A stretch of DNA of 36,481 bases from Chloroflexota bacterium (lineage in GTDB: Bacteria > Chloroflexota > Limnocylindria > QHBO01). The stretch covers positions 1 to 36,481 of the forward strand of contig JBBDNI010000007.1 in assembly GCA_040877645.1 (NCBI GenBank). Reading direction: 5' to 3'. Each line of letters starts with the position of its first letter. Within the stretch, counting starts at the first letter, position 1. Positions 1 through 36,481 of this stretch are shown piece by piece. The position numbers were made by a program, and so were the translations under genes. Below the pieces are notes generated by a model. The model searched no databases and had not been told where the DNA came from. It saw nothing but the letters and a program-made list of their open reading frames with translations.

Positions 1-1935
1 CCGTACGCAGCCGATTTCCGTCGCCGTGCGCCGGGGCACCTCGTCGCATCTGAACGCGTCCTCGAGCCGGAGGGCGCCCTGGGTCGTGTCACAGACCTGC
101 TCCGGCGGGTCCTGATTGGACGGCGCATCGCGACCGAGAAGGAGGCCCAGGAGCGCATCGGGCCGGTCAAGGGCTTGGCCGTCTTCGCCTCGGACAACAT
201 CTCGTCATCGGCCTATGCCACCGAGGAGATCATGCGGGTGGTGGTGGTCGCCGGCGCGGCCGCCCTGGTCGCAACGCTGCCGCTCACCATCGCCATCGTC
301 GCGGTGCTGTTGATCGTGGTCACCAGCTACCAGCAGACGATCCGCGCCTATCCAAGCGGCGGCGGCTCGTACATCGTGGCAAGCGACAACCTGGGCGTCG
401 GCCCCGGGTTGATGGCGGCTGGCGCCCTGCTGACCGACTACGTGCTGACTGTGGCGGTCTCGGTCGCCGCCGGCGTCGCTGCGCTGACCTCGATCTTCCC
501 CGCCCTGTACGACCAGCGCGTGCTGGTGGGCATCGTCTTCATCGCGCTGCTGTGGCTTGGCAACCTGCGCGGGCTGCAGGAGAGCGCGAACATCTTCGCC
601 GTCCCCACCTACATCTATCTGGTGGCGATCTTCGGCCTGCTCGGCTACGGCGGTTGGCTCGCCGTCTCAGGCTCGCTGCCGCACTACTCCGCTCCCCCGG
701 AGTGGGCGGCGGAAGCCGGCCCCCTCGAAGGGCTCGGGCTGCTGCTCATCCTACGGGCCTTCGCGGCGGGATCGGTGGCGCTGACCGGGACCGAGGCGGT
801 GTCGAATGGCGTCCAGGCCTTCAAGGCGCCCGAGGCGCGCAATGCCGGGCTCGTCCTGATCCTGATGGGAAGCCTCTTCGCGACGATCTTCCTGGGAATC
901 AGCTTCCTCGCGTCGCAACTCGGGGTCGTCCCCGACCCATCCGAGCAGGAGACGGTGATCAGCCAGGTCACGCGCACGCTGGTCGGCGCCGGCACCCCAT
1001 TCCACTACCTGATGCAGCTGTCCACTGCGTTCCTGCTGGTCCTGGCCGCCAACACCGCCTTTGCCGGCTTCCCGCGGCTGGCCAGCATCCTGGGCAAGGA
1101 CCGGTTCCTGCCTCGCCAGTTCCAGTACCGCGGCGACCGGCTGGCGCACAGCTTCGGGATCATGGTGCTCGCCCTCGTGGCGGCGGGGCTGCTGTTCGCG
1201 TTCGGCGGCAGCGTCACCAACCTGATACCGCTCTATACCGTCGGCGTGTTCATTGCCTTCACCCTCAGCCAGTCGGGCATGGTCGTCCACTGGTGGCGCT
1301 TGCGCGGCGAGGTGCGTGGCTGGCGGTGGCGCGCCGCGCTCAACGGCGTCGGCGCGGTGGCGACGGGGGTGGTGGCGATCATCGTCGGGGTCGTCAAGTT
1401 CGCGCTGGGCGCCTGGATGGTGCTCCTGCTGATCCCGTTGCTGATCGCGCTGATGTGGGCGACCGGGCGTCACTACCGCAGCGTCGAGGCCGCGCTGGCG
1501 GTGGACCCGACGAGCGAGGCCCTGCCCCGACGCGTGGCGCCGCACGTGTTGGTGCCGGTCAGCCGGATCGACCGTGCCACACTCAACGCGCTCGCCTTCG
1601 CCAGCTCCATCTCGGCCGATGTGACGGCCGTCCACGTGGCCGACGATCCGGCGGACCTGGCTCACATGAAGGAGGACTGGGAGCGCTGGGGCGGGCCGGT
1701 GAACCTGGTCATCCTCGAGTCGCCGTATCGGGCCCTGATGGGTCCGCTGATGGCCTACATCGACGCGACGGATCGCGCGGACCCGGCCCACCCGACCACC
1801 GTCGTGCTATCGGAGTTCGTGCCGCGTCACTTCTGGGAGTACCCGCTCCACAATCAGACGGCCCTGCGCCTCAAGCTGCGCCTCTTCTTCCGTCGCAACA
1901 CCGTGGTGGTCGACGTGCCATACCACCTGGGGTAG
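1..1935 (+). CDS. APC-superfamily permease with long cytoplasmic C-terminal domain; 5' end probably lies outside the window
   Basis: Frame 1 is open from nt 1 with no stop. The tracked ORF (175..1935) begins at a TTG inside a continuous conserved-looking segment (LIGRRIATEKEAQERIGPVKGLAVFASDNISSSAYATEEI). Many hydrophobic helices followed by a soluble ~150-aa tail; strong GC3 bias. Confidence 0.8.
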   Translation, partial: PYAADFRRRAPGHLVASERVLEPEGALGRVTDLLRRVLIGRRIATEKEAQERIGPVKGLAVFASDNISSSAYATEEIMRVVVVAGAAALVATLPLTIAIVAVLLIVVTSYQQTIRAYPSGGGSYIVASDNLGVGPGLMAAGALLTDYVLTVAVSVAAGVAALTSIFPALYDQRVLVGIVFIALLWLGNLRGLQESANIFAVPTYIYLVAIFGLLGYGGWLAVSGSLPHYSAPPEWAAEAGPLEGLGLLLILRAFAAGSVALTGTEAVSNGVQAFKAPEARNAGLVLILMGSLFATIFLGISFLASQLGVVPDPSEQETVISQVTRTLVGAGTPFHYLMQLSTAFLLVLAANTAFAGFPRLASILGKDRFLPRQFQYRGDRLAHSFGIMVLALVAAGLLFAFGGSVTNLIPLYTVGVFIAFTLSQSGMVVHWWRLRGEVRGWRWRAALNGVGAVATGVVAIIVGVVKFALGAWMVLLLIPLLIALMWATGRHYRSVEAALAVDPTSEALPRRVAPHVLVPVSRIDRATLNALAFASSISADVTAVHVADDPADLAHMKEDWERWGGPVNLVILESPYRALMGPLMAYIDATDRADPAHPTTVVLSEFVPRHFWEYPLHNQTALRLKLRLFFRRNTVVVDVPYHLG

Positions 1936-1940
1936 CGTCG

Positions 1941-2147
1941 CTAGGCGCAGTCGCCGGTCTGCTGTGCGGAGAGCCCTGACGCGGCGTCGCCGCCGAGCCG
2001 CTGCCCGAGGGCCACCAGCCCCAACCCCACGACACGGCGCACCGCGTCTGCGCCCGGGTGCCGTGCGTCGCGCATCGTCTGGATCGCCTGCTCGCGACGC
2101 CGGTTGGCACCGACTGCGAGTGCCTGCTGATTCATCATTTCGAACAT
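1941..2147 (-). CDS. small hypothetical protein (68 aa), divergent from the MarR gene
   Basis: ATG at 2147 is preceded by GGAGG with an 8-nt spacer (minus strand GGAGGACAGAGCG-ATG). It lies inside tracked ORF 1941..2174. One hydrophobic stretch (VVGLGLVALG). No family recognised. Confidence 0.4.
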   Translation of the reverse strand: MFEMMNQQALAVGANRRREQAIQTMRDARHPGADAVRRVVGLGLVALGQRLGGDAASGLSAQQTGDCA

Positions 2148-2224
2148 CGCTCTGTCCTCCACCTGGCGGCCCACCGCCCTTGTCGTTCCAGTCCAAGAAT
2201 CTTCATCTCAAGACTGTCCACGGC

Positions 2225-2253
2225 AGTCTAGGACACAGATAGTTCGATGTCAA
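2225..2253 (-). promoter_or_regulatory. candidate sigma70-type promoter TTGACA-17 nt-TAGACT driving the small divergent gene
   Basis: Minus strand: -35 TTGACA (2253..2248), 17-nt spacer, -10 TAGACT (2230..2225). The -35 lies inside the palindrome 2246..2266. Located in the only AT-richer stretch of this region. Confidence 0.45.
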
Positions 2254-2266
2254 GAGGCTTGACATC
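2246..2266. promoter_or_regulatory. perfect 9-3-9 inverted repeat GATGTCAAG-agg-CTTGACATC; candidate MarR operator
   Basis: Read directly from the sequence. It ends 9 nt before the MarR start (GTG 2275 / ATG 2278). Its dyad symmetry and size fit dimeric winged-helix MarR binding sites. Confidence 0.55.
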
Positions 2267-2274
2267 AAGAGTAC

Positions 2275-2874
2275 GTGATGCCAATACTGTTGGCCATGAA
2301 CGCAGCTCAGAAGAAGCGCGCGGTCGATGCGGCAGAGGACCAGATCGATCGCATGCTGGCGGTCTGGGTGCGCGAGATCCCAGGCCTCGATCGCCTGACG
2401 GAGGGCATCGTCGAGCGCATAGGCAACCTGTCTCGGTACTTCGACCATTCCATGGAAACGACCCTGGCCGAGTTCGGGCTCGACCGCAGGACGCACCGTG
2501 TCCTCGCTCGGCTCCGATACCAGGGACCGCCGTACCGCCTGTCGGCGGGTCAGCTGGCCGAGGGGATGGGCCTCTCGAGCGGGGCCATGACCAACCGGCT
2601 CGATCGCCTCGAGGCCGCCGGCCTGGTGCGGCGCCTCCCCGATCCCGATGATCGACGCGGCGTGCTGGTCGAGCCGACCAAGGCCGGCCACGCGGCCTGG
2701 GATCGGGCGACCGATACGCAGGCGGGCCGCGAGGCGCTCATCGCGTCAGCGCTCACCGAGGAGGAGAAGGACGAGCTTCACTCTCTGCTGCGCCGGCTGA
2801 TGCGCGCCTTCCCCGAGGAGGTCCGCGAGGGGGCCAAGCGGCGGAAGATGCAAGAGCACGCCACCCCGGACTAG
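2275..2874 (+). CDS. MarR-family transcriptional regulator
   Basis: Winged-helix segment LSAGQLAEGMGLSSGAMTNRLDRLEAAGLVRRLPDPDDRRGVLVEPTKAG is typical of MarR. Start is GTG 2275 or ATG 2278. Confidence 0.9.
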   Translation: MMPILLAMNAAQKKRAVDAAEDQIDRMLAVWVREIPGLDRLTEGIVERIGNLSRYFDHSMETTLAEFGLDRRTHRVLARLRYQGPPYRLSAGQLAEGMGLSSGAMTNRLDRLEAAGLVRRLPDPDDRRGVLVEPTKAGHAAWDRATDTQAGREALIASALTEEEKDELHSLLRRLMRAFPEEVREGAKRRKMQEHATPD

Positions 2875-3356
2875 GTCTCGACGAACTCCGCCCAGCGCAG
2901 GTTCACGATCACCACGTCGAACGCGGTCGCGCTCGAGCCATCGGCGCGCATCACCGTCGCGGTGGTGAGCGGCAGGTACGGTTGCGTGGAGCGCAGGTAG
3001 ACGTCGCGCTCGAGCCCCGGTCGCAGGTGGGCGGTGCCGGTGATCCGATAGGCCCCGATGTTCAGCGTCACCTCCTGCCGGTCACGAGGCTGTTTGTGCT
3101 CAGGCGGGCTCTCGTGCGGCGGCGGCACGATGAAGAGCGTCTTGACCGTCGGCAGCAGGACCCATGCCGCTTCGCGGTCGCGGTCCGCGCCCTCCGGCAG
3201 GAACGAAAGCTCGTCGTGGTGCTGCAGGATGTCGGTCAGGCGCTGGCCCTCGGTCGACACCGATCCGGCAAAGACGCCGTCGTCGGTGTAGATCCGGATC
3301 GGCTCGAGCGGCGGTTGGGGCGTCGGTTCGGGGCCCTTTGCGAATGGCCAGCGCAT
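2871..3356 (-). CDS. hypothetical protein (161 aa), last gene of the kinase/oxidase operon
   Basis: ATG 3356 is preceded by GGAGA with a 6-nt spacer. It lies 36 nt downstream of the oxidase gene on the same strand. Good GC3 bias. Its stop overlaps the MarR stop (CTAG). No family recognised. Confidence 0.7.
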   Translation of the reverse strand: MRWPFAKGPEPTPQPPLEPIRIYTDDGVFAGSVSTEGQRLTDILQHHDELSFLPEGADRDREAAWVLLPTVKTLFIVPPPHESPPEHKQPRDRQEVTLNIGAYRITGTAHLRPGLERDVYLRSTQPYLPLTTATVMRADGSSATAFDVVIVNLRWAEFVET

Positions 3357-3392
3357 GGCAGGTCTCCGGGTGCGGCTGGGGTAACTGTAGCC

Positions 3393-5840
3393 TCAGGCGC
3401 GGATTCGGTCTCCCGCGGGGTCGAAGAGCGGCTCCGCGTTGACCGTCCAGCCGACCCATTCCCCGAAGATCTCCACCTCCCCGGTCTGGCCCACGGCGGC
3501 CAGCGCCGGTGGCAGATAGGCAAAGGCGATCGAGCGCTGCACGGTGAATCCGTAGCCGCCGGAGGTGACCCTGCCGACGATCTCGCCGTTGACCCGCACC
3601 GGTTCATTGCCAAGCGCAACGGAGCGCGGATCGTCGATCACCATGCAGGCCAGGCGCTTGCGTGGCCCGGCCTCCTTCGCTGCGATCAGCGCATCGCGGC
3701 CGATGAAATCGGTCTCCTTGGTGAGCCGCACGGCGAACCCCAGCCCCGCCTCGAACGGCGTTTCCTCCGGCGTGATGTCGCTCGACCAGACGCGGTAGCC
3801 CTTCTCCAGGCGCAGGCTGTCGATGGCCCGATAGCCCCCGGCCAACAGCCCCAGCGGGCGGCCCGCCTCCCACAGCGTGTCCCACAGCTGCGCGCCATAT
3901 TCCGCCGGGCAGTAGAGCTCCCAGCCCAGCTCGCCGACGTAGGTGACCCGCAGCGCGGTGACCGGCACGTGCCCGACCGTGATCGGCCTGGTGGTCAGGT
4001 ACGGGAAGGCCTCGTTGCCGACGTCGTCCGTGGTGGTCGAGGCGAGGATCTGGCGGGCCACCGGTCCCCACAGGCCCAGGCAGGCCACTGACGAGGTGAT
4101 GTCATTGACCGTCACGCTGCCATCGTCCGGCGCGTGGCGGCGGATCCAGCCCAGGTCATGGTTGCCGAAAGCGGTCCCGGTGACGATGAAGAAGCGCCCC
4201 TCCTCCAGCCGGGTGACGGTGAAGTCGCACTCGATCCCGCCGCGGCGGTTGAGCATTTGGGTGTAGGTGATCCTGCCGACCGGGCGATCCATCTCGTTGT
4301 CGCACAGGCGCTGCAGGAGGGCCAGCGCGCCGGCCCCGGTGATCTCGATCTTGGCGAAGCTGGTCTCGTCGAAGAGGGCGGCTGCATAGCGGGTGGCCAG
4401 CGCCTCGGCGCCGATCGCCGGCGACCAGTGCTGCCCCGCCCAGCCGCGCGGCCGGAGCGACTCGTCGCCCGCCGCTTCGTTCGACTCGAACCAGTTCGGC
4501 CGCTCCCAGCCTGACTTCTCGCCGAAGGCGCAGCCGAGCGCCGCCAGCCGCGAGTAAGCGGGGGAGAGGCGCAGCGGCCGCGCCGACTGGCGCTCCTCGT
4601 TCGGGTAGTGGATGTCGTAGTAGGTGGCGTAGTTCTCGGTCGCGCGGGCCAGGGTGTAGGAGCGCGATCGGTACTGCGACCCGAAGCGACGGGTGTCCAT
4701 CTTCCACAGGTCCAGCTCCGGTTCGCCGTCGACGATCCAGTGCGCCAACTGGCGACCCATCCCCCCGGCGCCGGCGATGCCGTGGGCGCTGAAGCCGGCC
4801 GCCACGAAGAAGCCACGCACCGCCGACTCGCCCAGGATGAACTCGTTGTCGGGGGTGAACCCCTCCGGCCCGTTGATCAGCTGCTTGATGCCGGCGTCGT
4901 GCATGGCCGGCACCCGGCGGACGGCGCCGGCGCTGATCTCCTCGAAGCGCGGCCAGTCCGGGGGCAGCAGCTTGCCGTTGAAGTCGGCCGGGATGCCGTC
5001 GAGCGACCAGGCCAGCGGGTTGCGCTCGTAGCCACCCATCACCAGGCCGCGCACCTCGGGACGGAAGTACACCAGGTTGTCCGGATCGCGCAACTGGGGC
5101 AGGTCCGGGGTCACGCCGTCGATCGGCTCGCTGACCAGGTACTGGTGCGCGAAGGGGATGATCGGGACCGTGACCCCCGCCATGCGACCGATCTCCGGCG
5201 CGAACATGCCGGCCGCGTTGACCACCACCTCGGCCACGATCTCGCCGCGGTCCGTGGTCACGCCGGTGACGCGCCCGCGCTCGACGCCGATGCCGGTCAC
5301 CCGTGTCCGGGGCAAAATGGTCGCCCCGTGACTCCGGGCCCCGGCCGCCAGGGCCTGGGTCAGTCCGCTGGGATCGAGGTAGCCGTCGGTCGGCAGCCAG
5401 GCCGCGCCGCGCACGCCATCGGTGACCATCAGCGGGAAGAGCTGCTGCGCCTCATCGGCGCTGATCAGCTCCATCGGCAGCCCATAGGCCTTGGCCCAAC
5501 CGGCCTGGCGGCGCAGCTCCTCCATCCGCTCGTCGGATGCTGCCAGGCGCAGCGAGCCGACCTCGCGCCAGCCGGGGTCGACCCCGGTCTCGGCGGCCAA
5601 TGCGCGGTAGGTGGCGACGCTGTCGACCATCATCCGCGTCAGCGTCGGGCTTGAGCGCAGCTGTCCCACCAGCCCGGCCGAGTGGAAGGTCGAGCCGCTG
5701 GTCAGCTCGGACCGATCGAGCAGCACGACATCGGTCCAGCCCAGGGCCGTCAGGTGGTAGGCCAGGGCGGCGCCGCCCACGCCGCCGCCGATGATCACGC
5801 AGCGCGTGTGTTGCGGCAGCGCCGAGGCGCGGTCAGCCAC
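3393..5840 (-). CDS. FAD-dependent oxidoreductase fused to GcvT-type folate-binding aminomethyltransferase domain (dimethylglycine/sarcosine oxidase- or dehydrogenase-like), paralogue 1
   Basis: N-terminal dinucleotide fold VIIGGGVGGAALAYHL; TSGSTFHSAGL with His at the position used for covalent FAD in this family. C-terminal GcvT-like motifs YVGELGWELY and LRLEKGYR. The GTG start at 5840 overlaps the upstream kinase stop by 8 nt. Confidence 0.9.
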   Translation of the reverse strand: MADRASALPQHTRCVIIGGGVGGAALAYHLTALGWTDVVLLDRSELTSGSTFHSAGLVGQLRSSPTLTRMMVDSVATYRALAAETGVDPGWREVGSLRLAASDERMEELRRQAGWAKAYGLPMELISADEAQQLFPLMVTDGVRGAAWLPTDGYLDPSGLTQALAAGARSHGATILPRTRVTGIGVERGRVTGVTTDRGEIVAEVVVNAAGMFAPEIGRMAGVTVPIIPFAHQYLVSEPIDGVTPDLPQLRDPDNLVYFRPEVRGLVMGGYERNPLAWSLDGIPADFNGKLLPPDWPRFEEISAGAVRRVPAMHDAGIKQLINGPEGFTPDNEFILGESAVRGFFVAAGFSAHGIAGAGGMGRQLAHWIVDGEPELDLWKMDTRRFGSQYRSRSYTLARATENYATYYDIHYPNEERQSARPLRLSPAYSRLAALGCAFGEKSGWERPNWFESNEAAGDESLRPRGWAGQHWSPAIGAEALATRYAAALFDETSFAKIEITGAGALALLQRLCDNEMDRPVGRITYTQMLNRRGGIECDFTVTRLEEGRFFIVTGTAFGNHDLGWIRRHAPDDGSVTVNDITSSVACLGLWGPVARQILASTTTDDVGNEAFPYLTTRPITVGHVPVTALRVTYVGELGWELYCPAEYGAQLWDTLWEAGRPLGLLAGGYRAIDSLRLEKGYRVWSSDITPEETPFEAGLGFAVRLTKETDFIGRDALIAAKEAGPRKRLACMVIDDPRSVALGNEPVRVNGEIVGRVTSGGYGFTVQRSIAFAYLPPALAAVGQTGEVEIFGEWVGWTVNAEPLFDPAGDRIRA

Positions 5841-6768
5841 GCGCCGCCTCGCGCAGCTGCTCGTCGAAGGCGGGGCCGGACGCGTTGTGCAGGAGCCGCT
5901 CGAAGTGCTCGTCCGTGTAGGCCACGAAGTCGACGTCGAGCGTGCTGATCCCCTGCTGCAGGACGCCCCACATCGCCTCGCGGAAGTCGGAGACGACCCG
6001 CATCAGGGCCAGGCGCGCCAGCCGGGGGGGCCGAACCTCACCCTCGTACGCCTCCAGCAGGATCGCATCCTGGTCCGGGTCAAGCTCATGGTTGACGCTG
6101 AAGTTGCCCAGGTCGAAGAAGGGGTCGCCCATCCCCGCGTACTCCCAATCGACGATCCGGATCCGTTCGCCATCGTCGATGAAGTTGGCGTTGAGCAGGT
6201 CGTTGTGGCACGGGCGCAGGTGGATCGGCGCGTCGAGAAGCGCCCGCTCGATCCGACGGCCGGCGGCGTGGGCCTCGTCCCAGGCGGAAGGGCGAGGGAC
6301 ACCGCGCGAACTGGCCAGCGCCGCGTAGGCCTCCACGATCCGCAGCGGCACGAAGAGGCCCGGGATGGCCGGGCCGCCGTGGATGCGACGGATCGAGTCG
6401 GCCACGCGGCGCAGCATCTCCGGCCGGCGCACCTGCTCGCGGCTGACCGGCTCGCCCACGATGAACCGGGTGACCAGGTAGCCCTCTGGTCGGATGAAGG
6501 CGGTCACCTCCGGCCCGATCCCGACGCCCGCCGCGGCGACCGTGGCCGCGTGCTCGACCTCGCGACTGATGCCGAGTAGGTAGGTGTCGTTCCCCGCCAG
6601 GCGGATCACGTAGCGCTCGGCGCTCCCCGCGAGCGCGATCAGATAGTTGCGGTTGGTGATGCCGCCCGACAGCGTCGTCAGCGTCAGTTCGCGGCCGGCC
6701 GTCTCCGGGACGCGCTGCAGCGCCGCGACCAGCTGGTCGCGCAGCTCGCCCTGCGGCGCTTCATCCAC
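5833..6768 (-). CDS. choline/ethanolamine-kinase-like phosphotransferase (LicA/APH fold), paralogue 1
   Basis: Brenner motif CHNDLLNANF and choline-kinase motif IVDWEYAGMGDPFFDLGN. The tracked ORF runs to GTG 6813, which would overlap the upstream gene by 44 nt. GTG 6768 sits 1 nt after that gene's TAG and 9 nt after GAGG, so I prefer it. Confidence 0.85.
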   Translation of the reverse strand: MDEAPQGELRDQLVAALQRVPETAGRELTLTTLSGGITNRNYLIALAGSAERYVIRLAGNDTYLLGISREVEHAATVAAAGVGIGPEVTAFIRPEGYLVTRFIVGEPVSREQVRRPEMLRRVADSIRRIHGGPAIPGLFVPLRIVEAYAALASSRGVPRPSAWDEAHAAGRRIERALLDAPIHLRPCHNDLLNANFIDDGERIRIVDWEYAGMGDPFFDLGNFSVNHELDPDQDAILLEAYEGEVRPPRLARLALMRVVSDFREAMWGVLQQGISTLDVDFVAYTDEHFERLLHNASGPAFDEQLREAARG

Positions 6769-6769
6769 C

Positions 6770-7555
6770 CTAGCGGACCTCGTCGACGTCGGTCCACCAC
6801 TTGACACGCTCACCGACTCGAGACCGCGCGCGCCATCTGAACGATTTCGGCTCCGCCTCTAGGCGGGTGACAAGTTCCCGCACCTGGCCGATCACCCGCT
6901 CTCGGGCGGGCTGGTCGAGCTGCGGGTAGGTGAGGGCGAGCGCCGAGACCTTCTCCAGGTTCAAGGTGGTGGTCCGCCACAGGCCCCAATCCGCCGCGCA
7001 CAGCCCCGCCACTCGCCCGACGTCGATCGACCCGTCGTCGCGATCGGCCAACTCGTGCTCGAGCAGCAACAGGATCACGTCCACGACGTCCTTCTGGTTG
7101 ATCTTGACGATCTGGAGCTTGGAGAGCAGGAGCTCGGCGAGCGGGATCGTCGGCCGGTCGTATTCGAGACGTCGGTCGAGCGGAATCCGGTGGCAGAACT
7201 CGAGGCGGTCGTAGAAGACGTCGATATGGATCCCGTTGCCGGGATGGTCATAGACGCCGCGTCGCCCCTCCGAGGTCATTTCCACCTCTCGGTCCTCGAC
7301 GTAGCCGACCGATGCCAGGAAGCTCGACACAGTCCCCGCGTCGCGCTGGTACCCGGCGAAGTCGATGTCCGCATAGGTTCGCTCGAAGGCGGGCAGCAAT
7401 GCCGCCGAGGTTGGGCAGTGGAGCGCCACACCAACGGACCCCAGGACGCGCAGCGGTACCCCTCGATCGTCCAACGCGTCGGTGATGCGGGCGATCTCGG
7501 CCTCCAGCACGGATCGCGCGATGCTCTTCGCTGATTCCGCTGGACGTGTCGGCAT
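6770..7555 (-). CDS. putative Pol-beta-superfamily nucleotidyltransferase-fold protein, first gene of the operon
   Basis: LGSVGVAL ... RTYADIDFAGY resembles the G[GS]-x(n)-DxD signature of minimal nucleotidyltransferases. ATG 7555 has GAGG 6 nt upstream; the alternative ATG 7585 has no SD. The functional call is tentative. Confidence 0.6.
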   Translation of the reverse strand: MPTRPAESAKSIARSVLEAEIARITDALDDRGVPLRVLGSVGVALHCPTSAALLPAFERTYADIDFAGYQRDAGTVSSFLASVGYVEDREVEMTSEGRRGVYDHPGNGIHIDVFYDRLEFCHRIPLDRRLEYDRPTIPLAELLLSKLQIVKINQKDVVDVILLLLEHELADRDDGSIDVGRVAGLCAADWGLWRTTTLNLEKVSALALTYPQLDQPARERVIGQVRELVTRLEAEPKSFRWRARSRVGERVKWWTDVDEVR

Positions 7556-7716
7556 TGGTGGCCTCAGGGCGGCACAGGCGCGCATTGTACGGACTGGGGT
7601 CAGGGTGTCGTCCGAGGTATGGCTTGTGCCGGCATCGGTCCAGGGTTGCGGCCGATGCGCAGCCCACCGTAGGGTGGCACCGGCGCAAAACGGCGTCTGG
7701 TTTCAGCGGGAGTGGC

Positions 7717-10161
7717 ATGGTCGAACAGGCGCGCGTGGTCGTCATCGGCGGCGGCATCGCTGGGGTGAGCGTCGCTTTCCACCTCGCGCGCTCCGGCTGG
7801 CGGGAGATCATGCTGGTCGAGAAGGGGGCGCTGACCAGCGGGTCGACGAGCCAGGCGGCGGGCCTCGTGACCGCGTTCAACGCCTCCGCGACGATGATGT
7901 CCTTCCGTCGCTACAGCATCGACCTGTATCGCGAGCTGGGCGTCTTCGAAACGGTCGGCAGCCTGAGAATCGCATCCAGCCCCGAGCAATGGCGCGACCT
8001 CCAGCGCGGCGTCAGCCGTGCGCACGGCATCGGTCTTGACGCAGAGCTGCTGAGCCCGGAGGAGACGCGCAGCCGCTTGCCCGTCGTGTCGCCCGATGAG
8101 CTCCACGGGTCGGTATGGCTGCAGGGTGATGGCCATCTGGACCCGCATAGCGCGACGCATGCCGTGGCTGCGGCCGCGCGTGAGCTCGGAGTCACCATTC
8201 GCACGGGTGAGCGTGTCATCGCCATCGAGCTGGGCAACCGCGCAGAGGTTCGCGCCGTTGTCACGGAGCACGGCCGGATCGTCTGTGAGCACGTGGTGAA
8301 CGCAGCGGGCATGTGGGCGCCACGCGTCGCCGCGATGGCCGGAGGCTGGCTGGCGAGCACCCCGGTCGACCACCAGCATGTCGCCCTCCGAGCGGTCGCC
8401 GGGCATGAGTTCAGCCCCGACTCCCCGTGCTTCCGCGACCCGGACAACCTGGTGTACGGCAAGGAAGAGCACGGTGGCATCCTGCTTGGGGGATACGAGG
8501 CTGAGCCCTATGCCCGATGGACGGACGGTGTGCCCTGGGAGCACGGGTCCCGCTCGCTGCCGCCGGATTGGACGCGCTTCGAACCGCTCCTCGCAGGGGC
8601 GATCCGCCGTTTCCCGTTCCTGGCCGATGCCGAGGCGCTGCGGCTCATCAACCACCCCGACGCGATGACACCCGACGCGAACCCGCTCCTGGGCCCGATG
8701 CCGGAGGTCAAAGGAGTATGGGTCGCGGCGGGTCTCTCGCTCAATGGCTTCGGTGCCGCGGGCGGAATGGGGCTGGCGCTGGCCGGCTGGATGACCGCCG
8801 ACGATCCGGGCGTCGACGTGCATGCGTACCGGCCGTGGCGCTTCGGAGCCACGTACCGCGACCCGCGGTACGTGGCCGAGACCGCCCGGGAGGCCTATCG
8901 CTACTACTACCGCCTCCGCTATCCGTACGACACCGACACGGCCGGGCGTCCCCGGCGGCTGAGCCCACTCCACGGCCGTCTGCAGGACGCCGGCGCGATC
9001 TTCGGGACGAAGCACGGCTGGGAGCGAGCCGACCACCACGAACCAGGCGGATCATGGCGGATGGCAGGGGAGGATCAGCGCGCGTACGGCTGGTCTCGAC
9101 CGCCGTGGCTCGATGCGGTGGGGGAGGAACATCGTGCCGTTCGGGAGCGGGTGGGCCTGATCGACCTGACCTCGTTCGGAAAGATCGAGGTCTCCGGCGC
9201 TGGGGCACTCGCGCTTTTGCAGCGTGTCTCGACCGCCGATCTCGACCGCCCCATTGGATCGGTGGTCTACACCCAGTGGCTCGACAGCCAGGGCGGCATG
9301 GTGGCGGATGTCACCGTCGTCCGACTAGCGGGCGACCGATTCCGGGTCGTGACCGGGGCCGGGTACGCAGCCAGCGATCTCGGCTGGCTACGGCTTCACC
9401 GGGAGGACGGCGAATCGGTCGCGTTGGGGGACGCCAGTGACGAGCTCGCGTGCATAGGGCTGTGGGGACCAAGGGCCCGCGACGTCCTGGGCGCGGTCAC
9501 GGACGATGACGTGAGCAACGCGGGCCTCCCGATCAGGACGGCGAGCCTGCTCCGGGTCGGCGCCGGCGAGGTGCTTGCGCAGCGCATCTCCTACGCCGGG
9601 GAGCTCGGCTGGGAGCTGTATGTCGAGCCGGCGTGGGCGGTCCAGCTGTGGGACCGGCTCGCATCGGCTGGGCGGGAGCATGGAGTCGCCGTCTTCGGGT
9701 ATCGGGCCCTCGACAGCCTCAGGATGGAGAAGGGCTACCGCTACTACGGGACCGACCTGACGATGCGGGAGACGCCCCTTGAGGCGGGGATGTCCCGGTT
9801 CGTCGCCTGGGAGAAGCCCGACTTCGTGGGGAGAGCGCCGCTCGTGGAGCGACGCGAGGCCGGGCCGCCGGCTATTCGGCTGCGGAGCGTGACCATCACC
9901 GACCCGGCCTCTGGCGCATCGGACGCAGATTGGCTTCCCGTCTACGGAGGAGAGGCGGTGCGCGTCGGCGGCGAGGTGGTCGGTCGGCTGCGCAGCGTCG
10001 CGTACGGACACTCATTGCGCCGCATGCTCGGCTACGTGTATCTTCCGACCGACCTTGCGCTGGGGGACGAGGTCGAGATCGAGGTTTTTGGGCGGACCGC
10101 TCGCGGGACGGTCTCCCCCGACGCCCTGGTCGATCCCGGTGGTGAGCGGATGCGCGCATAG
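7717..10161 (+). CDS. FAD-dependent oxidoreductase + GcvT-type domain (dimethylglycine/sarcosine oxidase-like), paralogue 2
   Basis: ATG 7717 is preceded by GGGAG. VVVIGGGIAGVSVAFHL; TSGSTSQAAGL (Gln where paralogue 1 has His). C-terminal YAGELGWELY and LRMEKGYR. The 57 codons upstream in the tracked ORF (from GTG 7546) are Arg/Gly-rich junk. Confidence 0.9.
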   Translation: MVEQARVVVIGGGIAGVSVAFHLARSGWREIMLVEKGALTSGSTSQAAGLVTAFNASATMMSFRRYSIDLYRELGVFETVGSLRIASSPEQWRDLQRGVSRAHGIGLDAELLSPEETRSRLPVVSPDELHGSVWLQGDGHLDPHSATHAVAAAARELGVTIRTGERVIAIELGNRAEVRAVVTEHGRIVCEHVVNAAGMWAPRVAAMAGGWLASTPVDHQHVALRAVAGHEFSPDSPCFRDPDNLVYGKEEHGGILLGGYEAEPYARWTDGVPWEHGSRSLPPDWTRFEPLLAGAIRRFPFLADAEALRLINHPDAMTPDANPLLGPMPEVKGVWVAAGLSLNGFGAAGGMGLALAGWMTADDPGVDVHAYRPWRFGATYRDPRYVAETAREAYRYYYRLRYPYDTDTAGRPRRLSPLHGRLQDAGAIFGTKHGWERADHHEPGGSWRMAGEDQRAYGWSRPPWLDAVGEEHRAVRERVGLIDLTSFGKIEVSGAGALALLQRVSTADLDRPIGSVVYTQWLDSQGGMVADVTVVRLAGDRFRVVTGAGYAASDLGWLRLHREDGESVALGDASDELACIGLWGPRARDVLGAVTDDDVSNAGLPIRTASLLRVGAGEVLAQRISYAGELGWELYVEPAWAVQLWDRLASAGREHGVAVFGYRALDSLRMEKGYRYYGTDLTMRETPLEAGMSRFVAWEKPDFVGRAPLVERREAGPPAIRLRSVTITDPASGASDADWLPVYGGEAVRVGGEVVGRLRSVAYGHSLRRMLGYVYLPTDLALGDEVEIEVFGRTARGTVSPDALVDPGGERMRA

Positions 10162-10172
10162 GCCAGGAGTCG

Positions 10173-11171
10173 ATGGTGCCCCTCTTCGGCGATCGGTCCC
10201 CGGGGAAGAAAACGACGGTCTTCTACGCAACCGATGTCCATGGTTCCGAGCGGACCTGGCGAAAGTTCCTATCTGCCGCCAGCTTCTACCATGCCGATGT
10301 CCTGGTGATGGGCGGCGATGTGATGGGGAAGCTTGCGATCCCCGTCATCCGGGAGCCGAGCGGTCACCACCGGGCGACGATCCATGGGCGCGTGGAGCGG
10401 CTCGAGACGCTCGCGGAGGTTGAGCGCGCCCGTGAGCTGATCCGCTCGCTCGGCTTCTACGACATCGTCATGGACGAGGACCAATACCTCGCGGTGCGTG
10501 ACGACCCGGCCGCGATCGACGAGCTGTGGCGCCGCCTGGCCGTCGAGCGGCTGGCGCGCTGGATCGAGCTGGCCGAGGATCGGCTTGGACCTTCGGGCAT
10601 CCAGTGCTTCGTGTCCGGCGGTAACGACGACTTGCTGGAGGTGATGGAGACGCTGCCATCCGAGGGGACGCGCTCCTTCGTGGCCTGCGAAAGCCGCGTC
10701 GTCCCGCTTGACGACGACCACGTCATGGTCAGCCTGCCCTACGTCAACCCGACCCCCTGGCAGACGCCGAGAGAGGCCCCGGAGGAGGAGCTAGCCGCGA
10801 TGATCGACCAAGGCGTGGCGGGGATCACCGACTTCGGGAAAGTGATCTTCAACTTCCATGCGCCGCCGGTCAGCTCAACCCTCGACACCTGCATCATGCT
10901 CGACGCGACGACCGATCCGCCGTCGCAGGTCGTCCGTGGCGGGCAGCCGGTCATGTATGGAGCCGGAAGCACCGCGGTGCGTGCTGCCGTCGAGCGCTAC
11001 CAGCCATTGCTCGGACTTCACGGCCACATCCACGAGTCCCAGGCCGCAGCGCGGCTTGGTCGAACCCTGTGCATCAACCCCGGCAGCGAGTACGGTGAGG
11101 GGGTGCTGCGGGGGACGTTGATCAGCCTCTCCAAGGGCAAGGTGGAGAGCTACCAGATGACGGCTGGATGA
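10173..11171 (+). CDS. calcineurin-like metallophosphoesterase
   Basis: Motif series DVHG, VMGGDVMGK, SGGNDD, GLHGHIHES. AGGAG lies 4 nt before ATG 10173. Only 11 nt separate it from the oxidase stop. Confidence 0.85.
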   Translation: MVPLFGDRSPGKKTTVFYATDVHGSERTWRKFLSAASFYHADVLVMGGDVMGKLAIPVIREPSGHHRATIHGRVERLETLAEVERARELIRSLGFYDIVMDEDQYLAVRDDPAAIDELWRRLAVERLARWIELAEDRLGPSGIQCFVSGGNDDLLEVMETLPSEGTRSFVACESRVVPLDDDHVMVSLPYVNPTPWQTPREAPEEELAAMIDQGVAGITDFGKVIFNFHAPPVSSTLDTCIMLDATTDPPSQVVRGGQPVMYGAGSTAVRAAVERYQPLLGLHGHIHESQAAARLGRTLCINPGSEYGEGVLRGTLISLSKGKVESYQMTAG

Positions 11172-11314
11172 ACGACGCCCCGCCCAAGGGGTGGTGCAGG
11201 TCAGGCGAAGAAAGAGAGGTGCGATCCGAGAGGCGATCACGGCGGCCAGACTGACCGTCGAAGGGCGTGTGCGCCGATGCGCGATCATTGACAGCAATAC
11301 GGGAGGTGGATAGG

Positions 11315-12967
11315 GTGGCGACACAGGCGATCCCCGCCGCGGCTACGCCAGAGATCTTCGTTCGGAAGTCATCCGGCCTGGTCCGCGTGATGTCCCCATC
11401 GTCGGCGTTTGTGTACAACGTGCTGACGATGGGCCTGATCTTTCCCTGGACCTATCTCTGGGCGCCGGGAGCGCTGCCCGGAGGACGGTTGGTCGAGGGG
11501 ATCCTCCTGGCGATGATCTTGGAGATTCCGATCGCCCTCTCCTACGTCTGGCTCTCAACCGCCTTCCCCCGAACCGGCGGTGACTACGTCTTCCAGAGCC
11601 GTGTCTTCGGGGGCGGTCTGGCTTTCACGGTCGTCTTCTCGGGCTTCGTGATCTGGATCCTGCAGTGGGTGGCCCTCTCTGGTTGGCTGCTCGCAACGCT
11701 CGGCTTCGCACCGCTCTTCCTGGGGCTTGGCGCCTCGCTAAAGAACGCGGGCATGGTCGACGTGGCGGCCTGGTTCACGACGCCGACGGGGATCATCGTG
11801 ACGAGCATCGCCAATGCCGGGATCGCCCTGGTGATCCTGGCCTCCGGGTTCCGCAACTACGTCCGCGTTCAGCGGGTGATGTGGATCGCCATCCTCCTTT
11901 CGTTTGGGACGATGCTCTTCGTCTTGGCAACCACCAGCCCGGGTGTGGTGCCAGGGCGGCTCGACGCCTTCTCGGCGGCGATCGGGGGGTCGTCATCCTT
12001 CACGGCCGATGCGATCAGCGCGGCGCAGGGTGCCGGCATCGATCTCAACCCGCCGTTCAGCCTGCTCGCGACGCTCCTGATCGCGCCGATCGCGTGGACG
12101 TCGCTGCAGTGGGCTACCTATTCGAGCCAGCAGAATGGCGAGATCAAGTCGGCGGGCTCATTCCGGAACCAGGCGTTCATCATCGTTGGTGCGCTGGTGT
12201 TGACCGGCCTGCTTCTGGCACTGCTGGCCTTCGTGCTCGAAGGCGCTGTGGGGTCCCAGTTCCTCTATGTCGCCGGCTCCGGGTACTGGAGCGGCGTCTC
12301 CGAGGCGTCGTTGGCAGGTTCCTACCTGTGGCCGAACATCCTGGCGACAGCGATCGCGTTCAACCCGCTCGTCACCCTGCTGATCGCTGCCGGGTTCATC
12401 CTCAACGGGCACCAGATCGTCCACAACTGCTACATCGGCATGACGCGGGTGATGGTCGCCATGTCGTTCGATCGGCTGCTCCCCGAGTGGGTCAGCCGCG
12501 TGAGTGATCGGTTCCACACGCCCGTGAATGCCCACGTCGTGTACTTCGTCGCAAGCATTCCGGTGATCTGGCTGTACAACAGCTTCTCGTATGGCGACTC
12601 GACCTGGACGTCGTTGACCCTCGGCGTGACGTTCGCGTGCGGATACGTGTTCGTGGCCACGGCACTCGCCGGGGCGTTGCTCCCGTACCGGGCCAAGGCG
12701 GCCTACGATGCGTCCCCGGGCGCGAAGTACACGCTCGGCGGCCTGCCGCTGGTGACGATCATCGGCCTGCTGGGGTCAGCAGCCGGCGTCGTCTTCCTGT
12801 ACCTGTTCATCACCAACGCCCAGCTGGGGCTGACCACGCAGCTCGCCAACACCGTCGTGGGCGGTGTCCTGCTCTTCTCCGCGGCCTGGTACCTGATCGC
12901 AAAGCAGGTCCGCCGCAGCCGCGGCATCGACGTCTCGTTCGCCTTCAAGGAGATCCCGCCCGAGTGA
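11315..12967 (+). CDS. APC-superfamily permease
   Basis: About 12 TM helices, with FPRTGGDYVFQSR typical of APC transporters. GTG 11315 is preceded by GGGAGG with an 8-nt spacer; the tracked ORF starts at GTG 11267. Confidence 0.85.
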   Translation: MATQAIPAAATPEIFVRKSSGLVRVMSPSSAFVYNVLTMGLIFPWTYLWAPGALPGGRLVEGILLAMILEIPIALSYVWLSTAFPRTGGDYVFQSRVFGGGLAFTVVFSGFVIWILQWVALSGWLLATLGFAPLFLGLGASLKNAGMVDVAAWFTTPTGIIVTSIANAGIALVILASGFRNYVRVQRVMWIAILLSFGTMLFVLATTSPGVVPGRLDAFSAAIGGSSSFTADAISAAQGAGIDLNPPFSLLATLLIAPIAWTSLQWATYSSQQNGEIKSAGSFRNQAFIIVGALVLTGLLLALLAFVLEGAVGSQFLYVAGSGYWSGVSEASLAGSYLWPNILATAIAFNPLVTLLIAAGFILNGHQIVHNCYIGMTRVMVAMSFDRLLPEWVSRVSDRFHTPVNAHVVYFVASIPVIWLYNSFSYGDSTWTSLTLGVTFACGYVFVATALAGALLPYRAKAAYDASPGAKYTLGGLPLVTIIGLLGSAAGVVFLYLFITNAQLGLTTQLANTVVGGVLLFSAAWYLIAKQVRRSRGIDVSFAFKEIPPE

Positions 12968-13011
12968 TCGTTGGTCGTCAGCTCCATGCAAAGCCCGGCC
13001 CCCCCCCCGGC

Positions 13012-13914
13012 TCACGTCCGCACGTCGCGCAGCCAGCGCGCGAGCTCGTCCGAGTCGAGGCCGGCGGCCGCGCGGGCCCAGCGCTCCTCGGCCCAAGCAT
13101 GGAAGTCGAAGTCGATCGTCGAGATCCGCGCCTGGATCGCTGCCCAGAGCGTCCACCCCACGTCGGACATGATCATGTTCAGGTGCATCCTCGCCAGCAG
13201 AGCCGGGGACGCCTCGCCGAAATAGGCCGCGCACAACGACCCGACCCGCGCGTCATCCCAGCCCAGCTCCTGGCACGTATTGCCGAGTTCGAAGGTTGGA
13301 TCGCCGTTGCCGCTGTACTCGTAGTCGACGATCCGCAGATCCGTGCCGTTGTCGAGGTAGTTCTCAGCCAGCAGGTCGTTATGGCAGGGCACTACCGGCA
13401 GGGGCCTGGCGCGCAGAGCGCCCTCGAGCTCCGGCAGCTGCTCGAGACGCTCCCGGTAGCCCGCCGGGATGGGGATCCTGCGCGCCTCCACGGCGCGCAC
13501 GTATCGCTCCGTCAAGCGGAACATGTTGAAGTCGTGGAGGAAGCGTGGACCGGCGTGGAGCCGCCGCAGGGACGCGGCCACGCGCGCGGCCATGCCACTC
13601 TCGGCAAACGTCTCGTTCGTCATCGCACGCCCGCCGATCCATTCAAGCACGATCACGCCGTGCTGGGGCAGCGCGTGGACGACGCGGGCGCCGATCCCCG
13701 TCTCCGCCGCGGCTCGGGTGTTGTGCAATTCGTTCGTTCGGTCGATCGCGAGGATGCTCGTGTCGGCGCCGGGGACGCGGACGAACATCCGCTCGCCGTC
13801 GACCGTGACCGCGTAGTTCATATTGGTCAAACCAGCGAGTACCGGCTCAATCTCGACGGTCCGCCCACGCCAGGCGTCGATCGCATGCACCACTTGCTCG
13901 ATCCCAATCGCCAT
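13012..13914 (-). CDS. choline/ethanolamine-kinase-like phosphotransferase, paralogue 2
   Basis: CHNDLLAENY and IVDYEYSGNGDPTFELGN. ATG 13914 is preceded by GGAAGGAGGG with a 4-nt spacer; the tracked ORF extends 20 codons further, to 13974. Confidence 0.85.
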   Translation of the reverse strand: MAIGIEQVVHAIDAWRGRTVEIEPVLAGLTNMNYAVTVDGERMFVRVPGADTSILAIDRTNELHNTRAAAETGIGARVVHALPQHGVIVLEWIGGRAMTNETFAESGMAARVAASLRRLHAGPRFLHDFNMFRLTERYVRAVEARRIPIPAGYRERLEQLPELEGALRARPLPVVPCHNDLLAENYLDNGTDLRIVDYEYSGNGDPTFELGNTCQELGWDDARVGSLCAAYFGEASPALLARMHLNMIMSDVGWTLWAAIQARISTIDFDFHAWAEERWARAAAGLDSDELARWLRDVRT

Positions 13915-13994
13915 CCGGCCCTCCTTCCGCCCGGTCGGGCATCGCACGCTTCGGGCTGGGAAGCGCCTCCTCAAGCAGATCGGCGGACGCGGTA

Positions 13995-14029
13995 CGAGCG
14001 GCCGGCGCCGGAGCGCCGAGCCGCTCGTC
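13995..14029. other. long GC-rich stem-loop between permease and kinase genes
   Basis: ACGAGCGGC-CGGCGC-cgga-GCGCCG-a-GCCGCTCGT: 9 + 6 bp with a one-base bulge and a 4-nt loop, read directly. No U-tract follows on the minus (transcribed) strand. Confidence 0.5.
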
Positions 14030-14125
14030 TTGGTCTGCTTCAGACGGGAGCATGTCGGCTACCGACCGGCTGGTCCTCACGTCCCTGACGAAGGGCTCGC
14101 GACCGGTCGCTCAGACTCCGCGCAG

Positions 14126-15598
14126 CTAGCCCATGTCCGTGGAATCGGCCCGAGCGTCCTCCCGGATATTCTCCGTCGGTCGAGCGATGAGCAGATAGGC
14201 AAGGCCCAGCAGAAACACCACCCCGGCGCTGATCGGGACGAGCCACCGATCGACGAAGGATTCGAGGCCCTCGCCTGTCTTGAACGACAGGATCACGATG
14301 GCCGATACGCCGTACACCAAGCCGACCACGTTGACCGGCCAGCCCCAGCCACCGAGGTTGAACGACCCGCTCGGCCGCCAGCCACGCGCTCGAGCGATGA
14401 TCGAGGCCAGGACCACGCTCTGGAAGCCGATGTAGATGCCGACAACGGCGAAGGTGATGATGATCGTCACCGTGGCCGACGGCAGGAGGGTGATCAGGGA
14501 GGGGACGATCACGGCCACCAGCACCGCCCCGGGGGGCATGTGCCAGCGCGGGTGCACGCTCGACAGGGCCCGTGATCCGACCACCATCCCGTCGCGCGCG
14601 AACGAGTAGACGAGGCGGATCGCCGCACCCTGGATGGCGATCGTGCAGGAGACGAAGGCAAACAGGATCAGCGCCAGCGCGATCGTGGTTCCGGCATCGC
14701 CGAAGTTCGCCAGCAGGATCGAATCGATGGGCGACGCATCGGCACCGCTCATGACGGCCCCGATGTCCGGCACGGCCAGGATCAGGGCGATCGCCAGGAA
14801 GAACGAGGTCGCGCCGCCGACGGCCAGCGTCAGCTGCATGGCGCGCGGCACCTTGCGTGATGGGTCGTGGACCTCCTCGGCGATGTCGCCGCACGCTTCG
14901 AAGCCGTAGAAGATCCAGACGCTGAAGAGCGCGGCGGCCAGGAAGGCGCCGAGGTAGTCCCCGCCCCCGGCCCCCATGGTGTCGAAGATGACGCCGAAAT
15001 CCTGGTTGCGATCGAAGAGCAGCAGGTAGGCGCCCAGTCCCAGGGTGCCCGCAATCTCGACGACCAGGCCGGCGCGCGCAAGGAGCGCGAGGCGACGAAT
15101 GCCGAGCATGTTCAGGATGCCGCCGAGGACGATGACGGCCACGGCCACAAGCACCGTGCTCAGCGGCGTGTTCTCCCAGCCGAACAGCGGCGCCGCGAAC
15201 AGGTTGGCCGCGTAGGCCACTGCTGCAACAGTGATGAGCAATGCCACCGTGTACATCCAACCCGACATGAACGCGTAGCGCGGGCCTACCAGGCGCTTCG
15301 ACCATTGGTAGATGCCGCCCGCGAGCGGGAACTGCGATGCAATCTCAGAGAAGGTGAAGACGACCATGAACTGGCCGAAGACCACGATGGGCACCGACCA
15401 GATGAACGCCGGACCGCCGGTGGCCAGTCCGAAGGCAAACAGGGAGTAGACCCCCACCACCGGGGACAGGTAGGTGAACCCCACCGCAAAGTTCGATAAG
15501 AGCCCAATGGATCGGCTCAGTTGCTGGCGATAACCCAGGCTCGCGAGCTGACGTTCGTCAGCCCCGACCTCGGCGACGGCCGGTGACGCGGATGCCAT
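14126..15598 (-). CDS. APC-superfamily permease, amino acid/choline transporter (ACT)-like
   Basis: ATG 15598 is preceded by GGAGGAGAG with a 6-nt spacer. N-terminus LGYRQQLSRSIGLLSNFAVGFTYLS and FPLAGGIYQW. It forms the C-terminal 491 aa of the artefactual 702-aa tracked ORF. Confidence 0.9.
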   Translation of the reverse strand: MASASPAVAEVGADERQLASLGYRQQLSRSIGLLSNFAVGFTYLSPVVGVYSLFAFGLATGGPAFIWSVPIVVFGQFMVVFTFSEIASQFPLAGGIYQWSKRLVGPRYAFMSGWMYTVALLITVAAVAYAANLFAAPLFGWENTPLSTVLVAVAVIVLGGILNMLGIRRLALLARAGLVVEIAGTLGLGAYLLLFDRNQDFGVIFDTMGAGGGDYLGAFLAAALFSVWIFYGFEACGDIAEEVHDPSRKVPRAMQLTLAVGGATSFFLAIALILAVPDIGAVMSGADASPIDSILLANFGDAGTTIALALILFAFVSCTIAIQGAAIRLVYSFARDGMVVGSRALSSVHPRWHMPPGAVLVAVIVPSLITLLPSATVTIIITFAVVGIYIGFQSVVLASIIARARGWRPSGSFNLGGWGWPVNVVGLVYGVSAIVILSFKTGEGLESFVDRWLVPISAGVVFLLGLAYLLIARPTENIREDARADSTDMG

Positions 15599-15690
15599 GA
15601 GAGTCTCTCCTCCGAATCTGCTGGAGATTCCTGGTCCGCACGGATCGGGCATGCAGCACTTTGGGCGACCGATCGGCCGGGCTGGGCGGC

Positions 15691-15720
15691 AGCATAGGAG
15701 CGCCCCACATGACCCGTCAA
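15691..15720 (-). promoter_or_regulatory. candidate promoter TTGACG-18 nt-TATGCT for the permease/kinase transcription unit
   Basis: Minus strand: -35 TTGACG (15720..15715, overlapping the Nudix stop codon), -10 TATGCT (15696..15691), about 90 nt upstream of ATG 15598. Confidence 0.35.
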
Positions 15721-16234
15721 CGACTTTTTTCGTGGCCCTCCGGCGACGGCCCGATCCGGTAGAGGTGCGCGTGCTCGGGGCGCTCGAGCAGGTCGGCCGA
15801 CATCCGCTGCAGCGCCGCGCGCTGGGGCTCGTATGGGACAAGGCGCACCGCCTCTGCGAGCGACCCCCATCGCCACTCGTCGTGCTCCTCTGAGAGCTGC
15901 GGCACGGCATCCGCCGCCACCCGAGCGGCAACGGCACGATCGCTTCGACCGTGCCGCGCTTCCACGCGTACAAGTCGAAGACGGCATTCACCGTGTAAAG
16001 CTCGATGGCTTCCAGCCCCGTCTCCTCGCGCAGTTCGCGCTGCGCGGCGAGATGCGGAGCCTCGCCCGCCTCGATCCAGCCGGAGACGCCCTGCCAGAAG
16101 GGTGACCCATCGCGACCGGACCGATGCAGCAGCAGGAACTCGGACCTGCCGTCGAGCACGCGATATGGCCACACATCCACACCGGTCACCCGGTGCGCGG
16201 GCCAGCCCTCGGCCCGCGTCTTCGAATCGGTCAC
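15717..16234 (-). pseudogene. NudB-like Nudix hydrolase (dihydroneopterin-triphosphate pyrophosphatase-like) interrupted by a 1-nt frameshift
   Basis: The N-terminal part, with a complete Nudix box GWIEAGEAPHLAAQRELREETGL, is in the frame of GTG 16234. The C-terminal part (AVAARVAADAVPQLSEEHDEWRWGSLAEAVRLVPYEPQRAALQRM, stop 15717) is in the -1 frame. The switch lies around 15925..15950. Confidence 0.7.
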
Positions 16235-16271
16235 GCCGCCGATTGTAAGAGGGGCCCCGTATCATCGGTCT

Positions 16272-17021
16272 ATGAGCGATCGACCGCGGATCGTGGTCAC
16301 GCTGCACGGCCCTGAGCAGGCCGCGCGCGAGGAGCCGACCTGGGCCTCGTTCGACGGCTACCTCGACGCGGTGCGACGAGCGGGCGGAGATCCGGTTGCT
16401 CTCGATCCGACGGCGACCCAGGGTGAGCGCGCGGCGGCGCTGGCCACCATGGACGGCCTCCTCCTGCCGGGTGGCGCCGACCTTGACCCGGCCCTCTACG
16501 GGGAGGAGCCCCATCCGGCGGTGGCCGTGGAGGGAGCGCGCGACGACCTGGAGCTGGCGGCCTGGTCGGCCGCTCGAGCGCGCGGCGTCCCCATCTTCGG
16601 CGTGTGCCGCGGCTTCCAGGCGATCAACGTCTTCTCCGGTGGAACGCTGGTTCAGCACCTGGAGGGCCACGACAGCCCCACCCAAGCACCGAAGGCACAT
16701 CTGCTCCACCTCGACCCGGCCTCGCGGCTGGCGGCGATCCTGGGAGAGGCGGACCCCCTGCTTGGCACCGAGGTGAACAGCTACCACCACCAGGCGGTGC
16801 GGCCCGCCGACCTGGCTCCGGGGCTGGTGGCCTCCGGCATTGCGCCGCATGACGACGGTGAGCTGGTGGAGGCGCTCGAGGCGGCCGACGCCGCTGACTG
16901 GCTGCTGGGGGTCCAGTTCCACCCGGAGCGGCCCGAGTTCATCGGTCCCGAGTTCGCCCGCCTGTGGCGCGCCTTCGTCGACGCCGCGCGGGTCAGGTCA
17001 GGTCGACGAAGACGTTCTTGA
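16272..17021 (+). CDS. class-I glutamine amidotransferase-like gamma-glutamyl amide hydrolase (PuuD / peptidase C26-like)
   Basis: Catalytic-triad context GVCRGFQAINVF, YHHQAV, GVQFHPE. ATG 16272 (MSDRPRIVVTLHG); upstream codons of the tracked ORF overlap the Nudix gene. The 3' end overlaps the convergent ALDH gene by 29 nt. Confidence 0.85.
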   Translation: MSDRPRIVVTLHGPEQAAREEPTWASFDGYLDAVRRAGGDPVALDPTATQGERAAALATMDGLLLPGGADLDPALYGEEPHPAVAVEGARDDLELAAWSAARARGVPIFGVCRGFQAINVFSGGTLVQHLEGHDSPTQAPKAHLLHLDPASRLAAILGEADPLLGTEVNSYHHQAVRPADLAPGLVASGIAPHDDGELVEALEAADAADWLLGVQFHPERPEFIGPEFARLWRAFVDAARVRSGRRRRS

Positions 17022-18465
17022 TCTCGGTGTACAGGTCCAGCGCGTGCATCCCCAGCTCCCGCCCCATGCCACTCATCTTGTAGCCGCCGAACGGCGCCTC
17101 GGTATGGACGCTGCTGTTGGTGTTGACCGACAGGACCCCCGCCTTCACCGCCTTGGCCACCCGCAGCGCCTTGCCGATGTCGCGGCTCCAGATCGAGCCG
17201 GAGAGCCCGTACGGCGTGTCGTTGGCCTGGCGGATCGCATCGGCCTCGTCGGTGAAGGGGATGATCGCCACCACCGGGCCGAAGATCTCCTCGCGGACGA
17301 TGCGCATGTCGGTGCGGCAGCCATCGAAGATGGTTGGCATCAGGTAGGCGCCGGCGTCGAATGGGTCGCCGCTCGGCGCCTCGCCGCCGTACACCAGCTC
17401 TGCCCCCTCTTCCCGTCCGATCCCGATGTAGTCGATCACCCGCTCGCGCTGCCGCTGGCTGACCAGGCTGCCCATCTCGGTCTTGTCGTTCGCCGGATCG
17501 CCGACCACGACCTTGCGCGTCGCCTCGGTGAAGAGCTCGACCACCTCGTCGTGGACCGAGTCCTGCACGAAGATTCGGCTCCGGGCGCAGCAGTCCTGGC
17601 CGGCGTTGTCGAAGACCGCGTACGGCGACTCGGCCGCGAAGCGCTCGAGGTCCGCATCGGCGAAGACGATGTTCGGGCTCTTCCCGCCCAGCTCGAGGCT
17701 CACCTTCTTCACGTTGCCGGCGGCCAGCCGCATGATCTCTTGACCGGTCGTCGTCTCGCCGGTGAAGGCCACCTTGCCGACGCCTGCGTGCCCTGCCAGC
17801 GCCGCGCCGGCCGTGCCGCCCGGTCCGGTAATGACGTTCACCACGCCGGGCGGGAAGCCGGCCTCCAGGGCCAGCTCGCCGAGGCGAATCGCGGTCAGCG
17901 GCGTGTAGCTTGCCGGCTTGAGGACGGCCGTGTTGCCGGCCGCCAGGGCGGGGCCGAGCTTCCAGCTGGCCATGTTCATCGGGAAGTTCCACGGCACGAT
18001 CAGCCCGACCACGCCGATCGGCTCGCGGAGCGTGAAATCGAGCCCCGGTTTGGAGACGGGGATCGTTTCGCCGAAGACCTTGTTGGCGGCGCCGGCGTAG
18101 TACTCGAAGACGAGGCTCACCGCCAGTGCCTCGCCGCGGGCGCCGGAGATCGGCTTGCCGACGTTGCGGCTCTCCAGCTGGGCGAGCTCCTCGAGGTTCT
18201 GCTTGATCAGGTTCGAGTATTTCTGCAGCGTACGTCCGCGCTTGGCCGCCGACCAGGTCGACCACGGGCCCTCGCACGCGGCCTGTGCAGCGGCAACGGC
18301 GCGGTCGACGTCTTCCTTGCCGCCGAGCGGGGCGCGGGCCAGCAGCTCGCCAGTGGCCGGGTTGATCACGTCGAAGGTCTGGCCGTCGGCGGCGTCCACC
18401 TGCTCGCCACCGATGATCATCTTCACGTTGCTGACGGCAGGCTGCGCGCTGGTCTCGGTGGTCAT
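16993..18465 (-). CDS. NAD(P)-dependent aldehyde dehydrogenase (betaine-/gamma-glutamyl-aminoaldehyde dehydrogenase-like)
   Basis: [26 protein letters not shown], full length 490 aa. ATG 18465 lies 9 nt after the upstream gene's stop. Confidence 0.95.
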
Positions 18466-18474
18466 GGCGTGATT

Positions 18475-19866
18475 CTAGGGTGCCGGCTCGCCGGTCACAT
18501 ACAGCGGGATGAGCGTCCGCAGGATTGCGGTCGGGATCGGTTCAGTTGTGAACAGGCCGGGATGCCCGGGGGTGCGCGCGGCGAGGAAGGAGCGGTACCA
18601 CTCGGTCTCCCTGAGGTCCAGGCTATAGCGAGCTCCGTGGTCGCTGAAGAGCACGACCACTGCCTCCGGATCACGGTCCACGATCTCGTCGACCATCGCC
18701 AGCAGCTTTTGGTTCAGCGTGGCGAGGTCGCCCTCCATCGCGGCCGAATACTCGGCGAGGGTCATCCCCATCGTCTCGATCTGGGCGGCGAAGATGTTCA
18801 CCCCCGGCCAGTAGGAGGGAATGGGCATCGGGTCACCGTCGGCGTCCCACAGGAATGGCGTATGCGGCTGGAACAGGTGCGCCAGGACGAGCCGATGGGC
18901 GTCGGGGTCGACCAGCGAGACGAGGCTCTCCACGCTCCCCTCGAAGTGGGCGCGGAGCGAATCGGTCAGCAGGCTTGGCAGCAGCGCTTTGACGATCGGT
19001 CCCGCGAGCGACTCCGCCAGCATGTTGTCCTCGAACGTGTTGACGCCACCGTGCTGGATGTGCGTTCCGGCGGAGAAGGTGACGTGGCCCGCCGGCGAAT
19101 CGATGACGTCCCACTCGTAGCCGGCCGCCTGGGCCTGGCGCGGCAGCTCGGCATCGGAGAGCGCCTGACGCACCTGCCATTGGATCTCGCTGGCGGGGGC
19201 GGTGTCGTCAGGCACCCCATCGGTGCTGCCGGTGAGGAGCGTCATCAGCGTCAGGTCCGTGTAGCGCCGATCGGTATGGGCGTCGTCGTACACGTCGAAG
19301 CCCCGCTCAGCCAGCGCCTCCTCGAACGGGGCATTGTCGATCCCCATGTCGTTCAGCAGCGTGTCGCTGCGGGGGTAGCCGTCGAGCAGCACGATGTAGA
19401 TGTTCGGACCCGTGGCGGCCTGCGTGGCGGTCACGGGCGCAACGGCGCCCTCGGCGATCAGGAACGCACGGACCACCCCCGACACGAAGAAGACGAGCAC
19501 GAAGGCAACCGTTGCTGTCGATGCTGAGCGCGGCACGAGGGGCATGGGTCGGACGAAACGCCTGACCACTACCACGAGCACCACCCAGGCGACGGCCGCG
19601 GCGAGGGCCTCAGGCCAATGTCGCGTGAAGGTCGCCCAGAAGCAGATCAGGCCGGCTGCCGCGCCGGCTGCCAGCGGAGCGTGCGACCGCGCGAGCCAGG
19701 CTGCCGCGAGACCGATCAGCAGGGCGAGCGGGATGATGAGCAGGAGAGGGCGGTAGAGGTAGAAGGTGGGAAACGCAGAGTTCGCGAACCTGCCCAGGAT
19801 GTACCCCGCAATGGCCAGGTAGGCGACCCCGACAGCCAGGAGCGCTCGTCGCCAGCCTTCGGTCAC
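18475..19866 (-). CDS. membrane-anchored alkaline-phosphatase-superfamily (sulfatase / LTA-synthase / phosphoethanolamine-transferase-like) protein
   Basis: About 4-5 N-terminal TM helices, then a soluble domain with IYIVLLDGYPR and VVVLFSDHGARY motifs. GTG 19866 is the first start after an in-frame TAG. Confidence 0.75.
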   Translation of the reverse strand: MTEGWRRALLAVGVAYLAIAGYILGRFANSAFPTFYLYRPLLLIIPLALLIGLAAAWLARSHAPLAAGAAAGLICFWATFTRHWPEALAAAVAWVVLVVVVRRFVRPMPLVPRSASTATVAFVLVFFVSGVVRAFLIAEGAVAPVTATQAATGPNIYIVLLDGYPRSDTLLNDMGIDNAPFEEALAERGFDVYDDAHTDRRYTDLTLMTLLTGSTDGVPDDTAPASEIQWQVRQALSDAELPRQAQAAGYEWDVIDSPAGHVTFSAGTHIQHGGVNTFEDNMLAESLAGPIVKALLPSLLTDSLRAHFEGSVESLVSLVDPDAHRLVLAHLFQPHTPFLWDADGDPMPIPSYWPGVNIFAAQIETMGMTLAEYSAAMEGDLATLNQKLLAMVDEIVDRDPEAVVVLFSDHGARYSLDLRETEWYRSFLAARTPGHPGLFTTEPIPTAILRTLIPLYVTGEPAP

Positions 19867-19917
19867 CGAGCGATGCTAGAGCCTCACGGCCATTCCGTGC
19901 GCGCTCGCGCGATTCCC

Positions 19918-20688
19918 TCAGGCGCAGGCGATCGGTGGGTCGCTGCGCGGCCACAGCTCGACGCGGTCGGGACCCACCACGTAGACGGCCCGGCCGTCAG
20001 GCACGAACCACAGCTCGAGGTCGCCGCTCCGATAGCCGCTCGCCGTCGCGTCGTCGGGGAGCGCCGCATCGCCGTTGTACGGCTCGTGCAGCGTGCCGCG
20101 CGGCATGATGCCCAGCGGGTCACCGATGTACTGGCGCACCTCGGGTCTGTCAGCAATGTGCAGCAGGCGGGCCTGCTGCCAGCCGCAGTGCTCGGCACCG
20201 GGAAAGTCGCGCAGGATCAGCCCGGCGTCATCGGTCCATACCCGGTCGCCGGTGGCGAAGACAGCAGTGGCCCCGAACTCGGCCCCGGGGCAGGCGCGCA
20301 GCTCGTCGAGCGTGAAGACGCCCTCGCCGGGGATCGTGTGGGCCGTCGAGAAGACGGCCACCACCTTGATCCTGTCCGCGTTGCGATACACGAAGGTGGC
20401 GCGATCGGCGGCCACCGCGAACGGCTCCCAGTTGTTGATCGGCACCACGAAGGCGGGAGCCTTGAGCCAGCTGGCGAGCGCCGCCGCCGGCGAGTCACCG
20501 AGGCTGACGATTCCGAACGGACCGATGCCGCCCATCTCCGACGGAGCGCCATCGCAGTCGAGCAGGTCGAGCGGCGCGGGGATCAGGCTCGCCTCGGAGC
20601 TCGCGTCCTGGCTCGGCGACTGATCGACCGCTGCGCAGGCGCTGACCACGAGCAGGCAAGCCAGCATGAGGGGTCGGGGTGGACGCAT
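19918..20688 (-). CDS. putative lipoprotein of unknown function
   Basis: Signal peptide with lipobox: MRPPRPLMLACLLVVSAC-AAV. Good GC3 bias. Lies 20 nt downstream of the SDR gene. No family recognised. Confidence 0.7.
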   Translation of the reverse strand: MRPPRPLMLACLLVVSACAAVDQSPSQDASSEASLIPAPLDLLDCDGAPSEMGGIGPFGIVSLGDSPAAALASWLKAPAFVVPINNWEPFAVAADRATFVYRNADRIKVVAVFSTAHTIPGEGVFTLDELRACPGAEFGATAVFATGDRVWTDDAGLILRDFPGAEHCGWQQARLLHIADRPEVRQYIGDPLGIMPRGTLHEPYNGDAALPDDATASGYRSGDLELWFVPDGRAVYVVGPDRVELWPRSDPPIACA

Positions 20689-20708
20689 ATGCGCCAGACG
20701 CCGTGATC

Positions 20709-21476
20709 CTAGAAGTAGTTCACGCTGATGCCGCCGTCAATCACGAAGTGCGCGCCGTTGGTCCAACGTGACTCGTCCGAGGCGAGGTAGAGCGCCGCGT
20801 TGACGATCTCCTCAGGTTTGCCGAAGCGCCCGGTCGGGTTCCGCGCGAGGCGGAGCTGTTTGGCCGCCTCGTCCTTCAGCAGCCAGTCCATCAGCAGGGG
20901 AGTCTCGATCGGTCCGGGGCAGATGGCGTTGCTGCGCACGCCGCGCGGCCCGAACTGGACCGCCAGCGAGCGGGTCAGCGACAGGACAGCGCCTTTCGAC
21001 GCGGTGTAGGCGTCCTGCGGCACGGAGCAGCCGAGCAGCGCGACGAACGAGCTGATGTTGATGACCGATCCGGAACCCTGGTCGAGCATGCGCGGGATGG
21101 CGTACTTGCAGCCCAGGAAGACGCCGCGCACGTTGACCGCCATCACCTTGTCCCAGGTGGCGACATCGGTGTCGATCACGGAATGGTCCGGCTCCGGCAT
21201 CACGCCGGCGTTGTTGTAGAGCACATCGACCCGGCCGTAGGTCGCCACCGCGTGGTCGACCATGCCCTTCGCATCGGCCTCCTGGCTGACGTCGGTGCGC
21301 ACGAAGGTCGCCTCGCCACCGGCCGTCGTCACGAGGTCGACCGTCTCGCCCCCGGCCCTCTCGTCGAATTCGGCGACCACCACCTTGGCGCCCTCGGCGG
21401 CGAACATCTGGGCCGCCACGCGGCCCATGCCGCTGCCGGCCCCCGTGATGATCGCGACCTTGCCCTCAAGTCTCAT
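20709..21476 (-). CDS. classical short-chain dehydrogenase/reductase (SDR)
   Basis: ITGAGSGMGR, NNAG, YTASKGAV. Its ATG overlaps the stop of the upstream gene (TGATG). Confidence 0.95.
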   Translation of the reverse strand: MRLEGKVAIITGAGSGMGRVAAQMFAAEGAKVVVAEFDERAGGETVDLVTTAGGEATFVRTDVSQEADAKGMVDHAVATYGRVDVLYNNAGVMPEPDHSVIDTDVATWDKVMAVNVRGVFLGCKYAIPRMLDQGSGSVINISSFVALLGCSVPQDAYTASKGAVLSLTRSLAVQFGPRGVRSNAICPGPIETPLLMDWLLKDEAAKQLRLARNPTGRFGKPEEIVNAALYLASDESRWTNGAHFVIDGGISVNYF

Positions 21477-22861
21477 CAGCCTCGCTCCAGGTATCGCTCG
21501 CGGTCCCAGGTATGGACGATGGCGTCGTACGTCTCCTGCTCGACGCGAGCCGCGTTGAGGTAATGCGCCACCACATTGGCGCCGAAGATGTCGGCCGCGG
21601 CCACGCTCGTCTCCAGCTCGCGGATCGCCTCGTGCAGCGCCCGCGGCATGCGGTCGCAGCCGGTCGCCACGTAGCCGTTGCCGACGTACTCGGCCGGCGG
21701 CTCGATCTCGCGCTCGATCCCCAGCAGCCCCGCCCCCACCACGGCGGCATAGGCGAGGTAGGAGTTCATGTCACCGCCCGGGAAGCGATTCTCGATGTGC
21801 AGCCCCGCCCCGTCGCCCACGATCCGGAAGCCGGTCGTCCGATTGTCCCGGCCCCAGACCACGTTGACCGGGGCCCACGACGCAACCGCGTAGCGCTTGT
21901 ACGAGTTCACGTTCCCGGCCCAGAAGACCGCCAGCTCGCGGGCATAGGCCATCATGCCGCCCAGGAAGTGCCCCATCGTCGTCGACATTCCGTAGGGCTC
22001 GGCCTTGGGATCGAACATGAGCGCCTTCCTGCCGGCCTTGTCCCACAGCGACATATGCAGGTGGCCGCTCGAGCCGGTCCACGTGTGATCCGGCTTGGCC
22101 ATGAAGGTCAGCCCGAACCCGTTGAGCCAGGCGATCTCCTTTGCGCCGTGCTTGAAGATGACCGATTGGTCGGCCATGTCCAGCACATCGGTGTAGTGGA
22201 TGTTCACCTCGTGCTGCCCGGGAGCGGCCTCGCCCTTGCTGAACTCGACCGGGATTCCGGCCTCGGTCATCAGGTTGCGCAGCCGGCCGTGGATCGGCTC
22301 GCCCTTGGTGGCCTGCAGGAGGTGGTAGTCCTCGTTGTAGTAGCCGAAGCGCTCGAGACCGACGTAGCCCTTCTTCCAGGCCTGCTCGTATGTATCGGTC
22401 AGCAGGTAGTACTCGAACTCCGAGCCGGCCATCACCCGGAAGCCCATCTTGGTTGCCTTCTCGACCACCCGCTTGAGCATCGTCCGCGGCGAGATGGCGA
22501 TCTCGTGGCCGTGGTGGTCGACCGTGTCGGACAGGACCAGGGCCGTCTTGTCGAGCCACGGGACGACGCGCACGGTGTCCCACAGAGGATCCGCGATCCA
22601 GTCGCCATAGCCGGTCTCCCAGTTCATCAGCTGGAAGCCGTCGGGCGTGTTCATCTCCATGTCCGTTCCGAGCAGGTAGGTGCAGAAGTGCGCCCCGTGG
22701 TCGATGGCGCCGTTCAGGAAGGCCTGCCCCTGGACCCGCTTGCCCATCAGCCGGCCCTGCATGTCGGTGAGCGCCACGATGAGCGTATCGATCTCTCCCG
22801 CGCGCACCTTCGTCTTCAGCTCGGCGAGCTTGGGGTGATCCTTGCGCAGGTCCTTGGCCAT
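21476..22861 (-). CDS. glutamine-synthetase-family gamma-glutamyl-amine ligase (PuuA / GlnA3-GlnA4-like)
   Basis: GS catalytic-domain motifs KGEAAPGQHEVN, GSSGHLHMSLW, NSYKRY. Start ATG 22861 (MAKDLRKDHPKLAEL); the 24 upstream tracked codons are Arg-rich. Confidence 0.9.
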   Translation of the reverse strand: MAKDLRKDHPKLAELKTKVRAGEIDTLIVALTDMQGRLMGKRVQGQAFLNGAIDHGAHFCTYLLGTDMEMNTPDGFQLMNWETGYGDWIADPLWDTVRVVPWLDKTALVLSDTVDHHGHEIAISPRTMLKRVVEKATKMGFRVMAGSEFEYYLLTDTYEQAWKKGYVGLERFGYYNEDYHLLQATKGEPIHGRLRNLMTEAGIPVEFSKGEAAPGQHEVNIHYTDVLDMADQSVIFKHGAKEIAWLNGFGLTFMAKPDHTWTGSSGHLHMSLWDKAGRKALMFDPKAEPYGMSTTMGHFLGGMMAYARELAVFWAGNVNSYKRYAVASWAPVNVVWGRDNRTTGFRIVGDGAGLHIENRFPGGDMNSYLAYAAVVGAGLLGIEREIEPPAEYVGNGYVATGCDRMPRALHEAIRELETSVAAADIFGANVVAHYLNAARVEQETYDAIVHTWDRERYLERG

Positions 22862-22893
22862 GTTCCGTTCTCGCCTTTCGTTGTTTACAGACC

Positions 22894-22926
22894 GATGAGC
22901 CGGCCGGGATGCCCGACCGGCCCATC
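22894..22926. other. intercistronic imperfect palindrome/stem-loop between permease and GS-like gene
   Basis: GATGAGCCGGCCGGG-atg-CCCGACCGGCCCATC: 13 of 15 positions pair, with a 3-nt loop. No U-tract follows. Confidence 0.5.
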
Positions 22927-22945
22927 GTTGCAATCTACAGGTTGG

Positions 22946-24640
22946 TTAGCCCGAGAACTTGGCGGCCTCCGAGTCGAACTCACGCTCGATCTCGGTCAGC
23001 TCCTCCTCGCGGCCCATGGCGTGCGGCCCCTTGAAGTTCCGTCGCGCCCACCCGAAGTAGTAGACGACCAGGAACAGGACGATGATCACCATGAACGGCC
23101 AGGAGATGTTGCCCGAGGTCGGGAACGAGAAGAGGATCATCAGCGCCACGATCCAGAGCAGCGCGACCACGGCGATTGGCCTCGACCACCTGCCTAGGCT
23201 CCACACCCGCTCGCTCTTCCACGCGTCGGTGGTCATGCCCAGGTAGATCGGGACGGCATAGGCGGCGTACAGGAAGATCGTGCTCACCGCGGTGACGATG
23301 ACCACCGCGATGCCACGGCCGACCCAGAATGCCAGGAAGGTCAGGATGAACGCGCCCACGACCATGCCAATGAGGGCATTCGCGGGCGTCCGATACCGAT
23401 GCGAGACCTTCTTCAGCCAGCCGGAGCCGGGCATTCCATCGTCCCGGCTGAAGGCGTACAGCATGCGGCCTGCCGACGCGACCGAGGAAAGGCCGCAGAA
23501 GCACATCGCCAACGCGATGCCGCCACCAAGGACCCCCGCCAGGCCGGCGTCGAGGTTCTCTCCCAGGATGAAGAGCACCGCTGCCCCGTCCCCAAAGTAG
23601 TACTGGCTGAAGGTAGCCGAGTCATCCAGCTGCCCGAAGAGCGGGCTGAGGTCCGGCAGGTGCGTGCCAAGCGCCAGCAAGAAGATGTAGCCGACCACTG
23701 CCGAGACCGCCACCGACAGGAAGATGCCCCACGCGCTCGACTTGCGGGCGCCGACGGTCTCCTCGGCGACGTGCGCCGACGCGTCGTAGCCGGTGTAGGT
23801 CCAGTTCGCCTGGAGCAGCGAAAACAGGAAGGCGAAGACGATCGGGTAGGCCACCGCCGGCCCGTACTTGAAGCTGAACAATGGGTTATCACTCCCGACC
23901 GGGAACGTGTTGTCCCACGAGCCGAGGGTGTCGAGTGGCTGGATCGCGAACAGGTCGAGCCCTGCATCGGCACCGGTTGACTTGGTGCCAAGGATGAAGA
24001 GCGAGCCGACGATCACCGCCACGAAGAAGATGTGCCACCACACGCTCACCTGGTTGAGGAGGGCGACCACCCGGATGCCGGCGATATTGAGCGCCAGTTC
24101 GATGGCAAGCAGCCCCGCCATGGTTACCAGCGCCCCGTTGAGGGCCGGTCCCTCGGCGCCGAACGCCGGATCGCCGAAGAAGATGGTGGTGTTCGAATAG
24201 GCACCGCCCGTGAGCGGCGTCAGGATGCTGGCATTCACGAACAGGGCGGCGGCGTAGTTGATGCCGGCAACGATCGCGAACTGGCCGATCAGGTTCAGCC
24301 ACGCGGTCCACCAGCCCCAGTTCTTGTTCTTCATCCTGCTGGCCCAGTAGTACAGGCCGCCCGCGGTGGGATAGGCAGATGCGACCTCGGCCATTGAGGC
24401 CGCAATGGCCAGCACGAAGACGGTGACCAGCGGCCAACCGATCAGGCTCGCCGCGGTCCCGGACCAGGCAAGTCCGTAGTCGTACAGGATGACCGCGCCG
24501 GTCAGGATCGAGATGATCGAGAAGCTGATCGCGAAGTTAGAGAAGCCGCCCATGCTGCGCAGCAGCTCCTGGGCGTAGCCGAGGCCGTGCAGGTCGCGAA
24601 CGTCCTGCCGGATGACCTCCTCGCGGGATGGTTGCGTCAT
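22946..24640 (-). CDS. APC-superfamily permease, amino acid/choline transporter (ACT)-like; first gene of the six-gene operon
   Basis: ATG 24640 is preceded by AGGAGGAGAGG with a 6-nt spacer. LGYAQELLRSMGGFSNFAISFSIIS and YPTAGGLYYW. About 12-14 TM helices. Confidence 0.9.
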   Translation of the reverse strand: MTQPSREEVIRQDVRDLHGLGYAQELLRSMGGFSNFAISFSIISILTGAVILYDYGLAWSGTAASLIGWPLVTVFVLAIAASMAEVASAYPTAGGLYYWASRMKNKNWGWWTAWLNLIGQFAIVAGINYAAALFVNASILTPLTGGAYSNTTIFFGDPAFGAEGPALNGALVTMAGLLAIELALNIAGIRVVALLNQVSVWWHIFFVAVIVGSLFILGTKSTGADAGLDLFAIQPLDTLGSWDNTFPVGSDNPLFSFKYGPAVAYPIVFAFLFSLLQANWTYTGYDASAHVAEETVGARKSSAWGIFLSVAVSAVVGYIFLLALGTHLPDLSPLFGQLDDSATFSQYYFGDGAAVLFILGENLDAGLAGVLGGGIALAMCFCGLSSVASAGRMLYAFSRDDGMPGSGWLKKVSHRYRTPANALIGMVVGAFILTFLAFWVGRGIAVVIVTAVSTIFLYAAYAVPIYLGMTTDAWKSERVWSLGRWSRPIAVVALLWIVALMILFSFPTSGNISWPFMVIIVLFLVVYYFGWARRNFKGPHAMGREEELTEIEREFDSEAAKFSG

Positions 24641-24787
24641 GTGGAACCTCTCCTCCTTGGACGAGATCGCGGGCGTGCAGGGCACGCGCTGCGCGGGCGA
24701 AGGTCAGGTCATGCGCGTGGCGAAGGACGGGCGTGAGTGGCTACGCCTCCTTCCTGATGCGGCTCGACGGGCGAGCCGCCACCCGCG

Positions 24788-24816
24788 ACTATAGCCACGC
24801 CGCGGGCCATCGGGAA
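24788..24816 (-). promoter_or_regulatory. candidate promoter TTCCCG-17 nt-TATAGT upstream of the permease operon
   Basis: Minus strand: -10 TATAGT (24793..24788) and a weak -35 TTCCCG (24816..24811). This would give a leader of about 140 nt. Confidence 0.3.
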
Positions 24817-24835
24817 GGGGCGATTTTCAAGCGAA

Positions 24836-24855
24836 GGCCGCCCGTCGAGGCGGCC
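24836..24855 (-). terminator. possible intrinsic terminator of the L25 gene
   Basis: Minus strand: GGCCGCC-tcgacg-GGCGGCC followed by TTCGCTTGAAAAT, 31 nt after the L25 stop. The U-tract is weak. Confidence 0.4.
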
Positions 24856-24886
24856 CTCGGTGGTGCGGGTGGGGAGGCGCGAGCGG

Positions 24887-25555
24887 CTAGCTCTCCTCGG
24901 CCTCGCTCGGCGCTGCCTCGGCCCCCTCTTCGCCCTCGGCAGCCTCGCCCTCGGCGCCCTCCTCGCCCTCGGCGACCACCGGCTCCGGCTCGACCTCTTC
25001 CTCGCGCGGCGGCGTGACCTTGGCGACGAGGTCGTCTGGGTCGTTGAGGACGGTCACCTTGCCGTCCACCACCAGGTCGCGAACGTGGATGGTCGCCTCC
25101 AGGTCGACCAGCGCCGACAGGTCCACGCTGATCTCGTGCGGCAGGTCGGCCGGGAGGGCTCGGACCTTCAGATGGTCGAGCGAGGCGAGCAGGATGGCGC
25201 CCTCCATCTCGATCACCGGCGAGACGCCGATGAAGGCGAGCGGAATGTCGGCCTGCAGCTCCTGGGTCAGGTCAAGGGCGAACAGGTCGACATGCAGCGC
25301 CCGGCCGGTCAGCGGATTGCGCTGGACCATCTTGATGATGGCGCTGGTCGGCCGCCCGCCGTCGACCGAGACCTGCACCACGCTCGTCCTGCCGGCCTGG
25401 CGATACAGCGCGTCCAGGGCCTTGGCGTCGAGCTGCACCGGGATCGAGCCGGTCGTCTTGCCGAACAGAACGCCAGGGACCACGCCGGTCGTGCGCAGGC
25501 GCCGATTCTGCTTGCCGCGCACGTCGCGCGCGGTGACGGCGATCTCCAGGTCCAT
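24887..25555 (-). CDS. rplY: 50S ribosomal protein L25 / general stress protein Ctc with acidic C-terminal tail
   Basis: MDLEIAVTARDVRGKQNRRLRTTGVVPGVLFGK is the typical L25/Ctc N-terminus. Start ATG 25555; the 30 upstream tracked codons are junk. The tail is AEGEEGAEGEAAEGEEGAE. Confidence 0.9.
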   Translation of the reverse strand: MDLEIAVTARDVRGKQNRRLRTTGVVPGVLFGKTTGSIPVQLDAKALDALYRQAGRTSVVQVSVDGGRPTSAIIKMVQRNPLTGRALHVDLFALDLTQELQADIPLAFIGVSPVIEMEGAILLASLDHLKVRALPADLPHEISVDLSALVDLEATIHVRDLVVDGKVTVLNDPDDLVAKVTPPREEEVEPEPVVAEGEEGAEGEAAEGEEGAEAAPSEAEES

Positions 25556-25716
25556 GGTCGCGGCTGATCCTCGAAGCGGAGCGCCAGGGCGTGGCCGGGC
25601 GTCGGTGGTGGCACGCAGGTGCGGGCCGCGATGGTAGCAGCGCACCGGAGCAGCGGCAAGGCGGCCATCAGGCCTTCGGGGGCTTGCGGCGCCATCGGTC
25701 TAGAATCAGCGGCCGA

Positions 25717-26412
25717 ATGGCCGGCACGATCATGATCGTCGAGGATGAGCCCGCGGTGGCGCGCGGTGTCCAGGTCGCGCTCGAGCGCGAGGGCTACGCC
25801 ACCGCCATCGTCGGGACCGGCGAGGAGGCTTTGAAGCGGTTCGCCGACATCGCCCCGGACCTGGTGCTGCTGGACGTTCGCCTGCCGGGGATCGATGGCT
25901 TCGAGGTCTTACGCCAGCTCCGGCGCGAGACACGGGCCCCCGTCCTCTTCCTGACCGCCAGGGCCGACGAGGTGGACAAGGTGGTCGGTCTCGAGATCGG
26001 CGCCGATGACTACCTCGTCAAGCCGTTCAGCGTCCGCGAGCTGGTCAGCCGCATCAAGGCCCTGCTGCGGCGCGCATACGGTGAGCTGGCCGACACGCAG
26101 ACCGGCAGGACCCTGCGCCGCGGTGAGCTGGTGATCGACCTCGAGCGCCGGCGCGTCACGCGTGACGGGCAACGGATCAGCCTGACGACCACCGAGTTCG
26201 ACCTGCTGCGCCACATGGCCACCAAGCCAGGTCGCGTCTACACCAGGACGCAGCTGCTCGAGCTGGTGCGCGATTACGAGGCGCTGGAGGCGGACGAGCG
26301 GACCATCAACGTGCACATCAGCCACATCCGCGACAAGATCGAGCCGGACCCCGCCCAACCCCGATTCATCAAGACGGTGAGGGGCGTGGGGTATGCGTTC
26401 AGCGAGGACTGA
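25717..26412 (+). CDS. OmpR/PhoB-family response regulator
   Basis: Receiver domain IMIVEDEP ... LLDVRLPGIDG ... KPF, plus a C-terminal winged-helix domain (TVRGVGYAF). ATG 25717. Confidence 0.9.
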   Translation: MAGTIMIVEDEPAVARGVQVALEREGYATAIVGTGEEALKRFADIAPDLVLLDVRLPGIDGFEVLRQLRRETRAPVLFLTARADEVDKVVGLEIGADDYLVKPFSVRELVSRIKALLRRAYGELADTQTGRTLRRGELVIDLERRRVTRDGQRISLTTTEFDLLRHMATKPGRVYTRTQLLELVRDYEALEADERTINVHISHIRDKIEPDPAQPRFIKTVRGVGYAFSED

Positions 26413-27901
26413 CACTCCATCCCAACCGATGATCGGGCGCGTCCGGCGCCAGCTGGGCTGGTTCCAGCAGCTGAACGCGCGGCTGGTGCTCGCCTTGGCC
26501 AGCGTGGCGCTGGTGGCCCTGCTCGTCTCGGGCGTCGCCGTCAACCAGATCCTGCCCGGCTACTTTGTCGAGCAGGCGACGAGTCAGGCTCGGACCGCGG
26601 CGCTGGCAACTGCGCTGCTCCTGGAGGGCGAAGCGGACAAAGTGAGGGGATCCCAGCCGGGCTTGCTGACCGTTCGCGAGCTGCGCGAGACGGAGTTCCT
26701 GAGCGCCGTGGCGGAGACGGCCGCGACCGAGCTCGCCCAGGGGACGGTCGCCTTCTACAACCCGGATGGATCCCTCGCGGCACGCGCCGAGCCCGATGCC
26801 GAAACGGCGGCGCAGCTCCGCGCCGAGGGACTTCGTCCCGATCCCGAGGTGCCTCCCCAGAGCGTTTCGCAGGGGATCAGCATGCCCGACGGCTCTCCCC
26901 GCATCAGGTTCACCATCACCGTCTCGGCGCCGTATACCTCGCGCGAGACGAGCCTGGAGCGGGTGCGCGGGACGCTCCTCTTCACCGGCCTGCTGGCCCT
27001 GCTCGCTTCGGTGGTGGTCGGGATTCCGGCGGCGCGCCGCTTCACCAGTCCGCTCGCCCGGCTGCGTCGCGCAGCGAGCCGATTGGCGCAGGGCCAGCTC
27101 GACGAGCGGGCCCCACGCTCGGACATCGTGGAGATCGACGACCTGGCCCAGCAGTTCAACGTGATGGCCGACCGGCTCTCAGAATCGCTGCGCATGCTCG
27201 AGGCCGATCGGGATCGGCTCCGTGAGTTCGTAGCCGATGTCTCGCATGAGCTTCGCACCCCGATCGCCGCCCTGCGCACCTTCACCGAGCTGCAACGCGA
27301 CGGGAAGGTTGACGAAGCCACGCGCCGCGAATTCCTGGACCGATCTGGCGAGCAGATCAGCCGCCTGGAGTGGATGAGCACCAACCTGCTCGACCTGTCG
27401 CGCATCGACGCCGGGATCTTCCCGCTCGACGTGCGGAGCGGCGACCTGCGCGACCCGATCCGCTCCGTGGTCGAAGCGCACGCCGAGCTGGCCGAGCAGC
27501 GCGGCGTGTCGCTGCTGAGCGAGGTCCCGCCTACTCCGGTGATGCTGCTCTTCGACCGGGAGCGGATCGTGCAGCTGCTGACAAACCTGGTCGGCAATGG
27601 GCTGAAGTTCACGCCGCGCGGCGGCGAGGTGCGGGTTCTCCTGACCGATGCGCCCGAGGGCGCCACGCTCGAGGTCCGCGACTCCGGGCCGGGCATCTTG
27701 GCGGCGGAGCTGCCCCACGTCTTCGAACGCTTCTTCCGCGGCACCAACGTGGGGGACGCCCGCGCGTCGGGGAGCGGGCTGGGGCTGGCGATCGCCCGCT
27801 CGATCGTGGAGATGCACAACGGCCGGATCGAGGTGGCCAGCGCGCCGGGACAGGGGTCGACCTTCATCGTGCGGCTACCGCGCGCCGAGCAAGGTCAATG
27901 A
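26393..27901 (+). CDS. sensor histidine kinase (two TM segments, HAMP, HisKA, HATPase)
   Basis: H-box SHELRTPIAAL; G-boxes DSGPGI and GSGLGLAI. ATG 26393 overlaps the regulator gene by 20 nt; the alternative ATG is 26429. Confidence 0.9.
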   Translation: MRSARTDTPSQPMIGRVRRQLGWFQQLNARLVLALASVALVALLVSGVAVNQILPGYFVEQATSQARTAALATALLLEGEADKVRGSQPGLLTVRELRETEFLSAVAETAATELAQGTVAFYNPDGSLAARAEPDAETAAQLRAEGLRPDPEVPPQSVSQGISMPDGSPRIRFTITVSAPYTSRETSLERVRGTLLFTGLLALLASVVVGIPAARRFTSPLARLRRAASRLAQGQLDERAPRSDIVEIDDLAQQFNVMADRLSESLRMLEADRDRLREFVADVSHELRTPIAALRTFTELQRDGKVDEATRREFLDRSGEQISRLEWMSTNLLDLSRIDAGIFPLDVRSGDLRDPIRSVVEAHAELAEQRGVSLLSEVPPTPVMLLFDRERIVQLLTNLVGNGLKFTPRGGEVRVLLTDAPEGATLEVRDSGPGILAAELPHVFERFFRGTNVGDARASGSGLGLAIARSIVEMHNGRIEVASAPGQGSTFIVRLPRAEQGQ

Positions 27902-27992
27902 AACTTCACGCCGTGCGGCGCTCAGCCGCAACGCGGGAGCGCCAGGATCGTGCCGACGCCCCGAACCTGACAGCAGCGAGCAACGACCAGCG

Positions 27993-29255
27993 ATGACCAA
28001 CCAGGACGATCCCGCCGCCCGGTCTCCCCAACCGGAGGTGCAGCGCTTCGGCCCGCCACCCAGCCAACCGACACGACCGACCTGGGAGAGCGCGCCGGCC
28101 TGGCCACGCCAGGACGCATCCCGGCCACCCGCCCACGATCGGCGCGGGCTCGGCGTGATGCCGGTCATCAGCATCGCGATCGTTACCGCCGTCGTCTCCG
28201 GATCGCTCTCCGCGGCCGCGGTCGCCAACCTGCTCCGCCCCGCCGGCGGCAATGGCTCGCCGGTGGAGCCGACCGGAAGCTCGGTCAGCCAGGTGCACCT
28301 CGACGAGTCGAGCGCCGTCATCACGGCGGTGGCACGTGTCATGCCCGCGGTGGTGGTCATCCGGTCGACCAGCAGCGGCGGTGTCCTGGGCGGCGCGAAC
28401 GGCGTCGGTTCCGGGTTCATCTTCGACGCCGACGGCTGGATCCTGACCAACAAGCACGTCGTCGAAGGCGCCGATGAGATCACGGTGCAGCTGAAGGACA
28501 GCCGCATCTTCAGCGGGCGGGTGTACGGCGTCGACACGCTGACCGACCTCGCGATCGTGAAGATCGACGCCACGGGCCTGCCGGTGGCGCCCATCGGCTC
28601 CAGCGAAGAGCTGGAGCTCGGACAGCTGGCGATCGCCATCGGCAATCCGCTGGGGACCTTCGAGAACACGGTCACCACCGGCGTCGTCTCGGGCCTGGGG
28701 CGCCAGATCGACGCCGGCGGCGGCGGCACGTCGGAGCAGCTGAACAACCTGATCCAGACCGATGCAGCCATCAACCCGGGGAACTCGGGCGGTCCGCTCA
28801 TCAACAGCGCCGGCGCGGTGATCGGCATCAACACCGCGGTCAACGAGGAGGCGCAGGGGATCGGCTTCGCCATTCCGATCGACGTCGCGCGACCGATCAT
28901 GGACCAGGCCATGGCGGGCCAGCCGCTGGCCCGACCGTGGATCGGGGTGCGCTACGTCGTCGTCGACAGCCAGCTCGCCGCGGACCGCGACCTCGCGGTC
29001 GACCATGGCGTCCTGATCGACGCCGCGGCCAACGGGGCGCCCGCCATCTTCCCGGGCAGCCCGGCAGCCGCTGCCGGCCTGACGGAGGGTGACATCGTCG
29101 TCGCCGTCGACGGCGAGGCGGTTGACGCTGACCACGACCTGGCAACGCGGATCCTGCCGCACAGCCCCGGCGACTCGGTGCGTCTGTCGGTCATCCGCGG
29201 CGACGAGACGCTGGACGTGGTGGTCACCCTCGGGACGCTGCCCGAGGACCTTTAG
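27993..29255 (+). CDS. HtrA/DegP-family (S1C) serine protease with N-terminal TM anchor and C-terminal PDZ domain
   Basis: Catalytic triad context TNKHVV, DLAIVKI, GNSGGPL. ATG 27993 is the only in-frame start after the kinase stop. Pro-rich cytoplasmic N-terminus, then a TM helix. Confidence 0.9.
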   Translation: MTNQDDPAARSPQPEVQRFGPPPSQPTRPTWESAPAWPRQDASRPPAHDRRGLGVMPVISIAIVTAVVSGSLSAAAVANLLRPAGGNGSPVEPTGSSVSQVHLDESSAVITAVARVMPAVVVIRSTSSGGVLGGANGVGSGFIFDADGWILTNKHVVEGADEITVQLKDSRIFSGRVYGVDTLTDLAIVKIDATGLPVAPIGSSEELELGQLAIAIGNPLGTFENTVTTGVVSGLGRQIDAGGGGTSEQLNNLIQTDAAINPGNSGGPLINSAGAVIGINTAVNEEAQGIGFAIPIDVARPIMDQAMAGQPLARPWIGVRYVVVDSQLAADRDLAVDHGVLIDAAANGAPAIFPGSPAAAAGLTEGDIVVAVDGEAVDADHDLATRILPHSPGDSVRLSVIRGDETLDVVVTLGTLPEDL

Positions 29256-29626
29256 CCGGTCGCAGGGTCGCGCCGCCGACGGAGGCGCGCCTCCACCGTC
29301 TCGAAGGCCCCAGGCAACGGCGCCTTCGGCTTGCGGACCCTGACCTCGACGTCGTCGACGGCTGGATTGGCGAGGATCGCATCGGCGATGGCGCCCGCCA
29401 GCGCCTCGATCAGGTGGAAGGAGCGCTCCTCCACGATCTGGCGCGCCACCTCGAAGATCGTCGAGTAGTCGATCGTGTCGGCCAGGTCGTCGGTCGCTGC
29501 CGGCCGCGACAGGTCAAGGCGCACGACCACGTCAACCTCGAACGGCTGCGCAGCCTCTCGCTCTGCGGCCGTCACGCCGTGGCGCCCGGCGAAGCGCATG
29601 CCGCGCAGGGTGATCCGATCGGTCAC
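29252..29626 (-). CDS. folB: dihydroneopterin aldolase
   Basis: ITLRGMRFAGRHGVTAAEREAAQPFEVDVVV. GTG 29626 overlaps the folP stop as GTGA; the alternative GTG is 29635. Confidence 0.9.
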   Translation of the reverse strand: MTDRITLRGMRFAGRHGVTAAEREAAQPFEVDVVVRLDLSRPAATDDLADTIDYSTIFEVARQIVEERSFHLIEALAGAIADAILANPAVDDVEVRVRKPKAPLPGAFETVEARLRRRRDPATG

Positions 29627-30477
29627 GGCCGCCACCGGACGATGCCATCCGCCACCCGCACGGTATTCATGATCGGCGCCACGTCGTGGACGCGCACGAT
29701 ATCGGCCCCACCGGCGATCGCCAGCGCCACGCTGGCGGCGGTCCCCTCCAGGCGCTCGTCGGGGGGCGCGCCCCCGAGCAGCTCGCCGATGACCCGCTTG
29801 CGGCTGGTACCGACCAGCAGCGGCAGGTCGCCGAGCGAGGACTTGAACTCGGCGAGGCGGTGCAGCAGCTCGATCGAATGGGCCGGCGTCTTGCCGAAGC
29901 CGATGCCGGGATCGACGATCAGGCGATCGCGCGGTACGCCGGCGTGCATCGCCGCTTCGATCTGCGCGCCGAGCCAGGCGGTCACCTCCTCGAAGACGCC
30001 GCCGGGGTACTCGGCCACCTCCTGGTTGTGCATCAGGACCAGGTGGGCGCCGGCCTCAACCGCTGCGGTCAGCGTGTCGGGGTCGCGGCGGCCCGCCCAC
30101 ACGTCGTTCACGATCGACGCGCCCGCAGCCAGGGCCTGGCGGGCCACGGCACCCTTGGTGGTGTCGATGCTCACCAGCGCCCGACCCTCGTGGGCTCGCG
30201 CCAGCGCGGCCACGATCGGGACCGCGAGCGCTGCCTCGTCCTCGGCGGAGACGGCCGGATGCTCGCCGTAGAACTGTGTCGGCCGCGACGACTCGGCCCC
30301 GACGTCCAGGATCTGGGCGCCGGCCGCGACGAAGCCACGGCCGAGCTCGAGCGCATCGGCCAGGATCTCGGCTTCGCTGCGACCGGGGAGCGCGATGCCG
30401 TCGCCGCTGAAGGAGTCAGCCGTGACATTGATGATCCCCATCACGTACGTCCGCTCGCCCCACGCCAGGCCATTCAT
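29623..30477 (-). CDS. folP: dihydropteroate synthase
   Basis: YVMGIINVTADSFSGDG. ATG 30477 overlaps the folC stop as ATGA. The 142 upstream tracked codons are Arg/Ala-rich and lie inside folC. Confidence 0.9.
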   Translation of the reverse strand: MNGLAWGERTYVMGIINVTADSFSGDGIALPGRSEAEILADALELGRGFVAAGAQILDVGAESSRPTQFYGEHPAVSAEDEAALAVPIVAALARAHEGRALVSIDTTKGAVARQALAAGASIVNDVWAGRRDPDTLTAAVEAGAHLVLMHNQEVAEYPGGVFEEVTAWLGAQIEAAMHAGVPRDRLIVDPGIGFGKTPAHSIELLHRLAEFKSSLGDLPLLVGTSRKRVIGELLGGAPPDERLEGTAASVALAIAGGADIVRVHDVAPIMNTVRVADGIVRWRP

Positions 30478-31820
30478 GACGGACCCTCCTCGCCGGCGAG
30501 CATCCCACGAACCACGCCGACCAGGTAGAGCGAGCCCGCCACCACGATCGGCTGGTCCGGGGCGGCGCGCATCTCGGCCGCGCGACCCAGCGCCAGCTCC
30601 GCGGTCGCGGCGGTCTCTCCGCCCGCGCCGCCGATCCGCAGCCACGCTCGTAGCAGCGTCGGCGGCCGGTGCGCTCCGGCGTCTTCGACCGCGGTGAAGA
30701 TCACCCGCGGCTCGAGCGGCGCAAGGGCCCGCAGCACCGCGCTCACCCGCTTCCCGCGCATCGCGCCAAGGACCAGCGGGAAGCGACGCATGCCGAGCTC
30801 GCCCAGCGCGGCGGCCAGCGCACGCGCGCCGGCCGGGTTGTGCGCGCCGTCGAGCAGGACGCGCCCGACGGGGGTGTCGTCCAGCAACTCCATCCGTCCC
30901 GGCCAACGGGCGGCCGCCAGGCCGCGACGGATGGTGGCCTCGTCGATTGACAACGCCGCCCCGCGGCGAGCGGCATCCTCGACCAGGGCGTCAAGAACCG
31001 CCAGCGCCACGGCGGCGTTCGCAGCCTGGTGCCCGCCCAGGAGGCCGACGTGCAGGTCACGGATCGGTCCGCCCGGGGTCGTGGCATCGATGCGCAGCCC
31101 GTCCCAGCCGGCGTGACGCACCACGGAGCTATACGGCTGACCGGCTCCCGCCCGCCGCAGCGGCACCCCCAGGGCCGCGCAGCGATCCAGGATCGGACGC
31201 AGCCCGCGTCCCGCGGCACCGGTCACCGCCAGGTTGCCCGGCTTGATGATCGCTGCCTTCTCTGCCCCGATCGCGGCGAGGGTGGACCCCAGCAGCTTTT
31301 CGTGGTCGTGCTGCACGTTGGTGATGACCGCCACGCCGGCGTCGAGGGCGTTCGTGGCGTCGAGCCGGCCGCCGAGCCCGACCTCGACGACGGCGAGGTC
31401 GAGCCTCGAGCGCGACAGCTCGTTGAAGGCGATTGCGGTCAGCGCTTCGAACTCGGTGGGCGGGCCGATCCTGGCGGTCACGCGCTCGATCGCCGGCTGC
31501 ACATCCGACACGGCGGCGGCAAAGCGCTCGCGCGAGATCGGGAGCCCGTCGATCGCGATCCGTTCGCGGTAGCTGACCAGGTGTGGCTTGGGCATGGTCC
31601 CGACGTGCCGGCCCGTGGCGCTGAGCACCGAGCGGACCAGGGCCACGACGCTGCCCTTGCCGTTCGTGCCGCCGACGAGCGCCCCGCGCAGCGTGTGATG
31701 CGGGTCGCCGAGCTCGGCCAGCAGGGCCTCGACGCGGGTGAGCCCCAGGCTGATCCCGAAGCGGCCACGCGCACGGATCGAAGCGACCGCGTCGTCATAG
31801 GCGAGGACAGGCGCCGTCAT
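30474..31820 (-). CDS. folC: bifunctional folylpolyglutamate synthase / dihydrofolate synthase
   Basis: Mur-ligase P-loop GTNGKGS; length 448 aa; positioned directly upstream of folP. Confidence 0.9.
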   Translation of the reverse strand: MTAPVLAYDDAVASIRARGRFGISLGLTRVEALLAELGDPHHTLRGALVGGTNGKGSVVALVRSVLSATGRHVGTMPKPHLVSYRERIAIDGLPISRERFAAAVSDVQPAIERVTARIGPPTEFEALTAIAFNELSRSRLDLAVVEVGLGGRLDATNALDAGVAVITNVQHDHEKLLGSTLAAIGAEKAAIIKPGNLAVTGAAGRGLRPILDRCAALGVPLRRAGAGQPYSSVVRHAGWDGLRIDATTPGGPIRDLHVGLLGGHQAANAAVALAVLDALVEDAARRGAALSIDEATIRRGLAAARWPGRMELLDDTPVGRVLLDGAHNPAGARALAAALGELGMRRFPLVLGAMRGKRVSAVLRALAPLEPRVIFTAVEDAGAHRPPTLLRAWLRIGGAGGETAATAELALGRAAEMRAAPDQPIVVAGSLYLVGVVRGMLAGEEGPS

Positions 31821-31851
31821 CGGCGCGGGGGGCGGCAGGCGAGGGCCGGGG

Positions 31852-32409
31852 TCAGGCCCCCTCGTCCTCGTAGAAGACGCAGTCGTGGAACTGGCCCGTC
31901 ATGCACAGGTCGTTGACGTAGCCCGCGTCCAGGTGAACTCCGCCACGCAGCTCGCATCGGTTCACCACCCCTTCGCGCTTCATGAGCATGCGCAGCACGC
32001 CGGGTGAGTCGGTACCGACGCGCCCCTTCGCTCCGGCGGTCAGGTAGAAATGGGGGCAGGAGTGCCGTCGTGGGCCGGCGTAGCCGAGTGGCATCCCGCG
32101 CCGCCCGACGTGAACGGTCAGTGGCTCCGGGGCTGCCGCGAATCGCTTCTCGGCGATCGCACAGCGGCCGGGCTCGCAGTCGATCTCGTTGTGGCAGCAG
32201 GCGCGTGCCGGGCCGACGCCGTCGACCGCCCACAGCTCCCAGCACGGGCGTCGCAGGATGAAGGCCGGGCAGCGGTAGCGGATGGTGAGGGAACAGTTCT
32301 CGACCTCCCAGCACATCGTCCGTCGATCGCCGGTCGGGCGTTCGGGAGCGAACGGGTCGGCCACCTGGCGGCGGTCGACGCTCGTGCGTCGCTCGGTCTT
32401 GATGATCAA
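31852..32409 (-). CDS. cysteine-rich hypothetical protein (185 aa, 12 Cys), first gene of the folC-folP-folB transcription unit
   Basis: TTG 32409 is preceded by AGGGAGG with an 11-nt spacer. Motifs CWEVENC, CPAFILRRPCWELW, ACCHNEIDCEPGRC. N-terminal ERR/DRR repeats. It ends 31 nt before folC. Confidence 0.65.
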   Translation of the reverse strand: MIIKTERRTSVDRRQVADPFAPERPTGDRRTMCWEVENCSLTIRYRCPAFILRRPCWELWAVDGVGPARACCHNEIDCEPGRCAIAEKRFAAAPEPLTVHVGRRGMPLGYAGPRRHSCPHFYLTAGAKGRVGTDSPGVLRMLMKREGVVNRCELRGGVHLDAGYVNDLCMTGQFHDCVFYEDEGA

Positions 32410-32466
32410 CGGTGGGTGGGCCTCCCTGGTGAGGCGCGAGTGTAGCCCTTGCCGGGCGGGATCGGG

Positions 32467-32793
32467 CTAGGAGAGGAAATCCCGCAGCCGATCCTCCATC
32501 GCGGCCTGCGGCATGTAGCCGACCAGCCTGGCCGCCTCGCGGCCGTCCTTGAAGACCACTATCGTCGGGATGCTGAAGATGCTGTAACGCATCGCCAGCT
32601 GCTGGTTCTCATCGGTGTTGACCTTGGCCGTGGCGATCTTGGCGGCGTGCGCCTCGCCGATCGCCTCGACGACCGGCGACACGAGCCGGCACGGGCCACA
32701 CCACGGCGCCCAGAAGTCGACGAGGACCGGCTTCTCGGAGTTGAGGACCTCCGCATCGAAGGTCGCGTCGTCGACCGTGATCGGGGCTGTCAT
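32467..32793 (-). CDS. trxA: thioredoxin
   Basis: WAPWCGPCR active site. 108 aa from ATG 32793; the upstream tracked codons are Arg/Pro-rich junk. Confidence 0.95.
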   Translation of the reverse strand: MTAPITVDDATFDAEVLNSEKPVLVDFWAPWCGPCRLVSPVVEAIGEAHAAKIATAKVNTDENQQLAMRYSIFSIPTIVVFKDGREAARLVGYMPQAAMEDRLRDFLS

Positions 32794-32869
32794 GTTCGTG
32801 TGCTGACCTCCAGGTCGGGATGGGTTGTGCGGCGGGGATCGTAGCACCGCGGCCTCGGCGTGCCCGCGC

Positions 32870-34516
32870 CTAAGAGCCCGGCGTGGGCGACGGCGTCGGG
32901 GGCTCCGGGGTCGGAGGCTCCGGGGTCGGGCTTGCCGTCGGCTCGGGCGTCGGCGATGGGCTGGGCGAGGGCGTTGGTCCGCTCGAGAGGACCAGGTCCA
33001 CCTGGCTCCCCACGCCAACCTCCACGCCTGCGCTGGGATTGGTGCTGATCACGTCCCCGGCTGGCCGGTCCGACGCCTCGTGAGTGACCAGGCCCAGCTC
33101 CAGGCCGTTCGACTGCAGGGTGGCGGTGGCCTCCGCACGGGTCTGCCCGATCAGCACCGGCACGGCAACCTGCTCCTCGCCGGAGCTGACCACGACCTCG
33201 ACCCTGTCGCCCGGCTCGAGGGGCGTGCCCTCCTCCGGGGACGTGCGGATGACGCGGTCGACGGGAACGGTGTCGCTCGGCTCGGGGTCCAGCTCCACGA
33301 GGTCGATGCCAAGGCGATCTGCGTCTAACCGGACCCCGGCGATCGGGTCACCGACCCAGTCCGGAACGGTCAGCCCGCTCGGCGTCGGCGTCGCCGAGGC
33401 ATTCGGCCCGAGGCCGCCGAGCACTTGCGCTCCGAGGAAGCCGATGGTCGCGAGCAGCACAATGGCCAGCACCGCCAGCAGCCAGATCCACCACGGCTGC
33501 CCCTCGCTGCGCTCTGGTTCGTATCGCTGCACCGGCCGGCGCGGCGGCCCGCCGCCCGGGCCAGCTGGCGGCATGCCGGAGATTGCCGCCCGGTCGGACG
33601 GGAGGGTGACGCGCGGCGGAACGTAAACGGTCGGCTCGCCGGCAGGTGGAACGGGGGCTGCCACGACCGCCGGCGCACCCGCACCGGGCGCGTCTGGATC
33701 GCGCTGCCAGACGCGCAGCGCCTCGGCAAAGGCACCGGCATCGGGGTAGCGGTCGGCGGGTTCGCGCTCCAGGGCGCGCATGACGATGGCGGACAGGCCG
33801 GGCGGCACCGCACCGTGGGCGGTGGGCGGCAGCGGGTCCACGGTCAGGCGCTTGAGCGCCACGCCGGCCGCCGAGTCGCCCTCGAACGGCCGTCTCCCGG
33901 TGAGCATCTCGTACAGGACGATGCCGAGTGCGTACACGTCGGACTGGCCGGTCACCTCATCGCCGCGAGCCTGCTCCGGGCTGAAGTAGTGCACCGATCC
34001 GAGTGTGGTGCCGGTGACCGTCATCGACGCCTCGCTGACGGCCCGCGCGATGCCGAAGTCGGTCACCTTCACGTCGTGATCGATCAGGATGTTCCCCGGC
34101 TTCACATCGCGGTGGACGATCCCGCGCCGATGGGCCGCCTCGAGGGCGGCGGCCACGCCGAGCGCGATCCGCACGGCGTCATCGATCTCGATGTGCCCGC
34201 GCTGCTGCAGCAGAGCGGCCAGGTCGTCGCCGTCGATCAGCTGCATGACGATGAACTGGCCGCCGGTCTCCGCATCGGTCCCGTAGTCGTAGACCGACAC
34301 GATGTTCGGGTGCGAAAGCGATCCCGCCGAGCGAGCCTCCTGCTTGAAACGGGCGGCGAAGCCGGCATCGCTGCTGAACTGGGGTCGGAGGAGCTTGACG
34401 GCCACCTCGCGGTCGAGCTGCTCGTCCATGGCGCGCCACAGGGTGGCCATCCCGCCCTCGCCCAGAGGTGCGATGACCCGATAACGACCGCCTATCAGCC
34501 GGCCAATCATCTCCAC
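32870..34516 (-). CDS. Ser/Thr protein kinase with one TM helix and two extracellular PASTA domains (PknB-like)
   Basis: GEGGMATLWRA, HRDVKPGNIL, DFGIAR. TM helix WWIWLLAVLAIVLLATIGFLGA. Two ~65-aa PASTA-like repeats, each ending SSG. Start is GTG 34516 or ATG 34510. Confidence 0.9.
   Translation of the reverse strand: MEMIGRLIGGRYRVIAPLGEGGMATLWRAMDEQLDREVAVKLLRPQFSSDAGFAARFKQEARSAGSLSHPNIVSVYDYGTDAETGGQFIVMQLIDGDDLAALLQQRGHIEIDDAVRIALGVAAALEAAHRRGIVHRDVKPGNILIDHDVKVTDFGIARAVSEASMTVTGTTLGSVHYFSPEQARGDEVTGQSDVYALGIVLYEMLTGRRPFEGDSAAGVALKRLTVDPLPPTAHGAVPPGLSAIVMRALEREPADRYPDAGAFAEALRVWQRDPDAPGAGAPAVVAAPVPPAGEPTVYVPPRVTLPSDRAAISGMPPAGPGGGPPRRPVQRYEPERSEGQPWWIWLLAVLAIVLLATIGFLGAQVLGGLGPNASATPTPSGLTVPDWVGDPIAGVRLDADRLGIDLVELDPEPSDTVPVDRVIRTSPEEGTPLEPGDRVEVVVSSGEEQVAVPVLIGQTRAEATATLQSNGLELGLVTHEASDRPAGDVISTNPSAGVEVGVGSQVDLVLSSGPTPSPSPSPTPEPTASPTPEPPTPEPPTPSPTPGS
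32901..32930. repeat. 15-bp tandem duplication inside the kinase 3' end
   Basis: GGCTCCGGGGTCGGA / GGCTCCGGGGTCGGG encode the repeated PEPPT units of the Pro/Thr/Ser-rich C-terminal tail. Confidence 0.8.
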
Positions 34517-34522
34517 AGCGGG

Positions 34523-35395
34523 CTAGTCTCGCAGGTCGAGGCCGCGGACGTGGGTGCGAACCTCGTCGGCGTCGTCGGAGTTGAGCGCCATGGCGATGTT
34601 GGCCTTCAGCCAGCCGAGCCGGGTGCCGGCGTCGTGTCGCACGCCCTCGAACTGGTAGCCGAAGACCGGCTGCTCGGCGGTCAGCGCACGGATGGCGTCG
34701 GTCAGCTGGATCTCGCCGCCGGCGCCGCGTTGCGTGGTCTCCAGCTTGTCGAAGATCCTGGGGCTCAGGATGTAGCGTCCCAGCACCCCCAGGTCGGATG
34801 GTGCATCCTCGACCGACGGCTTCTCGACCAGGTCATCGATCTCGACCAGGCGGCCCTCCTGGTGGAGCGGAACCACGATCCCGTAGCGGTCGACGTCGTT
34901 ACGTGGCACCTGCTGGACGGCGATCATCGAGCCGCGGTGGGCGTGGTACTGCTCGATCAGCTGCGCGGTCACCGGCTTGCCGCCGGGGTTGAGCATCACA
35001 TCGTCGGAGAGGAGGACCGCGAATGGCTCGTCGCCGACCAGCTCCTTGGCCATCAGCACCGCGTGCCCCAGGCCGAGCTGCTCCTTCTGGTGGACGAAGG
35101 CGATGGGGCCAACCTCCGAGATGCGCCGGATCGCGCGCAGCATCTCGATGTCGCCGCGCTCCTCCAGCCATCGCTCGAGCGCCGGATGCGAGTCGAAATG
35201 CTCCTCGATCGAGCTGCGACCGCTGGCGATGACGATGATGATCTGCTCGATGCCGGAGGCGACCGCCTCCTCGACCGCGTACTGGATGATCGGTCGATCG
35301 ACCAGCGGGATCATCTCCTTGGGGATGGCCTTGGTCGCTGGCAGGAAGCGAGTGCCGAATCCGGCGGCCGGCAGCACGGCCTTTCTGACGCGCAC
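34523..35395 (-). CDS. galU: UTP--glucose-1-phosphate uridylyltransferase
   Basis: KAVLPAAGFGTRFLPATKAIPKEM. GTG 35395 lies downstream of GGAGA; the upstream tracked codons are Arg/Ser-rich. Confidence 0.9.
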   Translation of the reverse strand: MRVRKAVLPAAGFGTRFLPATKAIPKEMIPLVDRPIIQYAVEEAVASGIEQIIIVIASGRSSIEEHFDSHPALERWLEERGDIEMLRAIRRISEVGPIAFVHQKEQLGLGHAVLMAKELVGDEPFAVLLSDDVMLNPGGKPVTAQLIEQYHAHRGSMIAVQQVPRNDVDRYGIVVPLHQEGRLVEIDDLVEKPSVEDAPSDLGVLGRYILSPRIFDKLETTQRGAGGEIQLTDAIRALTAEQPVFGYQFEGVRHDAGTRLGWLKANIAMALNSDDADEVRTHVRGLDLRD

Positions 35396-35561
35396 GGTGA
35401 TGGGGTATCTCCTGGAGCGTGTTCCTTCGCAGCCGCGCGGGCGGGGACTCAGGCTGCGCCGATGCGAGGATGCCTCACGGGGAGAGGAGTATAGCGAAGC
35501 ACCGCCCGAGCGCCGACGGGTCCGATAGGCCAGTGGCGCCAACCGGCACGGTCGCCGACGC

Positions 35562-35567
35562 TACAAT
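35562..35567 (+). promoter_or_regulatory. candidate -10 box TACAAT giving a near-leaderless transcript
   Basis: TACAAT ends 9 nt before ATG 35577. There is no SD between them and no convincing -35. Confidence 0.3.
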
Positions 35568-35576
35568 CGCCACCCG

Positions 35577-36044
35577 ATGATCAAGTCCCTGGTACGCACC
35601 CTCAGGGGTCCCAGCCGCGACCCGCGCATGGCCTACATCAGCCGTCCCATGCCCCGCGATCTGCCTGACGAGCTGGTGATCGCCGCCCTCGAGATCGCGT
35701 TGGCCGGCAACCCCAACCCCGACGACCTGGTGGAGACGCTGCCGCCCGCCCTGCGCCAGGTGACCGGCCGCGACTTCTCGGTCATGGACCGATCGACGAG
35801 CGACGTGACTGGTGCCTTCCGCACGTCGCAGGTCATGATCCGCGACGGCGAGGTCGGGCTCTGGCCGGGCTACGCGGCCCGCGCCTATCCGCTGCTCGCT
35901 CCCAGCAGGGCGTCCGAGAAGGCCCGCGCTGCGATCATGGCGGCGGAGACCGGTGCCCCGGACGTCGCCTCGCCCACCAACCCGGCCGGCAAGCCAGGCT
36001 GGGCCCCGCCGCCGCCGATCGAGCGAGTGGACGAGGGCGCCTAG
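35577..36044 (+). CDS. hypothetical protein (155 aa)
   Basis: High GC3 and a normal amino-acid composition, unlike the Arg/Gly/His-rich 272-aa antisense ORF 35475..36293. No family recognised. Confidence 0.6.
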   Translation: MIKSLVRTLRGPSRDPRMAYISRPMPRDLPDELVIAALEIALAGNPNPDDLVETLPPALRQVTGRDFSVMDRSTSDVTGAFRTSQVMIRDGEVGLWPGYAARAYPLLAPSRASEKARAAIMAAETGAPDVASPTNPAGKPGWAPPPPIERVDEGA

Positions 36045-36059
36045 TTGGGGCGCCAGAAC

Positions 36060-36224
36060 GTGCCGCGCGACCAGTGGCTGGAGCGCGGGGCCGAGTGTCC
36101 GCACTGCGGAGAGCAGGTCAGCGAGGAGAACGTCTACTCGTGGCGCGGGGAACCCGACGACCCCAAGCTCCTCCTCCTCTACTGCCCCGACTGCGGCGAT
36201 CGGGTCGAGATCAATCACGTCTAA
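36060..36224 (+). CDS. small zinc-ribbon protein (54 aa; 59 aa if TTG 36045 is used), not in the ORF track
   Basis: My own translation: VPRDQWLERGAECPHCGEQVSEENVYSWRGEPDDPKLLLLYCPDCGDRVEINHV*. Two CPxCG knuckles and high GC3. It begins directly after the stop of the upstream gene. Confidence 0.5.
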   Translation: MPRDQWLERGAECPHCGEQVSEENVYSWRGEPDDPKLLLLYCPDCGDRVEINHV

Positions 36225-36257
36225 CGGTCGCGCAGGCGGAGGCGCGGTGGATCTGCC

Positions 36258-36481
36258 ATGAGAATGCCGGCCATTCTCGAGCCACTCCGGCACCGTGACT
36301 TCCGGCTCCTCTGGATCGGGCAGACCTCTTCGCGATTAGGTGACTCGGCGTATGCAGTGGCTCTGCCGCTCCAGGTGCTGGCGATCGGCGGGGGGGCGCT
36401 CGAACTTGGGATCGTCTTCTCCTTGAGCAGCGTCTCGCGCATCGCGCTGCTGCTGGTTGGCGGCTCCGTGGTCGATCGGCT
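36258..36481 (+). CDS. MFS transporter, 3'-truncated by the window edge
   Basis: My own translation: MRMPAILEPLRHRDFRLLWIGQTSSRLGDSAYAVALPLQVLAIGGGALELGIVFSLSSVSRIALLLVGGSVVDR. This is a typical MFS N-terminus. The frame is open to the window end. Confidence 0.75.
   Translation, partial: MRMPAILEPLRHRDFRLLWIGQTSSRLGDSAYAVALPLQVLAIGGGALELGIVFSLSSVSRIALLLVGGSVVDR

Follow-up and report, generated by a model that had tools for sequence, protein, structure and literature searches.

Putative kinase-demethylase-phosphatase gene modules for N-methylated amino alcohols in a Chloroflexota genome

The soil/sediment Chloroflexota genome analysed here carries a putative kinase-demethylase-phosphatase gene module twice within the window (the whole stretch of DNA that was analysed, 36,481 nucleotides). 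We tentatively read these as two versions of a module that may catabolise N-methylated amino alcohols, the likeliest being N-methyl- or N,N-dimethylethanolamine processed via their phospho-bases, and regard this as a serious possibility, a little short of probable. In our scheme, where the substrate, the order of steps and the split of tasks between the two modules are inferred, an APC permease would take up the N-methylated base, Kin1 or Kin2 would phosphorylate its hydroxyl group, and Ox1 or Ox2 would oxidise the phospho-base at its N-methyl C-N bond and pass the C1 unit to tetrahydrofolate (THF) in the GcvT domain, giving 5,10-methylene-THF and the demethylated phospho-base. A phosphatase (the metallophosphoesterase, MPE, after Ox2 here; a HisN-like IMPase after Ox1 in most relatives) would then free ethanolamine, which an adjoining gamma-glutamylation route (GS-like ligase, SDR, aldehyde dehydrogenase and C26 hydrolase) could convert to glycine and glutamate. 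The module would be a new arrangement built from known enzyme families, and we found no description in the literature of a phosphorylate-demethylate-dephosphorylate route for N-methylated ethanolamines.

Layout of the two modules

The genes of the two modules and their surroundings are as follows.

2275-2874 (+): MarR-family regulator (Pfam MarR/MarR_2), convergent with module 1
2871-3356 (-): 161-aa protein 3' of Ox1, weak DUF6812 match
3393-5840 (-): Ox1, 815 aa (DAO, FAO_M, GCV_T, GCV_T_C)
5833-6768 (-): Kin1 (Choline_kinase 70.6 bits, APH 72.9 bits)
6770-7555 (-): p271, 261 aa, first gene of module 1 (weak NTP_transf_5)
7717-10161 (+): Ox2 (DAO, FAO_M, GCV_T, GCV_T_C); longest ORF from 7546
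10173-11171 (+): MPE of module 2 (motifs and AF2/Foldseek)
11267-12967 (+): APC-family permease of module 2 (AA_permease_2)
13012-13914 (-): Kin2 (Choline_kinase 85.3 bits, APH)
14126-16234 (-): NUDIX hydrolase and APC permease in one ORF, upstream of Kin2 (NUDIX, AA_permease_2)
16005-24703 (mixed strands): gamma-glutamyl (ethanolamine-type) catabolic set, beyond Kin2

The preliminary description of this DNA had reported an 8-nt overlap of Kin1 and Ox1, an 11-nt spacing between Ox2 and the MPE with a permease next, and a Kin2 lying downstream of another permease and convergent to the Ox2 unit, and all three are borne out by the sequence. The overlap (GTGGCTGA) joins the GTG start of Ox1 with the TGA stop of Kin1, with GAGG 6-7 nt upstream; the TAG stop of Ox2 is separated from the ATG of the MPE by 11 nt that include AGGAG. 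Kin2 faces the Ox2-MPE-permease unit across a gap of 44 nt, a convergent placement after the module 2 permease that is kept in relatives. The APC permease after the MPE is likewise kept in L007, L012, L015, L036, L065, L079, L090 and L091; in L001, the NUDIX (172 aa) and permease (542 aa) parts are separate genes, directly upstream of the Kin1 ortholog.

p271, whose stop is 1 nt short of the Kin1 GTG, belongs to module 1 and is found together with Kin/Ox in Limnocylindria and Anaerolineales. Members of its family, 261 aa in length, share invariant G39-S40 and D63xD65. p271 itself matches NTP_transf_5 only weakly; the AF2 model (pLDDT 88) has MenT1, LnuA and ANT(2'')-Ia as its top Foldseek matches. 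p271 is predicted to be a Pol-beta-type nucleotidyltransferase-fold protein, which the proposed scheme does not account for. At the other end, a homologue of the MarR-family regulator (85-86% identical) is found directly beyond Ox1 in L001 and L003, and the MarR protein is a candidate regulator of module 1. The 161-aa gene is not kept beside Ox1 in relatives, which have a HisN-like IMPase or MarR gene there instead, and its membership of the module is uncertain.

Kinases, oxidases and their conserved pairing

Both kinases, of about 300 aa each and 36% identical to one another, match Choline_kinase (above the Pfam cut-off of 29 bits) and APH, as expected from their earlier description as choline/ethanolamine-kinase-like, and Kin1 and Kin2 are confirmed members of the choline/ethanolamine-kinase family. 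The catalytic residues H188, D190, N195 and D207 are invariant throughout the Kin1 family, a 311-aa ortholog is 99% identical to Kin1, and the nearest solved relatives of Kin1 are PDB 3dxq (141 bits) and LicA 4r77 (76 bits). For both kinases the best-scoring named family is GntI (NCBIfam NF041256), at 294.6 bits for Kin1 and 197.3 bits for Kin2, both below the 357 cut-off. This nearest named relative phosphorylates a dimethylamino-bearing molecule, which is consistent with the substrate proposed here, and Kin1 is proposed to be an N-methylethanolamine kinase.

The preliminary description had allowed that the kinase/oxidase adjacency might be confined to this genome. Instead, an Ox1-type DAO-GcvT gene lies less than 3 kb from the Kin1-like kinase in 50 of the 52 counted GTDB loci (those with at least 3.5 kb on both sides of the kinase, from 80 loci that all come from MAGs), a pairing that is therefore far beyond chance. 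The two genes are on the same strand in 61 cases and on opposite strands in 8, with a median gap of 163 nt. Loci with the pair fall into eight taxonomic groups, including Limnocylindria, Anaerolineales, Gaiellales/Actinomycetes, Dormibacterota and Acidobacteriota, and the adjacency is kept across some six bacterial lineages from at least five phyla. Cultured carriers are also present in Ruegeria, Shinella, Nitratireductor, Labrenzia and Nonomuraea (in the last, a Kin2-like kinase adjoins an Ox1-type oxidase), and their oxidases are 47-62% identical to Ox1 and 32-36% to DMGO/DMGDH. No RNA run holding sequence of the window was found; the pair in cultured strains makes the proposed function testable there.

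Ox1 and Ox2, which are 44% identical over their full length, greatly exceed the Pfam cut-offs for DAO, FAO_M, GCV_T and GCV_T_C, so the two DAO+GcvT proteins of about 815 aa noted earlier do have the full four-domain architecture, as in DMGO (Arthrobacter globiformis, PDB 1pj5) and mitochondrial DMGDH (4pab, 5l46). These two enzymes are also their best PDB matches (about 560 bits), with 40% identity of Ox1 to DMGO and 37% to DMGDH. Ox1 has the covalent-FAD His and keeps the DMGO residues H48, H225, Y259, D552, Y651 and E658. Both Ox families show little or no variation at the dyad for amine oxidation (DMGO H225/Y259) and at the folate-site residues D552, Y651 and E658, which makes THF-coupled N-demethylation the expected chemistry. 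Ox2 lacks the flavinylation His, a position taken by Gln in 6 of 8 Ox2-type proteins, and its FAD is probably non-covalent; the dyad and folate residues persist in this group.

The top PDB matches and the retained catalytic and folate residues would also suit an ordinary betaine branch, with Ox1 and Ox2 acting as dimethylglycine/sarcosine oxidases or dehydrogenases and the kinases, for example choline kinases, merely physically linked to them. Dimethylglycine or betaine is also a possible cargo of the OpuAC-type transporters described below, and identity to the dimethylglycine enzymes is no lower than that among them; as DMGO and DMGDH share a substrate at 29% identity, low identity is no argument for a new one. 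Nevertheless, we consider this explanation decidedly improbable. Both Ox families have Gly where DMGO/DMGDH have His364, and have gained four invariant basic residues (R180, R309, K442 and R549) that are all absent from the dimethylglycine enzymes. Compared with the characterised enzymes, to which they are 32-40% identical, the oxidases fall into separate groups: Ox1-type proteins share 47-87% identity with Ox1 versus 37-40% with DMGO/DMGDH, and Ox2-type orthologs, found in Limnocylindria and Anaerolineales, show 51-77% identity. The kinase-linked oxidases form orthologous groups of their own, each tied to a kinase. A purely physical linkage would not last through five or more phyla, in 50 of 52 loci and with genes that overlap or nearly abut, and would leave the recurrent phosphatase and ethanolamine pathway unexplained. 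Further, a domain search of the window found none of the genes for choline dehydrogenase/oxidase, betaine demethylase, Sox subunits, purU, folD or glyA, a gene context unlike that of the betaine pathway. Ox1 joins an FAD amine oxidase/dehydrogenase to a folate-binding GcvT domain, and we propose that it is a phospho-N-methylethanolamine demethylase.

Phosphatases, transporters and the ethanolamine context

The gene after Ox2 had been described as a metallophosphoesterase, a reading that holds for its motifs and predicted fold and falls short in its Pfam score, which is below the cut-off (Metallophos_2, E=5e-4). The translation carries DxH, GD, GNxD, H and GHxH motifs, the AF2 model best matches calcineurin-like phosphoesterases in Foldseek (2yvt, 1uf3, SbcD, purple acid phosphatase), and the family is labelled metallophosphoesterase or Icc-related in its sources. 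We propose the MPE as the phospho-base phosphatase of module 2. No phosphatase follows Ox1 in this window. Among relatives, Ox1-type genes are immediately followed by a HisN-like IMPase in 18 loci, with less than 100 nt between the two in 15 of them, and the IMPase is present also in L091 and Ruegeria. Two non-homologous phosphatases thus accompany the oxidases. A kinase and a phosphatase in one operon would be futile unless an intermediate step needs the phosphoester, which suggests that the oxidase acts on it.

Alternatively, the oxidase may act on a free base or carboxylate with the kinase working afterwards or in parallel, e.g., with Ox demethylating N-methylethanolamine and the kinase trapping ethanolamine as phosphoethanolamine for lipids or a phospho-lyase. 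True ethanolamine/choline kinases do occur within the kinase family, kinase-transporter fusions suggest uptake-and-trap, and a class III aminotransferase is encoded nearby in Dormibacterota and some Limnocylindria. However, that enzyme passes the equivalog cut-off for GABA transaminase, which is not a phospho-lyase model, and any trapping would be reversed by the phosphatase encoded right behind the oxidase. To our knowledge, moreover, every characterised DAO-GcvT enzyme (DMGO, DMGDH, SARDH, MabO) takes substrates with an anionic group, which a free amino alcohol lacks. We find this alternative quite unlikely.

Transporters linked to the kinase-oxidase pair include OpuAC-type ABC systems (Ruegeria, Shinella), EutH (Nitratireductor) and APC permeases. 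The OpuAC-type binding proteins would fit choline or dimethylglycine as well. Kin1-like kinases are also found fused to EutH, to an APC permease or to a HAD hydrolase, and on pAt of Agrobacterium tumefaciens the neighbours of a related kinase are a HisN-like phosphatase and EutBC. DeoR/GlpR-type regulators, which usually sense phosphorylated intermediates, flank the alphaproteobacterial modules and point to the phospho-intermediates proposed here. Immediately beyond Kin2, the gamma-glutamyl (ethanolamine-type) gene set is complete:

16005-17021 (+): Peptidase_C26 hydrolase
16993-18465 (-): aldehyde dehydrogenase
18475-19866 (-): membrane alkaline-phosphatase-superfamily protein
19918-20688 (-): lipoprotein
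20709-21476 (-): SDR
21476-22933 (-): GS-like gamma-glutamylase
22946-24703 (-): APC permease

In L001/L003 and in Gaiellaceae/Actinomycetes loci, too, this set forms one continuous block with Kin-Ox. The EutH/APC fusions, the OpuAC/EutH/APC linkage, EutBC on pAt and the adjoining gamma-glutamyl genes together argue for the proposed substrate class. Likewise, the kinase-oxidase-phosphatase scheme of the preliminary description appears to be strengthened by the second phosphatase, the linked transporters, the regulators and the gamma-glutamylation genes.

The same logic could apply to another N-methylated hydroxy-amine (N-methyl aminopropanol, N-methylserinol, another aminopolyol or a xenobiotic alkanolamine), in which case modules 1 and 2 would act on different compounds rather than on the di- and monomethyl stages of one; we regard this reading as unlikely, though by no means far-fetched. 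Each module has a permease and kinase of its own, and downstream amine pathways vary between phyla: in Dormibacterota, the surroundings encode a GABA transaminase, an aldehyde dehydrogenase and a Pot-like ABC system in place of an ethanolamine pathway. The Anaerolineales Kin-Ox operon runs on into a class II aldolase and a HisC-like aminotransferase, a pairing that would suit a 2-amino-polyol 1-phosphate, and a divergent class II aldolase-like gene lies upstream in Limnocylindria. The Anaerolineales HisC-like and aldolase genes, however, score just under their own housekeeping equivalog cut-offs, and the HisN-like IMPase reaches 241 bits against a cut-off of 275; some of these neighbours may be housekeeping genes and not pathway members. 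Against another skeleton also stand the EutH fusions and linkage, EutBC beside the related kinase and the recurrent gamma-glutamyl-ethanolamide genes, which indicate ethanolamine.

Comparison with known systems

Choline and ethanolamine kinases phosphorylate the hydroxyl of small amino alcohols, and LicA supplies phosphocholine to LicC/LicD for surface decoration. Kin1 and Kin2 share the fold and catalytic motifs of these kinases (PF01633; 4r77, 3dxq), whereas LicC/LicD genes are not adjacent here and Kin1 is nearer to the uncharacterised 3dxq. The substrate of GntI (pre-guanitoxin N-hydroxy kinase) has a dimethylamino group near the phosphorylated oxygen, but GntI is biosynthetic and phosphorylates an N-OH, and no other gnt genes are present here.

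In plants, nematodes and Plasmodium, the phosphoethanolamine N-methyltransferase route performs N-methyl chemistry on the same three compounds while they are phospho-bases; it is a biosynthetic pathway of eukaryotes and depends on SAM. A literature search on the phospho-base names returned the biosynthetic route only; if our reading is true, the proposed module runs this methylation series in reverse.

A precedent for a phospho-base substrate is provided by PbfC/PbfD, DAO-family (PF01266) enzymes that are specific for N-methyl-2-aminoethylphosphonate and inactive on sarcosine, showing that the family can read a phosph(on)ate instead of a carboxylate (PMC10590968). Unlike Ox1 and Ox2, they have no GcvT domain and transfer no methyl group onto folate; they cleave the ethyl C-N bond to phosphonoacetaldehyde and methylamine (PMC10590968), and need no kinase or phosphatase because their substrate is a phosphonate. 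The gamma-glutamylethanolamide pathway has been described for GlnA4 of Streptomyces coelicolor (PMC6529630) and for Phaeobacter MED193 (PMC10132767), where it starts from free ethanolamine, without a kinase or DAO-GcvT oxidase. Its GS-like ligase, SDR dehydrogenase, aldehyde dehydrogenase and C26-type amidohydrolase are all present here.

Gene order and gene junctions in the window

The window, which comes from a member of the Chloroflexota class Candidatus Limnocylindria, has a G+C content of 64-73% (in 2-kb windows), and its sequence is present in four DNA runs from one 2024 sediment-metagenome study. Its genes were called by codon-position GC and then checked against Pfam and NCBIfam. In the resulting feature list, Ox1 and Ox2 are the two ~815-aa DAO-GcvT oxidases, Kin1 and Kin2 the two choline/ethanolamine-kinase-family proteins, and p271 a 261-aa protein with a nucleotidyltransferase fold.

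Features of the window (coordinates, strand, description)
2275-2874, +, MarR regulator
2871-3356, -, 161-aa protein
3393-5840, -, Ox1 (DAO, FAO_M, GCV_T and GCV_T_C domains)
5833-6768, -, Kin1 (Choline_kinase/APH)
6770-7555, -, p271 (Pol-beta-type nucleotidyltransferase fold)
7717-10161, +, Ox2 (DAO, FAO_M, GCV_T and GCV_T_C domains)
10173-11171, +, predicted metallophosphoesterase (motifs and fold)
11267-12967, +, APC permease
13012-13914, -, Kin2 (Choline_kinase/APH)
14126-16234, -, NUDIX plus APC permease
16005-17021, +, Peptidase_C26 (gamma-glutamyl set)
16993-18465, -, aldehyde dehydrogenase (gamma-glutamyl set)
18475-19866, -, membrane alkaline-phosphatase-superfamily protein (within the gamma-glutamyl set)
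19918-20688, -, lipoprotein (within the gamma-glutamyl set)
20709-21476, -, SDR (gamma-glutamyl set)
21476-22933, -, GS-like ligase (gamma-glutamyl set)
22946-24703, -, APC permease (gamma-glutamyl set)

The GTG start of Kin1 lies 1 nt from the p271 stop, and the Kin1 and Ox1 genes overlap by 8 nt, GTGGCTGA, with GAGG upstream. Module 1 (p271, Kin1 and Ox1) is therefore one operon, which possibly includes the 161-aa gene. In module 2 (Ox2, metallophosphoesterase and permease, together with Kin2), 11 nt separate the Ox2 stop from the next ATG, and AGGAG lies within them. The 8-nt overlap and the 11-nt spacing had both been reported in the preliminary description and are present in the sequence. 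Its two full-length DAO+GcvT proteins and two choline/ethanolamine-kinase-like proteins also stand: Ox1 and Ox2 each match all four Pfam models (DAO, FAO_M, GCV_T and GCV_T_C) above the cut-offs and are 44% identical end to end, and both kinases match Choline_kinase/APH, with a mutual identity of 36%.

The metallophosphoesterase of the same description agrees with the motifs and the predicted fold of the protein, its Pfam match alone being under the cut-off. The motifs D21xH23, G48D49, G150N151, H229 and G284H285xH287 are invariant, and the AF2 model (pLDDT 77) has 2yvt and 1uf3 as its top Foldseek matches (E = 1e-7 to 1e-10), with SbcD and purple acid phosphatase also matched. The product of 10173-11171 is thus predicted, from motifs and fold, to be a calcineurin-like metallophosphoesterase with a beta-alpha-beta-alpha-beta sandwich. 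For p271, the predicted fold is that of a Pol-beta-type nucleotidyltransferase (AF2 pLDDT 88; best Foldseek matches MenT1 toxin, LnuA and ANT(2'')-Ia). Its family consists of 261-aa proteins annotated as “hypothetical,” in which the GS...DxD signature is intact, with GS and DxD invariant, and it accompanies the kinase and oxidase in Limnocylindria and Anaerolineales.

Several open reading frames (ORFs) call for comment. The NUDIX and APC permease domains at 14126-16234 (-) lie in a single uninterrupted 702-aa ORF, and a close relative (L001) has separate 172-aa and 542-aa genes; the ORF is either a true fusion or two genes merely lacking an in-frame stop between them. The longest Peptidase_C26 ORF (16005-17021, +; 338 aa) overlaps the NUDIX ORF, and its real start is probably near 16270, because the relatives have 249 aa and the domain begins at residue 117. 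At 24887-26412, the longest ORFs for ribosomal protein L25 (-) and an OmpR-type response regulator (+) overlap by ~160 nt at their 5' ends, so that the real starts lie further inside. Past the island (27648-35542) are housekeeping genes, including an HtrA-like protease, a PASTA Ser/Thr kinase and a nucleotidyltransferase. A dihydropteroate synthase gene (29623-30906) overlaps a FolC-like Mur ligase gene (30474-31820); both lie near the folate-dependent module and are probably unconnected with it.

The kinase-oxidase pair and its two oxidase families

Kin1 and Kin2 score 70.6 and 85.3 bits respectively against PF01633 (cut-off 29), and for Kin1 the top database match, found in a Chloroflexota MAG, shares 99% identity. 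At E<1e-30, a library clustered at 50% identity yields 444 representatives of the Kin1 family, and 61 diverse members were aligned. The HxDxxxxN and DxEY motifs are present: H188, D190, N195 and D207 are invariant in these 61 members, and W208-E209-Y210 nearly so. In some Kin1-like proteins, the kinase is fused with EutH, an APC permease or an HAD hydrolase. Two more specific assignments were rejected. Equivalence to GntI, the guanitoxin pre-toxin kinase, needs 357 bits against NF041256, and Kin1 and Kin2 reach 294.6 and 197.3. A LicA-LicB-LicC-LicD type of phosphocholine decoration was set aside since Pfam found no LicC or LicD domain adjoining either kinase in the window, and the fold of p271 is MenT/ANT-like, not LicC-type.

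A scan of one genome per GTDB species gave 80 loci. Gene calling by the codon-position GC score is imperfect in these high-GC loci, with shadow ORFs, and all counts are therefore taken from tblastn with the window proteins. Of the loci, 52 extend at least 3.5 kb to either side of the kinase; 50 of them have a DAO-GcvT gene within 3 kb of it, and in the remaining two the distance is 3.9 and 5.0 kb. The pairs are on the same strand in 61 cases and on opposite strands in eight, with a median gap of 163 nt, and occur in Limnocylindria, Anaerolineales, other Chloroflexota, Gaiellaceae, other Actinomycetes, Dormibacterota and Acidobacteriota.

We also searched annotated plasmids and replicons by tblastn for the pair in cultured bacteria. 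Ruegeria sp. THAF33 has a DeoR regulator, an OpuAC-type ABC transporter, the kinase, an 814-aa DAO-GcvT protein and an IMPase (inositol-monophosphatase-family protein), in this order; Shinella sp. HZN7 has an RpiR regulator and GS-like gene, then DeoR, an OpuAC-type ABC transporter, kinase and oxidase; Nitratireductor sp. OM-1 has DeoR, kinase, oxidase and EutH; and in Labrenzia the kinase is followed by the oxidase. Locus tags of the orthologs are FIU92_RS18715, RS18720 and RS18725 in Ruegeria, shn_RS23645 and RS23650 in Shinella, and DEJ54_RS22025 and RS22020 in Nitratireductor. The alphaproteobacterial kinase-linked oxidases share 47-50% identity with Ox1, and 32-36% with the A. globiformis dimethylglycine oxidase (DMGO) and mitochondrial dimethylglycine dehydrogenase (DMGDH). 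Nonomuraea gerenzanensis has a Kin2-like kinase gene and, divergent from it, one for an Ox1-type oxidase sharing 62% identity with Ox1. As the pairing is kept both in the GTDB loci and in these cultured bacteria, the possibility that the adjacency is confined to the source genome falls away.

The kinase-linked oxidases of the GTDB loci form two orthologous groups, Ox1-type (54-87% identical to Ox1) and Ox2-type (51-77% to Ox2), the latter found among the loci scanned in Limnocylindria and Anaerolineales only. Ox1 and Ox2 have the architecture of the DMGO/DMGDH/SARDH/MabO type of DAO-GcvT N-demethylase, in one chain of ~800 aa. In DMGO, H225 and Y259 serve amine oxidation, and D552, Y651 and E658 folate-dependent C1 capture. 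The equivalents of H225, Y259 and D552 are invariant in both families, and those of Y651 and E658 are each missing from only one member per family. Given this conservation, Ox1 and Ox2 are expected to N-demethylate secondary or tertiary amines oxidatively, in a reaction coupled to THF. The histidine that carries covalent 8-alpha-N-histidyl FAD (DMGO His48) is present in DMGO, DMGDH, Ox1 and 52 of 53 Ox1-type proteins and is replaced by Gln in Ox2 and six of eight Ox2-type proteins; the flavin of Ox2 is probably held non-covalently.

The plainer alternative, that these enzymes oxidize dimethylglycine or sarcosine and that the kinases are loosely linked to them, gains from the identity of Ox1 to DMGO (40%) and rat DMGDH (37%), which exceeds that between DMGO and DMGDH themselves (29%). 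However, both families have gained four invariant basic residues (R180, R309, K442 and R549 in Ox1 numbering), and His364, common to DMGO and DMGDH, is Gly in both; their identity to the two dimethylglycine enzymes is 32-40%. Nor were the companions of a classical choline-betaine-dimethylglycine-sarcosine cluster found: betA/betB, a betaine demethylase, sox subunits and purU/folD/glyA are all absent from the window genes and the recurrent neighbours.

Phosphatases, transporters and pathway genes accompanying the pair

Among the GTDB loci, 18 have a HisN-like IMPase gene directly 3' of the Ox1-type gene, and in 15 of these the gap does not exceed 100 nt; 16 of the 18 are from Limnocylindria, with one each from Dormibacterota and from another group of Chloroflexota. 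Ruegeria and a CSP1-4-like contig share this IMPase gene, and on the contig the order is Ox1, IMPase and kinase. The phosphatase of module 2 is the metallophosphoesterase, unrelated to IMPase, and the arrangement of Ox2, metallophosphoesterase and permease, to which Kin2 is convergent and p271 divergent, is repeated in Limnocylindria and Anaerolineales. The transporters linked to the pair are APC permeases, OpuAC-type ABC systems and EutH.

The window also carries a gamma-glutamyl gene cluster (Gln-synt_C, SDR, Aldedh and Peptidase_C26; 16005-22933), predicted to hold a complete enzyme set for gamma-glutamyl ethanolamine utilization. A gamma-glutamylethanolamide route with a matching enzyme set has been described for Streptomyces GlnA4 (PMC6529630) and for Phaeobacter (PMC10132767). 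This set of GS-like, SDR, aldehyde dehydrogenase and C26 genes is contiguous with the kinase and oxidase in the window, in two close relatives (L001/L003) and in Gaiellaceae/Actinomycetes. Within it, 18475-19866 (-) encodes a protein that spans the membrane several times and has a weak sulfatase/alkaline-phosphatase-superfamily domain; it is kept in L001/L003 and could be an EptA/LtaS-type head-group-releasing or head-group-transferring enzyme. The gene at 19918-20688 (-) encodes a 256-aa lipobox protein with no family match, missing from L001.

A cluster on A. tumefaciens pAt2 (L086, NZ_CP048524.1) consists of genes for an ABC transporter, DeoR, an M20 hydrolase, two APH/choline-kinase-like phosphotransferases, a HisN-like phosphatase, EutB and EutC (ethanolamine ammonia-lyase), with no DAO-GcvT oxidase in it, and suggests a family of “phosphorylated intermediate” routes that end in ethanolamine.

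Other neighbors are more lineage-specific. In Anaerolineales (L057, L061, L062, L065 and L079), an operon encodes p271, a CBS-domain protein, the kinase, an Ox1-type oxidase, a class II fructose-bisphosphate-type aldolase and a HisC-like aminotransferase. The aldolase and the aminotransferase score slightly below the housekeeping equivalog cut-offs and could belong to the pathway, with a phospho-amino-alcohol as their substrate. Dormibacterota have a GABA-type transaminase, an aldehyde dehydrogenase and a Pot-like ABC system; their class III aminotransferase was considered as an ethanolamine-phosphate phospho-lyase and rejected, as it passes the GABA-transaminase equivalog cut-off. Some of the neighbors in these two lineages may be housekeeping genes. 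In about 20 Limnocylindria loci (within L007-L048), genes for two proteins, a divergent class II aldolase-like one of 469 aa (F_bP_aldolase, E=4e-11) and a DUF2269 membrane protein, lie upstream of the permease, kinase and oxidase genes, ~1-3 kb from the kinase.

A candidate route of phospho-base demethylation

The scheme proposed in the preliminary description would have the kinase phosphorylate an N-methyl amino alcohol, the oxidase demethylate the phosphoester and the phosphatase then remove the phosphate. The full route would lead from N-methylethanolamines through phospho-bases and phosphoethanolamine to ethanolamine. On the sequence evidence, we give this scheme, with N-methylethanolamines as substrates, just short of an even chance. 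The main argument is that a kinase and a phosphatase around an oxidase in one operon would be futile unless the middle step needs the phosphoester, which argues for an oxidase acting on a phosphorylated compound. To our knowledge, the substrates of all characterized DAO-GcvT enzymes are anionic; on an amino alcohol, the phosphate would provide such a charge. By established flavoprotein chemistry, quaternary amines (choline, phosphocholine) are not open to oxidative N-demethylation of this kind. PbfC/PbfD, also of the DAO family, act specifically on N-methyl-2-aminoethylphosphonate and show no activity with sarcosine (PMC10590968).

As for the base, the transporter types, the EutH fusions, the link to EutBC and the ethanolamine pathway point to an ethanolamine skeleton, and a methylated amino head group would agree with the OpuAC binding proteins and with the relation of Kin1 and Kin2 to GntI. 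N,N-dimethyl- and N-methylethanolamine are the best candidates; modules 1 and 2 may each serve one of these methylation states, or each a different amino alcohol. Both compounds are head groups of the lipids PDME and PMME and intermediates of choline metabolism. Most of the remaining probability is shared by the same scheme acting on another N-methyl amino alcohol, a different order of the steps, and ordinary dimethylglycine/sarcosine oxidation.

The enzyme families of the module are known; their combination as a route is without a description found in the literature. Targeted full-text searches returned no description of catabolic phospho-base demethylation or of a kinase-linked DMGDH-like enzyme, and those for N-methyl/dimethylethanolamine catabolism and for a bacterial ethanolamine kinase with a phospho-lyase returned just the biosynthetic phosphoethanolamine N-methyltransferase (PEAMT) route and anaerobic corrinoid demethylation. 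Phospho-bases appear in the metabolic-pathway literature found as part of the PEAMT route, of which the proposed route would be the oxidative, catabolic mirror. That a large cross-phylum subfamily annotated as “dimethylglycine/sarcosine dehydrogenase-like” consists of phospho-base demethylases, forming a new catabolic route with a dedicated kinase and phosphatase, is a tentative reading to which we assign rather less than even probability.

If true, phosphorylated N-methyl amino alcohols would be an added substrate class for a well-studied flavoenzyme family, and methylated phospholipid head groups (PMME and PDME, and PC after partial demethylation) would have a new pathway. For the abundant uncultured Limnocylindria, Gaiellales and Dormibacterota of soils, and for marine/soil Alphaproteobacteria, the route would be a source of methylene-THF and nitrogen. 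DMGDH-like genes are routinely taken as markers of glycine betaine degradation in metagenomes, and the kinase-linked subfamily would bias such counts, most where the three soil groups abound. The module is widespread and, being present in cultured Ruegeria, Shinella, Nitratireductor, Labrenzia and Nonomuraea, is within reach of experiment, so that the hypothesis is directly testable by genetics and with purified enzymes. The presence of p271, and of a NUDIX gene 5' of the permease, may indicate that the base is also processed in nucleotide-linked form.

Follow-up and report, generated by a model that had tools for sequence, protein, structure and literature searches.

The window analysed here, a stretch of 36,481 nucleotides from a soil Chloroflexota bacterium (Limnocylindria), carries a gene for a glutamine synthetase (GS)-like ligase among genes for a permease, a short-chain dehydrogenase (SDR), an aldehyde dehydrogenase (ALDH) and an amidase, and the question is which amine this ligase would glutamylate and which of its neighbours would take part. 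The locus probably serves the breakdown of ethanolamine through glutamylation, in the 'GlnA4' form of this route that is typical of actinobacteria, the substrate and every enzymatic step being assigned by homology, at 45-62% identity to enzymes of partly inferred function.

The open reading frames, strands and coordinates of all seven genes were recomputed from the window sequence, and the layout given by the first-pass annotation (genes, spacings, hairpin and a 29-nt convergent overlap) was recovered exactly to the base. On the minus strand, the genes for an APC-superfamily permease (22946-24640), the ligase (21476-22861), the SDR (20709-21476), a lipoprotein (19918-20688), an alkaline phosphatase (AP)-superfamily membrane protein with a GTG start (18475-19866) and the ALDH (16993-18465) follow each other at spacings of 84, -1, 20, 51 and 9 nt, the SDR start overlapping the ligase stop (TGATG). 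The amidase gene (16272-17021) lies on the plus strand and converges with the ALDH gene, which it overlaps by 29 nt. No GntR/FCD or RpiR regulator was found near the operon. The same annotation had described the minus-strand unit as a six-gene gamma-glutamylation operon; the gene layout stood, but the lipoprotein and the AP-like enzyme proved to be variable inserts and not gamma-glutamylation genes. Moreover, a single transcript of the six genes is a candidate only, because the hairpin between permease and ligase may terminate the permease transcript or make it more stable.

In a Pfam domain search the ligase matched Gln-synt_C (1.4e-90), and it scored under the NCBIfam cut-offs for GlnA, type III GS and PuuA, with 172 bits for the PuuA model (cut-off 650 bits). 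The top two matches in a HMMER search against the PDB were 11zs (397 bits) and 5dm3 (373 bits), the latter of which we take to be the C. salexigens ethanolamine ligase; the best true GS structure reached 167 bits, the GmaS entries 9qur and 7cql reached 146 and 126 bits, and PA5508 reached 46 bits. The ligase is 62% identical to the eat-linked enzyme of T. roseum, 45-47% to Streptomyces and Eto-type enzymes, 31% to the GlnA of its own lineage and 28% to PuuA. In a 16-row tree, in which GlnA2, GlnA3, GmaS, IpuC and Pau enzymes were not included, it fell into a clade (support 92/94) with the T. roseum eat-linked, the Streptomyces GlnA4-type and the Aminobacter and P. denitrificans Eto-type enzymes, and Limnocylindria GlnA, E. 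coli GlnA and E. coli PuuA were placed outside this clade. Overall, the ligase groups with the ethanolamine-type (GlnA4/Eto) enzymes and stands apart from GlnA, PuuA and GmaS, the last of these compared by HMMER score. Most likely, the ligase is a gamma-glutamylethanolamide synthetase of the GlnA4/Eto type, as predicted from these comparisons. It is distinct from the housekeeping GS: in near-complete genomes of four relatives, of which three are congeners and the other belongs to the same family, a separate GlnA (437-448 bits) is encoded in addition to this GS-like paralogue.

The remaining enzymes were assigned in the same way. The SDR (adh_short_C2, 2e-67) is 57% identical to the SDR adjoining the T. 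roseum ligase and is predicted to be a gamma-glutamylethanolamide dehydrogenase that converts the alcohol to the aldehyde. The ALDH (Aldedh, 7e-173) stayed under every NCBIfam equivalog cut-off (BADH, 532 vs 669; PuuC, 428 vs 850), shares 42% identity with E. coli PuuC and is predicted to be an NAD(P)-dependent gamma-glutamyl-aminoacetaldehyde dehydrogenase yielding gamma-glutamylglycine. The amidase (Peptidase_C26, 1.9e-46) has intact catalytic motifs (GVCRGFQ and QFHPE), matched the PDB entries 3fij (6e-30), 7d4r of P. aeruginosa (2e-24) and 6vtv, E. coli PuuD (5e-17, 32% identity), and is predicted to be a class-I amidotransferase-type gamma-glutamyl hydrolase acting as gamma-glutamylglycine amidase. 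In a gene-content survey of 101 Limnocylindria genomes, 35 of them ligase-positive and 66 ligase-negative, an amidase homologue (1e-40) was present in 26/35 positive and 14/66 negative genomes and absent from 9/35 positives; the amidase is therefore not exclusive to the pathway. The permease (AA_permease_2, 1.3e-43), whose gene has a strong RBS with the Shine-Dalgarno sequence AAGGAGGAGAGG, scored 214 bits with its nearest NCBIfam model, the amino acid/choline-type TIGR00907, which is under the cut-off of that model, and lies outside the Eat family, as TIGR00908 gave just 18.5 bits. An APC permease is encoded immediately upstream of the ligase in 43/66 related loci, and the permease is presumed to import ethanolamine or a related amino alcohol.

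Taken as a pathway, the APC permease would take up ethanolamine, and the ligase would use ATP to join it to the gamma-carboxyl group of glutamate. The SDR would oxidize the alcohol of the resulting gamma-glutamylethanolamide to gamma-glutamyl-aminoacetaldehyde, the ALDH would convert the latter to gamma-glutamylglycine, and the convergently encoded C26 amidase would release glycine and regenerate glutamate. The glycine could then enter the glycine-cleavage system; GcvP is encoded in the window's own genome. Such a route would need neither B12 nor a microcompartment. To our knowledge, biochemistry for related systems exists for S. coelicolor GlnA4 and C. salexigens only.

Growth of S. coelicolor on ethanolamine requires GlnA4, and the same SDR, ALDH and amidase steps were proposed for its GlnA4 cluster, SCO1610-SCO1615 (PMC6529630, Krysenko et al. 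2019). The same route was also proposed for the Eto operon of C. salexigens and Phaeobacter, which is induced on phosphatidylethanolamine and binds ethanolamine; hosts of Eto/Csal_0678-type operons are C. salexigens, A. tumefaciens and Phaeobacter MED193 (PMC10132767). The chemistry put forward in the first-pass annotation, with an SDR replacing the Puu oxidase and ethanolamine yielding glutamate and glycine, matches these published GlnA4 and Eto routes, with which the ligase groups. Since the pathway had already been described in Streptomyces and proteobacteria, it is not the candidate new route that it had been taken for.

The Streptomyces cluster compared here is the copy on pKVP1 of S. viridifaciens, which encodes an FCD regulator, a permease, a GS-like enzyme, a C26 hydrolase, an ALDH and an SDR, with counterparts 36-54% identical to those of the window. 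The two clusters share the APC permease, ligase, SDR, ALDH and C26/GATase-type hydrolase (36, 45, 48, 54 and 44% identity, respectively) and the proposed chemistry is identical, whereas the window locus lacks a nearby GntR/FCD (EpuRI-type) regulator, differs in gene order with a convergent amidase gene, adds the lipoprotein, the AP-like enzyme and a conserved hairpin after the permease, and belongs to a Chloroflexota host (Limnocylindria) instead of an actinomycetotal one. The Eto-type copies compared were those of P. denitrificans and Aminobacter, whose loci encode RpiR, an N-formylglutamate amidohydrolase, (TRAP), the GS-like enzyme, an ALDH and an Fe-ADH. Here the ligase is homologous (45-47%, same clade) and the four chemical steps would be identical, but the proteobacterial operon uses a TRAP transporter, an iron-type ADH, an amidase of the N-formylglutamate amidohydrolase family and RpiR where the window has an APC permease, an SDR and a C26 amidase, and the ALDHs are just 33-37% identical. 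The T. roseum locus comprises the GS-like gene, the SDR gene and an 'eat' ethanolamine permease gene. The E. coli Puu pathway (PuuP, PuuA, PuuB, PuuC, PuuD) likewise masks the amine by gamma-glutamylation, oxidizes it to the acid and hydrolyses the product; unlike it, the window has an SDR in place of a PuuB-type oxidase and lacks PuuE.

The arrangement exceeds chance and the cluster is real and conserved. In a synteny comparison of about 80 loci, 49 related loci extended 9 kb or more past the ligase on its downstream side, and of these 43 had the SDR and 31 the ALDH. Streptomyces has the same set of five parts. Many relatives have the operon interrupted by unrelated, often opposite-strand genes. 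EutB was detected in 0/101 Limnocylindria genomes, with a positive E. coli control, so that the absence of eut genes suggested earlier holds as far as examined. The proposed link to the neighbouring kinase and demethylase genes is backed by nested co-occurrence, the choline-kinase-like gene being present in 26 genomes, all of them (26/26) among the 35 ligase carriers. A fourth congener (G003) lacks the operon and has kept GlnA alone.

The hairpin (22895..22925, minus strand), with the core GGGCCGGUCGGG / CCCGGCCGGCUC, was identified by folding and covariation inside the 84-nt spacer, 21 nt past the permease stop and 33 nt ahead of the ligase start. Its 16-bp stem (-37.7 kcal/mol, z = -3.9 vs shuffles) bears out the hairpin noted in this gap by the first-pass annotation. 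A U tract is absent after the hairpin, and the core palindrome (22899-22921) has one match only in the whole 1.08-Mb assembly. In an alignment of 27 sequences, 96% of cells were paired with unpaired cells confined to the two outermost pairs, compensatory changes occurred at 5 pairs, and at the inner pairs (2-14) every one-sided change gave G-U on the sense strand; 23 more distant loci likewise hold a GC hairpin in this spacer. The hairpin is thus kept across Limnocylindria, and its covariation is that of the sense strand. Acting as RNA, it may terminate transcription without a U tract, attenuate it or stabilise the 3' end of the permease transcript, and it probably tunes the permease-to-enzyme ratio.

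The lipoprotein has the lipobox VSAC, four conserved Cys and an invariant HCGW, no Pfam or NCBIfam match, and 35 homologues, all unnamed. Its model (AF2 pLDDT 87.8) shows two beta-rich domains without a PDB match (Foldseek E > 0.03, best VIA Z 5.3), and unnamed Actinomycetota clusters in the Atlas reached TM 0.67-0.70. Of 80 loci, only L004 has it next to the AP-like gene. The AP-like enzyme gave a Sulfatase match of 20.4 bits (cut-off 25 bits) and no NCBIfam match; its model (AF2 pLDDT 85.7) has five N-terminal helices (3-137) followed by an outward alpha/beta domain of sulfatase/LtaS/EptA type with a Thr/Ser nucleophile. VIA returned a tie at Z about 18 among sulfatases, LtaS, EptA/MCR-1 and PbgA, the best Foldseek matches were EptC, MCR-1 and EptA, and D162, T203, H330, D409 and H410 are invariant in 47 distant relatives. 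With EptA/MCR-1 and LtaS it shares the helices, the fold, the Thr nucleophile and the Asp/His metal ligands, but identity is about 12-16% and the Z-score is tied with true sulfatases.

It is conceivable, though doubtful, that both inserts form an extracytoplasmic module of the pathway which would release, for uptake, ethanolamine or phosphoethanolamine bound in phospholipid head groups or in decorated envelope polymers. Their shared strand and tight spacing (20, 51 and 9 nt) and the likeness of fold and Thr nucleophile to phosphoethanolamine transferases would fit, and in Phaeobacter head-group release is coupled to the ethanolamine glutamylation pathway (PMC10132767). AP-like orthologues (at least 57% identity) occur in 6/101 genomes and only between SDR and ALDH, but the gene is absent from 29/35 ligase-positive genomes, relatives at 41-49% identity sit in glycosyltransferase clusters, and at least three further paralogues lie in tandem elsewhere in the genome. 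In G003, which has lost the operon, the AP-like gene is interrupted by a stop codon, but this is one event of regional decay; EptA/LtaS-type enzymes, moreover, transfer head groups and release no free amine. Because these slots carry unrelated cargo in relatives (heliorhodopsin, MerR-B12, kinases, ROK and TrkA), a pathway role of the two proteins is putative. They are later, lineage-specific, outward-facing insertions in the operon, and may be feeders of the pathway, e.g. by head-group release, or envelope genes in an insertion-prone slot.

Less probable still is the same enzyme logic serving another amine, either a primary amino alcohol such as 3-aminopropanol or 4-aminobutanol, whose products would be beta-alanine or GABA, or an amine derived from choline; ethanolamine would then be a side substrate. 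The amino acid/choline-type instead of Eat-type permease, its wide variation in this slot among relatives (51-86% identity vs 84-92% for the ligase), the best ALDH models (betaine-aldehyde and aminobutyraldehyde dehydrogenases, all under cut-off) and the abundance of choline-kinase-like and DMGDH-like genes in the island point this way; however, the ligase of the nearest cultured relative adjoins the 'eat' permease, the complete gene set is that of clusters experimentally tied to ethanolamine, and SDR and ALDH together require a primary alcohol, ethanolamine being the commonest amine of this kind. It is very improbable that the GS-like gene codes for a true glutamine synthetase, or for a ligase acting on methylamine or polyamines, and that the dehydrogenases beside it are unrelated. 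It is the sole PF00120 match in the window's own assembly, which is 72.6% complete, and resembles the type III GS and PuuA models weakly, but this assignment is largely refuted by its scores far under the GlnA, PuuA and type III GS cut-offs, by the low scores of the GmaS structures (126-146 bits vs 373-397 for the top two PDB matches), by its identities (31% to the lineage's GlnA vs 45-62% to ethanolamine-type enzymes), by the separate canonical GlnA of near-complete congeners and by the ligase-SDR pairing kept across phyla.

Ethanolamine catabolism by glutamylation is thus the preferred reading, and what is particular to the window locus are the two inserts, the conserved hairpin, the choline-kinase-like gene nested within the ligase carriers and the loss of the operon in a congener.

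The operon is located on the minus strand of contig C7 of an assembly of 1.08 Mb, which comprises 75 contigs and has an estimated completeness of 72.6%. The G+C content of the window is about 69%, and the nearest relatives of its genes are found in metagenome-assembled genomes of Candidatus Limnocylindria or Chloroflexota. The seven genes delimited in the first-pass annotation were recovered at the same positions by six-frame ORF analysis and third-position G+C content. Recomputation of the junctions gave the spacings listed there, i.e. on the minus strand 84 nt between the permease and ligase genes, a one-base TGATG overlap of the ligase and SDR genes, 20 nt between the SDR and lipoprotein genes, 51 nt between the lipoprotein gene and the gene for a membrane enzyme of the alkaline phosphatase superfamily (AP-like), and 9 nt between the latter and the aldehyde dehydrogenase (ALDH) gene. 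The C26 amidase gene on the plus strand is convergent with the ALDH gene, and the two overlap by 29 nt. According to Pfam and NCBIfam models, the permease belongs to the APC superfamily (TIGR00907 being nearest), the ligase to Gln-synt_C and the amidase to Peptidase_C26, and the two dehydrogenases are an SDR and an ALDH; the amidase retains its nucleophile motif GVCRGFQ as well as an HPE motif.

The ligase (21476-22861, minus strand) is predicted to be of the ethanolamine type, being nearer to ethanolamine ligases than to glutamine synthetase (GS), PuuA or GmaS. A sequence search of the PDB returned 11zs (397 bits) and 5dm3 (373 bits) far above all other entries, with the best true GS at 167 bits and PA5508 at 46 bits. 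Entry 5dm3 is presumably Csal_0679 of C. salexigens, an enzyme of the ethanolamine pathway; a literature search on this entry and on Csal_0679 yielded no useful paper. Residues of an ethanolamine pocket were sought in PMC9826267 and PMC13740247, and none was transferable to the window ligase. In a maximum-likelihood tree of 16 rows, the ligase was placed in a clade (support 92/94) with eat-linked, GlnA4-type and Eto-type enzymes, while GlnA of Limnocylindria, GlnA of E. coli and PuuA of E. coli were located outside. This small tree covers GlnA, PuuA and the GlnA4/Eto type, and the placement is partial since GlnA2, GlnA3, GmaS, IpuC and the Pau enzymes are absent from the tree.

Gene neighborhoods of related ligases from named organisms in a plasmid collection were also compared. 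Downstream of the ligase gene of Thermomicrobium roseum (62% identical) lie genes for an SDR and for an 'eat' ethanolamine permease, and the ligase of Streptomyces viridifaciens (45%) belongs to a cluster of an FCD regulator, permease, ligase, C26 hydrolase, ALDH and SDR. The ligases of Aminobacter and Paracoccus denitrificans (45-47%) are encoded in operons with genes for RpiR, N-formylglutamate amidohydrolase, (TRAP), ligase, ALDH and Fe-ADH. Growth of S. coelicolor on ethanolamine requires GlnA4, and the dehydrogenase, aldehyde dehydrogenase and amidase steps were proposed from the neighbors of glnA4 (PMC6529630). In Phaeobacter, an operon of the RpiR/N-formylglutamate amidohydrolase/TRAP/ligase type is induced on phosphatidylethanolamine, its TRAP protein binds ethanolamine, and the authors related it to the pathway of C. 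salexigens and A. tumefaciens (PMC10132767). Ligase, alcohol dehydrogenase, ALDH, gamma-glutamyl amidase and transporter of this GlnA4/Eto pathway all have counterparts within 8.4 kb of the window, and the Streptomyces cluster carries the same five functions, with identities of 36% for the permease, 48% for the SDR, 54% for the ALDH and 44% for the amidase. The gamma-glutamyl chemistry put forward in the first-pass annotation is thus probably the right one, as judged from the match of gene set and homology to the known ethanolamine pathway. A regulator of the GntR/FCD (EpuRI, Streptomyces) or RpiR (proteobacteria) type was not found in the 36-kb window, where a MarR gene (2275-2874) and a two-component pair (25591-27901) are the sole regulators; a dedicated local regulator is an accessory and not a catalytic feature of the pathway.

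Four other assignments were weighed against the ethanolamine type. A housekeeping role of the ligase as a bona fide GS, which was one of the cases named at the outset as speaking against the pathway, would agree with the fact that it is the sole PF00120 match in the 72.6% complete assembly. However, four near-complete relatives (three congeners and one genome of the same family) encode both a canonical GlnA (437-448 bits) and a paralogue of the ligase (302-316 bits), whereas the congener G003, in which the operon is absent, encodes GlnA alone. Together with an identity of only 31% to GlnA of Limnocylindria, these sequence data indicate that the window ligase is distinct from the housekeeping enzyme. 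Its scores are far below the cut-offs of the NCBIfam models for GlnA, type III GS and PuuA. The Puu pathway of E. coli shares an ALDH and an amidase with the window, but the identities to PuuC (42%) and PuuD (32%) are lower than those to the Streptomyces proteins; moreover, a PuuA equivalog is absent from the window (GGputSyn, 172 bits versus a cut-off of 650; 28% identity to PuuA), and the PuuB-type FAD oxidase has no counterpart, as the operon contains no stand-alone oxidase. Regarding the N-methylglutamate pathway, the ligase is not of the GmaS type, the GmaS entries 9qur (146 bits) and 7cql (126 bits) scoring far below the top two PDB matches, and mgs or mgd genes were not seen in the window. 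The B12-dependent EutBC route differs by EutB (PF06751), which was found neither in the genome of the window (72.6% complete) nor in any other of the 101 Limnocylindria genomes searched, with a positive E. coli control; the earlier statement that eut genes are missing is borne out as far as EutB is concerned. The glutamylation pathway of ethanolamine was described between 2015 and 2023, and the locus is a further example of this pathway type and not a new route.

The census covered 101 sampled Limnocylindria genomes, i.e. that of the window and 100 others (83 high-quality), and its counts are descriptive because the genomes are related to one another. The ligase was detected in 35 genomes with a patchy distribution by genus. 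Homologues of the amidase were present in 26 of the 35 ligase-positive genomes versus 14 of the 66 ligase-negative ones. A choline-kinase-like gene, which neighbors the operon in the window, was found in 26 genomes, all of them ligase-positive. The kinase is strictly nested in the ligase-positive set, which is compatible with kinase-demethylase modules feeding the pathway. Besides two choline-kinase-like genes and two FAD/GcvT demethylase-like genes of 815-871 aa, the region 3393-13974 of the window contains additional APC permeases and a gene with a weak resemblance to metallophosphoesterases. Glycine has an outlet, as the genome to which the window belongs encodes GcvP. In the 97% complete genome of G003, the operon locus (L096, G003:C2:556000-575000) is decayed: the genes for the permease, the ligase and the SDR are lost, the ALDH is reduced to a tail of 43 residues, and the AP-like gene has an internal TGA. 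These two remnants are all that is left between the L25 gene and an amidase gene that is still intact.

The AP-like protein (18475-19866, minus strand) was modeled by AF2 (pLDDT 85.7) with five N-terminal helices (residues 3-137) followed by an alpha/beta domain of the sulfatase fold. The positive N-terminus and the number of helices suggest an outward orientation of the catalytic domain. Structural matches with Z scores of 17-18 were tied between sulfatases, choline sulfatase, LtaS, EptA/EptC/MCR-1 and PbgA; Foldseek ranked EptC, MCR-1 and EptA at the top. Across 47 relatives with identities down to 25%, D162, T203, H330, D409 and H410 do not vary, apart from an exchange of Thr for Ser at position 203 in close relatives. 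A phosphoryl-transfer enzyme like LtaS or EptA is thus favored over a formylglycine sulfatase. The multi-helix anchor, the sulfatase-fold ectodomain, the Thr nucleophile and the Asp/His metal site of LtaS/EptA-type enzymes are all present in the model, but PF00884 scores 20.4 bits against a gathering score of 25, no NCBIfam model, LtaS and Ept included, matched the protein, and CptA was touched by just one of the 47 relatives (E 0.0015). The family is large (5213 representatives at E <= 0.001), and relatives at 41-49% identity are located amid glycosyltransferase genes. Orthologues (>=57% identity) were found in just 6 of the 101 genomes, each time between the SDR and ALDH genes. A 5.2-kb contig of the assembly (G000:C21:1-5248) is taken up by three tandem paralogues that share about 30% identity with the operon copy.

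In the lipoprotein (19918-20688, minus strand), a lipobox is present, four cysteines are conserved and the HCGW motif is invariant; no Pfam or NCBIfam model matched it. Its predicted structure (pLDDT 87.8) had no match in the PDB (Foldseek E > 0.03; best VIA-wide Z 5.3 over 77 residues), which does not make the fold new; in the Atlas it resembles solely unnamed clusters of Actinomycetota. Complex prediction of the AP-like ectodomain with the lipoprotein gave a score of 0.00, which speaks neither for nor against an interaction. The ligase/SDR and SDR/ALDH slots accept insertions, because in other relatives they are filled by unrelated genes, often on the opposite strand, such as a heliorhodopsin cassette with a MerR-B12 regulator, a giant GAF histidine kinase, a ROK protein, a TrkA channel or a luciferase-like oxidoreductase. 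The first of these, a light-sensing cassette, lies in the ligase-SDR gap on the opposite strand of three related loci (L008, 11400-15275; L020, 11378-15215; L026, 6993-9673) and comprises heliorhodopsin, a START/NAD-binding fusion and a MerR-type B12-binding regulator. That the AP-like enzyme and the lipoprotein harvest substrate for the pathway is regarded as rather improbable.

The hairpin reported in the 84-nt spacer was confirmed (22895-22925, minus strand; 16 bp, -37.7 kcal/mol, z = -3.9). It lies 21 nt 3' of the permease stop codon and lacks a U tract. A genome-wide repeat or generic terminator motif was rejected, since a search of the assembly found the core palindrome at this site only. 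In an alignment of 27 sequences of the closer clade, 96% of the cells were paired and compensatory changes occurred in five pairs. One-sided changes in the inner pairs (2-14) were all G-U on the sense strand and never A-C, and unpaired cells were confined to the two outermost pairs, which points to selection on the hairpin as RNA of the operon strand. The hairpin is conserved throughout the class: it was seen in the related loci L002-L027, L046, L054 and L055, and in 23 more distant loci the corresponding spacer retains a GC hairpin whose sequence drifts. Rfam returned no match at the gathering threshold for the whole window, hairpin included. The hairpin might act as a leaky terminator or stabilize the 3' end, and the six genes therefore need not share one transcript. 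Scanning 15.8-25.8 kb for promoter and terminator consensus sequences gave nothing above chance, and a run labeled as RNA-Seq (probably DNA, contigs) contained only contigs of 150-240 nt from relatives at 90-95% identity and was uninformative on transcripts.

In the permease leader (24641-24886, minus strand), a TATAGT(C) box is conserved, with TTCCCG lying 17 nt upstream of it, and so is a GGAAGGAGG box about 100 nt ahead of the real ribosome-binding site; consensus folding of the leader gave no supported structure, only conserved sequence blocks. The permease itself (22946-24640, minus strand) is 51-86% identical to those of L002-L027, while the ligases are 84-92% identical; it has either been exchanged or is evolving much faster than the enzymes. 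A further gene (14126-16234, minus strand), divergent from the amidase gene, encodes a protein of 702 aa in which a NUDIX hydrolase domain (residues ~26-84) is fused N-terminally to an APC permease; relatives have an unfused APC permease (32-38% identity) in its place.

In a joint reading, which we consider unlikely, the AP-like enzyme and the orphan lipoprotein would form an extracellular harvesting front end that acts on lipids or envelope polymers carrying phosphoethanolamine. The adjacent modules (kinase, folate-dependent demethylase and phosphatase) would complete a B12-independent island converting phospholipid head groups (ethanolamine, methylethanolamines and choline) to glycine, and the hairpin would serve as a valve at the RNA level, set between uptake and catabolism.

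Since the pathway has already been described, the locus is of value for annotation and ecology more than for new concepts. The class Limnocylindria comprises abundant, uncultured Chloroflexota of soil and freshwater with small genomes, and our literature search found no paper joining this class with ethanolamine. Particular to this locus are the conserved hairpin, the two inserted genes with predicted outward-facing products and the candidate kinase-demethylase link. The glutamylation route of ethanolamine use is extended to Limnocylindria, where about one third of the searched genomes carry the operon, often adjoining kinase-demethylase modules, and none carries EutB. This provides a testable picture of oligotrophs that would draw nitrogen and carbon from lipid head groups.
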